A DNA stretch of 64,000 bases from Dysgonamonadaceae bacterium (GCA_031257875.1 JAIRNV010000214.1:3746-67745), one strand, 5' to 3'; numbered from the stretch's first letter, positions 1-64,000 are shown. Numbers and translations: made by a program. The notes: generated by a model from the sequence alone, not told the origin.

Positions 1-3000
1 CGGCCAGTCCGAAAGCAAAATCCAGTCCGGGCGCGTTTCCGGACGGCGTGGAGCCCTGTCCGAAGAAATCGCCGACCCCAGGTTGGAAATTGGGCAACAT
101 CATGTCGGTTCCTTCGCTGTATGAAAAACCGAGCGACCTCACCATCATCAGTCCCCGCGCCGCATATTGCAGGGTTTTGTACCAGGTTTCATCATCAAGA
201 GGCGGTAACTGGGAAATGACGACTTTCAGGTTTACCGAATCTTTGCCCTGTATCCGGATGGAATTGTTATCGACGGTTTTGTATTTGATCGGGTATAATT
301 TGCCGTTTTCATCCCGCGCCGTGATTCGCAGGCGGCTGTTGTTTAACTGATGAGCGACTACGGTTGCCGAGTCGGGCATAAGAGTGACCGCGCCTTCGTA
401 TTTTTTCTTTTTCTTTTCCGCATTTTTTTTTGCTTCATCGGTTCGGTTTGCATTGGCGCCGCCTGTTCTTCCGGCGTTCCGGGACGGCGTGCCTCTTGAA
501 GCCGTAAATTTCTTGTTTACGTCTGCCAGAAATTTGGACTTGTTATATAGATTCAGTAAATCGAACTGGACATTTTCGATTCCGACGGTGCGGTTGTTGT
601 TGATAATATTTCCCATTTCCACGGTCTCCGCTGTTTCGTCGCTGGTTTCGGAAGCGAGCGTGGCACCTCTTTGCCAATTGTATCCGCTGTTGAACGTCAG
701 GGATCCTTTGATAAAATTAAGCGCGGGAACGACACTGAAAGGAAGTGTATAGGCAGCCGAAAACGTTTGTTTGTATTCCATCGGATCGCCCAAATCGCGG
801 ATGTCCTGCCACACGTTTTTTTTCCGTTTAAGATATTCGTCATCAGGCAAAAAACTGTCGTCGGTTTGCTGTTTGAGCGTTTCTATCCGCGCGTTTGTTC
901 CCGAATTGAAAGAGAGGTTCAGGTTTTTTGTCAAATTCCACTGCGCTTTCAATGACCTGTTCCAGTAAAAATCGTCCCTGAATGAAGGCGGAATCATGTT
1001 TTCGCCCAAATCGCCCAAATCCCGCAACTGCACTTCGTAATAATTCCGCGTTCTTTCCAAATTAATTTCCAAAGATTTCGGCAACCAGCCGATTTCAAAA
1101 TTTTGCAGCAATCCTGAAGAGGCATTTTTTTGACGCGCCTGCCCTTCCTGATTTTTACCGTTGCTTTTTGCGAAAGGCTTCCAGGGTTTGAACATCGGCG
1201 AGTAGGAATAATTCAGGTTCACCGCATCCGCTATTGTCTGTTCATATTGAGTGGTAGCATCCTGCATATAATTTTCAACATGCGACCAGTCAAACGAGAA
1301 ATTCGCCGGGTCGTAGGGCATCGGGCGTTTGCTTCGGATATCCGCTTTTACGTTGTTGAAAGCAATTGATTTGGTCGTTTTTTTGTTTTGGGCGAAACTG
1401 TTGATCGAATCCCTTTCCGCCTGCGTTTCCACAGCGTCCAAAGCGTCTTTCAGCAAAACGTCCTGATCCAAAGGATTGTATTTCGGGCTGACCACGTCTT
1501 CCGTGTAGGAATAATAGAACGGAAGACTGACTTTGGCCTTTTCGGGGAAAAAGCGTCCGAGGTCAATTTGCGAAGCGATATTGTATTGATACACATCGTC
1601 AATGTTCCTGTCCATAATGCCCTGGTCGAGGCTGCCGAATCCCGCCGTTTCTTTCCGTCCCGAAAAACTGACCGACCCCATGTTGGAAAGCCCGACATAC
1701 AGGTTGGCGTTTCCCGCCCAGCCGCCGTCCTCGTTGAAGTCGGTCAACCGCAGTTCGTTTACCCAGATTTCGGCAGACTGGGTAGCGCGTGAATTGTTGC
1801 GCACGCCAATCATAATTACCTTGATGTTGGAAATGGTCGGATTGCCTGTGACGCTTACTTTATTCATCGGTTTTTCAGGGTCGAAGATGGAAAAGGGCGT
1901 ATAGTAGGTAACCTGCGAGCCGGCTTTCCGTTTTTCTTTGTTTCTTTCCAGTTTGAGATTTGTAAGCAGTTCAAACGGGAAATCAATCATGTTCGATTCC
2001 GGCCAGACAGTTTTCTTCGATTCGGAGGATTCGATATAACGCCCCGGAGGCGTGAGCGTCAGCGGTACTTCATATTCGTAGTAATTATTCTTATAGTCTG
2101 AACCTAAACGGATGAATACGGACAAATCGTTGTCCTGTAAATTGGTAGGCAGGTCGATTAGTTTTTCGGCATGGGTAAACATTTGCAAACGGCGGTACTG
2201 GCGCGTATCCAGACCGGTTGATTTGTAAATTGCGCGGGCGTCGCCCTGCGAAAGGTTGTTGATCCGGAGCGACATGGACTGTTCGTTTTGCTGCCGCAAC
2301 TGGGTCTGTCCGGGGTCTAAAATCCGGTTTACGCCCGGAGGCATGACATAATTGACCGGTTCTTTGCTGCCGCTTTCCTCGATGTTTACCGTAGACATGT
2401 TGATAGCGCCGCTTCCCTGTGGCGGCGATTTGGGGTCAAACAGGTCTTTCTGGTAAACGCGCCATTGACCGTAATTGAACTGGAGCGTTCCGAAACGGAG
2501 AATGACGGAATCCGGAAACTGAGTCAAAAACATCCGTATGAAACGTATCGTTTTGAAATCGGCGATAGCGCCGACTTTCTTTTCGTATTCGCTGATTGGA
2601 ATTTTAAATTGATACCAGGTAACCATCTCGTTTTTACCGTTTTTCAAATACGGTTTCACTTCCATTTTCTGAACGATAAAATTTTTACCGACAACCATGC
2701 TGTCGGGGCGAATCGATACTTTGTACTGGAAATACTTTTCGGCTTCGTTGAGCGTATTGTCCTGGTTAATGTCTTCCACGTCGGGGACAAGCCGTGCGGC
2801 GGTGCTGTAATTTTCAGGCGAAGTGGAAGCATCGGCCGAGTTGCCTTCCACACCGTTGTAATGCTTGTATCTTCCGAGAACGGGCAATTGCCGCGCATCG
2901 TAATCGCCACCCCTGAAATAGTGGTAATTGTCACCGGCCGGGTCGTTGTATGGAGAAAACGGGTCGTCCGTCATGTTTCCCTTTGTTTCCGGAGAAAGCA

Positions 3001-6000
3001 CGTTGTCCAACTCTTTCAGATAGTTGGCATAAGTATCAAAAGTAAATTCCTTTTCGGTGGGCAAGCCGTCGAAACCTGCATCCTGCATTTTTCTTGCACC
3101 ATCCGCATTCTCGAAAGCATATACCAGGGATTGCTGTTGAGGAACCACCCCCCAGACTGTTTTTGTAACTTTGGTTGTGTCGCCGTCTATCGGCAAGCCG
3201 TTTTCAAAAAATTTCTTTTCATCTTTCAGGATGTCTTCCGAAATTTCGCCCAGATTGAAATACAAATCGCCGCCGCGGGCATTTTCTTTTCCGATAAAAG
3301 GGTCTAAAAGCCAAAATTCGATGGTTTCGATGTTGTTGGCTTCAAAATCGGTATTTCCGCTTTCGATGCGGCGGGTGATGCCGCCCCAACGTTCTGCCGG
3401 GTTGCTCAGCGTCCCGTCGGGATTCATTCCCAAAGCGTCTACGTTATACGGCCCGCGTTCGCGGGGATAATAAGCGAGGTTAAATACCGGAATGGTTGCG
3501 GATTCCCCAAAAGTCGGGTCTTTATCGGGGTAAAGTTCGCTTTCCGGTATTTCCCGCACGTAATGGTCGGAGAGCTGATCCAAATCGTTTTTGATATGGG
3601 TGGGCGTCAATGAAGATTTGCGGGTAAATAAAGCGTCGATGTGATACCAGGCCAGCAGCGACCGGTTTTTGCCATAGTCCGTATTGTTTGATTTTTTGGA
3701 TTCATCAAACATGGAAGGCGTTGAGGCCAAGCTCCATGAGTAAGGCGTGCGCAGGTCAATGACCTGTTTGGCCTGTTCAAAATCGTCAATGTATGAGTGA
3801 TTTCCGCCGTATTTGCTTTTGTAATGTCCCGGAATCAGGCGGGCGTATTCGGCGGTGAGCGTAATCTGTGACGGTTCGGTGAGTTCCAGCAAGGGTATTT
3901 TGTCCAGCACATTGGTTAGCCACTGCGATTGCGTAGCGTAATTGACGTTGAATCCGAACAGGGTATTGTTGATGGATTCCTGCCCGGGTTCGGTTTTCAT
4001 CGTGAGCGGCATTTCGCTCAGGTTCATGACGGTAGCCCCGATGTTGAACTGTTTGTTTACGGCGTAATTCAGGTTCAGCCCCATCATGGTTTTCCGCTGC
4101 ATTCCGAAAGCGGAACGGTCTTCGGACGAAGTCTGAATGTTCGCATTTTCATAAAGCGGATTGATGATAGTAACCTGGCCGGTTGCGTAATCGACGGTAT
4201 AATCGACGTTCTCTTTCAGGACAACGCCGTTTGCGGAGACGGTGACCGAGCCCCTGGCAATGTTCATCCCGTCGAGGTTGATGTTGGATGCGCTTGAACC
4301 TTTGTATTCCCCGTCGAGAATGAATTTGTTTTTTTCGGCCGCCTGCCGCGCTACGGTCAGTGTAGAATCGTACAGTTCCTGAAATACGTACCTGTCGGCA
4401 ATTTTATCGTCGCCAATCATTTTCCGCAGGTGGGAGCCGAAAGGTTCGACTACGGGGAAGATGATTTTTCCCTCGCCGGCTTTAACGGTGAGGCCTGAAA
4501 CGAAATCGAAGAACCCGTCGGGATGCGGCTCGTTGCGCGAATCCAGCCGGTCTAATTTTTCAACCCTGAGCAACAGCTGATTGGCAATTTTCCCTTCGGT
4601 AATGTAATTCAGATAAACACCGGTCGTATCATTCAAATATTTAATATTCAGACGGAATTTGTCGGAAGTCAAAGGCTGGTTGTACGCCGTGATGGCGTAA
4701 ACATTTTTCATCATCAGTTTCCAGGTCCTGGAGTTGGGGGAAACGGTTGTGCCTTTTATTAATTTGACATACAGATTGCTCTGGCTGTCGTTGGGATTAT
4801 CGGTTGAAAATTCGCCGACCTGATAGGTAGCGCCCCTGTAAACATACGAATAGGCAACCGCCAGCACTTCGTCCGACTGCAGAGGATAGCGCAGGGAAAT
4901 GTATCCCGACTGCGGATTGAAAGTATATTCCGAAGCCTCTAATTTGCGGGCGTTTTCGATTTTTTCGTAATCCCAGCTGTTTTCCAGAGAACCGGTCAAA
5001 ACCTGATTGACCATACTGATGTTGCGCACTCCGGGATAATTGTTTACGATATTGTTGTATAAGTCGTTAGCTCCATTATAAGGTATGGATTCAGCGCCCG
5101 CCGGATGCGTGAAGTTGGGATTGCTGAAATCGCTGTATTCGGCAAGGTCGGTGAAAGCGACGATATTCCGCGCTTCCCTGAAATCCGAACGCCGGTTGGT
5201 GACCCAGACCTCTATCCGGTCGATGCTTATCGGGGATTTGACATAAGGCAGGGCGCTCATCGCCTCGTCGTAATGATTGTAGAAATAATGCGCCAGGAAA
5301 TAGTGCATGTTTTCGTCGTATTTATCGGCCGACACTTCAAAAGAAGTCGTCTGTACGTTCCCTTTGGACGAGATGGAGCGGGATTGCGATTCCTGCTGGG
5401 AGAAAACGGCATCGACGGTTAATTTTCCAAACTGCAACTGGGTTTTGATGCCAAACAGCGCCGCGCCGCCCCTGATAAGGGAGTTGGTCGTATTCATACT
5501 GACATTGCCCGCTTCCAGCACTTTGACGATTTCGTCTTCTTTTCCGTTATAACCCAGGTTGAGTTTTTTCGTATCGAAATCGAAAGTCGATTCGGTATTA
5601 TAATTCAAATCGAAATTGAGTTTGTCGCCTACGGAGGCTCTAATGTCGGTTTGAATCTGGGTGTCGAAATCGAAGGCGGTGTGATTCCGCTGCCGTTCGG
5701 TCAAAGTGGGGTTTCCGGTCGAAGTATGCGTGAATCCCAGTTTGGTGGTGAGGCTTCCGTTTGCGTTCAGGCGAACGCCGCCCGGACCGAAAATTTTATC
5801 GGCAGGGCCGATATTTACCCTGAAATCGAAAGCGGATAAAGCGTCGCTGTCTTTTTTCCCCGCCATGCTGTCAAATTCTGCCGCATATTTGTCTCTGTAA
5901 AACAGATTCATGCTTTTTTGCAGGCTGTATCTGTAATATTCGTCGGGCGTAAGCGTGAGCGGAGTCTCAATGTCTTCGTCCCCGATTTTTGTCCGCAATT

Positions 6001-6259
6001 CATACTTGCCGGTCAGCGGGTTGTATTCAAAATCGGATTTGAAGTTTTGCGGTGTGGACAAATCAATCGGATAGACATTTTTAACGTCCCGGTATTCTTC
6101 AGGAACGGTTTTTGCTACCGGAAACACCGTACTCGCCGTATCCGTACTCAGGGTAAGGGTTTTTTGCGGGGGCGCCTGCGGCGACGGCAAGCCGGACAAT
6201 CCGCCCGCCGCCCAAACAAGAAATATAACGGTAAATATGTGCTTTCTCCGGGATTTCAT
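1..6259 (-). CDS. sprA: Type IX secretion outer-membrane translocon SprA/Sov; 3' end runs off the window
   Basis: Missing from the ORF track, consistent with running off the window. ATG at 6259 overlaps the ruvA TGA. Manual translation of sampled segments gives a signal-peptide-like start (MKSRRKHIFTVIFLVW) and the SprA-type segment FDFDTQIQTDIRASVGDKLNFDLNYNTESTFDFD...EAGNVSM...LFGIKTQLQFGKL. ruvA-sprA synteny is typical of Bacteroidota. Confidence 0.92.
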   Translation of the reverse strand, partial: MKSRRKHIFTVIFLVWAAGGLSGLPSPQAPPQKTLTLSTDTASTVFPVAKTVPEEYRDVKNVYPIDLSTPQNFKSDFEYNPLTGKYELRTKIGDEDIETPLTLTPDEYYRYSLQKSMNLFYRDKYAAEFDSMAGKKDSDALSAFDFRVNIGPADKIFGPGGVRLNANGSLTTKLGFTHTSTGNPTLTERQRNHTAFDFDTQIQTDIRASVGDKLNFDLNYNTESTFDFDTKKLNLGYNGKEDEIVKVLEAGNVSMNTTNSLIRGGAALFGIKTQLQFGKLTVDAVFSQQESQSRSISSKGNVQTTSFEVSADKYDENMHYFLAHYFYNHYDEAMSALPYVKSPISIDRIEVWVTNRRSDFREARNIVAFTDLAEYSDFSNPNFTHPAGAESIPYNGANDLYNNIVNNYPGVRNISMVNQVLTGSLENSWDYEKIENARKLEASEYTFNPQSGYISLRYPLQSDEVLAVAYSYVYRGATYQVGEFSTDNPNDSQSNLYVKLIKGTTVSPNSRTWKLMMKNVYAITAYNQPLTSDKFRLNIKYLNDTTGVYLNYITEGKIANQLLLRVEKLDRLDSRNEPHPDGFFDFVSGLTVKAGEGKIIFPVVEPFGSHLRKMIGDDKIADRYVFQELYDSTLTVARQAAEKNKFILDGEYKGSSASNINLDGMNIARGSVTVSANGVVLKENVDYTVDYATGQVTIINPLYENANIQTSSEDRSAFGMQRKTMMGLNLNYAVNKQFNIGATVMNLSEMPLTMKTEPGQESINNTLFGFNVNYATQSQWLTNVLDKIPLLELTEPSQITLTAEYARLIPGHYKSKYGGNHSYIDDFEQAKQVIDLRTPYSWSLASTPSMFDESKKSNNTDYGKNRSLLAWYHIDALFTRKSSLTPTHIKNDLDQLSDHYVREIPESELYPDKDPTFGESATIPVFNLAYYPRERGPYNVDALGMNPDGTLSNPAERWGGITRRIESGNTDFEANNIETIEFWLLDPFIGKENARGGDLYFNLGEISEDILKDEKKFFENGLPIDGDTTKVTKTVWGVVPQQQSLVYAFENADGARKMQDAGFDGLPTEKEFTFDTYANYLKELDNVLSPETKGNMTDDPFSPYNDPAGDNYHYFRGGDYDARQLPVLGRYKHYNGVEGNSADASTSPENYSTAARLVPDVEDINQDNTLNEAEKYFQYKVSIRPDSMVVGKNFIVQKMEVKPYLKNGKNEMVTWYQFKIPISEYEKKVGAIADFKTIRFIRMFLTQFPDSVILRFGTLQFNYGQWRVYQKDLFDPKSPPQGSGAINMSTVNIEESGSKEPVNYVMPPGVNRILDPGQTQLRQQNEQSMSLRINNLSQGDARAIYKSTGLDTRQYRRLQMFTHAEKLIDLPTNLQDNDLSVFIRLGSDYKNNYYEYEVPLTLTPPGRYIESSESKKTVWPESNMIDFPFELLTNLKLERNKEKRKAGSQVTYYTPFSIFDPEKPMNKVSVTGNPTISNIKVIMIGVRNNSRATQSAEIWVNELRLTDFNEDGGWAGNANLYVGLSNMGSVSFSGRKETAGFGSLDQGIMDRNIDDVYQYNIASQIDLGRFFPEKAKVSLPFYYSYTEDVVSPKYNPLDQDVLLKDALDAVETQAERDSINSFAQNKKTTKSIAFNNVKADIRSKRPMPYDPANFSFDWSHVENYMQDATTQYEQTIADAVNLNYSYSPMFKPWKPFAKSNGKNQEGQARQKNASSGLLQNFEIGWLPKSLEINLERTRNYYEVQLRDLGDLGENMIPPSFRDDFYWNRSLKAQWNLTKNLNLSFNSGTNARIETLKQQTDDSFLPDDEYLKRKKNVWQDIRDLGDPMEYKQTFSAAYTLPFSVVPALNFIKGSLTFNSGYNWQRGATLASETSDETAETVEMGNIINNNRTVGIENVQFDLLNLYNKSKFLADVNKKFTASRGTPSRNAGRTGGANANRTDEAKKNAEKKKKKYEGAVTLMPDSATVVAHQLNNSRLRITARDENGKLYPIKYKTVDNNSIRIQGKDSVNLKVVISQLPPLDDETWYKTLQYAARGLMMVRSLGFSYSEGTDMMLPNFQPGVGDFFGQGSTPSGNAPGLDFAFGLA

Positions 6260-6840
6260 CAAAGCATTTTCAGTGCATTTTTAATAATTTCTTCCACACT
6301 CAAAGCCGGTTTTTCCGAGTAGATTTTATGGACTGTTTTCTGGGACGCCGGCTGGTTGAATCCCAGCATAACAAGCGCCGAAACGGCTTCCTGTGCGGCT
6401 TCGCTTAATACGGCGCCGGTGGCGGTGGCGGCTGTTCCGCTGACTTTTACCTTACCTTTCAGGTCGAGGATAATCCGTTCGGCTGTTTTGCTTCCGATGC
6501 CCTTCACGGCTTTCAGTGCATTGGCATTTCCCGATGCGATAATGCTTTCGAGTTCGTAGACGGCAATGGACGAAAGCACCATCCGGGCGGTGTTGGCGCC
6601 GACTCCGGAAACCGAAATCAAGTGCAGAAACAATTCGCGTTCGCGTTTTTCCATGAACCCGAACAGCTGGTGCGCATCCTCCCGGATAGCTTCGTAAACA
6701 AACAGTTTGCACGTTTTCAGGCCACTGAGCGCACTGTAAGTATTCAACGAAATATGAGCGAGATAACCGGCGCCTCCTGTTTCGATAACCACCGAAGCCG
6801 GGGTTAATTCGGCAATTTCTCCTTTAATATAATCTAACAT
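6259..6840 (-). CDS. ruvA: Holliday junction branch migration protein RuvA
   Basis: MLDYIKGEIAELTPASVVIETGGAGY, REDAHQLFGF, LISVSGVGANTA, VKGIGSKTAERIILDLK, ALVMLGF. Confidence 0.97.
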   Translation of the reverse strand: MLDYIKGEIAELTPASVVIETGGAGYLAHISLNTYSALSGLKTCKLFVYEAIREDAHQLFGFMEKRERELFLHLISVSGVGANTARMVLSSIAVYELESIIASGNANALKAVKGIGSKTAERIILDLKGKVKVSGTAATATGAVLSEAAQEAVSALVMLGFNQPASQKTVHKIYSEKPALSVEEIIKNALKML

Positions 6841-6919
6841 GCGGTGAATTTTGAATTAGCTAATTGTAATAGGTAATAAACGGAGAAAAAGTCAAAAGCG
6901 TATATTATGATGTTTTTTT

Positions 6920-6978
6920 TAGTGGTTAGTGGTTAGTGGTTAGTGGTTAGTGGTTAGTGATTAGTGGTTAATGATTAA
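6920..6978 (+). repeat. Heptamer tandem repeat (TAGTGGT)n grading into TAATGAT
   Basis: About 8 consecutive 7-nt units read directly. Confidence 0.9.
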
Positions 6979-7121
6979 CGGGTGCATTTCTAATTGTCGC
7001 AGAATTGAAATTATCCTGTCTTCCTACCGTTAAATTCTATAAACCGCTATATTCAAATTTCTTTTAGAATAAGGTAACGGTTTAGTCTGATGTAAAGGAA
7101 TATGTCTGATGTCGTTTTGTT

Positions 7122-7161
7122 GAAAAAAACAGCCGCACCCCCAACATGAGAATGCGACTGC
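7122..7161 (-). terminator. Probable intrinsic terminator of the LRR surface-protein gene
   Basis: Minus strand CAGTCGCATTCTC...GGGGGTGCGGCTG stem (with G-U pairs) followed by a T-run. Confidence 0.55.
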
Positions 7162-7240
7162 GAAATAACAACCAAAACAAAGTATGACTGTTGTACCTGA
7201 ATTTAACCTGAAAAAAAAATATCGTTATCGTATATCAAAA

Positions 7241-9220
7241 TCATTCCGGCACGCCGTTGATAACTTTTCTTGACCATCCGGATGAGCCTTTTACAATCAA
7301 TATCCGTTCGGGATAATTAATAACAGCCGATGTTTTGCCTGACGGTTTTCCCAGACTGTGCAACAGTTTGCCGGTAACGGTATAAATGTTAATGTTTTCA
7401 GATACAGGTGAGATAATGGATAAATTTTTATTTTCCGAATATACCTTAATTTCATCGCCGGATATTCCGAAAATACCCAAACCGTGTTCTCTTTTAACTG
7501 TTAGTTGATAAAACTTATAATTTTGATGATTTGCCGTATATACAAGAAAACCATATTTATTTGGCAGAGAGGGGTTGAGGGTTTTAAGTCCCGGACTGTT
7601 ATAGTCGGCATCCAGTATTGATGTGGAATCGGTTGTTTCAAGTTCTATTAAAATCTCACGGGTATCGTCAGGGACAGTGACCGTATAATAAGTGGTATTG
7701 GGACTGAATGAAGGCGAGAGGATACCCGGGGTTACCGTGAAGGATTTCAGGGTTGCATCTCTGGATTCACCGGCTCTTGTGACCTTTATTGTATAAGTCA
7801 GTACGGTAGCCCTGTTTTCTGCAGTCACGGTGATTTTGAAAATATTTTCGCCGATGTTTAGGGGATAGGTACCGTCGTTACCGGTTGCAATGGCTAATGG
7901 ATGTTTTTTTTGAGCGTTAACTGTAATACTGTCGACTGAATAGGGAACGGTAACGGTATAATCATATATATCCGGACTGTAGAGAGGGGTGAGGTTGCCT
8001 GTGACGGTAAGGGCTTTCAGGGTTGCATCGTGGCTTTCGGGCAGTTCCTCGAGTGGAAGAATTTGTTTGAAATCTTGCCAGGTTGCCACTCGTTGAAACC
8101 AATACAGAAGCTCGTCATGAACATAGACGGTAACATTTCCGAAATTGACATCGGAGAAAGTTGAGTCACCGTCAATATCTATTGACGGTGGGACGCCTCT
8201 GAAGACAAGGGATTTTAAGGATGTGCAACGGGAGAAAGCAAAAGAACCTATTTTATCACAGTCGTAGGGAAAGATAACTTTTTCCAAAGAAGCACACGAG
8301 GAAAAACAATCGGATTGTATTTCTTTTATATTTTCCGGCAACACGAGAGAGACTAAACCGCAATTACTAAAAACGCCGGTCTTTAAAACTTTTAATTCAG
8401 TAACTTTAGAGAAGTTTACAGACTTTAATGCTGCACAGTTCATAAAAGCACCGGCTTCAATATCGTCAAGGGTTGACGGAAAAATGATTTCAGTTACACC
8501 TGTAAAGGATTCAAATGCACGCTGGGGGATAGCGGTTATGCCCTCACTGAAGAAGATAGTTTTAATTTGGGATCTGTAATCCCCCAGGGGATTATCACCT
8601 GATAGCCTGCCATTACCCGAGATGATTAAGAGACTTCTATCTTCCAGCAAAAAGGTGTGATTATCCCCATACCGACCGCTAACAGGCTGAAACTCTGTTA
8701 TTTCCGCGCACGTGCGCCAGGGGAGTTTTTGCTTGTAAATACCGGAGCAGCCAGAAGGAACAGAGAGGGTGATTCTGTTTACTTCCGGCCACATAAGTGT
8801 TGAACTATGATACGATGGAGGATTTGGGTTTGACGACATGATTGTAGATAACCTATTATTAAACCCAAGAGAGTATTCGCCCATAGTGGTTACGCTTTTT
8901 GACAAATAAACAGAAGTTAAACTTTCAAAAAATGCAAAAGCATAGTCCCCGATACTTGTTACACCGGGCAGGACAACAATAGATTTGACACCTGCTTTAA
9001 AATCATCGTACGGTGCAGTTGTGACAATAACATACTGCCCTTTTATGTACTTCTCGGAATAAGTGTAAGTGTCCATCGCCCCGTCTCCATTAATTATTAA
9101 TACACTGTCCTGAATTTTCCAGAAAACACTGTCGCCGCATTGTCCCGATATTTCATCAGCGCTGGCTTTCAGGCAAACGAACATAAAAGCGACTGTTACT
9201 ATTAAAATTAAATTTTTCAT
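7241..9220 (-). CDS. BspA-type leucine-rich-repeat surface protein with two cadherin-like beta-sandwich domains and a T9SS-like C-terminal sorting domain
   Basis: Signal peptide; GVTSIGDYAF / IPQRAF / IGSFAF LRRs; two DATLK..TVT...L.P.(Y/F)SP....YTVTVP repeats; C-terminus IYTVTGKLL...ILIVKGSSGWSRKVI. Confidence 0.85.
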   Translation of the reverse strand: MKNLILIVTVAFMFVCLKASADEISGQCGDSVFWKIQDSVLIINGDGAMDTYTYSEKYIKGQYVIVTTAPYDDFKAGVKSIVVLPGVTSIGDYAFAFFESLTSVYLSKSVTTMGEYSLGFNNRLSTIMSSNPNPPSYHSSTLMWPEVNRITLSVPSGCSGIYKQKLPWRTCAEITEFQPVSGRYGDNHTFLLEDRSLLIISGNGRLSGDNPLGDYRSQIKTIFFSEGITAIPQRAFESFTGVTEIIFPSTLDDIEAGAFMNCAALKSVNFSKVTELKVLKTGVFSNCGLVSLVLPENIKEIQSDCFSSCASLEKVIFPYDCDKIGSFAFSRCTSLKSLVFRGVPPSIDIDGDSTFSDVNFGNVTVYVHDELLYWFQRVATWQDFKQILPLEELPESHDATLKALTVTGNLTPLYSPDIYDYTVTVPYSVDSITVNAQKKHPLAIATGNDGTYPLNIGENIFKITVTAENRATVLTYTIKVTRAGESRDATLKSFTVTPGILSPSFSPNTTYYTVTVPDDTREILIELETTDSTSILDADYNSPGLKTLNPSLPNKYGFLVYTANHQNYKFYQLTVKREHGLGIFGISGDEIKVYSENKNLSIISPVSENINIYTVTGKLLHSLGKPSGKTSAVINYPERILIVKGSSGWSRKVINGVPE

Positions 9221-9231
9221 CTGAATATAAA

Positions 9232-9390
9232 TTAATAATTGATACTTTTTTTAACCCAACCTGAACTGCCTTTAATAATAAGAACTTTCCCGTTTAGATA
9301 CGATATATCAAAGACGGATTTGCCGGATGTTTTCCTGATGGCGGATAATAATCGCCCGTCTCAAAGAATATATCTGAATATTTTCTGCAA
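9232..9390 (-). pseudogene. Frameshifted remnant of the C-terminal sorting domain of a paralogous T9SS cargo gene
   Basis: Minus strand reads AENIQIYSL / DGRLLSAIRKTSGKSVFDIVS / GKVLIIKGSSGWVKKSINY* across two frameshifts, matching the C-termini of 7241..9220 and 56239..58638. Confidence 0.7.
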
Positions 9391-9600
9391 ATGTAGCAAA
9401 ATTAAAATAATTATTGCCGGTTTTTACGGGATATTTTCCATGTTTCTCAAAACTTGATGCAAATGTTGTCGCAGATACATTGAGAACAGCATCAATTATG
9501 ACTTCCTCAACACCCTTCTGGAAGGGTAGGGTGCCTGCCAAATGACAAAGCACAACAATTGGAATTGAAAATCAACGCAGTCAAATACACCCGACATAAC

Positions 9601-9750
9601 GGTGAATTTCAAATTGTCGCAAGGTTAAATAATCGCAGCCGTCACCAGCGATGGCGAAGCCCGCAGCAATCCAGGCGTGAATTATACTTATCCCTGATTG
9701 CTTCACTGCTTCGCAGTTCGCAATGACGCAGCGACAATTTGAAATGCACC
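9601..9750. mobile_element. 150-bp MITE-like element with 20-bp terminal inverted repeats and a REP-like palindromic interior
   Basis: GGTGAATTTCAAATTGTCGC (9601-9620) vs GCGACAATTTGAAATGCACC (9731-9750), 19/20 complementary. Interior 9696-9728 recurs inverted at about 56069-56101. No clear target-site duplication. Confidence 0.65.
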
Positions 9751-9789
9751 CCACTACAAAAAATTTCCTTGTCTAACAGAAATTTTTTG

Positions 9790-9797
9790 TAACTTTG
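9790..9797 (+). promoter_or_regulatory. Bacteroidota primary-sigma -7 motif upstream of gpmI
   Basis: TAACTTTG matches TAnnTTTG. Confidence 0.6.
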
Positions 9798-9824
9798 CCA
9801 ACGATTTAAAACTCATATATAATT

Positions 9825-11357
9825 ATGGCAAACAAAAAGGCATTATTGGTTATCCTCGACGGCTGGGGATTCGGCGACAAGACAAAAAGGGATGTAATAT
9901 ATTCTACCGAAACTCCTTACTGGGATTTCTTGTTAAAAAACTATCCGTATGCTCAATTGCAGGCTTCGGGCGAAAACGTCGGTTTACCCGACGGACAGAT
10001 GGGTAACTCCGAAGTGGGTCACCTCAACATCGGCGCAGGGCGCGTAGTATATCAGGATCTGGTGAAAATCAACATCGCCGCCCGCGACAATTCCATTTTT
10101 GAAAATCCCGGAATAAAAAGCGCATATTCCTATGCAAAGACGAACAATAAGAAAATCCATATTCTGGGACTGGTTTCCAACGGCGGCGTACACAGTTCTA
10201 TGGAACACCTTTTTAAACTGACCGACATCAGCAAAACTTACGGAATCGACCAGACGTTTATCCACTGCTTTATGGACGGACGCGATACCGACCCCAAAAG
10301 CGGCGCCGGTTTTATCCGCGATTTGGAAGCGCATCTCAAAGCGACAACCGGGCATATCGCTTCCATCATAGGCCGTTACTACGCAATGGACAGGGACAAA
10401 CGATGGGAAAGAGTGAAGGTTGCCTACGATTTACTGGTATCCGGAACCGGCGCCCATACGGAAAATCCGGCAGAGGCGGTCAAACAGTCTTACGCAGATG
10501 GAGTTACCGACGAATTTATAAAACCGATAGTGCATGTTAAAAACGGCAAACCGGTGGCAACGATAGAAGAAGGCGACGTGGTAATTTTCTTCAATTTCCG
10601 CAACGACCGCGCCAAAGAACTGACCATCGTCCTTTCCCGGCAGGACATGCCGGAACAGGGTATGCGCGCGATTCCCAATCTCCAATATTACACGATGACT
10701 CCTTACGACGCGACATTTAAAAATGTACATGTTTTATTCGATAAGGATAACGTGAACAATACTTTGGGCGAATATCTTTCCGGCCTTGGCCTGAAACAGT
10801 TGCACATCGCCGAAACGGAAAAGTACGCGCACGTAACCTTCTTTTTCAACGGCGGACGGGAAGCGCCCTACGAAGGGGAAGACCGTATTCTCGTTCCCTC
10901 TCCCAAGGTTGCGACTTACGATTTGAAGCCCGAAATGTCGGCTTACGAAGTAAAAGACAAACTGACGGAAGCCATTCAAACCCGGCAGTATGATTTTATT
11001 GTCGTAAACTACGCCAACGGCGATATGGTCGGACATACGGGCGTTTATGAAGCCATTGAAAAGGCGGTGATCGCTGTAAACGCCTGTTTGCAGGACACAA
11101 TCGAAACTGCGAAAGCAAACGGTTACGAAGCCATTGTCATCGCCGACCACGGCAACGCCGATTACGCGCTGAACGACGACAATTCACCCAATACGGCTCA
11201 CTCGCTGAATCCGGTTCCGTTCATTTACATTTCCGAAAACAAAGACGCCAAAGTGGAAAGCGGACGGTTAGCCGACGTCGCCCCAAGTATTTTACACATT
11301 CTCGGCCTGAAACAGCCTGAAGACATGACAGGTAAAAACTTGATTGTTAATGATTAA
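9825..11357 (+). CDS. gpmI: 2,3-bisphosphoglycerate-independent phosphoglycerate mutase
   Basis: [55 protein letters not shown]. Confidence 0.98.
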
Positions 11358-11420
11358 TCACTAATCATTAACAATTAATAAATTTCCACCGTTTCCTTAG
11401 TTTTTCCAAAAAAAAACAAT

Positions 11421-11428
11421 TATTTTTG
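11421..11428 (+). promoter_or_regulatory. -7 promoter motif upstream of the 21-bp array and 222-aa gene
   Basis: TATTTTTG preceded by an AT-rich tract. Confidence 0.5.
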
Positions 11429-11479
11429 TCCCCGTTATGTGCAAAGCGCTCTTTTTTGTATTGAAAGTACCGGAAAATC

Positions 11480-11638
11480 CTTTAAAAGGGTTCTTGAAAG
11501 CTTTAAAAGAGTTCTTCCAGCCTTTAAAAGAGTTCCCGAAGGCTTTAAAAGAGTTCTTCCGGCTCTTAAAAGAGTTCCCGAAGGCTTTAAAAGAGGTCTT
11601 CCGGCCTTTAAAAGAGTTCCCGAAGCCTTTAAAAGAAC
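11480..11638 (+). repeat. 21-bp tandem array (7 full units plus 1 partial) with A/B alternation giving a 42-bp higher-order unit
   Basis: CTTTAAAAG cores at 11480, 11501, 11522, 11543, 11564, 11585, 11606, 11627; tails alternate TTCC(A/G)GC / CCGAAG(G/C). Confidence 0.93.
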
Positions 11639-11684
11639 TTTACAGAATTATTATTAATTAATCATCTAAAAAAAAATTACAGTT

Positions 11685-12353
11685 ATGGCTAACGATTATT
11701 TGGCAATGTCTGACGACAAACTCGTCATCTTCACGGAAAACCTCATCGAAGCGGCGAAAAACAACCGCGAAAAATGGGAAATTCCCGAAGCGGTAATTCT
11801 TGCGCTGAGTCCGCTCCTCACGGACTTCACGAAGGCTGTGTCCACGCTGCACAACCCCGACAAGCGCGTACCGTCGAACACCCGCATCAAAAACGATGCC
11901 CGCAAAGCCCTGGAGGCAAAATTGCGTCCCTTCATCCAGCGCTGGTTCGAACTTAACGACGCCGTTATGCCGTCCGACCTCGAATCGCTGAGTCTTCCCG
12001 TACACGACACGAAACCCACCACTCACCAGCCGCCCGCCGAGCGAGTTGCCATCGCGGTCAAAGTTTCCGGCGACTTGCAGCATATCCTGACAGCCCTCAA
12101 CCCACTCACGGAAAAACCCGTCAAACCTGCCGACGCCGCCGGCGTAAAAATCGTCCGCACAATTTCGGACAGCGCCACGCCGCCCGTTGACCCGGAAACG
12201 ATGGGACACTCGGTTTTTTCGCGCAAAACCAAAGTCGTGTTCGATTACACGGAATCCGATCTCGGCAAATGGGTACACTACTGCGCCCGATATGAAAATT
12301 CAAAGGGCGCGCCGGGTCCATGGAGCAAGATTGTGTCGACACTTATTGCTTAA
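11685..12353 (+). CDS. Uncharacterised 222-aa protein; helical N-half and probable FnIII/Ig-like C-half
   Basis: Clean ORF after an AT-rich Bacteroidota-type initiation region; C-terminal YCARYENSKGAPGPWS resembles FnIII terminal strands; no signal peptide. Confidence 0.8.
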   Translation: MANDYLAMSDDKLVIFTENLIEAAKNNREKWEIPEAVILALSPLLTDFTKAVSTLHNPDKRVPSNTRIKNDARKALEAKLRPFIQRWFELNDAVMPSDLESLSLPVHDTKPTTHQPPAERVAIAVKVSGDLQHILTALNPLTEKPVKPADAAGVKIVRTISDSATPPVDPETMGHSVFSRKTKVVFDYTESDLGKWVHYCARYENSKGAPGPWSKIVSTLIA

Positions 12354-12360
12354 AACGAAT

Positions 12361-12448
12361 GGAAGGTGAAAGGTAAAGGGTAAAGGGCTAAGGGTAGAGG
12401 GCGCATCCTTTTACCCTTTACCTTTTACCCTTCACCTTTCACCCTTTT
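12361..12448. repeat. Inverted pair of heptamer arrays, (AAGGGTA/AAAGGTG)n ... (TACCCTT/CACCTTT)n, forming a long imperfect hairpin
   Basis: Read directly between the 222-aa gene and the S41 peptidase. Confidence 0.85.
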
Positions 12449-12465
12449 ATAAATAACCGTTTCAA

Positions 12466-13914
12466 ATGAAAACAATCAAAAAATTACCGTACATTTTTGC
12501 ATTATTACTAACGCTGACAATTAGTTTTTCGTGCATCGAAAACGATCCCGGTGAAACAGCTTCGAATGAAAGTATCAACGACTGGATACAAAGTTGGATG
12601 GACTATTGCTATTTATGGAACGGTGAAATTCCGGCAAAAACAGATAAATCGCTCCGGCCCGACAAATATTTTGAATCTTTGCTCTACAAAGAAGACCGTT
12701 TTTCATGGATTCAGGAAAATTTTACCGACCTGCTGGATTACCTGAACGGCATAACAACGGAAGCCGGATACGATTACCGGATACTCAGGGTAAATGAAGT
12801 TAACCCTGATTTAGTCGGCATAGTCAATTATATCAAGCCCGGCTCGCCTGCATCGGGAACCGGTTTGAAACGGGGCGATGTTTTTAGCGCTATCAACGGG
12901 ACAAGATTAACGGTGGATAACTACATTGATTTGACCGATGCGCTTTCTGCTCCCCATACTTTGGGAATTATAAAATCAATCGACGAATTGGAACCGGTAA
13001 AAACCGTTTCGCTGCCGTCAGTTGTAAAATACGAAGAAAATCCGGTATTTCTGGATACCGTATATAATATAGCCGGCACAAAAACAGGCTATCTCGTTTA
13101 CAACTTTTTTGCAGATGACAAAGGCGACAATTCTATCGCTTACGCCAAAGAATTAAACAACATCTTCGGCGAATTTAAATCAGCCGGCATTGACGGGTTA
13201 ATCCTTGATTTGCGTTACAATGGCGGCGGCTCTATCAGTACCTGCATAGCGCTCTCAAGTATGATTTCAAACCAAAGTAGCAGTGATTTGTTTTGCATTG
13301 AGCAATACAACGAGAATGTACATGAAGAAGGGCTAACGGAAATAGGGCCGGATTTTGACAAATCATATTTTGCAGACAATCTGCAAAGATATGACGCCGA
13401 AGGAAATGTGATTGAAAGCATACCACTCAATAAGTTAACGGGATTGAACCGCCTGTTTGTAATCACATCCGACAGAACGGCCTCCGCAAGCGAACTGGTA
13501 ATTAATTGCCTGAAACCGTACATGGAAGTGATTCTTATCGGCGACGTCACTTACGGTAAAAACGTAGGCTCATTTACCATTTACGAAGAAGACCCGGAAA
13601 AGCAGAAAACAAACAAATGGGGAATGCAACCAGTTATTGTCAAACTCGCAAATTCAGAGGAATTTTCCGGTTTCGGCAACGGTTTTACGCCCGATGTGGA
13701 AATATCCGAATACAAAAATTTACCGCTCAAGCCTTTCGGCGATACCGGCGAACCGCTGTTGCAGGCCGCATTAGTCAGAATGGGCGTAATGCAGGCGCCT
13801 GCAAGCTTCCGCGCCGACAGTCGGAATACGTTTATTCCCGTGTTTTCATCTATCGACAAAACGCCGGTCAGAAGAAATACGTATATCAACCGGTTCGGGA
13901 AGAAAATGCCATAG
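12466..13914 (+). CDS. S41 family (C-terminal processing) peptidase lipoprotein with PDZ domain
   Basis: Lipobox-like ISFSC; PGSPA..GLKRGD PDZ; LDLRYNGGG; TASASE; TYGKNVGS. Confidence 0.92.
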   Translation: MKTIKKLPYIFALLLTLTISFSCIENDPGETASNESINDWIQSWMDYCYLWNGEIPAKTDKSLRPDKYFESLLYKEDRFSWIQENFTDLLDYLNGITTEAGYDYRILRVNEVNPDLVGIVNYIKPGSPASGTGLKRGDVFSAINGTRLTVDNYIDLTDALSAPHTLGIIKSIDELEPVKTVSLPSVVKYEENPVFLDTVYNIAGTKTGYLVYNFFADDKGDNSIAYAKELNNIFGEFKSAGIDGLILDLRYNGGGSISTCIALSSMISNQSSSDLFCIEQYNENVHEEGLTEIGPDFDKSYFADNLQRYDAEGNVIESIPLNKLTGLNRLFVITSDRTASASELVINCLKPYMEVILIGDVTYGKNVGSFTIYEEDPEKQKTNKWGMQPVIVKLANSEEFSGFGNGFTPDVEISEYKNLPLKPFGDTGEPLLQAALVRMGVMQAPASFRADSRNTFIPVFSSIDKTPVRRNTYINRFGKKMP

Positions 13915-14071
13915 GCAGAAAGTCTCCCGAAACGTTTGAAATGCACGCCGTAATTCGTAATTTACATGGCAAAGCATCGTTAAGGAATGCGAAGAAAACA
14001 GGATATAACAGTTTTGGAAGATTGCCTCGGTAGAGACATTGCGTACAACCGGCTGAAAGCTGGCAAATCAT

Positions 14072-14297
14072 TAGCGTAGGGCAACGCCCTACGGACAGGA
14101 AATACCGGCCAAACGCAAGCCCTGAAAGGGCGATATCTCGGTTGATTCCGCCCTTTCAGGGCTTAGTGATGACAATCGCATCATCCCGTAGGGCGTTGCC
14201 CTACGCTATTGATTATACCCTTTCAGGGCATGGGATTCCTTAAGTTGACGACATTGGGCGTTGCCTTGTGCTATTGATACAAGGCTTTCAGCCTTAA
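14072..14297 (+). repeat. REP/REPIN cluster, left copy (about 226 bp)
   Basis: Contains palindromes GTAGGGCAACGCCCTAC and GCCCTGAAAGGGC; near-identical direct copy at 15047-15274. Confidence 0.9.
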
Positions 14298-14388
14298 GTT
14301 GACGGCATTGAACGCCCTGTGATTATAGACGGCATCCGGCATCCAAAGCCCCAATGGGGCGGAATCAATATTGTTAGCACAAAATGTT

Positions 14389-14841
14389 ATGGCACAATCA
14401 TTATCAAAAGTATATGTACATGTCACGTTCAGCACAAAGAACCGTTATCCGTTTATTGACAATGGAATAAAGCAGGAATTGTGGGCGTATCTCGGTGGTA
14501 TTTGCAAAGGCTTGGAGAGTAACCCGATTCGTATAGGCGGACACAATGATCACGTGCATATTTGTTGTTTGTTGTCGAAAAAGATAACACAAATAAAATT
14601 ACTGGAAGAGGTTAAAAAAGAATCGTCTAAATGGATAAAAACCAAAGGAAAACAATACGAAAAATTTTATTGGCAAGATGGTTACGGCATTTTCTCGGTC
14701 AATCCTTCTGAAATAGATACGGTTGTAAAATATATTAATAATCAGGAAGAGCATCATAAAAAGCGAACGTTTCAGGAAGAATTATTGGCTTTTTTGAAAA
14801 AATACAAGGTAGAATATGATGAACGTTATTTGTGGGAATAA
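14389..14841 (+). mobile_element. tnpA: REP-associated tyrosine (Y1 HUH) transposase, RAYT / IS200-like TnpA
   Basis: VHVTFSTKNR, HUH motif DHVHI, KKESSKW, FYWQDGYG.FSV, YINNQEEHH; flanked by REP palindromes; no tnpB. Confidence 0.9.
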
Positions 14842-14850
14842 TCGGATTAC

Positions 14851-15274
14851 GCCCTTTCAGGGCTTGCGTTTGGCCGGCATTTCCTGTCCGTAGGACGTTG
14901 CCTAATGTCGTCAACTTAAGGCTGGCATTTCCCGTCCGTAGGACGTTGCCTAATGTCGTCAACTTAAGGCTGGCATTTCCCGTCCGTAGGGCGTTGCCCA
15001 ATGCCGTCAACTTAAGGAATCCCATGCCCTGAAAGGGCATAATCAATAGCGTAGGGCAACGCCCTACGGACAGGAAATACCGGCCAAACGCAAGCCCTGA
15101 AAGGGCGATATCCCGGTCGATTCCGCCCTTTCAGGGCTTAGTGACTGACAATCGCATCATCCCGTAGGGCGTTGCCCTACGCTATTGATTATGCCCTTTC
15201 AGGGCATGGGATTCCTTAAGTTGACGACATTGGGCGTTGCCCTGTGCTATTGATACAAGGCTTTCAGCCTTAAG
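14851..15274. repeat. REP/REPIN cluster, right side: inverted REP segment, about 3x 48-bp tandem unit, and a long inverted repeat containing the direct copy of the left cluster
   Basis: 14851-14902 is complementary to the REP core; 48-bp unit TAATGTCGTCAACTTAAGGCTGGCATTTCCCGTCCGTAGGACGTTGCC; about 14996-15069 pairs with about 15162-15235. Confidence 0.88.
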
Positions 15275-15340
15275 ATTTGCCGGCTTTCAGCCCTTTGGGT
15301 AAAAGATTGAGTATTCATTAAAAGTTAAAAATAAAATTTT

Positions 15341-15748
15341 ATGGCAGAATTAAAACATCCCATTCGTGAAGCTGAACGTTATTTGCAAAACGCAAGGCAA
15401 ATCCTGTCGGAAAAAGCCGAAAAAGACGGTGATTATTATAACGACGGTAAATATGTAAAAATGGCCGGTAATACGGCATGGAGTGGAGTGCTTGTTGCAC
15501 TGGATGCGGTTTTGGGCGTACGTAAGGGATTAAAAAAGAGGCAGCGGCTCGAATTTAAAGATTATCAGGCGGCTATTGCTAAAAAAGACAGTAAAATGAA
15601 TCGCCCCTTGCTTAATGCGTATGAATTGTTGCATAAGTCACTGGGATATGACGGTATTACGCTTTACAAGGTGGTACAGGACAGTTTGGACCAGGCAAGG
15701 ATTGTTATTGACTGGGCGGATAAACATTATCAAAACGTAGAGATATAA
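15341..15748 (+). CDS. DUF5618-like (HEPN-like helical) protein
   Basis: EAERYLQNARQILSEKA...Y.DGKYVKMAGNTAWSGVLVALD pattern. Confidence 0.7.
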   Translation: MAELKHPIREAERYLQNARQILSEKAEKDGDYYNDGKYVKMAGNTAWSGVLVALDAVLGVRKGLKKRQRLEFKDYQAAIAKKDSKMNRPLLNAYELLHKSLGYDGITLYKVVQDSLDQARIVIDWADKHYQNVEI

Positions 15749-15750
15749 AT

Positions 15751-17811
15751 ATGAAACGCAACATTTTAATTATGACAACAACTTTAATGTTCTTTTCCTG
15801 TGCAAAAAAACAACCGGCAAGGCCGACCGCACAGGAAGAACAGTTCGATTACAACGTGGAACAGTTCGCCGATTTGGAAATCCTCCGTTATCAGGTAACC
15901 GATTGGGACAGTCTTTCCTTGCAGCAAAAAAGTCTGGTTTATTGCCTCAATGAAGCGGCGCTGTACGGCCGCGACATCCTGTTTGACCAGAATAACCGTT
16001 ACAATCTGGCCATCCGGCGCACTTTGGAAGCTATTTATGCGAATTACAAAGGCGATACGGCAAGTACGGAATATCAGGCATTTGTAACGTATCTGAAAAG
16101 AGTCTGGTTTTCCAGCGGGATTCATCACCATTACGGAGCCGAGAAATTCCTGCCCGAATTCACGCCCGAATTTTTTGCCGACGCCGTTAAATCGCTGGAT
16201 TCTGCCTTAGTACCACGGCGCGAAAACCAGTCGGTTGACGCTTTTCTTGCCGAAATTACCCCAGTCATGTTTCAGCCCGAACTTTATGCGAAAAAAATCA
16301 GCCAGGACAGCGGTGTTGATGTGATTGCGGGTTCGGCCAATAACTACTACGGGGAAGGCGTTACCCAAAAGGATGTAGAGCTTTTTTACGGTGCAATGAA
16401 AAATCCGGCTGATTCCACGCCCGTGCCTTTCGGCCTGAACAGCCGTTTGATAAAGGAAGATGGAAAACTGGCCGAAGAAGTGTACAAAATCGGCGGTCTA
16501 TATTCTCAGGCCATTGAAAAAATTGTCTATTGGCTGGAAGAAGCCGGAAAATACGCCGAAAATGCGCGGCAAAAGAAAGTTATCGAACTGCTCGTTGACT
16601 TTTACAGGACAGGTGATTTGAAAACGTACGACGAATATGCCATCGCATGGGTGAAAGATACGGAATCGGTAGTGGATTTTGTCAACGGTTTTACCGAATC
16701 CTACGGCGATGCGCTCGGATTGAAAGCAAGCTGGGAAGCCTCAGTCAATTTCAAAGACCTGCAGGCAACCGCCAAAACAAAAATCATCGGCGAAAATGCC
16801 CGGTGGTTTGAAGATCATTCGCCGGTAGCCCCGCAATTCAAAAAAGAGAGCGTCAAAGGCGTCAGTGCAAAAACCATCACGGCGACCATTCTGGGCGGCG
16901 ACTGCTACCCTGCTACGCCGATTGGTATTAACTTACCAAATTCCAACTGGATACGTAAAGAATACGGTTCAAAATCCGTTACGATAAACAATATTACGGA
17001 AGCCTACGGTAAAGCGGCTGCCGGCAACGAATTCCTCGATGAGTTTGTGTGCAGCCCCGCTGAAAAAGAAATCATGGAAAATTTCGGATTGCAAACCGAT
17101 AATTTGCATACCAGTTTGCATGAATGTCTCGGCCATGCTTCCGGACAGTTACTTCCGGGCGTAGACCCCGATGCCTTGAAAGTTTACGGTTCGACCATCG
17201 AAGAAGCCCGCGCCGACTTGTTCGGACTGTATTACATCGCTGATCCTAAAATGTTGGAAATCGCACTTTTGGACAATCCGGAAGCCTATAAAGCCGAATA
17301 TTACAAATACATGATGAATGGCCTGATTACCCAGTTATCGCGTATTGAACCGGGAAAACAAATCGAAGAAGCGCACATGCGCAACCGTTCGTTAATTGCC
17401 CATTGGGTATTGGAACATGGACAGGCCGACAAAGTCGTCGAATTAGTTAAAAAAGACGGAAAAACGTATGTCGTCATCAACGATTATGAAAAAATGCGTA
17501 CTTTAATCGGCAATTTATTGGCTGAAATTCAAAGAATTAAATCGGAAGGCGATTTCAAAGCCGCCAGGGAACTGGTAGAGCAATACGGAGTAAAGGTCAA
17601 TCCCGATCTGCACAAAGAAGTGAGCGAACGCTACGACAAATTGGGAATCGCTCCTTATAAAGGATTTGTTAATCCGGTCTATGAAGCCGTGAGAGACAGA
17701 CAGGGCAGCATTATTGATGTAAAAATAAGTTACAAAGAGGGTTACGCCGAACAAATGATGCGATACTCCAAAGATTATTCACCGCTTCCAACATACAACA
17801 GTTTATTTTGA
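15751..17811 (+). CDS. Dipeptidyl-peptidase III (M49) lipoprotein
   Basis: HECLGH (HExxGH), EEARADL, IGINLPN; lipobox FFSC. Confidence 0.95.
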   Translation: MKRNILIMTTTLMFFSCAKKQPARPTAQEEQFDYNVEQFADLEILRYQVTDWDSLSLQQKSLVYCLNEAALYGRDILFDQNNRYNLAIRRTLEAIYANYKGDTASTEYQAFVTYLKRVWFSSGIHHHYGAEKFLPEFTPEFFADAVKSLDSALVPRRENQSVDAFLAEITPVMFQPELYAKKISQDSGVDVIAGSANNYYGEGVTQKDVELFYGAMKNPADSTPVPFGLNSRLIKEDGKLAEEVYKIGGLYSQAIEKIVYWLEEAGKYAENARQKKVIELLVDFYRTGDLKTYDEYAIAWVKDTESVVDFVNGFTESYGDALGLKASWEASVNFKDLQATAKTKIIGENARWFEDHSPVAPQFKKESVKGVSAKTITATILGGDCYPATPIGINLPNSNWIRKEYGSKSVTINNITEAYGKAAAGNEFLDEFVCSPAEKEIMENFGLQTDNLHTSLHECLGHASGQLLPGVDPDALKVYGSTIEEARADLFGLYYIADPKMLEIALLDNPEAYKAEYYKYMMNGLITQLSRIEPGKQIEEAHMRNRSLIAHWVLEHGQADKVVELVKKDGKTYVVINDYEKMRTLIGNLLAEIQRIKSEGDFKAARELVEQYGVKVNPDLHKEVSERYDKLGIAPYKGFVNPVYEAVRDRQGSIIDVKISYKEGYAEQMMRYSKDYSPLPTYNSLF

Positions 17812-17814
17812 ATC

Positions 17815-17850
17815 CATAATTTTCAATTCTCAATTCTCAATTCTCAATTA
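17815..17850 (+). repeat. Heptamer repeat (AATTCTC)n before purA
   Basis: aattttc aattctc aattctc aattctc aatt. Confidence 0.8.
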
Positions 17851-17852
17851 AG

Positions 17853-19115
17853 ATGACGGTAGATGTTTTATTAGGCCTGCAATGGGGCGACGAAGGAAAA
17901 GGAAAAATAGTCGATGTTTTAACTCCCGGCTACGATATCATTGCCCGTTTCCAGGGCGGTCCGAATGCCGGTCACACCTTGGAATTTAAAGGAGAAAAAT
18001 ATGTATTGCGATCCGTTCCATCCGGTATTTTCCAGGGAGGAAAAATCAATATCATCGGGAATGGCGTGGTATTGGACCCCGCATTATTCAAAGCCGAAGT
18101 GGAAGCGCTTGAAGCCTCCGGTCACGATTTGAGCAAACATTTGTATATTTCGCGAAAAGCCCATTTGATACTCCCTACCCACCGCTTGTTGGATTTAGCC
18201 TGCGAAGCCCGGAAAGGAAGCGGAAAAATCGGGACAACCGGTAAGGGAATCGGACCTGCATACACCGACAAGATAAGCCGGAATGGACTGAGAATTGGTG
18301 ATTTGGAGTATAATTTCGAGGTCAAATATAAAGAAGCCGTTGCCCGTCACGAAATTTTATTGCAACAAATGAATTATGAATACGATCGGGCGGCTTTGGA
18401 AAAAGAATGGTTTGAAGGCATTGACTGCATCAGAAGATTTCAATTGATTGACAGCGACCATTTTTTAAATAACGCTTTACAAAACGGGAAAAAAGCGCTG
18501 GCCGAAGGCGCTCAAGGCACCATGCTCGACGTTGATTTCGGTTCCTATCCCTTTGTGACGTCGTCCAGTACCGTATGCGCCGGAGCGTGTACGGGGCTGG
18601 GAATTTCGCCGTCCAGAGTCGGAAAAGTATACGGTATATTCAAAGCCTATTGCACGCGGGTCGGAAGCGGCCCTTTTCCGACCGAATTGTTTGACGAAAC
18701 CGGACAGAAAATGAGGGACCTGGGCTATGAATACGGTTCGGTAACCGGACGTCCCAGAAGGTGCGGATGGATTGACCTGGTCGCCCTTCGTTATGCCGTT
18801 ATGCTAAACGGCGTTACCGGTTTAATCATGATGAAATCGGATGTGCTGGACAGTTTTGAAACGATTAAAGCCTGCGTCGCCTACAGCGTCAATGGCGTTG
18901 AAAGCAAAGATTTCCCGTTTGAAATCAACGATTCGGTCAAACCGGTTTACGTGGAACTTCCCGGATGGCAAACAGATATGACAAAAATGCAGTCGGCAGA
19001 TGAATTTCCCGAAGCATTTAATGCCTATGTATCATTTTTAGAAGAAACTTTGGGTGTAAATATTAAGATTGTTTCGGTCGGGCCTGATCGGGAACAGACA
19101 ATTCAGCTGGTATAA
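17853..19115 (+). CDS. purA: Adenylosuccinate synthetase
   Basis: GLQWGDEGKGK, QGGPNAGHT, GTTGKGIGPAY, EGAQG, TGRPRRCGW. Confidence 0.98.
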   Translation: MTVDVLLGLQWGDEGKGKIVDVLTPGYDIIARFQGGPNAGHTLEFKGEKYVLRSVPSGIFQGGKINIIGNGVVLDPALFKAEVEALEASGHDLSKHLYISRKAHLILPTHRLLDLACEARKGSGKIGTTGKGIGPAYTDKISRNGLRIGDLEYNFEVKYKEAVARHEILLQQMNYEYDRAALEKEWFEGIDCIRRFQLIDSDHFLNNALQNGKKALAEGAQGTMLDVDFGSYPFVTSSSTVCAGACTGLGISPSRVGKVYGIFKAYCTRVGSGPFPTELFDETGQKMRDLGYEYGSVTGRPRRCGWIDLVALRYAVMLNGVTGLIMMKSDVLDSFETIKACVAYSVNGVESKDFPFEINDSVKPVYVELPGWQTDMTKMQSADEFPEAFNAYVSFLEETLGVNIKIVSVGPDREQTIQLV

Positions 19116-19160
19116 TATTTGCAATGCGAAGAAACGAAATATTAACTTAAATTTTTATCA

Positions 19161-19847
19161 ATGTATTGGATTTTATTAATTGGAACTGCACTTGCCGGTT
19201 GGCTGGTACAGTGGAATTTGAAGAACAAATTCAAAAAATATTCCAGTCTGGATATGGACAACGGAATGACGGGTAAAGACGTCGCCGAACGGATGCTCCG
19301 CGAAAACGGCATAACCGATGTTCGGGTGGTAGCGACAAACGGACTGCTGACAGACAATTACAATCCCGTAAACCGTACGATCAGTCTCAGCGAGGATGTT
19401 TATGGAAGTTATAACGTAACCGCGGCAGCTGTTGCCGCCCACGAAACCGGCCATGCAATCCAGCATGCACGGGCTTACGGGCCTTTGAAAATGCGTTCTG
19501 CGCTGGTGCCGGTCGTCAGTTTTTCTTCCCGATGGGTAACCTGGATCATTTTTGGAGGTTTGCTGCTCATGGGTTCCGGCAACAGAATCGGTTCCTCCCT
19601 GTTGTTAGCCGGTATTTTTCTCTATGCAGCCATTACCTTGTTCAGTTTCATCACTTTACCGGTTGAAATTGATGCCAGCAAACGGGCTTTGGCCTGGTTA
19701 AGCAATGCGGGAATCACCAGTTCCCGTACTCATTTTCCGGCACAGGACGCTTTGAAAGCCGCAGCCTATACTTATGTTGTTGCAGCTTTAAGTTCTTTGG
19801 CCACACTTCTTTACTACATTTGGATTTATCTGGGAAGGAGAGATTAG
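19161..19847 (+). CDS. Membrane neutral zinc metallopeptidase (YugP/Zn_peptidase_2 family)
   Basis: AAHETGHAIQH, TLPVEIDASKRAL, AAAYTYV. Confidence 0.92.
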   Translation: MYWILLIGTALAGWLVQWNLKNKFKKYSSLDMDNGMTGKDVAERMLRENGITDVRVVATNGLLTDNYNPVNRTISLSEDVYGSYNVTAAAVAAHETGHAIQHARAYGPLKMRSALVPVVSFSSRWVTWIIFGGLLLMGSGNRIGSSLLLAGIFLYAAITLFSFITLPVEIDASKRALAWLSNAGITSSRTHFPAQDALKAAAYTYVVAALSSLATLLYYIWIYLGRRD

Positions 19848-20422
19848 TGTCATATAAAAAAATAAAACTAAAGCTAATTGGTATCACGTTCAGCCAGGTA
19901 CAGGCAGGCGCATACGCATTGATATTGGCCGAAAACGAAGGAGTTCGCAGGTTTCCGGTCATGATCGGGACGCCTGAAGCTCAGTCTATCGCTATTTTTA
20001 TGGAAGGGCTTCACCCGCCTCGCCCTCTCACGCATGATTTATTTGTTTCCTTAACCGGCATCCTGAATATAAAGTTAAAAGAAATTTTCATTTCCAAATA
20101 TGAAGACGGTATTTTCTTTTCGGAATTAATTTTTGATGACGGAATCAAGGAAATTCATCTTGATGCCCGGACGTCCGACGCCATTGCCATTGCTATCCGC
20201 GCCAAGGCAGAGATTTATATTACCGAAGACATCATGAACGAAGTATCTGTCGAAACGGATGAAGAAATCACCGGAGAAACGGAAATTATTACCCGGAAAC
20301 CCGAGCGCACTCTTGACAAAACGGATATTGACGGGCTTCAAAAGCTCCTGGATGAAGCCATTGTAATGGAAAACTACGAAAAAGCTTCTTATATCAGGGA
20401 TATTATCAACAAATTAAAATAA
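19847..20422 (+). CDS. Bifunctional nuclease family protein (DUF151) with C-terminal UVR domain
   Basis: GTG start overlapping the upstream TAG; EAQSIA, RPLTHDL, DARTSDAIAIA, ENYEKASYIRD. Confidence 0.9.
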   Translation: MSYKKIKLKLIGITFSQVQAGAYALILAENEGVRRFPVMIGTPEAQSIAIFMEGLHPPRPLTHDLFVSLTGILNIKLKEIFISKYEDGIFFSELIFDDGIKEIHLDARTSDAIAIAIRAKAEIYITEDIMNEVSVETDEEITGETEIITRKPERTLDKTDIDGLQKLLDEAIVMENYEKASYIRDIINKLK

Positions 20423-20563
20423 TCCTTGGGTGAATTCTATGTTCCCATCCAAATTATTTCATATAAAAAAAGAAAGAATCGCCATGTTTGTCCCGAACAT
20501 CATGGCGGAGCCTAAAGGAAAACAATCAAAGCAAGTATCGGCTTTTTACGCATTTTGCCAGCC

Positions 20564-20785
20564 TTATTCCGTCAAATATTTCTCGAAACCGGCGTCTTTA
20601 ATAATTCCAGCGACCCGTTCTTTGTCTTCTTCCCTGACCGTTAGCGAGCGTGAGATGGCCGGCGAAAAAACGGACATGTTCTCATTACTTAAAAAATACG
20701 GAATATTTTCCGCGTGAAGGATGCTTTCCAGAACGCTTGCGTCATCCGGGAAACCGAGTATTGCAACTTCTACTAATTTCATCAT
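20564..20785 (-). CDS. DUF2007-like small protein
   Basis: A..L.S.L.AENI..FL.NEN...L.V.EED...A..I pattern. Confidence 0.7.
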   Translation of the reverse strand: MMKLVEVAILGFPDDASVLESILHAENIPYFLSNENMSVFSPAISRSLTVREEDKERVAGIIKDAGFEKYLTE

Positions 20786-20807
20786 TAATCAAATGTCAAT
20801 TGTCATC

Positions 20808-20910
20808 CTTGCTGTGAGTGCAGCAAGTTCCCCGACAAAGTTTTGAGACTTGCTGTGAGTAAAGCAAGTCTCCCGACAAAGTTTTGAGACTTGCTGTGCG
20901 TAAAGCAAGT
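20808..20910. repeat. 41-bp tandem array with three dyad cores CTTGC-N10-GCAAG
   Basis: Cores at 20808, 20849, 20890; linker CCCGACAAAGTTTTGAGA. Confidence 0.9.
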
Positions 20911-21014
20911 TTCGCAACTTGAAATACGCCCTTTGAAATGCATTATTTTCATTTTAAATAATTATGAATATTCAAACCTCAATTAAAACAAGCGGCGAAG
21001 GTAAAAAAAGTTTC

Positions 21015-21022
21015 TATCTTTG
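21015..21022 (+). promoter_or_regulatory. -7 promoter motif upstream of lon
   Basis: TATCTTTG. Confidence 0.6.
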
Positions 21023-21075
21023 GCATGGAAATTGACTGAAAAAGGAAACAATTCAATTGATATATAAAAAGAACG

Positions 21076-23481
21076 ATGGACGATTATGTAACTCCACAAA
21101 TGGAGATAATTATTGAAAATAAGCCTGTTACAACTAAAGAGTTAGAAATCGAACAGGCTATCCTGCCTTTAAAAAACATGATGTTTTTCCCCGGAATACC
21201 TACCCCGATCAACATAGGCCGTTCCAAATCCTTGAAATTAGTTCAGGAAATCCACAAACGGAATGGAATATTAGGCGTTTTCTGCCAAAAAGACATAAAT
21301 GAAGACGACCCCGGTTTTGACGATTTATATCCGGTAGGTGTCGTTGCAAGGGTAATCAATATCATGAAAGAAGAGGAAGGAGGTACGGCGGTTTTGTTGA
21401 TGGGAACCGGTCGAGTCCGCCTGGAATCGGTCTCTTTGAAAGAACCGTATTTGAAAGGCAAATTTTCTTTGTTGCCGGATATTTACCCGCCGAAATCAGA
21501 CAAGGAGTACAAAGAGCAACTCAAATCAATCAAGGATATTACCATTCGGATGCTTTACGAAAAGATGGGTGTGCCGGAATTTGTGCTGGATTCGCTTAAG
21601 AAATCAAAGGATAACGGGTATCTGGTCAATTTGGCTTTTTCCACCGTTGAAGCCGGTATCGAACAAAAGCAGGAAGTACTTGCCATTAATGACGTAAAGG
21701 AACGGCTGAACAAACTGCTTTCATTGATTGACCAGGATGTACAGCTGCTTGAAATCAAGGCTTCTATCCGCCGTAAAACGCAGGTCGATATCAACAAGCA
21801 ACAGCGGGAATATTTCTTGCAGCAGGAAATGAAAAATATTCAGGAAGCCTTGGGCGGGAATATCCATGACATTGAAATAAAGGAGATTAAAGAAAAAGCA
21901 GGCAAACTGCGTTTCACAGCCGAACAGCGTTCCGTTTTTGAAAATGAATTACAAAAACTGGAACGTCTGCATCCGCACTCGCCGGATTATTCTACGCAAA
22001 TGGCATATATTCAATGTATTATTTCATTGCCCTGGAACAGTTATACCAAAGATAATTTCAACCTGACGCGAGCGAAAAAAATCCTTGACAAAGACCATTT
22101 CGGTTTGGATAAAGTAAAGGAAAGAATTATCGAACATTTGGCGGTATTGAAGTTGAAAGGGGATATGAAATCGCCGATTATTTGTTTGTACGGTCCTCCG
22201 GGTGTGGGTAAAACTTCGCTGGGAAAATCGGTTGCGGAAGCTTTAAATCGCAAATATGTCAGGATGTCGTTAGGCGGTTTGCATGATGAAGCGGAAATCC
22301 GCGGCCACCGCCGCACATACATTGGGGCGATGCCGGGGCGAATCATCCAAAGTATGCAGAAAGCCGGTTCATCCAATCCGGTGATTATTTTGGACGAGAT
22401 TGACAAAGTAGGCCGTGATTATCAAGGCGATCCGGGCGCGGCGCTTTTGGAAGTGCTTGATCCGGAACAGAATATTGCTTTTCACGATAATTATTTAGAC
22501 ATTGATTTCGATTTATCGAAAGTCCTTTTTATTGCCACAGCCAACGCCCTGAATACGGTTTCCCAGCCTTTGCTGGACAGGATGGAACTGATTGAAGTGA
22601 GCGGTTATATCTTGGAAGAAAAAACGGAAATCGCTCAAAAGCATCTGATACCCCACCAAATGGAAGTGCACGGGATTCCTAAAGGCCAGTTTGATATTTC
22701 CAAAAAAGCCATAATCGCCCTGATTGAATCCTATACGCGGGAATCGGGCGTGCGGGAATTGAACAAGAAACTGGCTAAAATCATGCGGAAAATCGCGCGA
22801 GCGATAGCGGAAGGAACGGAATATCCTAAAAAATTAGACGTTGATGATTTATTTGCCTATATGGGCGCCGTCGAATATTCCAAAGATAAATACGAGGGCA
22901 ACGACTATGCCGGCGTAGTAACCGGTTTAGCCTGGACGGCAGTCGGCGGCGAAATTCTTCTTGTGGAAACGAGTTTGAGCAAAGGCAAAGGCGCGAAATT
23001 GACATTGACCGGAAATCTGGGCGACGTCATGAAAGAATCTGCCGTTTTGGCACTGGAATACATCAAATCGCACGCTTCGCAATTTAATATTCCCGATGAT
23101 GTTTTCGAGAAATGGAACGTACATGTGCATGTTCCCGAAGGCGCCATACCCAAAGACGGCCCCAGCGCGGGAATCACGATGACGGCTTCCATCGTCTCCG
23201 CTTTCACCCAACGGAAAGTCCGCTCCAATTTGGCCATGACGGGCGAGATGACACTTCGCGGGAAAGTATTGCCGGTAGGCGGGATTAAGGAAAAAATCCT
23301 GGCGGCTAAACGCGCCGGAATCAAAGACATTATCCTCAGTAAAGAAAATAAAAGGAATATTGACGAAATCAATGCCATTTATCTGAAAGGCTTGCAGTTT
23401 CATTATGTCGACGACATCAGGGAAGTTTTGGATTTTGCTTTGCTGGAAGAGAAAGTGCAGCAGCCTTTGGAAATTGTTTGA
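21076..23481 (+). CDS. lon: ATP-dependent protease La
   Basis: [24 protein letters not shown] catalytic Ser, VGGIKEK. Confidence 0.98.
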
Positions 23482-23610
23482 GGCTGTGTCGGACGATATC
23501 TTTCAACAAAGCAGCGACATATTGCGAATGATTATGCCTTCATCAAATTCCCCCGCATGCTATGCTAAGTAATGCGCAATAAACAAGATATTGCAGTTTT
23601 AAAACTTTTC

Positions 23611-23698
23611 CTCCGTGTCTCTCCGTGAAATCCACTCCGTGAAACTCCGTGTTGTAAAAATTATTAAACATAGCGTTTCACGGAGGGACACGGAGTTG
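23611..23698. repeat. CTCCGTG/CACGGAG palindromic repeat element
   Basis: Four CTCCGTG then two CACGGAG; inverted near-copy at 28363-28430; related element at 37178-37250. Confidence 0.85.
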
Positions 23699-23777
23699 AT
23701 TGTTACATGTTATTTATTTTTTATTCCTTAATAATTTAATTCATAATAAAAATGAACAGATTTTTTGTGTTCATAAT

Positions 23778-23845
23778 AATGCTTCATAGCGTTCTATGAA
23801 GCATTCATAGAACGCTATAAATGGTTCGTAGAACGCTGTAAAATA
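23778..23845. repeat. Three-unit 21-bp array with dyad core C(A/G)TAG-N4-CT(A/G)T
   Basis: Units at 23783, 23804, 23825; the first forms a perfect 12-bp stem AATGCTTCATAG-CGTT-CTATGAAGCATT. Confidence 0.75.
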
Positions 23846-23953
23846 GTCGGATAAAATTGAAGCCCCGTTGTTGTATTTTGTCATTCCCGCCTGCACTGGA
23901 ATGATACCGTAAAATACCGCAAATAGGGTATTCCGTAAACGACCGGTTCCCCT

Positions 23954-23961
23954 TATCTTTG
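23954..23961 (+). promoter_or_regulatory. -7 promoter motif upstream of the nitrogenase-like pair
   Basis: TATCTTTG. Confidence 0.6.
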
Positions 23962-24010
23962 CACCATTAATTATATCAACAATAAGAACATTATTATACG
24001 CCACACGGAA

Positions 24011-25528
24011 ATGGGAAAAATTAATCTGAAAACAACAGTTGTAGAAAGTCGGGAGCAACGTCTGGGAACAGTTGTCGCCTGGGATGGGAAAGCTTCCAAA
24101 CTGTCCGAAGCCTCCCTGTATTCGAGTGGATGCGGTGGAGACGGGAAAGGATGTGAATTGTGCGAAATTCGAGGCCCGTTCAGTCAAGGCTCGGTATGTA
24201 GCGAGCAAATGGTTGAGTGCCAGGCAGGCCATGTGCGCGATGCGGTATTGATACAACATGCACCTGTTGGCTGCGCCCTGGGGCAGGTCGATTATAACTC
24301 CCTTTATCGAAACGGACTGGCAATGAGGAATCAGCCGGTCGAAAACCTTCGGGTGACCTGTTCGAATCTTATTGAAAGTGATATGATTTTCGGAGGGAGC
24401 AACCGCTTGGCTCAGTCAATACAGGATGTTTATGACCGCTACCGGCCTAAGGTTATATTTATCAGTACATCGTGCGCTACCGCCATCATTGGCGATGATA
24501 TTGACGGGACAGCCACGGAATATGAAGAAAAACTGGGTATACCGGTCATCCCTCTGCATTGCGAAGGATTCAGGTCGAAACACTGGAGTACTGGATTTGA
24601 CTCTACTCAACACGGGATTTTGCGCCAGATTGTACGCAAAAATCCTGAAAAACAGGGAGACCTTGTGAATGTCATAAACTTATGGGGGTCGGATGTATTT
24701 ACTCCCATACTGGCAGAATTGAATTTAAGGGTAAATTATGTAGTCGACCTTGCTACCGTGGAAGATTTGGCTCAAATGTCGGAAGCGGCATGTACGGTAG
24801 GTTTTTGTTATACTTTGTCTTCTTACCTGGCAGCAGGCCTGGAGCAGGAATATGGCGTTCCCGAAATAAAAGCGCCTCAACCTTACGGCTTTGCCGGAAC
24901 CGACGCATGGATTCGGGAAATAGGACGTGTAACGGACAGAGAAGAATTAGCGGAAAGTTATATCGCAAAAGAACATGCTCGGGTAAAGCCGAAACTGAAA
25001 GAACTGAAAAAGAAACTAAAAGGACTGAAAGGTTTTGTTGCCACAGGTTCTGCTTATGCACACGGGTTGATTTCAGTACTGCGCGAACTGGGTATTGAAA
25101 CCGATGCGTCGCTGGTATTCCATCATGACCCTGTTTATGACAGCGGCGACTCCCGCCAGGATTCTTTGGGGTATCTGATCGAAAACTATGGAGATATAGC
25201 ATCATTCAGTGTGAGCAACCGTCAGCAATACCAGTTTTATGCCCTCTTGCAGAGAACGCACCCCGACTTCATCCTGATCCGGCACAACGGCCTGGCTCCG
25301 TTAGCCTCCCGCCTGGGGATTCCGGCAGCGCCATTAGGCGATGAACATATCGCCGTGGGCTATAACGGCATGATAAATCTGGGAGAAACCATACTTGATA
25401 TTATTGCCCATAAAAAGTTTCATGAAGACTTGTCGCAACACGTAAAACTGCCTTATAAAAAATGGTGGCTCAATCAGGAAGATCCTTATATCTTAGCTAA
25501 AGAACCGGATTTAATAGAAACAATCTAA
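24011..25528 (+). CDS. Nitrogenase-like component 1 alpha subunit (Group IV, NfaD/MarD-like)
   Basis: P-cluster-type Cys in GSVCSE, HAPVGC, STSCATAIIGDD; CEGFRSKHWSTGFD; candidate cofactor ligands VGFCYTL and LIRHNG. Confidence 0.88.
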   Translation: MGKINLKTTVVESREQRLGTVVAWDGKASKLSEASLYSSGCGGDGKGCELCEIRGPFSQGSVCSEQMVECQAGHVRDAVLIQHAPVGCALGQVDYNSLYRNGLAMRNQPVENLRVTCSNLIESDMIFGGSNRLAQSIQDVYDRYRPKVIFISTSCATAIIGDDIDGTATEYEEKLGIPVIPLHCEGFRSKHWSTGFDSTQHGILRQIVRKNPEKQGDLVNVINLWGSDVFTPILAELNLRVNYVVDLATVEDLAQMSEAACTVGFCYTLSSYLAAGLEQEYGVPEIKAPQPYGFAGTDAWIREIGRVTDREELAESYIAKEHARVKPKLKELKKKLKGLKGFVATGSAYAHGLISVLRELGIETDASLVFHHDPVYDSGDSRQDSLGYLIENYGDIASFSVSNRQQYQFYALLQRTHPDFILIRHNGLAPLASRLGIPAAPLGDEHIAVGYNGMINLGETILDIIAHKKFHEDLSQHVKLPYKKWWLNQEDPYILAKEPDLIETI

Positions 25529-25535
25529 AAAAAAT

Positions 25536-26894
25536 ATGTCGGTAAAAAGTAGTAAGATGATAGAAAAAACCAACTCTATCAGCCAGGTTCGATATGCCTG
25601 TTCAATAGGGGCGTTATATACCGCTTCATCCATTCCGGGAGTTATCCCTATCACACACTGCGGACCGGGGTGTGCAGACAAACAATTCATGGGACTTGCC
25701 TTTTACAACGGGTTTCAAGGGGGCGGATATGGCGGAGGCGCCGTTTCACCAAGCGTGAATGCCAGTGAAAAAGAAGTCGTTTTCGGAGGGACAGAACGTT
25801 TGCGCGAACTTATTAAAGCCTCCCTCAAAATAATGGATGCAGACCTGTTTGTTGTGTTAACCGGATGTATTGCCGACCTGGTGGGTGATGATGTACCGTC
25901 TGTAGTTTCCGAATTTCAGGAAAAAGGCGTGAACATTGTTTATGCAGAAACGGGCGGTTTCAGGGGAAATAATTTCATTGGACACGAATTGGTTGTAAAA
26001 TCCATTATTGATCAATTTGTAGGTTCGTATAACGGAGAGAAAAATCCACACACTGTAAATATCTGGTCTTTGCTGCCTTACCAGAATCCATTCTGGCGGG
26101 GCGATTTAAGTGAAATTAAGCGGATACTCGAAGGCATTGGTTTAAAGGTGAATATTCTTTTCGGTCATCAGTCGGGCGGAGTGGAAGAATGGAAAAATAT
26201 TCCCAAAGCCGGATTTAATCTTGTGCTGTCTCCCTGGTTGGGGCTGAAAACTGCGCAGTACCTTGAAAAGAAATACAATCAGCCGTTTTTGCATATACCC
26301 GCAATTCCTATCGGGGCAAAAGAAACCTCCCGTTTTTTACGTGAAGTTTCGGAGTATGCCGGTTTGGACAGGGAAAAGACCGAGCAGTTTATTCAATCCG
26401 AAGAAAAAGAATATTACTATTATCTCGAACACTTTTCAGATTTCTATTCGGAATACTGGTGGGGGTTGCCTGCAAAATTTGCGGTGGTGGGCGACAGTGC
26501 ATACAACCTGGCATTGACGAAGTTTTTAGTTAATCAATTGGGATTGATTCCCTCTTCGCAAATCATTACAGAAAATACCCCCGATGAATATAAAGATGGA
26601 ATAAGGGAAGAATACAGGCGCATTGCCGATGATGTTACCGCCGGTGTTGATTTCGTTGAAGATGGCTATACGGTAGGTAAAATACTGGAAGAAACAGACT
26701 TTGGACACAAACCGCCTATCATTTTTGCTACGACATGGGACAGGGACGTTGCTAAAAAAATAGGCGGATATATTGTAGAAGTCGGATTTCCGGCATCATA
26801 CGAGGTAGTAATTGCCAGATCTTATGTCGGATATAAGGGGGCATTGAATCTGTTGGAGAAAATATTTACTACCGTAATCGGTAGAAGCGCATAA
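25536..26894 (+). CDS. Nitrogenase-like component 1 beta subunit (Group IV, NfaK/MarK-like)
   Basis: RYACSIGA, THCGPGC, EKEVVFGG, VLTGCIADLVGDD, ETGGFRG. Confidence 0.88.
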   Translation: MSVKSSKMIEKTNSISQVRYACSIGALYTASSIPGVIPITHCGPGCADKQFMGLAFYNGFQGGGYGGGAVSPSVNASEKEVVFGGTERLRELIKASLKIMDADLFVVLTGCIADLVGDDVPSVVSEFQEKGVNIVYAETGGFRGNNFIGHELVVKSIIDQFVGSYNGEKNPHTVNIWSLLPYQNPFWRGDLSEIKRILEGIGLKVNILFGHQSGGVEEWKNIPKAGFNLVLSPWLGLKTAQYLEKKYNQPFLHIPAIPIGAKETSRFLREVSEYAGLDREKTEQFIQSEEKEYYYYLEHFSDFYSEYWWGLPAKFAVVGDSAYNLALTKFLVNQLGLIPSSQIITENTPDEYKDGIREEYRRIADDVTAGVDFVEDGYTVGKILEETDFGHKPPIIFATTWDRDVAKKIGGYIVEVGFPASYEVVIARSYVGYKGALNLLEKIFTTVIGRSA

Positions 26895-26994
26895 TCAACC
26901 CCGGTTGGTGCGAGGCCTCGATGACAGACGGCGGGTACAACAATTTGAAATACCTTAACATAAGGTACATTAGGCTTGGATAAAATTTTTTTCG

Positions 26995-27002
26995 TACATT
27001 TG
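26995..27002 (+). promoter_or_regulatory. -7 promoter motif upstream of ugd
   Basis: TACATTTG. Confidence 0.6.
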
Positions 27003-27026
27003 CGCCATAAATTTTAATAACTTTCT

Positions 27027-28334
27027 ATGAATATAGCAATTGTAGGAACCGGCTATGTCGGTTTAGTTACAGGAACCTGTTTTTCGGAAATGGGGATTAA
27101 TGTAACGTGTGTTGATGTGGACTCCGTTAAAATACAAAATCTTAATCTAGGCCTCATTCCCATTTACGAACCGGGGTTGGATGCTTTGGTTAAAAAAAAT
27201 ACCGGCGCCGGACGGTTAAAATTTACAACCGACCTGACGTCTTGTATCCACGAAGTCGAGGTGCTTTTCAATGCCGTGGGAACTCCGCCCGACGAAGACG
27301 GTAGCGCCGATTTACGGTATGTATTAGACGTCGCGCGCACTGTCGGACAAAACATCAACAAGTATCTTCTGGTAGTTACCAAAAGTACGGTGCCTGTCGG
27401 TACGGCAGCCAAAGTGAAGGCCGCAATCCGGGAAGAACTGGACAAAAGAGGCGTGTCCGTTCCTTTTGACGTGGCTTCCAATCCCGAATTTCTGAAGGAA
27501 GGCACGGCTATCAAAGATTTCATGGGACCCGACAGGGTGGTTGTCGGCACGGAAAGCGAAAAAGCAAAGAACTTGATGGAACGTTTATATAAACCGTTCA
27601 CCCTGAATCATTACCGGATGATATTCACCGATATTCCTTCGGCCGAAATGATCAAATACGCTGCCAATGCCATGCTGGCCACCCGGATTTCTTTCATCAA
27701 CGACATTGCCAATTTATGTCGGTTGGTCGGTGCGGATGTAAATATGGTTCGAAGCGGGATCGGGTCGGATTCCCGGATAGGCAGTAAATTTTTATATCCG
27801 GGGTGTGGTTATGGCGGTTCCTGTTTCCCGAAAGACGTGAAAGCGCTGATAAAAACCGCCGCTCAAAACGGGTACGAAATGCGGGTGCTGAAAGCTGTAG
27901 AAGCAGTGAACGAATATCAGAAAACCATTCTGTTCAGGAAGTTACAAAAGGTATTCAATAACGGACTTTCAGGGAAAACCGTTGCTTTGTGGGGATTGGC
28001 TTTCAAACCGGAAACCGACGATATGCGGGAGGCGCCGTCGCTGGTCTTGATTGAATTACTTCTGAAAGCCGGTTGTAACGTAAGGGTTTATGATCCGGTT
28101 GCCATGGAAGAATGTAAACGGAGATTAGGCGACGGGGTGACGTATTCGCGCGACATGTACGATGCAGTCTTGAACGCCGACGCCTTATTGCTTCTGACCG
28201 AATGGAAAGAGTTCCGTCTTCCGGCGTGGGAAGTTTTGAAAAAACTGATGAAGAAGCCGGTAATTGTCGATGGACGAAATATTTATGATAAAAATGAACT
28301 GAACGCCGCAGGTTTTGTTTATGAGCATATTTAG
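27027..28334 (+). CDS. ugd: UDP-glucose 6-dehydrogenase
   Basis: GTGYVG, KSTVPVGT, SNPEFLKEG, GYGGSCFPKD, WGLAFKPETDDMRE. Confidence 0.96.
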   Translation: MNIAIVGTGYVGLVTGTCFSEMGINVTCVDVDSVKIQNLNLGLIPIYEPGLDALVKKNTGAGRLKFTTDLTSCIHEVEVLFNAVGTPPDEDGSADLRYVLDVARTVGQNINKYLLVVTKSTVPVGTAAKVKAAIREELDKRGVSVPFDVASNPEFLKEGTAIKDFMGPDRVVVGTESEKAKNLMERLYKPFTLNHYRMIFTDIPSAEMIKYAANAMLATRISFINDIANLCRLVGADVNMVRSGIGSDSRIGSKFLYPGCGYGGSCFPKDVKALIKTAAQNGYEMRVLKAVEAVNEYQKTILFRKLQKVFNNGLSGKTVALWGLAFKPETDDMREAPSLVLIELLLKAGCNVRVYDPVAMEECKRRLGDGVTYSRDMYDAVLNADALLLLTEWKEFRLPAWEVLKKLMKKPVIVDGRNIYDKNELNAAGFVYEHI

Positions 28335-28362
28335 GAATACAAAATAAATAACAAGTAACAAA

Positions 28363-28430
28363 CAACTCCGTGTCCCTCCGTGAAATCCACTCTGTGAAAC
28401 GCTGTGTTTAATCATTTTTACAACACGGAG
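28363..28430. repeat. CTCCGTG/CACGGAG element, inverted relative to 23611-23698
   Basis: caactccgtgtccctccgtgaaa...tgtttaatcatttttacaacacggag matches the reverse complement of the 23.6-kb copy. Confidence 0.85.
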
Positions 28431-28527
28431 GAAAACCCTAATTGAATCTACCCTCGCTTATGGCAGGAATAAGTATTATCTTTGTACGCAAAAAACAGTT
28501 AATTTTTAGTTTTTAATTTATTCTCGC

Positions 28528-29493
28528 ATGAAACTTCTATCCCCCCGGTACTGGCCGGATTATGAATTAATTGATTGCGGCGGTTATGAAAAACTGGAGC
28601 GATTCGGTAAATACATCCTGCGTCGTCCCGAACCGCAAGCGGTATGGCAAAAAGCACTGTCCGAAAAGGAATGGGAACAACAAGCGGATGCATGGTTCAA
28701 AAAAGAAAAAGGAAAAACCATTCCGGAAGGATATGAAAAAGGCGCATGGGTTTTGAAGCCGAAAATGCCTCAGCAATGGTTTATTTCCTATGCTTATCAA
28801 ACGATGTCATTGAAATTCCGGTTGGGATTGACGGCATTCAAACATGTCGGTATTTTTCCCGAACAGGCTGAGAACTGGAATTTTATCTATGACGCTCTTT
28901 GTCGTTGCGGGCTTGATCCGCAATCTTCTGCGAATGACAGGGGGATTCCGCGTCAAGTGCCTGACGGCAACACCGCAAAAGTCCTTAATTTGTTTGCTTA
29001 TACCGGTGGCGCCTCTTTGGCCGCCAGGACCGCCGGAGCGGATGTAACCCATGTCGATTCGGTTCGGCAGGTTTTGAGCTGGTCGCGTGAAAATATGGAG
29101 GCATCCGGCCTCGACAACATCCGTTGGGTTTGCGAAGACGCTTTACGATTCGTGAAACGGGAAGCGAAGCGAGGGAAAAAATATCAGGGAATTATCCTTG
29201 ATCCCCCGGCTTACGGACGCGGCCCCAAAGGTGAAAAATGGATACTGGAAGACCACATTGCAGAATTGATGGATGCTTGCAGCCGGATTTCGGACGAAAA
29301 CAAAGCCTTTTGTGTTCTCAACCTGTATTCCATGGGGTTTTCTTCCCTGATTGCCGAAAATTTGCTGAAAGATTATTTTCCGGGAAGTTCGCAGATTGAG
29401 TTTGGAGAATTGTTTTTGGAAGACAGGGCAAGTAGAAAACTGCCTTTGAGTGTGTTTGGCCGGGTTTCTTCCCGAATTGCCGGTTTTTTATAA
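28528..29493 (+). CDS. Class I SAM-dependent methyltransferase (RlmI/RlmK-like) carrying an in-frame repeat-derived insert
   Basis: YELIDCG..EKLERFG, FKHVGIFPEQ, VLNLFAYTGG, ILDPPAYG; -7 motif TATCTTTG at 28477. Confidence 0.92.
   Translation: MKLLSPRYWPDYELIDCGGYEKLERFGKYILRRPEPQAVWQKALSEKEWEQQADAWFKKEKGKTIPEGYEKGAWVLKPKMPQQWFISYAYQTMSLKFRLGLTAFKHVGIFPEQAENWNFIYDALCRCGLDPQSSANDRGIPRQVPDGNTAKVLNLFAYTGGASLAARTAGADVTHVDSVRQVLSWSRENMEASGLDNIRWVCEDALRFVKREAKRGKKYQGIILDPPAYGRGPKGEKWILEDHIAELMDACSRISDENKAFCVLNLYSMGFSSLIAENLLKDYFPGSSQIEFGELFLEDRASRKLPLSVFGRVSSRIAGFL
28900..28966. repeat. REP-like palindromic element inside the methyltransferase ORF
   Basis: TTGCGG-GCTTGAT-CCGCAA hairpin plus GATTCCGCGTCAAG half; encodes CRCGLDPQSSANDRGIPRQVPD. 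Confidence 0.7.
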
Positions 29494-29806
29494 AGATATT
29501 TCGGGTAACGCGCCCATAACCGCCATGCGCATGGCTTTCGCCGAAAAGACAGTAACGCCGGCCGTCTTCTACATTATTTGTTACCCGATTAGTTACATCT
29601 ACCTGCGCAAGGGTGTGTATTTCCAATTGTTTCTTCCGGTTCAAAAACAGGTTTGCCATCAGTGAGGTTTGCTTGGCATTCTACATTTTCATAAAGTTGC
29701 GGGAATAGCTGTCAAGTATTTGAAACGGGCAACGAAAGCGCACCTGGTTTTGCCATCCATTGCGCGGTGCGTAACATGCGAGAGTAATAATTCCCCGCAA
29801 ACAGGG

Positions 29807-30086
29807 TTAAAAGCCTCGACTTGGAAGCAAAAAACTCCGAAGTCGGGGCTTTTTTCTTCAAATTCGGAGCAAAAAGCCTCGAACTCGGAGCAAAAAGCCT
29901 CGAAGTCGAAGCAAAAAGCCTCGAACTCGGAGCAAAAAGCCCCGAAGTCGGAGCAAAAAGCCCCGAAGTCGGAGCAAAAAGCCTCGAAGTCGAAGCAAAA
30001 AGCCTCGAAGTCGGAGCAAAAAGAGACAAAGTTGTCAGTAAAAGAGACAAAGTTGTCACAAAAAGTACCGAAGCCGGAGTAAAAAG
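29807..30086. repeat. 21-bp tandem array (about 13 units): A-tract plus small variable dyad
   Basis: CAAAAAG at 29870, 29891, 29912, 29933, 29954, 29975, 29996, 30017, with degenerate units on both sides. Confidence 0.93.
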
Positions 30087-30224
30087 TTTTGTTGTGGAAA
30101 AATAAAGGTTGAAATGAGTGAAATATATGGATTGTCACAACAGCGAAAAAAAAAATTCCGTTCCCTTATTTCACACATTACGCTATGAAGAGATTCAACC
30201 CGGAAGGCGCCGTCATCAAAACTA

Positions 30225-30262
30225 CGCGGGAATGACAGGGCGCGACAATTTGAATTACACCC
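30225..30262. repeat. Right half of the TIR/dRS3-like element
   Basis: GCGGGAATGACAGGGCGCGACAATTTGAATTACACC. Confidence 0.75.
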
Positions 30263-30327
30263 CTCATAACTTGTGGATACTGTAGAAATTTAGTACATTT
30301 GCGCCTGTTTTCAAAGGCAAGTACGGC

Positions 30328-30681
30328 ATGTATAAAATCAGCAAACAGTTTACCTTTTCGGCGTCTCATATTCTTGATCTTTTGGCAAAAGATCATCCCT
30401 GCGCCCGTATGCACGGGCATAATTATGTGATAACAATTCATTTGAAAACGAAAGACTTGGACAGATACGGTTTTGTAAAAGATTACAACACGCTGAAAAT
30501 TGTCGAAAAATATATAGCGGAAACTTTTGACCACCGTCACTTGAATGATGTGATGCCCTATCATCCTACTTCGGAAAATATTGCCAGATTCATCTATAGC
30601 CGGTTTAAACCGGAAATCCCCGAACTGTATGCGGTTGAAGTGAGTGAAACGCCTAAAACTTCCTGTATTTATGAGCCTTAA
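30328..30681 (+). CDS. queD: 6-carboxy-5,6,7,8-tetrahydropterin synthase
   Basis: FSASH, CARMHGHNY, FDHRHLN, PTSEN, VSETP; -7 motif TACATTTG at 30294. Confidence 0.93.
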   Translation: MYKISKQFTFSASHILDLLAKDHPCARMHGHNYVITIHLKTKDLDRYGFVKDYNTLKIVEKYIAETFDHRHLNDVMPYHPTSENIARFIYSRFKPEIPELYAVEVSETPKTSCIYEP

Positions 30682-31255
30682 AGTCAAGGAAATATTTTAT
30701 TCTTTGCAGGGCGAAGGCGGCCGGCAGGGCGAAGCCTCCATTTTTATCCGTTTGAGCGGCTGTAATTTGAAATGTGATTTTTGCGATACGGATTTTTCAG
30801 GAGGAGAAATGTTGGAACTTACCCGTATTCTTTCCGTTATCCGAAAATTTCCCTGTCAGTGGATTATCTGGACCGGCGGCGAACCGGCTTTACAGTTAAC
30901 CGGCGAAACGGTTGCTTTTTTCAAACGCGAAGGTTATTTCCAGGCCATTGAGAGTAACGGGCATTATCCGTTGCCGGACATGCTGGATTATACGGCCGTC
31001 AGCCCGAAAGGGAATCCGGATTATGTGCGGAAAATAAATCCGGTCGTTGATGAAATCCGTTTGCCGGTAAGGAAAGGCGATGCAATCCCCGGTTTCGAGC
31101 GCCTGCCGGAAGCAAAATATTATTTCCTGAGTCCGGTTTTTACAGACGATATGCTTGCGACAAAAGAAAATATTAACTATTGTGTGGAACAAATCAAACG
31201 GTTGACCGGTTGGCGGTTGAGTTTGCAAATCCATAAATTAATTGCTATCGAATAA
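30671..31255 (+). CDS. queE: 7-carboxy-7-deazaguanine synthase (radical SAM)
   Basis: EIFYSLQGEG, CNLKCDFCDT, TGGEP, LSLQIHK; ATG at 30671. Confidence 0.93.
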   Translation: MSLKVKEIFYSLQGEGGRQGEASIFIRLSGCNLKCDFCDTDFSGGEMLELTRILSVIRKFPCQWIIWTGGEPALQLTGETVAFFKREGYFQAIESNGHYPLPDMLDYTAVSPKGNPDYVRKINPVVDEIRLPVRKGDAIPGFERLPEAKYYFLSPVFTDDMLATKENINYCVEQIKRLTGWRLSLQIHKLIAIE

Positions 31256-31257
31256 AA

Positions 31258-32172
31258 TTGGAACGTTTTGAAGTAAATATTTTAGGTTGCGGTTCGGCGC
31301 TCCCGACTACCAGACATTTCCTGAGTTCGCAGGTTATTCATTTGCGTAACAGTCTCTATATGATTGATTGCGGGGAAGGCGCACAACTCCAGTTCCGCGC
31401 GATGAAACTGAATTTTCAAAAACTCAACTGCATCTTCATTTCCCATCTGCACGGCGACCACTGTTTCGGATTGCCCGGGCTGGTTTCTACTTTGGGGCTT
31501 CTGGGAAGGACGTCCGATCTTCACATCTACGCCCATGCCGACGCCGAGAAACTGTTTGCGCCTCTGCTCCGGTATTTTTGCAAAGAGCTTCCTTACAGAA
31601 TCTGTTTTCATGCTTTTAATCCCGAAAAAAACGAATTAATTTTTGAAGACAAAAATTTAAAAGTTACGACTGTCCCGTTGAAACACAGGGTGCCTGCCGC
31701 CGGATTTTTATTTGAAGAAAAACCCCGTAGTCCGCACATTATCCGCGAAATGATTGATTTCTACCGTGTTCCGGTAAGCCTGATACGGGCGATAAAAGAA
31801 GGCGCTCCTTTTGTTACCGATGCAGGGGAAACGATTCCCAATACCCGTTTTACCCGTCCGTCCGAACCGCCCGGAAAATACGCATACTGTTCGGATACGG
31901 CTTATTATGAACAAATTATTCCTGTCATTACGGACGTAAACGTCCTGTACCACGAAGCAACTTTCTGCAACGCCGATTCGGCGCGCGCCAAAGAAACCTT
32001 TCATTCTACGGCCGCCCAGGCTGCGTCTGTTGCCCGGGCTGCAAACGCGGGGCGCCTGCTTATCGGTCACTTCTCTGCCCGTTATCCCGACGAGCAAATA
32101 CTTCTCCGGGAAGCCCTGGAAATTTTCCCTCACACTCAGCTGGCTTACGAAAAAATGATCCTGAAAGTGTAA
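31258..32172 (+). CDS. rnz: Ribonuclease Z
   Basis: LGCGSALP, DCGEG, SHLHGDH, HEATF, GHFSARY. Confidence 0.95.
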   Translation: MERFEVNILGCGSALPTTRHFLSSQVIHLRNSLYMIDCGEGAQLQFRAMKLNFQKLNCIFISHLHGDHCFGLPGLVSTLGLLGRTSDLHIYAHADAEKLFAPLLRYFCKELPYRICFHAFNPEKNELIFEDKNLKVTTVPLKHRVPAAGFLFEEKPRSPHIIREMIDFYRVPVSLIRAIKEGAPFVTDAGETIPNTRFTRPSEPPGKYAYCSDTAYYEQIIPVITDVNVLYHEATFCNADSARAKETFHSTAAQAASVARAANAGRLLIGHFSARYPDEQILLREALEIFPHTQLAYEKMILKV

Positions 32173-32203
32173 CTTTTCCCCCGCTCGACCGTCATTTAAG
32201 TAT

Positions 32204-32701
32204 ATGGTAAGGCAGGATAAATTCAGGAAAAATATATTGCCGGTTATTGATAAATTGTTTCGATTAGCGCTCAGTATCACAAAAAATAAGGAGGACGCGG
32301 AAGATGTTGTACAGGATGTTCTCTTTAACGTGTGGAAAAAGAAGGCCGAATGGGAAAATATCGAAAATATGGAGGCTTACTGTTTCCGGTCGACGCGAAA
32401 TATGGCGCTGGATAAACTTGCTTTGACGGACAATAATCCGGAAACAATTCCTGAAAATTACGATTGTCCTGCACCCGGCGAGGATATTCACCGGAAAATT
32501 GAAGTCGGCGAGCAGCTGAATTTACTGGAAAACTGGGTGAAAAACCTGCCCGAAAAGCAACAGACCATTTTCCGGTTGCGGGAAGTTGAAGAATTGAGTT
32601 ATAAAGAAATAGCGATTATCCTGCATATTTCGGAAGAACAGGTAAAAGTTAATTTATTCCGTCTCAGGCGGAAATTAAAAGAATATTTTGACAGCATTTA
32701 A
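32204..32701 (+). CDS. ECF RNA polymerase sigma-70 factor
   Basis: DAEDVVQD, LPEKQQTIFRLRE.EELSYKEIA, VKVNLFR. Confidence 0.93.
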   Translation: MVRQDKFRKNILPVIDKLFRLALSITKNKEDAEDVVQDVLFNVWKKKAEWENIENMEAYCFRSTRNMALDKLALTDNNPETIPENYDCPAPGEDIHRKIEVGEQLNLLENWVKNLPEKQQTIFRLREVEELSYKEIAIILHISEEQVKVNLFRLRRKLKEYFDSI

Positions 32702-32702
32702 G

Positions 32703-33170
32703 ATGATACGGACAACGATTCGACAGTTATTGGATAAATATTGGAATTGCGAAACTTCCCCGGAAGAAGAACAGTTTTTAACATCTTATTTTTCCGGCGA
32801 TTCCGTTCCCGAAGAATGGAAGAAATACCAAGTTTTGTTTGCGTGGAAAAAAGCGCAGGCATCGGTAAAAGCCACCCCCGGACTTAAAGCGGAATCAAGA
32901 CGGCAGCCAGTTGTCGCCCGGATTTATTCCGCCGTTAAAATCGCCGCTTCGGTTTTGTTGATAATGACCGTCGGAACCGGTTTTTACACGCATTACCGGC
33001 AAGTACGGTGGATGGACAGGGTTTTTTCGGAAACGTATTCCGATCCGGCAGACGCCCTGCGCGATACCCGGAACGCCATTGCAAAAGTTTCTTCCGTACT
33101 GAACCTGATGCAGGCACAGAAGCCTGCCATTGAGGAAACAGATTCTTTATTAAATGATTCGACAGAATGA
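32703..33170 (+). CDS. Probable membrane anti-sigma factor
   Basis: LLDKYWNCETSPEEE N-domain, one TM helix, ETYSDP motif; directly after the ECF sigma. Confidence 0.75.
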   Translation: MIRTTIRQLLDKYWNCETSPEEEQFLTSYFSGDSVPEEWKKYQVLFAWKKAQASVKATPGLKAESRRQPVVARIYSAVKIAASVLLIMTVGTGFYTHYRQVRWMDRVFSETYSDPADALRDTRNAIAKVSSVLNLMQAQKPAIEETDSLLNDSTE

Positions 33171-33679
33171 AAAATTTGCGAAAATACGGTTTGTTGCTGT
33201 TTTTTATACAGTGGGGTTTTGCCCTGAATGCACAGGAACTGGTTTCTGCTTTTTTGGAAGAATACGGGAAAGACAACCGGCTGGAAGTCGTTACGATAGG
33301 CAAGAAAATGCTCGACAGGATGAGCGGTTTGTCATCCGGGCAGGAGGAAGATTTGGAGGAGTTGCAGGCAGCCATAAAAGGTTTGGAAAACCTGTGTATC
33401 GTTACGTCAAAAGATACGGTTTTGAACGGGGAATATTACGCTTCGTGCCGGCAAATGTTGGAAGATACGGGATTTAACATTATTTTTTCGGGCAATGAAG
33501 ATGCGGACGAACTGTTTGTGGTGGGGACAAAAGAATCGAAAGGCGCCGTAAAGGAACTGGCGCTGTTATTTTTAGACAAAAACGGACGGTTTAATCTGAT
33601 ACAGATGACAGGCATTATTGATATGGATACTTTGGTCAAATATTCCGAAAGATTGAAAGAATTGGATATTCATCAATAA
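33167..33679 (+). CDS. DUF4252-like exported protein
   Basis: Signal peptide, V.IGKKML, LIQMTG.ID; ECF sigma/anti-sigma/DUF4252 synteny. Confidence 0.75.
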   Translation: MKNLRKYGLLLFFIQWGFALNAQELVSAFLEEYGKDNRLEVVTIGKKMLDRMSGLSSGQEEDLEELQAAIKGLENLCIVTSKDTVLNGEYYASCRQMLEDTGFNIIFSGNEDADELFVVGTKESKGAVKELALLFLDKNGRFNLIQMTGIIDMDTLVKYSERLKELDIHQ

Positions 33680-33711
33680 TAAAACTAACTTTTTTTTGAA
33701 TTTAAACGATG

Positions 33712-33747
33712 AAAAGGCGGTGGGGCGCGAGTCCTGCCGCTTTTTTT
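33712..33747 (+). terminator. Intrinsic terminator
   Basis: GCGGTGGGGC-GCGA-GTCCTGCCGC followed by T7. Confidence 0.7.
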
Positions 33748-34051
33748 AATGAAATTCGGCGCCTTGCCCTGTCATTCCCGCCTGCGCCGAAAAAAAGTTC
33801 TTTTACATACAACCGCTAAGGAATAATGATAATATCTCCCTAACCTTACGGGAAAGCGTCCAACACAGCCTAAAAGTTCTTTCAAATAACATCAGCCTAA
33901 AAAATAATGTCTACCTTTGTGGCGATAAACAGTGAAAAGGATTTTCCGAAGCCGGAGCGTAAACAACCCGTACATTCTGCCTCGCAAAGCATGGAAAAAC
34001 GGTATGTTCGCGTAAAAAATGCATTTGAAGTGATATAATTACAAAGCAAAA

Positions 34052-34813
34052 ATGAATGATGAATTAAAAGAGACCGCCAAATTCATAGCGGACTATGCAG
34101 CCTGTTTAACAGGCTCCGGCGTACACACTTCGCGCATTCTCCGCAACTCAAAGCGAATAGGAGAATCTCTGGGCGTGACAATACACATGACCGTACTGCA
34201 CAAAAGCCTTATCCTCACCGCATATAACGGACAAAACGACAGTTTCTACACGGAAGTGGTGGATATTCCCGAACTCCCGGTAAACTTTGAATACAATTCC
34301 GAATTGAGTTCCCTGAGCTGGAAGGCTTATGACAAACGCTTACCGTTAGACGTGCTGTGGAAAGAATACAGGCAAATCAAAGCAAAACCGGCCATGTCGC
34401 CGTATCTGGTTTTATTGCTGTCCGGGCTTGCCAATGCTTCCTTTTGCAAGTTATTCGGAGGCGACCGGATCGCCATTGGAATTGTTTTCCTGGCCACGCT
34501 TGCCGGGTTCTTCACCAGGCAGCAGATGCAGCGCAGGCACATCAATCACTTTATTGTATTCACCGTTTCGGCGTTTGTCGCCTCCGTATGCGCCTCCACC
34601 ACGCTGCTGTTCAACACTGCGTCCGAAATCGCGGTTGCCACAAGCGTACTGTTCCTTATACCCGGCGTTCCCCTCATCAACGGCGTGATAGACATCGTGG
34701 AAGGGCATACCCTGACAGGCAGTTCCCGGCTGATGCACGCTTTCCTGCTGATTGTCTGCATCGCGGCAGGCCTGTCTTTATCATTGTTATTATTTAAAAG
34801 CAGACTGCTATGA
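34052..34813 (+). CDS. Threonine/serine exporter family protein (ThrE N-type)
   Basis: SGVHTSRI, LFGGD, SVLFLIPGVPLIN; -7 motif TACCTTTG at 33912. Confidence 0.88.
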   Translation: MNDELKETAKFIADYAACLTGSGVHTSRILRNSKRIGESLGVTIHMTVLHKSLILTAYNGQNDSFYTEVVDIPELPVNFEYNSELSSLSWKAYDKRLPLDVLWKEYRQIKAKPAMSPYLVLLLSGLANASFCKLFGGDRIAIGIVFLATLAGFFTRQQMQRRHINHFIVFTVSAFVASVCASTTLLFNTASEIAVATSVLFLIPGVPLINGVIDIVEGHTLTGSSRLMHAFLLIVCIAAGLSLSLLLFKSRLL

Positions 34814-35295
34814 TTTTTACGGATATATTGATGGACGGTTTGCCGGCAGCCATAGCCGGCGTAGGTTTTGGGGCTATTTCGCACCCTCCCAAACGGGCAT
34901 TTTCCTACATTGCCGTCTTGGCGGCTGTCGGTCATGCCATCCGCTTTGCGTTGATGAACTATCTTTCTCTGGACATCGCCTTCGCCTCGTTTTGTGCCGC
35001 GTTGAGTATCGGCGTATTGTCCCTGTGGTTCGGAAGACTGTCATACTGCCCGATGACTGTTTTGTATATCCCCGCCCTGCTGCCCATGATACCGGGCATG
35101 TATGCCTACCGGGCGGTTTTTGCACTGATGATGTTTATGCACAGTTTACACACGCCCGAAGTGGCGGATACCTGCATGCGGATGTTTTTTTCAAATGCCA
35201 TTGTCGCCGCCGGCACGATATTCCTGCTGGCTGTGGGCGCTACCATTCCCACCTTTCTATTTCCCAAACGGGCTTACTCCATCACAAGGAAGTGA
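34810..35295 (+). CDS. Threonine/serine exporter family protein (ThrE_2 type)
   Basis: GFGAISHPP, IPALLPMIPGMYAY; ATGA overlap with the upstream gene. Confidence 0.88.
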   Translation: MIFTDILMDGLPAAIAGVGFGAISHPPKRAFSYIAVLAAVGHAIRFALMNYLSLDIAFASFCAALSIGVLSLWFGRLSYCPMTVLYIPALLPMIPGMYAYRAVFALMMFMHSLHTPEVADTCMRMFFSNAIVAAGTIFLLAVGATIPTFLFPKRAYSITRK

Positions 35296-35485
35296 GTGAA
35301 TATACGCCGTTTTTTTTAATAAACCATTCAAAGACAGATTGCATTATAAGATTATTTTCACTGTCAAATACGGTAATTTTGTCACATCCATCATTTTGTT
35401 TTTCCTGCTTTAGTTGCATTTACTGTTTGAACTTACCGTTTATAGCTTCTATAAATTCTGTAACCTTTACTTGTTTTTCGAAGCA

Positions 35486-35532
35486 TTCCCGCCTGTATGG
35501 GAATGACAGGGCGCGACAATCCAAAATGCCCC
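35486..35532. repeat. dRS3-like dyad plus right TIR half
   Basis: CATTCCCGCCTGTATGGGAATGACAGGGCGCGACAATCCAAAATGCCCC. Confidence 0.75.
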
Positions 35533-35606
35533 GGCATAACGGCATAACATATTATTTTGATATGTCAAAACCAAAAAGTAATTTTGCACCCGTAATTTAT
35601 TGAGTT

Positions 35607-37199
35607 ATGGTACACAAATTCGATTTTCTCGTCATCGGCTCCGGCATTGCCGGAATGAGTTATGCGCTGAAAGTAGCCGATAAAGGGCGTGTGGCACTCC
35701 TTGCCAAGACGACCTTGGAAGAAGCCAATACTTTTTATGCACAGGGCGGAATTGCATCGGTAACTCTTCCCTGGGACGATTTTGAGAAGCATGTTCAGGA
35801 TACGTTGATTGCCGGAGATGGAATATGCGACAGGCAGGTTGTGGAAAAAGTAGTCAGGGAAGCGCCCAGACAAATCAGGGAACTGATTCGCTGGGGCGTA
35901 GATTTCGACAAGGATACGGAAGGCGCATTTGATTTACACAAGGAAGGCGGCCATTCCGAATTTCGCATCCTGCATCACAAAGACAATACAGGTCAGGAAA
36001 TTCAAGAAAGCCTGATTAATGCCGTGAAACATCATCCGAACATTACCGTTTTTCACCATCACTTTGCCATTGAGATTCTTACCCAACATCATCTGGGAAT
36101 AAAAGTAACCAAAGACACACCCGGCATCGAATGTTACGGCGCTTACGCACTGGCCGAAAAAACGAATGAAATTCATACTTTCCTGTCCAAAGTGACCATG
36201 ATTTGTACCGGTGGAATCGGGAATATTTACCAGACAACAACCAATCCGATTGTTGCCACCGGCGACGGAATCGCGATGGTTTACCGCGCCAAGGGCCTGG
36301 TCAAAGATATGGAATTTGTGCAGTTTCACCCCACCGCTCTGTACAATCCGATAGAACGGCCTTCCTTCCTGATTACGGAAGCCATGCGGGGTTACGGCGG
36401 TATTCTGAAAACACGCAGCGGTAAAGAATTTATGCAGAAATACGACGCGCGCGGCTCACTGGCGCCGCGCGATATTGTGGCGCGCGCCATCGACAACGAA
36501 ATGAAAAACAGCGGAAGCGATTTTGTATATTTGGATGTAACGCAAAAAAATGCCGAAGAAACTAAAAGTCAATATCCGACTATTTACGAAAAATGTCTGG
36601 GCGAAGGCATTGACATCACGAAAGATTACATTCCCGTGGCGCCGGCTGCACACTATCTTTGCGGGGGAATCGCGGTGGATATGGACGCCCGGACTACGAT
36701 TGACCGCCTGTATGCCGCCGGCGAATGTTCCCGTACAGGGCTGCACGGAGCCAACCGTTTGGCTTCCAACTCCCTGATTGAAGCGATTGTGTATGCCGAC
36801 GCGGCTGCCCGACATTCACTTGCCCGCCTGCACGAATATTCGTTCAACGACCATATTCCCGCCTGGAACGACAAAGGAACTTCCCTGACCGAAGAAATGG
36901 TATTAATCACCCAAAGCGCTAAAGAAGTCGGTTCGATTATGAGCAACTATGTCGGGATTGTCCGTTCCAACCTGCGTTTGGAACGCGCTTTCGAGCGTCT
37001 GGAAATTATTTATCGTGAAACGGAAAATCTCTTTATCCGTTCTACGGTTTCAAAAGATATTTGCGAATTGCGTAATATTGTGAATGTCGGTTATCTGGTC
37101 ATCAGGCAGGCGATGGAGAGGAAAGAAAGCAGGGGATTGCATTATACGATTGATTATCCCCGGAAGAATTTTGCCGACACGGAGTTGCGCACGGGGTAA
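35607..37199 (+). CDS. nadB: L-aspartate oxidase
   Basis: GSGIAG, AQGGIA, EGGHS..RILH, QFHPT, LAPRDIVARAI, HGANRLASNSL, ESRGLHY. Confidence 0.97.
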   Translation: MVHKFDFLVIGSGIAGMSYALKVADKGRVALLAKTTLEEANTFYAQGGIASVTLPWDDFEKHVQDTLIAGDGICDRQVVEKVVREAPRQIRELIRWGVDFDKDTEGAFDLHKEGGHSEFRILHHKDNTGQEIQESLINAVKHHPNITVFHHHFAIEILTQHHLGIKVTKDTPGIECYGAYALAEKTNEIHTFLSKVTMICTGGIGNIYQTTTNPIVATGDGIAMVYRAKGLVKDMEFVQFHPTALYNPIERPSFLITEAMRGYGGILKTRSGKEFMQKYDARGSLAPRDIVARAIDNEMKNSGSDFVYLDVTQKNAEETKSQYPTIYEKCLGEGIDITKDYIPVAPAAHYLCGGIAVDMDARTTIDRLYAAGECSRTGLHGANRLASNSLIEAIVYADAAARHSLARLHEYSFNDHIPAWNDKGTSLTEEMVLITQSAKEVGSIMSNYVGIVRSNLRLERAFERLEIIYRETENLFIRSTVSKDICELRNIVNVGYLVIRQAMERKESRGLHYTIDYPRKNFADTELRTG

Positions 37200-37250
37200 A
37201 ATTCACGGAGTAACACGGAGTTTCAATACTCCTCCGTGTTACTCCGTGTC
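37178..37250. repeat. CACGGAG/CTCCGTG palindromic element overlapping the nadB 3' end
   Basis: Four CACGG(A/G)G then two CTCCGTG; CACGGAGTAACACGGAG pairs with CTCCGTGTTACTCCGTG. Confidence 0.85.
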
Positions 37251-37259
37251 AAAAAGAAA

Positions 37260-37841
37260 TCAATAATTAGTCTTCCGCAACTCAAAATAAGCTTTCGGAT
37301 GCAAACAGGCAGGACAGGTTTCGGGAGCGTTCGCACCGGTGTGTACATAACCGCAATTCCGGCACTGCCATTCGACTTCTTCTTCTTTTTTGAACACGGA
37401 ACCGTCCGAAAGAGCAGCCAATAATTTCCGGTACCGGATTTCGTGCTGTTCCTCTACCCTTCCAATCATTTTGAAAGCGGCGGCCACCTGCGGAAAGCCT
37501 TCTTCGCGGGCTACCTTTTCAAATTCGGGATATACGGCGTCCCATTCTTCATTTTCGCCGGCTGCCGACGCTGCAAGATTTTCCGCCGTCGTACCGATAA
37601 TTCCCGCCGGATAACTTGCCGTAATCTCTACCATTCCGCCTTCCAAAAATTTGAAGAAGCGTTTTGCATGTTCTTTTTCCTGTTCCGCCGTTTCGAGGAA
37701 TATCGCTGCAATCTGTTCATAACCCTCTTTTTTTGCCGCACTCGCAAAAAAAGTGTAGCGCGTTCTCGCCTGACTTTCGCCGGCAAATGCTTTCAACAAA
37801 TTTTGTTCGGTTTTTGTTCCTTTAATACTTTTCTCTGACAT
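37260..37841 (-). CDS. rbr: Rubrerythrin
   Basis: NLLKAFAGESQAR, EKEHA, GENEE, EEQHE, CRNCGY...CPACLH; start at MSEKSIKG (37841) downstream of a TACATTTG motif at 37895-37888. Confidence 0.96.
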   Translation of the reverse strand: MSEKSIKGTKTEQNLLKAFAGESQARTRYTFFASAAKKEGYEQIAAIFLETAEQEKEHAKRFFKFLEGGMVEITASYPAGIIGTTAENLAASAAGENEEWDAVYPEFEKVAREEGFPQVAAAFKMIGRVEEQHEIRYRKLLAALSDGSVFKKEEEVEWQCRNCGYVHTGANAPETCPACLHPKAYFELRKTNY

Positions 37842-38016
37842 GATTTTAAAATTTAGAATTTGTTTGAAATAAATTATTTGAATGCTGCAAATGTAGGTAT
37901 TTTTCAACAGAATTTCATGCTACCAACCAAATTATTTTCAAATTGTCGCATTTTGTCATTCCCGCGCAGGCGGGAAACAACGTTCGGCGGAACCGGGGCG
38001 GATGGGGTGATTGTCC

Positions 38017-38114
38017 GGTGGCAAACGAAATGATCTTCAGGTGGCAAGCGAGACGATCTTCAGGTGGCAAGCGAGATGATCTTCAGGTGGCAAACGAGAC
38101 GATCTTCAGGTGGC
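38017..38114 (+). repeat. 23-bp tandem array, 4 units plus a partial, GGTGGCAA(A/G)CGA(A/G)A(T/C)GATCTTCA
   Basis: Units at 38017, 38040, 38063, 38086, 38109. Confidence 0.92.
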
Positions 38115-38189
38115 TCAAATACAAATACCTCAAAAAAAGAATTAACCGAAATTTTTGTCCTTTTCATTACAGAATACTACTTTTGTAGC

Positions 38190-38783
38190 ATGAAACAGCT
38201 TTATATATCCTTATCTTTTTTTATTGTTTGCGCTGTCGGCACAAAAACATCTGCCCAAAATACTTTCAAATCAAGTATCCCGGCTTATGCCGCAGCGGGA
38301 GAAGATTCTATAAAAACGATGATTATGAAGGATATATATGTTTATCCGCCTCAAGTATACAGGCGTTTTTCGGAAGATGCAAAATATCAAAAAACGGTGC
38401 GGGATGTAAAGAAAACTTTACCTTACGCCAAAATGATTTATGCAACGCTTATCGAAACATACGAATACATAATGACTATGCCGACCGAAGAAGAACGACA
38501 AAAACATTTGTCCCGCATGGAAAACGAATTATTTAACGATTATAAACCGGTACTCAAAAAAATGTCCCTGTCTCAGGGAAAACTGCTAATAAAATTGATA
38601 GATCGCGAGTGTAACCAGACTTCCTATGATTTGGTAAAAGCTTTTTTAGGCCCTTTCCGCGCGGGATTTTGGAATATTTTTGCCGGAATGTTCGGAGCCA
38701 GCCTTAAATCGAACTGGGACCCTGAAGGCAAAGACGCCGCTACGGAGCAGATTATAGAAATGATTGAAATGGGATTGCTATAG
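38190..38783 (+). CDS. DUF4294-like exported protein
   Basis: VRDVKKTLPYAK, SQGKLLIKLIDRE, FGASLK; start MKQLYIS after TACTTTTG (38178). Confidence 0.8.
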   Translation: MKQLYISLSFFIVCAVGTKTSAQNTFKSSIPAYAAAGEDSIKTMIMKDIYVYPPQVYRRFSEDAKYQKTVRDVKKTLPYAKMIYATLIETYEYIMTMPTEEERQKHLSRMENELFNDYKPVLKKMSLSQGKLLIKLIDRECNQTSYDLVKAFLGPFRAGFWNIFAGMFGASLKSNWDPEGKDAATEQIIEMIEMGLL

Positions 38784-38948
38784 GGGTGGCCTTGGGATTC
38801 CCGCCTGCGCGAAAATGACAGGGTGCGACAATTTGAATTGAAAATCGACGTAGTCAAATTCACCCGGAGATTAAAATATTTGAATGTATATCAAAATTTT
38901 GTACCTTTGCCCCGCAAACATCCGATTATTAATATTAATTTTATTGCT

Positions 38949-39371
38949 ATGTCAGGAAAAATTTTTTTTAAGTATGCGTTGATTATCCCTATTTTGATGG
39001 GGTTTTGGGCGACAGCAGGCGCAAATATTCTGTCTGAAGCCGAAGAGGGAAAAATTACAGTGGATAAAACCGTCCATGATTTCGGCACGGTAAAAGAGGA
39101 TAACGGTAAGGTGAATGCCGTTTTTACAATTAAAAATACGACAAAAAGCCCCATTGTATTAAGTGAAGTAAGGGCTTCTTGCGGTTGCACAACTCCCGAC
39201 TGGACGAAAGAACCGATAGCGCCCGAAAAAACCGGAAAAATTACGGCTACCTACAATCCGAAAGGAAACGTCGGCCCGTTTGAAAAATCGGTAACAATCA
39301 ATGTTTCTGTCGGAGATACAATCCAAACAATCGTTGTTAAGATTAAGGGAACTGTAACTGTTGCCGAATAA
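38949..39371 (+). CDS. DUF1573 domain protein
   Basis: HDFGTV, VRASCGCTTPDWTKEPIAP, GPFEKSVT. Confidence 0.88.
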   Translation: MSGKIFFKYALIIPILMGFWATAGANILSEAEEGKITVDKTVHDFGTVKEDNGKVNAVFTIKNTTKSPIVLSEVRASCGCTTPDWTKEPIAPEKTGKITATYNPKGNVGPFEKSVTINVSVGDTIQTIVVKIKGTVTVAE

Positions 39372-39385
39372 TGTTTTTCAGGACG

Positions 39386-40321
39386 CTAATTAGCGTCCTG
39401 ACTTATTTTACCTTTCCGTTCCGCCTCCAACTGCGCCCTTGTTTTGCTGTGAGTTACCACGTAAACCCCGACAAAAACCAAAACCGTGGCAAGCCCTTTC
39501 TTCCATCCGAAAACATCCATCCCGACTGCAATTGCAACAAGAGAAGACACAACCGGCTGTACATAATTGTACATGCTGACTACGGTGGGTCTCAGCCGTT
39601 TTTGTCCGACAGGTATCATGAGATAGCAGAAAAAAGTTGCAAGTCCCACAATGTACAGGATTTCCATCCATGTTTTTATCGAAATAGCCCGGTAATCAAC
39701 GGCGCTTGCGTCGTGCAGGCAAAAGGGGAGGCTGCATATAAACGCAAAAAGAAACATCCATTTCATTAAGGTAACGGGACTGTATCGCAAAATCAAATTT
39801 TTGAATGCGGTCAGATAAATAACAAATGTCAAAGTGCTGAGTATGCACAGCAAATTTCCTGCGAGACTTGCTCCGCCCCGGTCCATATTGTTGTTGAATA
39901 TCAGCAACAATGCTCCGGAAACTCCAATGAAAACCCCGGTGGCTTTCTGCCAGGTGATGGGTTCTTTGAGGAAAAAGGCGGCTAAAATCATAGTCAGTAT
40001 CGGCGCAACGGTAACAATCACCGAAGCATCAATGGGAGAAGTCAGGGAAAGACCTATTACATAAAATAACTGATTAAAGAAAATTCCCGCCATCGAAGCG
40101 CCGAAAAGCAGAAGTAAATCACGGCGCGGCACTTTTTCTTTGTGCGTAAACAAAGATGCTGTCCAAAAAAGAAAAGCCGCCCCGCCTATCCGGAAGAATG
40201 TCAAAGCAACAGGCGAAATCCCGCCGTCTGTCAACACGAACTTCATAACGGGTACGTTAAGCCCGAAAAGAATATATGCAACAGACAGCGCGATATGCCC
40301 CGCAGGATGTTTTTCCGTCAT
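39386..40321 (-). CDS. DMT/EamA family transporter
   Basis: Many TM helices in two EamA repeats; GLSLTSPIDAS, YNYVQPV. Confidence 0.9.
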   Translation of the reverse strand: MTEKHPAGHIALSVAYILFGLNVPVMKFVLTDGGISPVALTFFRIGGAAFLFWTASLFTHKEKVPRRDLLLLFGASMAGIFFNQLFYVIGLSLTSPIDASVIVTVAPILTMILAAFFLKEPITWQKATGVFIGVSGALLLIFNNNMDRGGASLAGNLLCILSTLTFVIYLTAFKNLILRYSPVTLMKWMFLFAFICSLPFCLHDASAVDYRAISIKTWMEILYIVGLATFFCYLMIPVGQKRLRPTVVSMYNYVQPVVSSLVAIAVGMDVFGWKKGLATVLVFVGVYVVTHSKTRAQLEAERKGKISQDAN

Positions 40322-41463
40322 TCCGCTGTTTCTGTTATCTCGTTTTCTATCAGTCTGAAATAATTGACGTCATAGCTTGTCGGCGTATTTACTTTCGGAG
40401 CATCTTTGACGGTACGGCCGCCGACCTTCCTGACAAAACCGTTCCAACCCGCAGGATTTGTTTGTTTTACGTACCTGAAAAACGCCGCCCATTGAGCAAT
40501 ATTTTCAACTGTGGAATAAACCGGGGGATTGTACTTTTTCAAACGTCCCCAATTCTGATTGAATGCAGTCGAATATTGATTCAATATACTCAACTTTAGT
40601 CCAATTTCCTCATCACTCAACAGGTTCAGCGAATCCAGCCGGTTAACTGCATTGACAGCCTCAGGCGACGGGTAAGCATTAAAAGCTTGTTCAACTTCTT
40701 TCCGCAGGCTGTCAATGTGTTCCAAATCACTTTCGTCTTTCGTAAAAAGATAATAAGGATGACCGGTAAATCGCAGTTTATTATTCTTGACGTCAAAACC
40801 GATATTTGCATTTTTATCCGTGAGAACAAAAGAGGTAAAAGGTCTAACGTCGCCGCAAAGATCATCATACAGTATTTGTTCGGTTAAATCATTCCTCTTC
40901 GGAACATGATATTTTTCCGACCGGGCAAGTATATATTCGCCTTCCTGATTTATCGGCAAGTCCCAAAGGAAATTAGGAAAATTCAACAAGTCGGCTTCAA
41001 AAATCCTCAATCCTGCCAAAGTATTCAAAAAAGCGGGATGATACCGGCATTGCGCCTGCCTGTTGCAAACCGTATCCCCCAACGGCGAAAATAAGACATG
41101 ATACGGGCTGTCGGCAAATTTTACGGTAGGAATCAATTGCCAATCGGGCAATTTCTGATAAATCTTGTGATTGTCGATTGTAATGATAATCAGGTCGGAT
41201 TTATAATCTAAGGAAATTTTACTGTTTTCGACGGTCTTTGAAGGCGTCGCAACCGATTCAAAGGAAATGCCGCCAATCTTTCCGTGAAACGAATAAGCGC
41301 CTATATTAGCCTTTTCCTGTATGGAACGCGCCGAATCACTTAAAAAGGATTCGTAATATAAATCAATGATATTCAGCGATTGCTGCCCGTATGTCAAATA
41401 AGCAGAGAACAAAAAGAAAGCGAGCAGGTTCAGTTTGAAATAAAAATATTTGCAATTCATCAT
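40318..41463 (-). CDS. Uncharacterised exported protein
   Basis: 381-aa ORF with signal peptide; ATGA overlap with the DMT gene; family not recognised. Confidence 0.75.
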   Translation of the reverse strand: MMNCKYFYFKLNLLAFFLFSAYLTYGQQSLNIIDLYYESFLSDSARSIQEKANIGAYSFHGKIGGISFESVATPSKTVENSKISLDYKSDLIIITIDNHKIYQKLPDWQLIPTVKFADSPYHVLFSPLGDTVCNRQAQCRYHPAFLNTLAGLRIFEADLLNFPNFLWDLPINQEGEYILARSEKYHVPKRNDLTEQILYDDLCGDVRPFTSFVLTDKNANIGFDVKNNKLRFTGHPYYLFTKDESDLEHIDSLRKEVEQAFNAYPSPEAVNAVNRLDSLNLLSDEEIGLKLSILNQYSTAFNQNWGRLKKYNPPVYSTVENIAQWAAFFRYVKQTNPAGWNGFVRKVGGRTVKDAPKVNTPTSYDVNYFRLIENEITETAE

Positions 41464-41602
41464 TTGAAAGGTAATTTTATTGTTATTTTAAATTTTAATT
41501 TGAATTAATTGTCTAATGAATAAGCGCTTTGCAGGGGCTGTACACATCCACATGTATCGGTCAATGATTTCATCTATTATATAGCGAATTTTGTAGCGGT
41601 TT

Positions 41603-42769
41603 CTATTCATTCGTCAGGTTAATTATATCTTCTTCAAAAACAGTCAGTTTCTCTATACCGGAATCCGTAACGAGGTAGGTATTCTCATTACCCACCGCAC
41701 CGGTTCCCGGCAATACAAACTTGGGTTCGTAAGCAATAACCATGCCCGGCAGCAAACAATCTTTCGAGCGCCCCGTCAATACAGGCAGTTCGTTGATTTC
41801 CAGCCCGACTCCGTGTCCGACAAATTTAGCCTGTTGGGCAGTACCCATGAAATTAGCTGCAAATCCTTCCTTTTCGGCCATTTGGATTGACCATTCAAAA
41901 ATTTCGTCGCAACCTGTTCCCGGCCCTGCTTCTTCCATCAACCGGCTGTGCATGGCCATCGAAAGCCGGTGCGCGCGGTAAGCCTCCTGTGGAAGTTCGC
42001 CGAAAGAGAAAACACGTGTCATATCCGAGAGGTAAGCGGTAAAATTGCCCGCCATGTCAACCATTACGGACGTTCCTTCCCGAACGGTTTCCCCGCTTGC
42101 GCCAATCGGAATGGCAGGGTGAAGTCCGGCGCCACCCAACGCAAAATCGAAAGGCGAGGGTGTCGCCGCATTATTTCCGGTCAGGATACTTCCCATAAAA
42201 ATATCCATATTCCGGCCGTGAACCCTGAAAATACCGAGAGAACCCTGTTTGCGCATAATCCGTTCGATTTCAATCTGAAATTCGATATCCGTCATCCCTT
42301 TCCGAAAAACAGCCGGAATTTCGCGATAGGCCTCCGCATGTTTGGCGGCGGAAATGCGGAATTGCCCAATTTCCCAAGGCGTTTTAATCATACGCGCCTG
42401 CCGCAGGATGGCACTTGCATTCCCGGTACGCGCAGGATTAAACGCTTTTTTCAAACGGACAAACTCGCTGTAAGCAATTTGGTCTTCCTCCAAAAAAAGG
42501 TTTTCCGGCAAAGGAATGTCCCGGTCTTTGAGTGAACCGGGAATGTCTTCCGGTTTTCGGATTGAAACGGTTTGCTCACCGCCCCGGCCTGAAGGCCGCT
42601 GAACAAACTCAATCGGATTGCCTTCCGCCGGAAGATATAAAAAGCCCGTAAATATTTGTTCCGTAAGATAATAAATATTTACATTGGTAGAAATCAAACA
42701 TGCGTCGCTTCCGGCTTTTACAAGCAGTTTTTGCACTGAATCCCAACGGATTCGCAGGTCTTTGTTCAT
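41603..42769 (-). CDS. Xaa-Pro peptidase (M24) family protein
   Basis: RMIKTPWEI, DMTR, GHGVGLEINE, EPK, GNENTY. Confidence 0.93.
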   Translation of the reverse strand: MNKDLRIRWDSVQKLLVKAGSDACLISTNVNIYYLTEQIFTGFLYLPAEGNPIEFVQRPSGRGGEQTVSIRKPEDIPGSLKDRDIPLPENLFLEEDQIAYSEFVRLKKAFNPARTGNASAILRQARMIKTPWEIGQFRISAAKHAEAYREIPAVFRKGMTDIEFQIEIERIMRKQGSLGIFRVHGRNMDIFMGSILTGNNAATPSPFDFALGGAGLHPAIPIGASGETVREGTSVMVDMAGNFTAYLSDMTRVFSFGELPQEAYRAHRLSMAMHSRLMEEAGPGTGCDEIFEWSIQMAEKEGFAANFMGTAQQAKFVGHGVGLEINELPVLTGRSKDCLLPGMVIAYEPKFVLPGTGAVGNENTYLVTDSGIEKLTVFEEDIINLTNE

Positions 42770-42894
42770 AAAAATACATTGAAATACCGCGCGAAATTAT
42801 AACTATTTTCGTAATTTTGCAACCCTGCCTCAAAAACGGAGGAACCCGGAGTTAATTATTTCATGTTATTTATTTTATATTCCTGAATATACTT

Positions 42895-44214
42895 ATGGAA
42901 AGAAAACTGATGTCGGAACTGGTCAAGTGGAAAGGCCGGAAAGGCAGAAAACCTCTCTTGCTCGAAGGTGCACGGCAGGTTGGGAAAACCTGGTTGCTGA
43001 AAGATTTTGGCAAGCGGCATTTCAAGAATGTGGCATATATCAATTTCCAAAATCCAAGCCGGGAGTTGATAGCCCTTTTTAACGGTTCGATTGAGCCAAA
43101 ACGCATTATTATGATGCTTGAACTGATGCTGAATATGAATATCAGCCCGGCGGAAACGCTGATTATTTTTGATGAAGTGCAGGAAGCGCCGCGTGCATTG
43201 ACTTCTTTGAAATATTTTTGTGAAGACACTCCCGAATACTGTCTCGCCACTGCGGGCAGTTTGCTTGGTATTTTTCTGCATAAAGATACTTCTTTCCCTG
43301 TTGGAAAGGTAAATACGTTAAAATTGGAACCGATGGATTTTGAAGAGTTTTTGTGGGCAAACAGCAGGGAAAATATTGTAACTTTCTTACAATCGAATCT
43401 TTTTGAAACAGCTTTTAATGAAATCCTTTCCGATTTATTCAAACAGTATCTTTATATCGGTGGAATGCCCGAAACCGTTGCAGACTGGATTGAAAATCAA
43501 AATGTTGAAAATGCAAATGCTATTCAGGAAGAAATTTTGAGCAACTACCGCAAAGACTTTATCAAACATACCGACAACACAACCGCTGTCCGCATCCGTC
43601 AGGTTTTCGACAGCTTGCCTGCTCAGTTCGCCCGGAAAAATGACAAATTTCTTTATGGAACAGTAAAATCGGGCGCGAGGGCAAGAGAATACGAAATGGC
43701 TATCGAATGGCTGATTGACGCAGGCATTGTGCGCCGCGTGAATCAGGTTGGTTGCTGGGATAAAATTCCATTAAAATCATACGCCGGTTTTTCTGCTTTC
43801 AAACTCTATTTTGTTGATGTCGGACTGTTTCGACACTTTGCCGAAATACCGTTTGAAGTAATACAAAGCAATACAGCCATTTTTGACGAATTTAACGGCT
43901 TGGTTGCCGAACAGTTTGTTTTACAGCAGTTAGCAAAGCATACACTGTATTATTGGACAGGTGGCAAGGATAGTGAAGTTGATTTTCTGATGCAGTATGG
44001 TTCTGAAATTGTGCCGATAGAAGTAAAGAGCGGAAAAAATGTACAGGCAAAAAGTTTGAAAATATTTAGAGAAAAATATGCACCCGAAATCAGTGTCCGT
44101 TTTTCACTGAAAAATACGCGGTTAGACAATGATATGCTCAATATTTCCCTGTTTAGCTCTTTTTTGTATGAAAATCTACTTGATTATTCCTCCAAAAAAT
44201 TCGTAAAACAATAA
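42895..44214 (+). CDS. AAA_14 ATPase with DUF4143 C-terminal domain
   Basis: GARQVGKT, IFDEVQ, FPVGKV, GGMPE, EVDF..., PIEVKSG. Confidence 0.9.
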   Translation: MERKLMSELVKWKGRKGRKPLLLEGARQVGKTWLLKDFGKRHFKNVAYINFQNPSRELIALFNGSIEPKRIIMMLELMLNMNISPAETLIIFDEVQEAPRALTSLKYFCEDTPEYCLATAGSLLGIFLHKDTSFPVGKVNTLKLEPMDFEEFLWANSRENIVTFLQSNLFETAFNEILSDLFKQYLYIGGMPETVADWIENQNVENANAIQEEILSNYRKDFIKHTDNTTAVRIRQVFDSLPAQFARKNDKFLYGTVKSGARAREYEMAIEWLIDAGIVRRVNQVGCWDKIPLKSYAGFSAFKLYFVDVGLFRHFAEIPFEVIQSNTAIFDEFNGLVAEQFVLQQLAKHTLYYWTGGKDSEVDFLMQYGSEIVPIEVKSGKNVQAKSLKIFREKYAPEISVRFSLKNTRLDNDMLNISLFSSFLYENLLDYSSKKFVKQ

Positions 44215-44268
44215 ATATATTCTTCTGAAAAATGTGTAAGCACTTATGTTAAAATGGTTTTAAGAAAT

Positions 44269-45531
44269 ATGAAACATCCTTTAATTTTAATTCTCATCTG
44301 CCTGTTCTGCGCAACTTCCCAAGAAAACATACAGGCGCAAAAATTCAAAACCGGCGCATTTTCCGACAAAGTAAAAACCTTGCAAGTGCATCCTGCGAAT
44401 CAATGGGAGGCCGCACCGATAGTAGAATTAAATGGTGCCGGCGGAATCGTAATCAGTTTCGATGTGATGGAAGCCGCCCCGGGCGCATATACCTATACCG
44501 TAACGCATTGCAATGCCGACTGGACGCCTTCGCAATTGATTCAATCCGAATTTATGAGCGGTTTTCAGGAGCGTTATGTGGATGATTATGCCCCGTCTTT
44601 TAATACGACGATGAATTATGTCAATTACCGCATCGCTTTTCCAAACGAAGATGTAACGCTGAAAGTATCGGGGAATTATGCCGTTCAGGTTTTCCCCGAA
44701 TATGACGATACGCCGGTTTTATGCGCCTGTTTTTCGCTCGTTGAACGGAAGTCGGATATTTTCATGCAGGTAACTTCGCAAACCGACCGTGGCATGAATA
44801 ATTTTTACCAGCAGGTTCATTTTACGCTCACTTACGGCCATGAAGTGAAAACGCCCATGCAGGATTTGAAAGTGTTTGTGCGCCAGAATAATCGCGCCGA
44901 CAATGAAGCGGCTTTGGTGAAACCCTTGCGAATACAGGGCAATCAACTCATCTACGAGCATATTCCCTCGTTGATATTTGAAGCCGGAAACGAGTACCGG
45001 AATTTTGAGATGACAACCCGTCAATACAACGGCCTGAATATTGAAGCCATTAAATATTATTCTCCTTATTATCATGTCCTGTTGTATCCCGGCCGTATCC
45101 GCGCCGGCCGTTCTTACTCCTGTTATGAAGATATTAACGGTAAAATTTTTGTCCGCACTCTTTCGGGAACAGACGCCGACACGGAGGCCGATTATTACAT
45201 TGTTCATTTTTTCCTTCCCTGTGAAAACCCTTATCCCGAAGCGGTTTACATTTTAAGCGAAGCCTTTAACAACCTTTTGGACGAACGGAGTAAAATGGAT
45301 TATAATCCGAAGGAAGGCGGTTATGAAAAATCCGTACTGTTGAAAGAAGGTTATTATAACTATCTGCATGTTACGCGAAAAAATGATAAACCGGGCGGCA
45401 GTACAGCCCTGCTGGAAGGCAATTATTACCAGACGGAAAACGAGTATCGGGTTTTGGTTTATTTTCGCCGCACCGGCGATAAATACGATCAGTTAATTGG
45501 GACACAAACTGTTCAATTTAGAAATGAGTAA
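44269..45531 (+). CDS. DUF5103 protein, T9SS Plug-like
   Basis: HCNADW, SFNT...Y.NY, SGNY, GNEYR.F, LKEGYYNY, EGNYYQTENEY. Confidence 0.75.
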   Translation: MKHPLILILICLFCATSQENIQAQKFKTGAFSDKVKTLQVHPANQWEAAPIVELNGAGGIVISFDVMEAAPGAYTYTVTHCNADWTPSQLIQSEFMSGFQERYVDDYAPSFNTTMNYVNYRIAFPNEDVTLKVSGNYAVQVFPEYDDTPVLCACFSLVERKSDIFMQVTSQTDRGMNNFYQQVHFTLTYGHEVKTPMQDLKVFVRQNNRADNEAALVKPLRIQGNQLIYEHIPSLIFEAGNEYRNFEMTTRQYNGLNIEAIKYYSPYYHVLLYPGRIRAGRSYSCYEDINGKIFVRTLSGTDADTEADYYIVHFFLPCENPYPEAVYILSEAFNNLLDERSKMDYNPKEGGYEKSVLLKEGYYNYLHVTRKNDKPGGSTALLEGNYYQTENEYRVLVYFRRTGDKYDQLIGTQTVQFRNE

Positions 45532-45774
45532 ACGAGTGGACAAGTTAACTTACGCTCTCCTCTGACGATGATAGTGGCTTCCCTGCCGCCATTGTCCTGC
45601 ACTTCCATTGAAATGATTGTCCTGTTTATATTCATTGTCTTTTTATGTAATAAACTTTGGCAGTTATATCAATAAAAAATATGTTAGGGAACAATATTTT
45701 ATGCTTTGATCCCGTTACTTCATATCCAATTAAAAATATTTCTCTAATATTGCCTGAAATTACAAGTAATAGAT

Positions 45775-46618
45775 ATGCGAGCGGATAGATTAGATTTATA
45801 TAAGCAATTAGAGGAGAAAAGAAATTCCAAGCTATTGGTTTATATAACAGGAACCAGGCAGGGACTTGAGACTCAAATCGCTAATGACGTATTGTCAAGG
45901 TTTTCCGAGCACTTGGACAAAATTGGCGACAATGACTAAACAAGCCATGTTGGGACCAATTGACCCAAGTGTTAATGGCCCGTTAAATCCTGCTATACCA
46001 GGTGTACCTGGCCCTAATGCTAAGGTTCCTGTAAGCGTGGAATATGTCAATGCATATATTGAAATGGCTAATAAAGATTTTGGAATTACCGACCAAAGGA
46101 ATATGACCGATATATTACTGCATTTATCGGAAAAGATTCATCCTTTAACATTGGGACAGGTTTATAAGTCTAAAAGCCAAATACAAATATTGGCAAGGAA
46201 GTTGATGAAATGGCAACATCTTGAACAGGATAAGGAAGATGCAATAGTCAAATTCTTATGCAGTGAATCCGGCAGTCATGATTATTCCATACGAAGAAAG
46301 GAAGCAAGTAAGAGTTTAGGATTACCTGTTGAAAAGCCATCAATGGATGAATATAACATTATCAAGGCTATTTATGATGATATAAGTAAAGAGTTGGAAT
46401 TGGATGTTCCTTTTAATCCGGCTATAATACTTAATGGATTAGATAGCGTTCCGTACTCTTTCAGGAGGGGAATAATAGAATCATTGGAAAATGGAACGGA
46501 TGTCTTTATAAGAGGTGGTACATTCGAGAGACAAGTGCTTCCTACTCCTCCGGGAGTTCCGCCTCAAATTACTTTAAATGATAACAGGACATTAGAAGGT
46601 TGGCAACATGAAATATAA
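45775..46618 (+). pseudogene. SDH/ClpP-like serine proteinase with internal deletion and frameshift
   Basis: One frame from 45775 reads MRADRLDLYKQLEEKRNSKLLVYITG...FSEHLDKIGDND*; another frame resumes at MTKQAMLGPIDPS...GSHDYSI.RKEA..LGL. The T.GG and SA(G/A)T segment expected between them is absent. AT-rich segment. Confidence 0.75.
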
Positions 46619-46624
46619 ATTATT

Positions 46625-46798
46625 ATGAAAACAAAAGTAAATAAAGTTTCAATTAGTGGGTATAATCCCAAAACAGAATTAAAAACAAATTCATATAGTG
46701 CAAGTTATTTCCATGAAAACTCTGCTACTAAGAATACGGTTGCAGATGTAATCAAAAATAAGTCAATTATCATTTCTAATGAAATTGGGAAGTTTTAA
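46625..46798 (+). CDS. 57-aa hypothetical protein downstream of the SDH-like gene
   Basis: MKTKVNKVSISGYNPKTELKTNSYSASYFHENSATKNTVADVIKNKSIIISNEIGKF; 6 nt after the upstream stop and followed by a terminator. Confidence 0.5.
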   Translation: MKTKVNKVSISGYNPKTELKTNSYSASYFHENSATKNTVADVIKNKSIIISNEIGKF

Positions 46799-46817
46799 TA
46801 AATGAAGCCCTTAAGGT

Positions 46818-46851
46818 GAAGACATCCCTGCACGGATGTCTTCTTTTTTTT
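46818..46851 (+). terminator. Intrinsic terminator
   Basis: GAAGACATCC-CTGCAC-GGATGTCTTC followed by T8. Confidence 0.85.
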
Positions 46852-46933
46852 GCTTCAATTCATTAAGTTTTTTTTTAGAAATCAGACAAGCCTGTTTGGG
46901 GTATTGTCGTAAATAATTACCTGAATTTTTATT

Positions 46934-47644
46934 ATGCTTTTATTTTACGCCCCCGATATAGCCGACCGGCCGCAACTTCCCGAAGCGGAAGCGCAACATT
47001 GCTTGAAGGTGTTGCGGATGCAAGCCGGCGACATCGTGCATGTAACCGACGGAAAGGGGAATTTATACAAAGCCGCCCTCCTCGAAACTCATCCGAAACA
47101 TTGCCTGCTGGACGTTTTGGAAACCATCCCTCAAGCGCCGGCCCGGAAAGGACAGATAACCGTAGCTCTGGCGCCGGCAAAAAGCATGGAACGGACGGAA
47201 TGGTTTGCCGAAAAAGCAACGGAAACGGGAATAGACGCCATTGCTTTTCTGAATTGCCGTTTTTCGGAACGTAAAGAAATTAAAACGGAACGGATTACCA
47301 AAATACTCGTTTCGGCTATGAAACAATCCCTGAAAGTCCGCTTGCCCCAGCTGCAAGAGATGACCGGCTTTCAAAAATTCATCACTCAAAATTTTGAAGG
47401 ACAGAAGTTTATTGCCCATTGTCATTCCGGACAAAAATCTTTATTATCGAAAATCTATCGTCCGGGCGAAAATGCTTTGGTACTCATCGGGCCGGAAGGC
47501 GATTTCAGCGAAGAAGAAGTTGAATTGGCCGTCAAACAGGGATTCACTCCCGTTTCTTTGGGCAAAAGCCGGCTGCGGACGGAAACGGCGGCGCTGGCTG
47601 CCTGTCAGACCATTCACATCATCAATCAATTGTCCGAAAAATGA
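46934..47644 (+). CDS. rsmE: 16S rRNA m3U1498 methyltransferase
   Basis: HCLKVLRM, EKATETG, SAMKQS, IGPEGDFS, LRTETAA. Confidence 0.95.
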   Translation: MLLFYAPDIADRPQLPEAEAQHCLKVLRMQAGDIVHVTDGKGNLYKAALLETHPKHCLLDVLETIPQAPARKGQITVALAPAKSMERTEWFAEKATETGIDAIAFLNCRFSERKEIKTERITKILVSAMKQSLKVRLPQLQEMTGFQKFITQNFEGQKFIAHCHSGQKSLLSKIYRPGENALVLIGPEGDFSEEEVELAVKQGFTPVSLGKSRLRTETAALAACQTIHIINQLSEK

Positions 47645-48333
47645 AAAAACGACTGATACGAATCGCGCAGTGGACAAGAAATATCATTGCGTTCCTCTTT
47701 GTACTCAGCCTGTTGCTGGTACTTTTGTATAAATATGTTCCGGTGTATTACACCCCGCAGATGTTGACCCGTTCACACATTTCCCGTCAATGGCGGCCGC
47801 TGCCGGATATTTCCCAACATTTGGTGCAAGCCGTTATCGCTTCGGAAGATAATTTTTTCTTAATCCATAACGGATTCAATATTAATCCGTTTGAAATAGA
47901 TTCCACAGAGATGTTCAGAAGCAGGGTATTGAGGGAAAACAAAACCGTTTCCCAACAGACCGCCGGTGCGGTATTCCTTTTGCCCGGCCGTTCCCTGATT
48001 CACAACAATCTCGAAACTTATTTCACCATATTGATTGAATTTGTCTGGGGCAAAAAACGCATCATGGAAGTTTACCTCAATACAAAAGAAATGGGCGACG
48101 GAATTTTCGGCGCAGAAGCGATAGCCGAAAAGAATTTTCAAAAGCCGGCAGTTCAACTGTCTGCTTCCGAGGCGGCTTTGATTACAACGGCTTTCCCGAA
48201 TCCGAAAGCGTTTAATTCGGGAAAACCGACAAGTTACATGTTAAAACAACAGGCAAAAATTATTTCCCTGATGGCTAAAATCATTCCGGTCGAAATGGGT
48301 AACTCGACAGGCTCGTCAAGCAAAGAAAATTAA
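47641..48333 (+). CDS. mtgA: Monofunctional peptidoglycan transglycosylase (GT51) with degenerate motifs 2 and 3
   Basis: AVIASEDNFF.HNGF, SQQTA, WGKKRIMEVYLN..EMGDGIFGAEA. Confidence 0.8.
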   Translation: MKKRLIRIAQWTRNIIAFLFVLSLLLVLLYKYVPVYYTPQMLTRSHISRQWRPLPDISQHLVQAVIASEDNFFLIHNGFNINPFEIDSTEMFRSRVLRENKTVSQQTAGAVFLLPGRSLIHNNLETYFTILIEFVWGKKRIMEVYLNTKEMGDGIFGAEAIAEKNFQKPAVQLSASEAALITTAFPNPKAFNSGKPTSYMLKQQAKIISLMAKIIPVEMGNSTGSSSKEN

Positions 48334-48343
48334 TTAAAACACG

Positions 48344-49036
48344 ATGAATAAACCGGAATACGTCGATTGGGGACTGACGCCCTACGCCGAAGCATACGAA
48401 AAACAAAAAACCTTGTTTGACACGGCTATCAAACGGAAAATAGCTCACGAACCTGTGCGCAACACCTTGATTTTCTGCGAACATCCCCACGTAATCACCC
48501 TCGGCAAACACGGTTCGGACGCCAACCTGCTGTTTCCCGAAGAAGTCTTGAAAGAAAAGCAAATAGAAGTATTCCGGGTAGATAGAGGCGGAGATATTAC
48601 CTACCACGGACCCGGGCAATTAGTCGGTTACCCGATATTGGATCTGGAATCTTTCCGAATCGGGCTGAAAGAATATATTTACCGGATAGAAGAAGCCATC
48701 ATTGATTTACTAGCGGAGTATAACATTAAAGGAGAGCGGTTGGCGGGGGCCACAGGCGTTTGGATAGAGAAAGCGCGGAAAATCTGCGCTATCGGCGTGA
48801 GAAGCAGCCGATACGTTACGATGCACGGATTTGCTTTGAATGTTTCTACCGATTTGGATTATTTCAGGTTGATTAATCCCTGCGGATTTAAAGATAAGGG
48901 AGTAACCTCCATGGAGAAAGAATTGAATCGGGGAATTAGTGTGGAGGAGGTGAAGAAGCGTTTATTAAATTATCTGTGGGGACAATTTGAAAAACATAGT
49001 ATTCCGGAAACAAATCGCCGGCATCCTTATGTGTAA
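48344..49036 (+). CDS. lipB: Lipoyl(octanoyl) transferase
   Basis: CEHPHVITLG, RGGDITYHGPGQ, KICAIG, HGFALN, INPCG. Confidence 0.96.
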   Translation: MNKPEYVDWGLTPYAEAYEKQKTLFDTAIKRKIAHEPVRNTLIFCEHPHVITLGKHGSDANLLFPEEVLKEKQIEVFRVDRGGDITYHGPGQLVGYPILDLESFRIGLKEYIYRIEEAIIDLLAEYNIKGERLAGATGVWIEKARKICAIGVRSSRYVTMHGFALNVSTDLDYFRLINPCGFKDKGVTSMEKELNRGISVEEVKKRLLNYLWGQFEKHSIPETNRRHPYV

Positions 49037-49263
49037 ACTGTTCCTGTTTTTGAAAATAACATATAAGACAGACAAACAGGCCGGTATAATATACTTTTAA
49101 CGCATTTATATGAAATATAAAATCTTTTTGACAGGCTTTTTGTCGTTTTTATGTCATTTTATTTTGATAATTCAAAAATATGTGTTTCCTTTGCAGCGCC
49201 GTATTCGAATAATTAAACCGATGTCGGTAATTTTTTTATCATTTATTTAAAAAGGGTATCATT

Positions 49264-50442
49264 ATGAAAAAATTATTCAGTATTTTATTATCTGCATTTT
49301 TATTAAACAGCTTCTCTCATGCAAAAGCCGAAAACAGTGATGACGGGTCGGGATTCAACCCGTCTTTTCATGTCGGCGTACTGGCTCACACTTACGTATC
49401 CATACAGCAGAACGGATTCGGTCGGTCATCTGCCGCCGCTTCTGCCGATCAATGGGTTGCAGGAGCGGCTTTATACCGGGCAAGGATTATGACGGAGGCG
49501 CGTCTGTCCAAAAGAGACTACATTTTTCTGGAAACGGAACTCACCTCGCCTGTCGGCACAGGTGCGGACAAAGCTGCCGGGATAAAGATTCTGGACGCCC
49601 AGTATGATCACCGCTTCTGCGACCAGCTCGCCGTTTCGGCCGGCAAGATACTGGTTTCACACAACAGGAACGGGTTGCAGACAGCCGGTACGCTCATGGT
49701 AAACGATTTCACCTACTTCCAGTATCCATATAATATGTCGAAAGACGATCCTTTACAAAACGACCTGGGAAGGGATATAGGCGTAAATCTTAGCGGCGGC
49801 GCAGCAAACGGCAAATTAAAATATCGCATCGGCGCATTCTCCGGAAGACGCGATTTTGAAGGACAGCAAACGGCGCCTTTGCGTACGGTGGGGCGGCTGG
49901 AATATAATTTCATGGATATTGATAAATATTCCGGTACCAATCTCGGCGAAGGAAAAACCGTTACGCTTGCGGGAGGTTTTGATACGCAAGGCACGTACCG
50001 GGCTGCCGGAGGCGACCTGTACGCCGACTATCCGCTGGGACGCGCCGGATCCATAACCCTCAATTCCGCCTTTTCGTACATAAGCGGAGGAAACGATCCG
50101 GACAGGAAATATTCTTTTGCTTCCATGATTCCCCGGCAAAACGTACAGTTAGTGGAACTGGGTTATTATTTCAAGTCGTGCAGAATACAACCGTGGGTGC
50201 GCTACGAAAAACAGGATATAAACGCCGAAAGCAACCAGGCGGGAGAAAAGAATATCAATGATTTTAATAAACTCAAATCAACAACTGTTTTCGGGGCGGG
50301 TATAAACTGGTTTTTTAACGGCTACAATACCAACCTGAAACTCTCGTATGTAAGCATGACGAAAGGAATAGAGGAGGGAGACGCAATCAGGCAAAAAGCA
50401 TACGGACAGATATGGATACAATTACAGTTATGTCTTTTCTAA
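49264..50442 (+). CDS. Outer-membrane porin, OprP/FmdC-like (probable urea/short-chain amide channel)
   Basis: Signal peptide, ILDA..D, GRDIG, amphipathic beta strands, terminal QLQLCLF; first gene of the urt cluster. Confidence 0.7.
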   Translation: MKKLFSILLSAFLLNSFSHAKAENSDDGSGFNPSFHVGVLAHTYVSIQQNGFGRSSAAASADQWVAGAALYRARIMTEARLSKRDYIFLETELTSPVGTGADKAAGIKILDAQYDHRFCDQLAVSAGKILVSHNRNGLQTAGTLMVNDFTYFQYPYNMSKDDPLQNDLGRDIGVNLSGGAANGKLKYRIGAFSGRRDFEGQQTAPLRTVGRLEYNFMDIDKYSGTNLGEGKTVTLAGGFDTQGTYRAAGGDLYADYPLGRAGSITLNSAFSYISGGNDPDRKYSFASMIPRQNVQLVELGYYFKSCRIQPWVRYEKQDINAESNQAGEKNINDFNKLKSTTVFGAGINWFFNGYNTNLKLSYVSMTKGIEEGDAIRQKAYGQIWIQLQLCLF

Positions 50443-50537
50443 TTGGGTGAACGGTGAACGGTGAAGGGTGAGCCATGTACCGTTTTCACCCGGACAAAAT
50501 ATAATTCCGCATATTACTAAATTTAAATATTTATCAC

Positions 50538-51794
50538 ATGAAAAAAATTTTATTCAAAAACTTATCTACAGCCTATATTGCTGTATTCGCAGGTTTAACG
50601 GTATGTTGCTCGGGTGGCGGCAAAAAATCACAGGAAAAACAGGAAATCGACGACAATGCGGTAGAAGTAGGCATTCTTCATTCTTTAAGCGGAACGATGG
50701 CTATCTCGGAAGTATCGTTGCGGGATGTACTGCTGATGGGTATTGAGGAAATCAATAATTCGGGAGGCGTTCTCGGCAAAAAAATTGTTCCCAGAGTGGT
50801 AGACCCCGCTTCCGACTGGGATTTATTCGCGGAAAAAGCAAAGGAATTGCTGACAAAAAATAAAGTCAGCGTAGTCTTCGGATGCTGGACTTCCGTATCC
50901 CGCAAGTCGGTATTGCCCGTATTTGAAGAATACAAAGGGCTTTTATTTTATCCCGTCCAGTACGAAGGCCAGGAATGTTCGCCGAACATCATCTATACGG
51001 GAGCAACCCCCAACCAGCAGTTAATTCCGGCGGCGCAGTACCTGATGAGCAAAGAGGGCGGCGAATACAAACAGTTCTATCTTCTGGGAACGGATTACGT
51101 ATTTCCCCGCACGGCCAATACCATACTTAGAAACTACCTGCTGTCGCAGGGCATTCCCGAACAGCATATTATTGAAGAATATACCCCTTTCAATCACCAG
51201 GATTACCAGACGATTGTTTCAAAAATAAAACGCTTTGCAGCTTCGGGCAAGGCATGCGTATTAAGCACCATCAACGGCGACAGCAATGTTCCCTTTTACA
51301 AAGAGTTTGCCAATCAGGGGCTAAGCGCGTCACACTGTCCGGTCATGGCTTTTTCCGTTGCGGAAGACGAGTTAAGGTCTATGGATACCGAATTTTTGGC
51401 CGGCCACCTGGCTGCCTGGAATTATTTCCAGTCAATAGCAACGCCCGATAATCTCCAATTTGTCGAAAATTTTAAAAACTATTGCAAGACAAATAATCTT
51501 CCGGGTAAGGACGCGCGTGTTACGGACGACCCTGTCTGCTGGTCATATACGGGACTTTATTTATGGAAGGCAGCCGTGGAAAAAGCCGGTTCGTTTGAGG
51601 TGGAAAAGGTTATCGCCGCCCTTTCGGATATGGAGTTTCAATCGCCTTCGGGACCGGTAAAAATGCACCCCGACAATCATCATCTGGCCAAGAAAGCTTT
51701 GATAGGAAAAATCAGGGCTGACGGACAGTTTGATATAATATGGGAAACGGATGACATTGTTGTTCCCGAACCGTTTAGCGAATTTGCAAAATAA
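50538..51794 (+). CDS. urtA: Urea ABC transporter substrate-binding protein
   Basis: VGILHSLSGTMAISE, DPASDW, FGCWTSVSRKSVLP, YPVQYEGQE, GTDYVFPRT, NGDSNVPF. Confidence 0.96.
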   Translation: MKKILFKNLSTAYIAVFAGLTVCCSGGGKKSQEKQEIDDNAVEVGILHSLSGTMAISEVSLRDVLLMGIEEINNSGGVLGKKIVPRVVDPASDWDLFAEKAKELLTKNKVSVVFGCWTSVSRKSVLPVFEEYKGLLFYPVQYEGQECSPNIIYTGATPNQQLIPAAQYLMSKEGGEYKQFYLLGTDYVFPRTANTILRNYLLSQGIPEQHIIEEYTPFNHQDYQTIVSKIKRFAASGKACVLSTINGDSNVPFYKEFANQGLSASHCPVMAFSVAEDELRSMDTEFLAGHLAAWNYFQSIATPDNLQFVENFKNYCKTNNLPGKDARVTDDPVCWSYTGLYLWKAAVEKAGSFEVEKVIAALSDMEFQSPSGPVKMHPDNHHLAKKALIGKIRADGQFDIIWETDDIVVPEPFSEFAK

Positions 51795-51799
51795 AAACA

Positions 51800-51850
51800 G
51801 TTACGAGTTACAAGTAATCCGACTAACTCGTAACTCGTAACTCGTAACTA
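51800..51850. repeat. Inverted heptamer repeats (GTTACGA / CGTAACT)
   Basis: gttacgagttacaag ... ctcgtaactcgtaactcgtaact. Confidence 0.8.
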
Positions 51851-51857
51851 AATAAAA

Positions 51858-52763
51858 ATGGGCATCGATCAAATACAGTACATATTCAGCGGACTAAGTC
51901 TGGGCAGCATACTCATTCTCGTGGCATTAGGCCTGTCTATCATATACGGTCTGGCAGGCATTATAAACATGAGTCACGGGGAATTTATGATGATAGGCGC
52001 CTACACGACATATTGTATTCAACAGTTATTTATACTGTATTTGCCGCAGGCATGGCTCGATATGGCATTTTTCATATCGTTGCCCCTGTCGTTCATGGTA
52101 GCTGGTCTTTTCGGGCTAATCATCGAACGGCTTATCATCAGGCACCTGTACAGCCGTCCGCTGGAAAGTCTGCTGGCCACCTGGGGAATCAGTCTGATTC
52201 TTATACAGATAGCGCGCAATCTGTTCGGCGATTTGACTGCGGTAAAAGCGCCCGCCGTTTTGTCCGGAGGCCTCCAAATTGCGGAAGGACTGATGCTTCC
52301 CTACAACAGGTTATTTATCATGGCTCTTACGGTTGCAGTTTTTATCTGCGTTTATTTTCTCTTTCAGAAAACGCGGCTGGGTATAAAAATAAGAGCCGTA
52401 ACTCAAAACCGCAATATGAGCGCCTGTGTCGGCATATCCACCAAAAAAATTGATATGATTACGTTCATGATCGGTTCCGGGCTGGCCGGTATAGCCGGTT
52501 GCGCCATAACGCTCATAGGAAATGTTGTTCCGAATATGGGGCAGACCTATATCGTCGACTCTTTTTTGGTTGTCGTTTCGGGCGGCGTCGGCAAACTGGC
52601 CGGCTGTGTCGTATCCGGTCTCGGAATAGGTATTTTTTCTAAAATATTTGAAGTAAACTTTGAAGCGGTTTACGGGAAAGCGCTTGTACTCATATTTATT
52701 ATCATATTCCTGCAGTACAGGCCGAAAGGCCTGTTTCCAGACAAAGGAAGAGCGGATGAATAA
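51858..52763 (+). CDS. urtB: Urea ABC transporter permease
   Basis: GLSLGSIL, INMSHGEFMM, LYSRPLESLLATWG, RAVTQNR, YIVDSFLVVV.GG. Confidence 0.95.
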   Translation: MGIDQIQYIFSGLSLGSILILVALGLSIIYGLAGIINMSHGEFMMIGAYTTYCIQQLFILYLPQAWLDMAFFISLPLSFMVAGLFGLIIERLIIRHLYSRPLESLLATWGISLILIQIARNLFGDLTAVKAPAVLSGGLQIAEGLMLPYNRLFIMALTVAVFICVYFLFQKTRLGIKIRAVTQNRNMSACVGISTKKIDMITFMIGSGLAGIAGCAITLIGNVVPNMGQTYIVDSFLVVVSGGVGKLAGCVVSGLGIGIFSKIFEVNFEAVYGKALVLIFIIIFLQYRPKGLFPDKGRADE

Positions 52764-52813
52764 TGATTAATGGTTAATGATTAATGATTAATGATTAATG
52801 ATTAACCACTAAC
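52761..52813 (+). repeat. Heptamer repeat (TAATGAT)n starting at the urtB stop
   Basis: About 7 units read directly. Confidence 0.85.
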
Positions 52814-52837
52814 AGGCACGAGGTAAAGTGTATTACA

Positions 52838-53105
52838 GACGGTTTCGCCGCGCGTCGCAAACGCCAAAAAGTCGTCAGGACGTTTTCGTACTGGTACGAA
52901 AGTTCCAAAAAGTCGTCAGGACGGTTTCGTACTAATACGAAAGTTCCAAAAAGCCGTCAGGACGTTTTCGTACTAATACGAAAGTTCCAAAAAGTCGTCA
53001 GGACGGTTTCGTACTAGTACGAAAGTTCCAAAAAGTCGTCAGGACGGTTTCGCCGCACGTCGCAAACGCCAAAAAGTCGTCAGGACGGTTTCGCATATCT
53101 GCAAA
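52838..53105. repeat. 41-bp tandem array (6 full units plus 1 partial): constant 25-nt part and variable dyad-forming part
   Basis: Units at 52838, 52879, 52920, 52961, 53002, 53043, 53084; constant CCAAAAAG(T/C)CGTCAGGACG(G/T)TTTCG. Confidence 0.95.
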
Positions 53106-53153
53106 TTAACAAGTTCTGTAATTTGCGTAACATGAGTTAATCATTAAATAAAC

Positions 53154-54197
53154 ATGCACAATAACAAATTATTATATATCCTGTTTGGAATCATCTTTTT
53201 GATTCTTCTTCCCGTAGCAAACGTAGCCGGCATGATAGACGCGGGAACGATGGCGCTGTGGGGCCGCTACCTTTGTTTTGCCATTGCAGCCATAGGGATA
53301 GACCTGATATGGGGATACACGGGCATCATGTCGATGTGTCACGCATTCTTTTTCTGCCTCGGCGCCTACGGTCTGGGCATGTTTATGACTGTCTCCAATT
53401 TGCCGGAAGGACAGGCCGTCCCCGATTTTATGTCATGGAACAGAGTCGAATCCCTGCCGTTTTTCTGGATACCGTTCCAAAATTTCTTTTCTGCAATCGT
53501 TTCATGCCTTGTCGTTACAGGTATTTTCGCATTCCTGTTTGGTTACTTCATTTTCCGGCGCAGGATAAAAGGCGTATTTTTTGCTATTATAACACAGGCG
53601 TTTGCATTGGCCATGTACCTGCTTTTTTCCCGCAACGAGACTTTGCTCGGCGGATCAAACGGGTTAACTAACTTCAAATATATACTGGGATTTGATTTAC
53701 ATTCCGGAAACGTCAAATTAGCGCTCTATCTGATAACGGCAGTATTTCTTATCCTTATTTTCTTTTTATCGAAAAAATTAACGGAATCCAAATTCGGGAA
53801 AGTGCTTGCCGGTATACGCGACAGCGAATCGCGCCTGAGATTTACCGGATATAAAGTGGTCAGTTACCAGACGGTCATATTTATTATCGGGGCGCTTATC
53901 GCCGCCATCGGAGGAATGTTGTATTTGCCGCAGACAGGCATCATCACCCCCGGACGAATGGATGTGAAAGCGTCCATAGAAATGCTTGTATGGGTAGCCC
54001 TGGGAGGACGCGGAAACTTGAAAGGCGCTGTGACAGGAGCGCTTATTGTAAACCTGCTTTACAATATTTTCACGTCGTTAATGCCGGAAGCATGGCCCTA
54101 TATATTGGGCGCACTGTATATCATTACGGTGCTGTTTTTGAAAAACGGCATAGCCGGACTGTTCGGGTCGCGCAGCACGCCAATCCGTAATTCGTAA
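53154..54197 (+). CDS. urtC: Urea ABC transporter permease
   Basis: GRYLCFAI...DLIWGYTG, PDFM.W, GGSNGLT, IRDSESR.RF.GY, WVALGGRG. Confidence 0.95.
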   Translation: MHNNKLLYILFGIIFLILLPVANVAGMIDAGTMALWGRYLCFAIAAIGIDLIWGYTGIMSMCHAFFFCLGAYGLGMFMTVSNLPEGQAVPDFMSWNRVESLPFFWIPFQNFFSAIVSCLVVTGIFAFLFGYFIFRRRIKGVFFAIITQAFALAMYLLFSRNETLLGGSNGLTNFKYILGFDLHSGNVKLALYLITAVFLILIFFLSKKLTESKFGKVLAGIRDSESRLRFTGYKVVSYQTVIFIIGALIAAIGGMLYLPQTGIITPGRMDVKASIEMLVWVALGGRGNLKGAVTGALIVNLLYNIFTSLMPEAWPYILGALYIITVLFLKNGIAGLFGSRSTPIRNS

Positions 54198-54262
54198 CTG
54201 CACCGAAGGCAGACGCGGGATAAATCACAAATAATTCGTAATTTTGCCCTAAAATTTGAAAT

Positions 54263-54496
54263 ATGGAAAAAACATTGGACAGAGAAGCAAAAAACAGAAT
54301 AGGATACATGAATTTTATAATCATCCGGTTTGCACGCGGATTTAAGATGCTCATTCCTGAAGCGTTTAAATATTTAGACTGCTACGGAGGACTTGATTTC
54401 CTGTACAGTCATTATGAGTATGAACATACACAGTCGGAGCATAATACTTGCATGACTTTACTCAGGGTGTGCCGTAATAATGGAGGATGGCTGTAA
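54263..54496 (+). CDS. DUF3791 family protein
   Basis: AFKYL..YGGLDFL..HYEYEHT.S, C.NNGG.L; own -7 motif TAATTTTG at 54239. Confidence 0.8.
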   Translation: MEKTLDREAKNRIGYMNFIIIRFARGFKMLIPEAFKYLDCYGGLDFLYSHYEYEHTQSEHNTCMTLLRVCRNNGGWL

Positions 54497-55177
54497 ATGA
54501 AAGTATTTCACGGAAGCGATATTAGAATTGAAAAAATTGACCTTGCCAAAGGTAGCGAGTTCAAGGATTTTGGTCGTGGCTTTTATGTTACCAATATTCG
54601 TAAACATGCGCACCAAAGAGCAATCGATGTTTCTTTTGTGCATGGAACAACCCCGGTCGTAACCGAATTTGACTATCTCGAAGCTTATCCTGTTACTATG
54701 AATTTGGCGGTTAAGCATTTTGAAAATGTTTCCGAAGAATGGGTAAAATTTATCATTATGAATCGCAGCAGGGAAATAAATCATCCCGCTCATGCATTCG
54801 ATATCGTTGAAGGTCCCATAGCTAATGACTGGATAACTTCACAAATAGAACGCTATCAAAAAGGCAAAATCACAATTGAAAAACTGATTGAAAAACTCAC
54901 ATATCGTGAGCAGACTCATCAAATTTGTTTTTGTACTCCGGAATCTTTGTGGGCGCTCGAACTCATTGATGATGATATTCGTTTCGATATTGAAGATATT
55001 ACGAATGCTATTGTTGAAGTCTTAACAATAGAACGTAATATGGATGAACTTACGGCAATCCGCACACTGTTTAGCTCTGCCGTATATGAACAACTGTCCG
55101 GTTCGGACACAAAAATGTATCTATCATCATGGATTGATATTTACTCAATGTTAATACAGGAACTCGACAGCAAATGA
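54497..55177 (+). CDS. DUF3990 family protein (predicted ADP-ribosyltransferase-like fold) with helical C-terminal extension
   Basis: MKVFHGS, KDFGRGFYVT, EEWVKFI..NR, DIVEGPIAND, QICF.T. Confidence 0.85.
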   Translation: MKVFHGSDIRIEKIDLAKGSEFKDFGRGFYVTNIRKHAHQRAIDVSFVHGTTPVVTEFDYLEAYPVTMNLAVKHFENVSEEWVKFIIMNRSREINHPAHAFDIVEGPIANDWITSQIERYQKGKITIEKLIEKLTYREQTHQICFCTPESLWALELIDDDIRFDIEDITNAIVEVLTIERNMDELTAIRTLFSSAVYEQLSGSDTKMYLSSWIDIYSMLIQELDSK

Positions 55178-55218
55178 ACATCATTTACAGTGATTAATCA
55201 CGAATTATTATCTTATAG

Positions 55219-55259
55219 CCTCCCCCCAACCCCCTCCAAAGGAGGGGGTTGGGGGGAGG
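55219..55259. repeat. Perfect 19-bp C/G-rich inverted repeat with a 3-nt loop
   Basis: CCTCCCCCCAACCCCCTCC-AAA-GGAGGGGGTTGGGGGGAGG. Confidence 0.95.
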
Positions 55260-55275
55260 TCAATCATTATTCATT

Positions 55276-56028
55276 ATGTTATCCATATCCAATTTAAATG
55301 TTTCTTTCGGCGGCGTTCAAGCGCTTAACCTTACTCATTTTGAACTGAAAGACAAAGAACTAAGAGTGATAATAGGTCCTAACGGCGCCGGCAAGTCCAC
55401 CTTTATGGATGTTCTCTGCGGCAAAACCGTCCCCACCGGAGGTTCTGCCTGTTTCAAAGGGACAAACCTGATAGGAAAGTCGGAAATAGAAATCGCACGC
55501 ATGGGGATAGGGCGCAAATTCCAGAAACCGTCCGTCTTTGAAGGCCTGTCTGTCTTCGACAATCTCATGCTGGGATTAAAAGGGAAAAAAGGATGTTTCT
55601 CTTCCCTGTTTTTCAAACTCAAACCGGAGCAGAAAAACAGAATCATCAGTGTGGCAAAGCGCGTCAATTTATACGAAAAACTGTATGCACCGGCCGGTTC
55701 ACTGTCGCACGGACAAAAGCAGTGGCTTGAGATTGCCATCGTCCTGCTGCAGGAACCCAAACTGATGTTGATAGACGAACCTGCCGCCGGCATGTCGGAT
55801 GCGGAAACGGAAAAAACGGGCGAATTGCTGTGTGAACTGGCTCAGAATAACGGTGTGATTGTGATTGAACACGATATGCACTTTGTGAAGCAGATTGCAC
55901 AGGACAAAGTAACCGTGCTGGTACGCGGGGAAATACTGACCGAAGGAAGTTTTGACGAAGTGAAAAACAACCGGGACGTGATTGATTGCTATCTGGGGAC
56001 TCCCGAATCGGCGCAGACAAGAAAATAA
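55276..56028 (+). CDS. urtD: Urea ABC transporter ATP-binding protein
   Basis: GPNGAGKST, GIGRKFQKPSVF, LSHGQKQWLEI, DEPAAGM, IEHDM. Confidence 0.95.
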   Translation: MLSISNLNVSFGGVQALNLTHFELKDKELRVIIGPNGAGKSTFMDVLCGKTVPTGGSACFKGTNLIGKSEIEIARMGIGRKFQKPSVFEGLSVFDNLMLGLKGKKGCFSSLFFKLKPEQKNRIISVAKRVNLYEKLYAPAGSLSHGQKQWLEIAIVLLQEPKLMLIDEPAAGMSDAETEKTGELLCELAQNNGVIVIEHDMHFVKQIAQDKVTVLVRGEILTEGSFDEVKNNRDVIDCYLGTPESAQTRK

Positions 56029-56122
56029 GTTTTTGAGTTACCGGTTGTACTGTATTTCAACCTCACTGCATCATTACGAACTGCGAAGCAGTGAAGCAAT
56101 CCGGAATAAGTACGGTTCATTC

Positions 56123-56162
56123 AAAAAAAAACGTTGCCGCAGTGATGTGGCAACGTTTTTTT
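56123..56162. terminator. Bidirectional intrinsic terminator between urtD and the convergent surface-protein gene
   Basis: A-run, CGTTGCC(G)CA-GTGA-TG(T)GGCAACG, T-run. Confidence 0.85.
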
Positions 56163-56238
56163 CCAAAACACTATCCTTTACAGTAAGTGTAAAAGCAGAT
56201 TAACAATTCAAAACAGTATTTTTATAAAAAAGAAAATA

Positions 56239-58638
56239 CTATATCACGGCTTTCTTTACCCATCCGGAGCTGCCTTTGATGACAAGAACACCTTTCGGAA
56301 GCCCGGAAACAGACGCCTTTCCCGCCGGCTTGTCCAGACTGTAGAGCAACTTCCCGCCGACAGAATAAATACCGACCTTTTCGGCTGCAGGCGAAATTAC
56401 ATGCAAAGCCCGACTGTCTCCATATACCTGTACGGACTGTGCGAACAGCGGCGCAATACCCGAACCGGAATCCCTGGTTACCTTTATATGGTACTCCTTT
56501 TTTGTATCGTCCTCGGCAGTTACCGTAACCGTAAAAGTCGAATCACTGTTCAGATCATGCTCTTTATTGCCGTTAACTTCCGCCTCTTCATGGCTTGGCA
56601 GTGCAACAATAAAAATATACTCCTGTTCACCGGGAACAGTAACCGAATAGTTCGCAGTATCGGGATGGAAAGCAGGCGAAAGTTCGCCGCCAGGCGTCAC
56701 GGACAGTAACTTCAGGGTAGCATCGGAAGAGTAAGACGCCAGTTTAACCGTATATATCAGCTCGTCGGTACGTCCCGGATCAAATGTCTTTACCCTGACG
56801 GAATAATTGTCGTTATCTTTAATCACACTCCATGTATAGGAAACAGATGTTTCTGCTGTAGTGGCATCTACTGTAATATCCTCCAGTTTTACATTCGTAG
56901 GAAAAGACGCCCTGTAACCATCGTACTTATCGCCTTCCGGTGTCACTGTATGAGAGAAAGTACCGGCTCCATCTTTCAGAACAAGTTTGCTCAGTCTCAA
57001 ATTCCAGCCTTTCACCAGCGACAGCCTGTATTCCCGCTCTACACTTCCATCCCTGACCGTAAACACGGATGTGGCAAAACCCTCATCGGCTTTACCCACC
57101 GGGATTCTGAACTTATAAAGACCTTCTTTCTCTTGCGCAGACGTCGATAATTTACTGCCGCTTGGCGTTGCTTCTGACAGCCCGATCAGTTCAACTTTGG
57201 CATGCGTATCGTTAACCGTAAGCCATACAGAGATGGAATCCTGTGCATTATACTTCAGCGTAAGCGGATAGATTAAAGTATCGGAATCGAAATGGAAATG
57301 GAACTCACTATGATCTAAATTCGTCGTACCGACACTGTCCTTCAAAACAAAACTCTTCAGCGACACCTCCGGATATCTCACCGTTATTTTATAGGTTTTT
57401 ACAGTCGTTCTGCCATCCAGACTTAACACATTAACTTCGTAATAAGCCGGATCGCCTTCATGAAACTCATACTTCAAGTTGCCTATAAAGATGGTGTCCG
57501 CGTTGCTGTTAGAGCCTTTGACTGTGTCCCATACGTAACCGACAACAGCATCAGGAGCAAACTCCCGTGGGATAGTAACCTTATATTCGAATGTATTTCT
57601 ATTAAACTCCTTGTCCAGCTTATAGAACCCATCCTTGGAATCCAGCAGATAAAGACTGTCAAGTTTCGGAGTACTGCCGATTACTTTGTTCTTTTGTTCA
57701 TCTTCAAAAGACTCGGCGGGCCGTGCAAAAATCTTCACTTTGTACTCACTCTTCGTTGTCCCGTCTTCAGCCGTTACCGTGATCGTAACAAACGTGCCCG
57801 GCTCAATGGAATATACGGAACAGTCACCGGCAAACTTGTACTCTTTCGCGGCAATTTCATTGCCCAACTGCCCAACCTTAACCTTACTAAACATGTCCTT
57901 TTGCCTCAAAACAAGAGCAAGCTTCTGATCCGCATTGACGGAATCTTTTTCCACATAGTTGTCTCCCGGCTCGACAGTTTTGATAGAATCATTAAGGTAC
58001 TTGAAAAAAACGGAATCTTTTCTCTCCCCTTCTTCCTTAGCAAAAAGAGCTGCTTTTTTAAATTCCTCTTCCCATTTAGCAGTGTCAGTACTCGCAACCA
58101 CAGCCAGTTTGATAAGGCTGGAAATGCTGCTTTTGGCAACCCTGGTGACAGTAAGCTTATATTGATAAGCTGTCCCTGCAACCGTAAAACTGAGCGAACC
58201 GTCAATCTGGTCCGACGCATCCTTAAATCTGATTACATAAACTTTGTCATAATGACCGTCATACTTACCATCTTTGAATCCGCCGTCTCCACCATCTTCT
58301 TTGTATATTGCGGGGATAATCTCATCACCCTTCTTAACCGTTACGGGTATCGAATCCTTCGTGTTCAAGTTTAGCAAGGCCGGTTCCGGCAACCATTTGA
58401 CACCAACATAGAAAGTGTCTGCCCTGAAAGGAATCTGGGCGGTGTAATCCGTTACCGATGCAATAAAATTGGAAGGAGACACCGTAAGAGGGTGTGCCAC
58501 ACCATCTTTAACCCAATACACACCAATTTCCTTTGGCACACGTATTGTGTCACTGCCATTCGCCATCGTCTGTAGCGTTACCGTGAACAGCCCGACAAGC
58601 GCCATCCACATCAAAAAAAAGTTTTTGTTTCTTTTCAT
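56239..58638 (-). CDS. Cadherin-like beta-sandwich repeat surface protein with T9SS-like C-terminal sorting domain
   Basis: Signal peptide; VTAEDGTT..Y.V repeats; DATLKLLSVTPG.LSPAF.PDT..YSVTVP; C-terminus IYSVGGKLL...VLVIKGSSGWVKKAVI. Confidence 0.85.
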   Translation of the reverse strand: MKRNKNFFLMWMALVGLFTVTLQTMANGSDTIRVPKEIGVYWVKDGVAHPLTVSPSNFIASVTDYTAQIPFRADTFYVGVKWLPEPALLNLNTKDSIPVTVKKGDEIIPAIYKEDGGDGGFKDGKYDGHYDKVYVIRFKDASDQIDGSLSFTVAGTAYQYKLTVTRVAKSSISSLIKLAVVASTDTAKWEEEFKKAALFAKEEGERKDSVFFKYLNDSIKTVEPGDNYVEKDSVNADQKLALVLRQKDMFSKVKVGQLGNEIAAKEYKFAGDCSVYSIEPGTFVTITVTAEDGTTKSEYKVKIFARPAESFEDEQKNKVIGSTPKLDSLYLLDSKDGFYKLDKEFNRNTFEYKVTIPREFAPDAVVGYVWDTVKGSNSNADTIFIGNLKYEFHEGDPAYYEVNVLSLDGRTTVKTYKITVRYPEVSLKSFVLKDSVGTTNLDHSEFHFHFDSDTLIYPLTLKYNAQDSISVWLTVNDTHAKVELIGLSEATPSGSKLSTSAQEKEGLYKFRIPVGKADEGFATSVFTVRDGSVEREYRLSLVKGWNLRLSKLVLKDGAGTFSHTVTPEGDKYDGYRASFPTNVKLEDITVDATTAETSVSYTWSVIKDNDNYSVRVKTFDPGRTDELIYTVKLASYSSDATLKLLSVTPGGELSPAFHPDTANYSVTVPGEQEYIFIVALPSHEEAEVNGNKEHDLNSDSTFTVTVTAEDDTKKEYHIKVTRDSGSGIAPLFAQSVQVYGDSRALHVISPAAEKVGIYSVGGKLLYSLDKPAGKASVSGLPKGVLVIKGSSGWVKKAVI

Positions 58639-58945
58639 TTTCTTAAAATTTTTAATTAATAAAACATTTGATTAACTCACACGAATCAACAGTCCGGTCA
58701 ATATGCGTATAAAACCTGCGGTGGGAAAGGACAGGATATAAAATAGCGCCACATAATTATACAACTGTATAGCCTTTTTATTAATTCCCCGCAAAGATAA
58801 ACCGAATTTCCTGAAAAACCGCATCGAAAAACGGAATACTGTACAAAAAACCCCGCTTTTGAGTACAAAACCACCATTTCTAATGCTAAACCGCCGGCAA
58901 TAAACTGAAAACGTCGATACCGGTACAAAATTCAATTTTTTTCAT

Positions 58946-58953
58946 TACCTTTG
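58946..58953 (+). promoter_or_regulatory. -7 promoter motif upstream of urtE-ureAB-ureC
   Basis: TACCTTTG; a divergent TATCTTTG on the minus strand near 58792-58799 would serve the surface-protein gene. Confidence 0.55.
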
Positions 58954-59033
58954 CTTTTGAAAAAAGTTAACAAATGAAAGCGTCTCTCCAATATCATCAA
59001 GCCGTAATTCGTAACTCGTAATTCATAATTTAT

Positions 59034-59741
59034 ATGCATCCTGAAATAATTCTTGAAACAAAAAACGTTCATGCCGGATATGGCGAAAGTCAGATCTTGT
59101 GGGGAATGGATTTAAAAGCGCAAAGGGGAAAAGTTACTACAATCATGGGACGCAACGGCGTGGGTAAAACCACCTTTTTACGCACCATCATGGGGCTTGT
59201 GCGAACAAAAGATGCGATTCTGTTCAACAACGAGGAAATACAAAAACGCTCAACTTATAAAAGGGCAAAAAAAGGTATCGGATATGTGCCGCAGGGACGT
59301 GAAATTATTTCCAAACTTACGGTTTACGAAAACATACTGATAGGCGCTGAATCGCGGAAAGATTCCGTCCGTTCGTTCGATGAAGATGAAATCTACGGCT
59401 TATTCCCTGTCCTCAAAGATTTCAGGAATCGCCTCGGAGGAAACCTCAGCGGCGGGCAGCAGCAACAGCTGGCAATAGCACGCGCACTAGCAGGAAAACC
59501 CGATCTGCTCATCCTTGACGAACCGACGGAAGGCATACAGCCCTCCATTACGATTGAAATAGCCGGCGTACTGAATAAACTGGTGGAAAAGGGACTTAGC
59601 ATCCTGCTCGTAGAGCAGAAACCGGACTTTGCACGCCGGCTGTCTGATTATTACTATATCATGGATCGCGGTAAAGTGATCCGGCACAGTGAAAAGGAAA
59701 AGATGGATTTTGATGAGTTAAAAAAACTGTTATCCGTGTAA
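59034..59741 (+). CDS. urtE: Urea ABC transporter ATP-binding protein
   Basis: YGESQIL, GRNGVGKTT, YVPQGREI, LSGGQQQQLAIAR, DEPTEGIQPS. Confidence 0.95.
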   Translation: MHPEIILETKNVHAGYGESQILWGMDLKAQRGKVTTIMGRNGVGKTTFLRTIMGLVRTKDAILFNNEEIQKRSTYKRAKKGIGYVPQGREIISKLTVYENILIGAESRKDSVRSFDEDEIYGLFPVLKDFRNRLGGNLSGGQQQQLAIARALAGKPDLLILDEPTEGIQPSITIEIAGVLNKLVEKGLSILLVEQKPDFARRLSDYYYIMDRGKVIRHSEKEKMDFDELKKLLSV

Positions 59742-59863
59742 CAGGTAAACGAGTTGACAAGTAAACGAATTAACTGTGCGCAGCAGTTAAATCCCTGACG
59801 GAGTATAAGGGAGGCGTCCAAGATGTATGGACGGAGCAATCATTAATCATTAATCACTAAAAT

Positions 59864-60517
59864 ATGAGACTTACACCAAGAGACGTGGAAAAACTGATGC
59901 TTCATACGGCATGTGTGGTGGCACAGAAAAGATTTGCAAGAGGCCTGAAATTAAATTATCCCGAAGCCATTGCGCTCATTTCCGGCCAACTGCTGGAGTT
60001 CATCAGGGAGGGATATACACTGGCCGAACTGACAGAAATGGGAACCCGCATTCTCGGAACGGACGACGTTATGCCGGGAGTTGCCGAAATGATTCATGTG
60101 GTTCAGGTTGAAGGAACCTGTGTGGACGGAACCAAACTTGTATCCGTACACAAGCCCGTATCCGGAACAAATTTAAGCCCCGAACTGGCTTTATATGGCT
60201 CCGGCCTCGTAAAATCGGCAAATCAAATCGAAACGGATAATAGTTTCAATGTTGTCCCCGGCCATGTTGAAACGATGGAAACGCCAATTGAGTACAACGT
60301 TAACCGCAAAACAGTTACGCTAAAAGTTACCAATACCGGCACCCGTCCCATCCAGGTCGGTTCCCACTGTTGCTTTGAAAAAACAAACAGCGCCTTGCAG
60401 TTCGACAGAAAAGCCAGCGCCGGCTACCGGCTAAACATTCCTGCCGGTACGTCCGTAAGATTTGAGGCAGGAGAAACAAAAACAGTAGAACTTGTTGAAT
60501 TAATGATTAATGGTTAA
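59864..60517 (+). CDS. ureA: Urease fused gamma-beta subunit
   Basis: [35 protein letters not shown]; beta part [25 protein letters not shown]. Confidence 0.93.
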
Positions 60518-60580
60518 TGTAGACGCCTGCTAATCATTAATCATTAACCATTATTTATCATTAATCATTAATCATTAAAA
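60501..60580. repeat. Inverted heptamer repeats (TAATGAT / TAATCAT) at the ureAB-ureC junction
   Basis: taatgat taatggt taatgt ... taatcat taatcat taaccat ... taatcat taatcat. Confidence 0.85.
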
Positions 60581-60584
60581 AGAT

Positions 60585-62294
60585 ATGGCACAGATAGACA
60601 GGAAATTATATGCATCCATGTATGGCCCGACAACAGGCGACAAAGTAACATTAGCCGATACCGGCTTAACAATCCGGATAGAGAAAGATTATACCGTTTA
60701 CGGTGAAGAAAGCGTCTTCGGAGGAGGAAAAGTGATTCGCGACGGAATGGGACAGGCTGCGGGATTCACGGACAAAGAAACGCTCGATATGGTCATAACA
60801 AACGCTGTCGTTCTCGACTACAAAGGCATATACAAAGCCGACATAGGCATCAAGGACGGAAAGATAAAAGGCGTGGGAAATGCAGGGAATCCGCACACAC
60901 AGCCGGGCATAACGCCGGGACTGATCATCGGGAATATCACGGAAGTTGTTTCCGGTGAAGGAATGATACTGACAGCCGGAGCCATCGACACACATGTTCA
61001 TTATATCAGTCCGCAACAGTCGGACGAGGCGCTCGCCTCGGGAATCACCACCTTTGTCGGAGGCGGTACGGGGCCTGCAACAGGCACGTATGCAACAACA
61101 TGTACTCCGGGCGCTTTCCATATCCGGAAAATGATGGAAGCGACGGACAGCATCCCTGTCAATTTCGGATTCCTTGGAAAAGGCAATTCGAGCAAACCGC
61201 TTGCGCTGGAAGGGCAGATAAAAGCGGGAGCGCTCGGATTGAAGCTGCATGAAGACTGGGGTTCCACACCCGCCGCGATAGATACCTGCCTCGGCGTTGC
61301 CGACGAATATGATGTGCAGGTATGCATTCACACCGATTCAATCAATGAATGCGGTTATCTGGAAGATACGCTGAAAGCTTTCGACGGACGTACCATCCAC
61401 ACCTATCACACGGAAGGCGCAGGCGGAGGACATGCGCCCGACATCATGAAAGTATGCGGATACGCTCATATAATACCCTCATCCACAACTCCGACAAATC
61501 CTTATTCAATCAATACGGTTGACGAACACCTCGACATGTTGATGATATGTCATCATCTTGACCCCCATAATCCCGAAGATGTGGCATTCGCTCAAAGCCG
61601 CATACGACAAAGCACCATCGGAGCGGAAGATTTTCTGCATGATATGGGAGCGATTTCCATTTTCACTTCCGATTCGCAGGCTATGGGACGGATAGGAGAA
61701 GTTATTTGCCGTACATGGCAGATTGCTTCGCGCATGAAAGAAGTCAGAGGCGCACTGCCGGAAGACAAAAACACGGACTGTGATAATTTCAGGGTAAAAA
61801 GATATGTGGCTAAATATACGATCAATCCCGCGCTTGCACATGGCCTGTCGCATATTGCAGGGTCGGTGGAACACGGGAAAATAGCCGATTTGGTATTATG
61901 GAAACCGGAATTTTTCGGAACCAAACCGGAACTTGTTATCAAAGGCGGCTTTATAGCCCGTGCACAAATGGGAGATCCCAATGCATCCATTCCTACCCCG
62001 GAACCCTATATCTCCCGCCCCATGTATGGAGCGTTCGGTAAAGCCGCGGGGAGAACATCCTGCGTTTTTGTTTCGGAAGCTTCAGCCGATACGGTGGCGG
62101 AATACGGTTTGGAAAAAATGATAAAACCGGTAAAAGGATGCCGGACAGTATCGAAACACGACTTGAAACTGAATAATTACATGCCGAAAATAGATATTGA
62201 CACAAAAACATTTGAAGTTTCCGTTGATGGAGAAATAATTGTCTGCAAACCGGCAGTGAAATTACCGCTTGCACAGCTTTACAACCTTTTTTAA
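60585..62294 (+). CDS. ureC: Urease alpha (catalytic) subunit
   Basis: [49 protein letters not shown]: all Ni-site motifs present. Confidence 0.98.
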
Positions 62295-62330
62295 ATCAAA
62301 TTTTCCGGCAACTGTTTTGAAGTTTCAAGG

Positions 62331-62448
62331 GGAGCGTTTTTAAATTATCGCGCCCCGTCATTCCCGCACAGGCGGAAATCCCATGTTGTTGAATCCTGTC
62401 ATTCCCGCTTTCGCGGGAATGACAGGATTCAACAATTTGAAATTCACC
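62331..62448. mobile_element. Degenerate complete TIR element with dRS3-like interior
   Basis: Left GGAGCGTTTTTAAATTATCGC, right CAACAATTTGAAATTCACC; interior stem TTGTTGAATCCTGTCATTCCCGC-TTTC-GCGGGAATGACAGGATTCAACAA. Confidence 0.65.
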
Positions 62449-62652
62449 GGTTGGCTATCATAATTTTGGGGGAATAAATAACTGTTAAATTAATAACAAT
62501 CATCTAAGTACACAATTTTTTAACACGAATTTTCAACCGTGAAGTATAAAAAGTTTTACAGGAAAAATACCCGTTTTATCCCAAAAAAGCGCTACATTTG
62601 CGGCGAAAAATAAAGCGCTTGATTTTCTCGCTTTTAATTAAATAATTAAATT

Positions 62653-63978
62653 ATGGACAATAAACAAATTACACTTAACATTGACAAAGTATTCGATTTT
62701 GTTTCCGAAAAACAAATTTTTTCGCAGGCAAATAGAGCGCAGGAAGCAAATTTTCGTTTGGAAAACGGAAACGGTAAAGGCAACGATTTTCTCGGGTGGC
62801 TGCACCTTCCTTCTTCTATTGATGATTCCGCCATTGACGATATTCAAAAAACGGCCGGTTTACTTCGTTCCAAATGTGAAATTGTTGTCGTCATCGGGAT
62901 TGGAGGGAGCTATTTGGGCGCAAAAGCCGTTATCGAAGCCCTGTCCGGCGCTTTCGACAGTCTGACGGACAAAAGACCGCTTGTCGTCTATGCCGGTCAC
63001 AATATCGGCGAAGATTATTTGCATGAATTATCAACATTTCTTGCAGGAAAATCGTTCGGCATCATTAATATTTCCAAATCGGGAACGACTACCGAACCGG
63101 CTCTGGCTTTCCGTATCCTGAAAAAACAGCTGGAAGAAGCCGCTGGAAAGGCGGAAGCGAAAAACAGGATTGTTGCCATTACCGATGCGGCGCGTGGCGC
63201 GTTGCGTACTTTAGCCGGCAGGGAGGGATATAAAACATTCGTAATTCCCGACAATGTGGGCGGACGTTTCTCGGTTTTGACTTCCGTCGGTCTGTTGCCG
63301 GTTGCCGTTGCCGGAATTGATGTCAAGTCATTAATTGCCGGAGCCGTTTTTATGGAAAAAGCAACGGGAAAAGACATTGCTTTTGAAAATAATCCGGCGA
63401 CAATTTACGCCGTCATCCGCAATTTGCTGTACCGGCAAGGTAAAAAAACGGAAATTCTGGCCAACTTTAATCCCAAACTTCACTATGTTTCCGAATGGTG
63501 GAAACAGCTTTACGGCGAAAGCGAAGGCAAAGAACACAAAGGTATTTTCCCCGCAGCGGTTGATTTCACTACCGATTTACATTCCATGGGGCAATGGATT
63601 CAGGAAGGTGAGCGCACTATTTTCGAAACGGTAATTTCCGTAGCTAATCCGAAACACCGTGTAGAAGTGCCGGAGGACAAAGAAGACCTTGACGGTTTGA
63701 ACTATTTAGCCGGAAAACGAGTCGATTACGTAAACAAAATGGCAGAATTGGGCACTCAAATCGCACATGTGGACGGAGGCATTCCCAATATCAAAATCGA
63801 ACTTCCCGAATTGAATGAATTTTACGTGGGGGCGTTGCTCTATTTCTTCGAAAGAGCCTGTGGAATAAGCGGCTACATACTTGATGTCAATCCTTTTGAT
63901 CAGCCGGGTGTAGAAGCATACAAAAAAAACATGTTCGCCCTGCTGAAAAAACCCGGATACGAAAACATTAAGATATGA
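62653..63978 (+). CDS. pgi: Glucose-6-phosphate isomerase
   Basis: [55 protein letters not shown]; TACATTTG at 62593. Confidence 0.97.
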
Positions 63979-64000
63979 TAAAAGCCGTTTTGTTTGATAT
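63975..64000 (+). CDS. 5' end of a probable HAD-family phosphatase
   Basis: ATGA overlap with the pgi stop; MIKAVLFD matches the start of HAD motif I; only 8 codons visible. Confidence 0.55.

What the first reader, a model, noticed from the sequence alone, without database searches (positions are those of the whole stretch)
24011..26894. Stand-alone Group IV nitrogenase-like D/K pair with no H, B or EN partner nearby
Seen: alpha and beta subunits each keep three P-cluster-type Cys. The alpha also has Cys (GFCYT) and His (IRHNG) at positions I infer match the FeMo-co ligands. The pair has its own promoter motif and repeat-bounded flanks, and no nifH/nifB-like gene is in the 64 kb. Established: Group IV includes Nfa (N2 fixation reported in Endomicrobium proavitum) and Mar (methylthio-alkane reductase, which scavenges sulfur and releases ethylene or methane). 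Inference: an unusual nitrogenase or C-S reductase in a Bacteroidales genome that also takes up and hydrolyses urea. The substrate cannot be read from sequence.
Basis: partly seen in the sequence, partly recalled or inferred. Interest (0 to 1): 0.7.

Follow-up and report, generated by a model that had tools for sequence, protein, structure and literature searches.

The report
Split methylthio-alkane reductase, termite-gut Bacteroidales
These two genes encode the catalytic half of a known nitrogenase-like enzyme family that cuts carbon-sulfur bonds, so the bacterium likely uses them to scavenge sulfur from compounds such as dimethyl sulfide rather than to fix nitrogen; the matching reductase and cofactor-maturase genes lie elsewhere in the genome behind the same promoter box.

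Summary
The ORFs are real: 24011-25528 (505 aa) and 25536-26894 (452 aa). They are MarD and MarK of methylthio-alkane reductase (Group IV-C). Best PDB hits are 9FMG/9D9U at 844 and 749 bits, against 125 and 74 bits for the next chains. All 17 checked MarD cluster and pocket residues match, and MarD nests among systems reported active. The pair is stand-alone only locally. A MarH-MarB pair lies on contig C34, and the genome also has separate Mo-nif and Fe-only anf sets for N2. Contigs from other runs support the split. marD, marH and a second Group IV nflD share a TACC-N8-GGTA promoter box with cysK, metY, metQ-like and sulfatase genes; nif and anf genes lack it. Trees suggest marDK arrived separately from marB. 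Lone marDK has precedent (8 of 35 fully flanked loci), and this scan noted Mar on other DNA before. Verdict: new member of a known family, likely sulfur scavenging. The mosaic layout and the box are modest extras.

The parts
23566..23733 (.). Genome-wide CTCCGTG/CACGGAG palindromic repeat; not specific to this locus
   Evidence: Up to about 160 blastn hits in the genome over this stretch; inverted arms 23611-23630/23676-23695; listed contigs of other runs end at or inside it
23776..23842 (.). Short ATAGAACGCTAT-type repeat/hairpin, also found in tandem downstream of anfD on C128
   Evidence: 10 pattern matches in the genome
23879..23904 (.). REP-like GTCATTCCCGC element, genome-wide
   Evidence: 164 pattern matches
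23915..23930 (+). Palindromic box TACC-N8-GGTA, 23 nt before the -7 element; predicted binding site of a sulfur-responsive regulator, shared with marH (C34), nflD (C77), cysK, metY, metQ-like and sulfatase genes
   Evidence: 20 exact sites at spacer 23 against 5 at the other 30 spacers; genes typed; not found before nif/anf genes; function inferred
23954..23961 (+). Bacteroidetes-type -7 promoter element TATCTTTG (consensus TAnnTTTG recalled)
   Evidence: sequence
24011..25528 (+). marD, alpha subunit (505 aa): P-cluster C63/C88/C155, pocket H191-WSTGFD, cluster ligands C266 and H425, R424
25536..26894 (+). marK, beta subunit (452 aa): P-cluster C22/C46/C111
   Evidence: modelled complex with MarD

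Best explanation
The pair is MarD/MarK, the catalytic component of a Group IV-C methylthio-alkane reductase, and it likely cleaves C-S bonds of dimethyl sulfide, ethyl methyl sulfide or methylthioethanol to give methanethiol for methionine synthesis. Shown: orthology, conserved cluster ligands and pocket, a same-clade marH-marB pair on C34, a shared promoter box, and metA- and metY-type genes in the genome. Inferred from R. rubrum and heterologous work: when sulfur is short, an unidentified regulator acting at the TACC-N8-GGTA box switches on marDK, marHB and the other box genes together. MarB (or the nif-type NifB on C107) would build an [8Fe-9S-C]-like cluster held by Cys266/His425. MarH would pass electrons with ATP hydrolysis through the P-cluster. 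Methane, ethane or ethylene would be released, and O-acylhomoserine sulfhydrylase would fix the methanethiol into methionine. N2 fixation is predicted to be done by the separate nif and anf sets.
For: phmmer to PDB: alpha E 3.6e-253 (844 bits) to 9FMG_A against 125 bits for the best nitrogenase chain; beta E 1.4e-224 (749 bits) against 74. 9FMG is R. rubrum MarDK2H2 (10.1101/2024.10.19.619033, passages). All NCBIfam Nif/Vnf/Anf/NifEN/DPOR/Cfb models score far below cut-off. 17 of 17 checked positions equal MarD, whereas own NifD reads SQSAGHH, AnfD SQSGGHH and the C77 paralogue IWASGFD. 73-75% identity to D proteins of R. hungatei, Propionispora sp. 2/2-37 and P. oryzae, whose IV-C systems were active in PMC13753814 (matched by organism name and gene layout, not accession). 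C34 H hits 9FMG_D at E 2.8e-155 against 1e-83 for NifH. It is 86-92% identical to the H gene directly upstream of D in 6 of 6 Bacteroidales loci whose upstream side is held (L077 is cut at D). C34 B has radical-SAM and NifX domains and passes TIGR01290. Box statistics and gene types; two sites outside the training set (cysK on C193, CBS-like on C2) score 37.5 and 29.1 while nif/anf upstream regions score 0.6 or less. HTS/MetA hit on C56. Modelled D-K complex ipSAE 0.92, best control 0.00, contacts agree 94% or more, partner pLDDT 91 or more (the mark was reached by 51 of 78 solved and 2 of 108 mismatched pairs; a like complex is solved, so this shows likeness only).
Against: No activity or expression was measured. 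PMC13753814 states that the residues defining MAR specificity are unresolved and that the Cys/His ligands are shared across Group IV. 5 of its 20 IV-C systems fell under the activity cut-off, and the R. palustris Mar2 homologue prefers other substrates. That C34 and C234 share a cell rests on binning (84.7% complete, 1.26% contamination) plus both stretches being held by the same four runs. marB and marDK have discordant trees, so their functional pairing is inferred. Only 5 of the 20 exact box sites (8 with the three nitrogenase-like genes) head clear sulfur genes; about 6 head TonB/SusC-like receptors of unknown cargo (read by eye). In distant families a similar palindrome precedes feoAB in 4 of 11 sampled loci. 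No NfaD sequence was in my tree.
Confidence: 0.87

Rival explanations
1. A Mar-clade C-S reductase specialised for another organosulfur substrate (for example dithia-alkanes or a host- or protist-derived thioether), like R. palustris Mar2.
For: Mar2 is inactive on DMS and EMS and more active on ethanedithiol (10.64898/2026.08.20.746119, section read). Specificity residues are unresolved. No Bacteroidales IV-C construct was found in my supplement searches.
Against: The protein sits in the core clade with the Rhodopseudomonas BHDK-operon copies (68-70%) and tested systems; the more divergent paralogues (43-57%) change the pocket (HWSSGWD, IWTTGFD) while this one does not.
Confidence: 0.07
2. An N2-reducing alternative nitrogenase of the Nfa (Group IV-A) kind.
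For: NfaD shares the six P-cluster Cys and the Cys/His ligand pair with MarD (PMC13474568, passages). The host is a diazotroph with urea uptake and urease.
Against: R. rubrum MAR cannot fix N2. Nitrogenase Val70/Gln191/His195 are replaced exactly as in MarD. The box is shared with sulfur genes and not with nif/anf. The genome has NifD and AnfD above cut-off.
Confidence: 0.02

Closest known systems
Rhodospirillum rubrum methylthio-alkane reductase MarBHDK (Group IV-C; PDB 9FMG, 9D9U)
   Same: Full-length orthologous D, K and H; all six P-cluster Cys, Cys270/His429 ligands, Arg428, His194-Trp195-Phe199 pocket, His375, Cys73-Gln74.
   Different: One marBHDK operon controlled by the LysR regulator SalR in R. 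rubrum. Here D-K and H-B are on separate contigs, each behind a TACC-N8-GGTA box whose regulator is unknown; the host is a termite-gut Bacteroidales.
Ruminiclostridium hungatei and Propionispora sp. 2/2-37 Group IV-C systems (PMC13753814)
   Same: marDK apart from H/B. The R. hungatei IV-C construct used the same NflH and NflX accessions as its IV-A construct (Table S1 rows) and was active; L102 shows its DK with no H/B in 10 kb either side. 74-75% identity in D.
   Different: Bacillota hosts. Here the second DK pair is an IWASGFD type of unassigned group.
Bacteroides reticulotermitis nif-like cluster (PMC4356463, 'uncharacterized nif-like genes')
   Same: D 89%, K 87%, H 90% identical; termite-gut Bacteroidales; the same box before the operon.
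   Different: Intact H-D-K-B-X operon there. The 2015 paper called these NifE/N-like of unknown function.
Endomicrobium proavitum NfaBHDK (Group IV-A)
   Same: Group IV; shares the cluster-binding Cys and His.
   Different: Reported as a separate clade with low or no MAR activity. Not compared by sequence here.

Membership tests
Methylthio-alkane reductase (Group IV-C MAR) | D subunit falls in the Group IV-C clade | tested here: met
   Nested among P. oryzae, R. hungatei, Propionispora, HV4-5-B5C and T. thermosaccharolyticum D proteins, organisms listed as group C in Table S1 (quick IQ-TREE, SH-aLRT only, 68 of 106 D-like rows)
Methylthio-alkane reductase (Group IV-C MAR) | Six P-cluster Cys (three in D, three in K) | tested here: met
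   C63/C88/C155 and C22/C46/C111 align with MarD C66/C91/C158 and MarK C32/C56/C121
Methylthio-alkane reductase (Group IV-C MAR) | mar2-cluster ligands Cys270 and His429 with Arg428; pocket 194-HWSTGFD-200 | tested here: met
   C266, R424, H425, 191-HWSTGFD-197; the ligands alone are shared by most Group IV
Methylthio-alkane reductase (Group IV-C MAR) | Minimal gene set marBHDK in the genome | tested here: met
   marH and marB on C34 (12027-12902 and 10684-11988, minus strand), same termite-gut Bacteroidales clade in H and B trees; in trans, not in one operon
Methylthio-alkane reductase (Group IV-C MAR) | Cleaves DMS/EMS/MT-EtOH to methanethiol plus hydrocarbon | not testable with these tools
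   needs an assay
Methylthio-alkane reductase (Group IV-C MAR) | Induced by sulfur limitation | tested here: inconclusive
   Box shared with cysK/metY/metQ-like/sulfatase genes and absent before nif/anf; RNA-run contigs cannot show level or condition
Mo/V/Fe nitrogenase (NifDK, VnfDK, AnfDK) | Val70, Gln191, His195 and His442 ligand; NCBIfam cut-offs | tested here: not met
   Replaced by Cys70-Gln71, Trp192, Phe196; best model 157 bits against cut-off 486
NifE/NifN scaffold | TIGR01283/TIGR01285 membership and grouping with NifE | tested here: not met
   148 against cut-off 505, and 41 against 327 bits; own NifE lies far outside in the tree; a true nifE and a nifN-type gene lie on C36
Nfa (Group IV-A) | Grouping with E. 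proavitum NfaD | not tested
   No NfaD sequence was returned by my searches; exclusion is indirect, through IV-C placement
Nfa (Group IV-A) | Ammonium-repressed 15N2 incorporation | not testable with these tools
   needs an assay
DPOR/COR (Group V) and CfbD (Group IV-B) | NCBIfam cut-offs | tested here: not met
   BchN 54/420, BchB 109/490, CfbD 40/268 bits

The most novel reading that the evidence does not exclude
A mosaic sulfur-reduction hub in a diazotrophic termite-gut Bacteroidales. One resident MarH-MarB pair powers two catalytic modules: a later-acquired MarDK and an uncharacterised IWASGFD-type NflDK-X on C77. All three loci are wired into one regulon by an undescribed, non-Rrf2 factor binding TACC-N8-GGTA next to the -33 region. 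One cell would then run four nitrogenase-family catalysts (Mo-nif, Fe-only anf, Mar, Nfl), and part of the 'pseudo-nif' nifH signal of termite guts would be sulfur scavenging with methane or ethylene release by bacteria.
Probability: 0.45. Interest if true: 0.55.

Novelty: new member of a known kind. Interest (0 to 1): 0.36.

Why it matters
The enzyme class is known and solved, and split marDK has precedent, so the core finding is ordinary. It adds three things. First, a MAR candidate in true Bacteroidales: the mBio 2026 abstract names Bacteroidia, but the only 'Bacteroid*' row I found in its construct table is Bacteroides xylanolyticus, group E, which NCBI places in Clostridia; I did not see its figures or all 75 rows. 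Second, it gives a likely function to the termite-gut 'pseudo-nif' genes left uncharacterised in PMC4356463, with cultured B. reticulotermitis as a direct test. Third, a sharply positioned promoter box that links the dispersed genes, which I did not find described in two paper searches.

Tried and rejected
NifEN, Nif, Vnf, Anf, DPOR and Cfb identity: rejected. Assembly artefact as cause of the split: rejected for three junctions, since contigs of other runs bridge marK-ugd (X3 26605-27953, X2 26433-27147), promoter-marD (X3 23703-25265) and marB-marH (X3, C34 10110-12990). The lon-marD join across the repeat was not bridged by any listed contig. No empty site was found: lon is followed by other genes in the congeners read (ispD/recG-like in G023 and G020, names by eye), and ugd was not found near lon in the 29 congener loci fetched. 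Mobile element bounded by repeats: not supported. Rrf2/CymR as the box regulator: no hit over cut-off in 43 of 43 genomes of the genus. The palindrome alone with 2 mismatches is not above shuffles (20 against 11, 19, 7); only the fixed spacing is. The sigma-70 promoter/terminator scan was at chance level. RNA-run contigs cover parts of marD and marK (two runs, one study) but cannot show transcription. The careful IQ-TREE run did not finish; the quick tree is cited. H alone does not resolve the origin question. No NIR_SIR or MetX hit in G000 (genome 84.7% complete), while PAPS-reductase-family hits exist, so sulfate use is unresolved. No earlier notes on this genome or on the box.

Full report
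Observation. Two intact plus-strand ORFs lie at 24011-25528 (505 aa) and 25536-26894 (452 aa), between lon and a UDP-glucose dehydrogenase-like gene (neighbour names read by eye). Each is a single Oxidored_nitro domain and scores far below every NCBIfam nitrogenase, NifEN, DPOR or Cfb cut-off. No NifH- or NifB-family hit lies on this contig. The repeats upstream are genome-wide elements and there is none downstream.

Identity. Against PDB the alpha chain hits 9FMG_A and 9D9U_A at about E 1e-253 (844 bits; best nitrogenase chain 125), and the beta chain hits 9D9U_C/9FMG at E 1.4e-224 (749 bits; next 74). 9FMG is R. rubrum methylthio-alkane reductase (10.1101/2024.10.19.619033, passages). With offsets of +3 and +4, all 17 checked positions equal MarD: P-cluster C66/C91/C158, C73-Q74, 194-HWSTGFD-200, C270, H375, R428, H429 and H450. 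In a quick ML tree of 68 of 106 D-like proteins it groups with termite-gut Bacteroidales (89-91%) inside the clade that holds P. oryzae, R. hungatei and Propionispora. PMC13753814 (parts 1-5 of 7 read, supplement searched) reports that 15 of 20 IV-C systems were active and that IV-A, D, E and F systems were below cut-off, with one IV-A exception on DMS. I matched loci to its constructs by organism and layout only. A D-K model scored ipSAE 0.92 against 0.00 for the best of 3 controls (mark reached by 51 of 78 solved and 2 of 108 mismatched pairs); a like complex is solved, so this shows likeness only.

Partners. The genome (234 contigs, 84.7% complete) holds three NifH-like, two NifB-like and ten component-1 genes. 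These are nifH/D/K (C171), nifE/N (C36), nifB (C107), anfH/D (C128), anfK (C217), a second Group IV pair with a nifX-like gene (C77; 37% and 39% to this pair, pocket IWASGFD), and H plus B on C34. The C34 H is MarH (E 2.8e-155 to 9FMG_D). It is 86-92% identical to the H genes directly upstream of D in six Bacteroidales loci, all ordered H-D-K-B, and H and B trees put the C34 genes in that clade. On C34, H runs straight into B. Contigs of other public runs bridge B-H, marK-ugd and promoter-marD, so the split is real; the lon-side repeat was not bridged by a listed contig. Eight runs hold half or more of the stretch's words; one may be the source, and the rest come from four studies, two labelled termite gut metagenome and two with a coded organism label. 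Lone marDK is not rare: 8 of 35 loci with 10 kb on both sides lack H and B, one of them a 51% paralogue. The R. hungatei IV-C construct shares NflH and NflX accessions with its IV-A construct and was active.

History. No MarK-level hit was found in 42 congeners. Two of 42 carry MarH at 94-97%, again directly followed by B, and in G025 next to the C77-type nflD; both genomes are about 75% complete. In six-taxon AU tests, D+K reject all three topologies with G000 outside the L027/L028/L071 group (p 0.004 or less, protein; 0.0007 or less, DNA). B rejects all three with G000 sister to L027 (p 0.0007 or less, protein; 0.013 or less, DNA). H alone and D protein alone are unresolved. GC3 is 0.46/0.42 in D/K against 0.56/0.57 in H/B. 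The likely reading is a separate transfer of marDK within the gut community onto a resident H-B module; the long B branch and few taxa weaken this. In 400 Bacteroidales drawn evenly, none had a close MarD and 3 had 38-54% relatives, so it is rare in the order.

Regulation. A palindrome TACC-N8-GGTA sits exactly 23 nt before the TAnnTTTG element at 20 sites, against 5 over the 30 other spacers tested. It heads marD, marH, the C77 nflD, cysK, two metY-type sulfhydrylases, a sulfatase and a MetQ-like lipoprotein. A matrix built from these sites also finds a second cysK, a CBS/cystathionine-lyase pair and an encapsulin-cysteine desulfurase operon, and scores 0.6 or less upstream of nifH, nifK, nifE, nifB, anfH and anfD; scores of the training sites are circular. 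About six further sites head TonB/SusC-like genes of unknown cargo, and a few head unrelated genes. The box precedes the mar operons of L027 and B. reticulotermitis. It occurs in 28 of 42 congeners (backward control 0) and 15 of 60 order-level genomes (control 1). There, of 11 sampled loci, 4 head feoAB, 2 DUF2249 genes and 3 Cys/Met genes, so the sulfur reading is lineage-specific. No Rrf2 passes cut-off in the genus; the factor is unknown. Two paper searches found no description (listings only).

Mechanism. Inferred from R. rubrum: under sulfur shortage the dispersed genes are co-induced; MarB or NifB makes an [8Fe-9S-C]-like cluster for MarD; MarH delivers electrons with ATP through the P-cluster; a methylthio-alkane is cut to methanethiol and methane, ethane or ethylene; and O-acylhomoserine sulfhydrylase with MetA-made substrate yields methionine. 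Shown here are orthology, residues, partner genes and the shared box. Not shown are activity, substrate preference and induction.

Novelty. The enzyme is a new member of a known, solved family. PMC4356463 (passages) noted the B. reticulotermitis orthologues as uncharacterised nif-like genes and linked their nifH to termite 'pseudo-nif' clones. A search for MAR with 'termite' listed four papers, none by title or abstract on termite Bacteroidales. The mBio abstract names Bacteroidia, but my supplement searches found only B. xylanolyticus (group E; Clostridia by NCBI) and none of six other Bacteroidales names; its figures and most of the 75 rows were not seen and may bear on this. 10.64898/2026.08.20.746119 (parts 1 and 3 of 6) places Mar homologues mostly in Pseudomonadota and Bacillota; its supplements are closed. 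PMC13474568 was read in passages only. Earlier scan notes found Mar in two other genomes. Interest 0.36.

Noticed in passing
G000:C77:10670-14244 (L021): Second Group IV NflD/K pair plus nifX-like gene, pocket IWASGFD, behind the same box; close relatives (81-91%) include Tannerella-labelled and unnamed metagenome proteins. Group and substrate unassigned.
   Followed up: partly
G000 genome-wide; window 23915-23961: TACC-N8-GGTA + 23 nt + TAnnTTTG composite: 20 exact sites, in 28 of 42 congeners and 15 of 60 order-level genomes; sulfur genes here, often feoAB in distant families; regulator unknown and not Rrf2 in this genus.
   Followed up: partly
L020:11925-12013 (G000:C34, 5' end of marB): A heptamer repeat (ATTATCA/ATTGTCA) lies inside the start of marB. 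Two RNA-run contigs over this part are 7 nt shorter than the reference (gap position not shown), so the start frame may vary between strains.
   Followed up: partly
L020:890-10663 (G000:C34): Downstream of marHB: glycerol-dehydrogenase-like, HisC-like aminotransferase, then box-led MetQ-like, SusC, SusD, MetQ-like genes; a possible outer-membrane uptake route for a sulfur compound.
   Followed up: partly
G000:C126:10834-14908 (L179): Box-led DsrE-like, JAB-domain, family 2 encapsulin and cargo cysteine desulfurase genes.
   Followed up: partly
G000:C171, C36, C107, C128, C217: Mo-nitrogenase and Fe-only nitrogenase genes, scattered over five contigs and interrupted by unrelated genes, whereas congeners G024 and G020 keep them clustered.
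   Followed up: partly
L071:10001-11510: B. reticulotermitis marD is frameshifted near residue 149 in this assembly, while protein P0004 from the same species is intact; likely a sequencing error.
   Followed up: no
window 50538-62294: Urea ABC transporter genes and urease, interrupted by a DUF-type gene and an 799-aa repeat-domain protein.
   Followed up: partly
window 29669-30138: Tandem 21-nt-type repeats giving spurious low-complexity ORFs in several frames; similar tracts on C128 and C190.
   Followed up: no
L039, L041, L050, L051, L092: Planctomycetaceae MAGs carry marD (B-H-D order in four of five), a phylum not named among MAR hosts in the passages I read.
   Followed up: no
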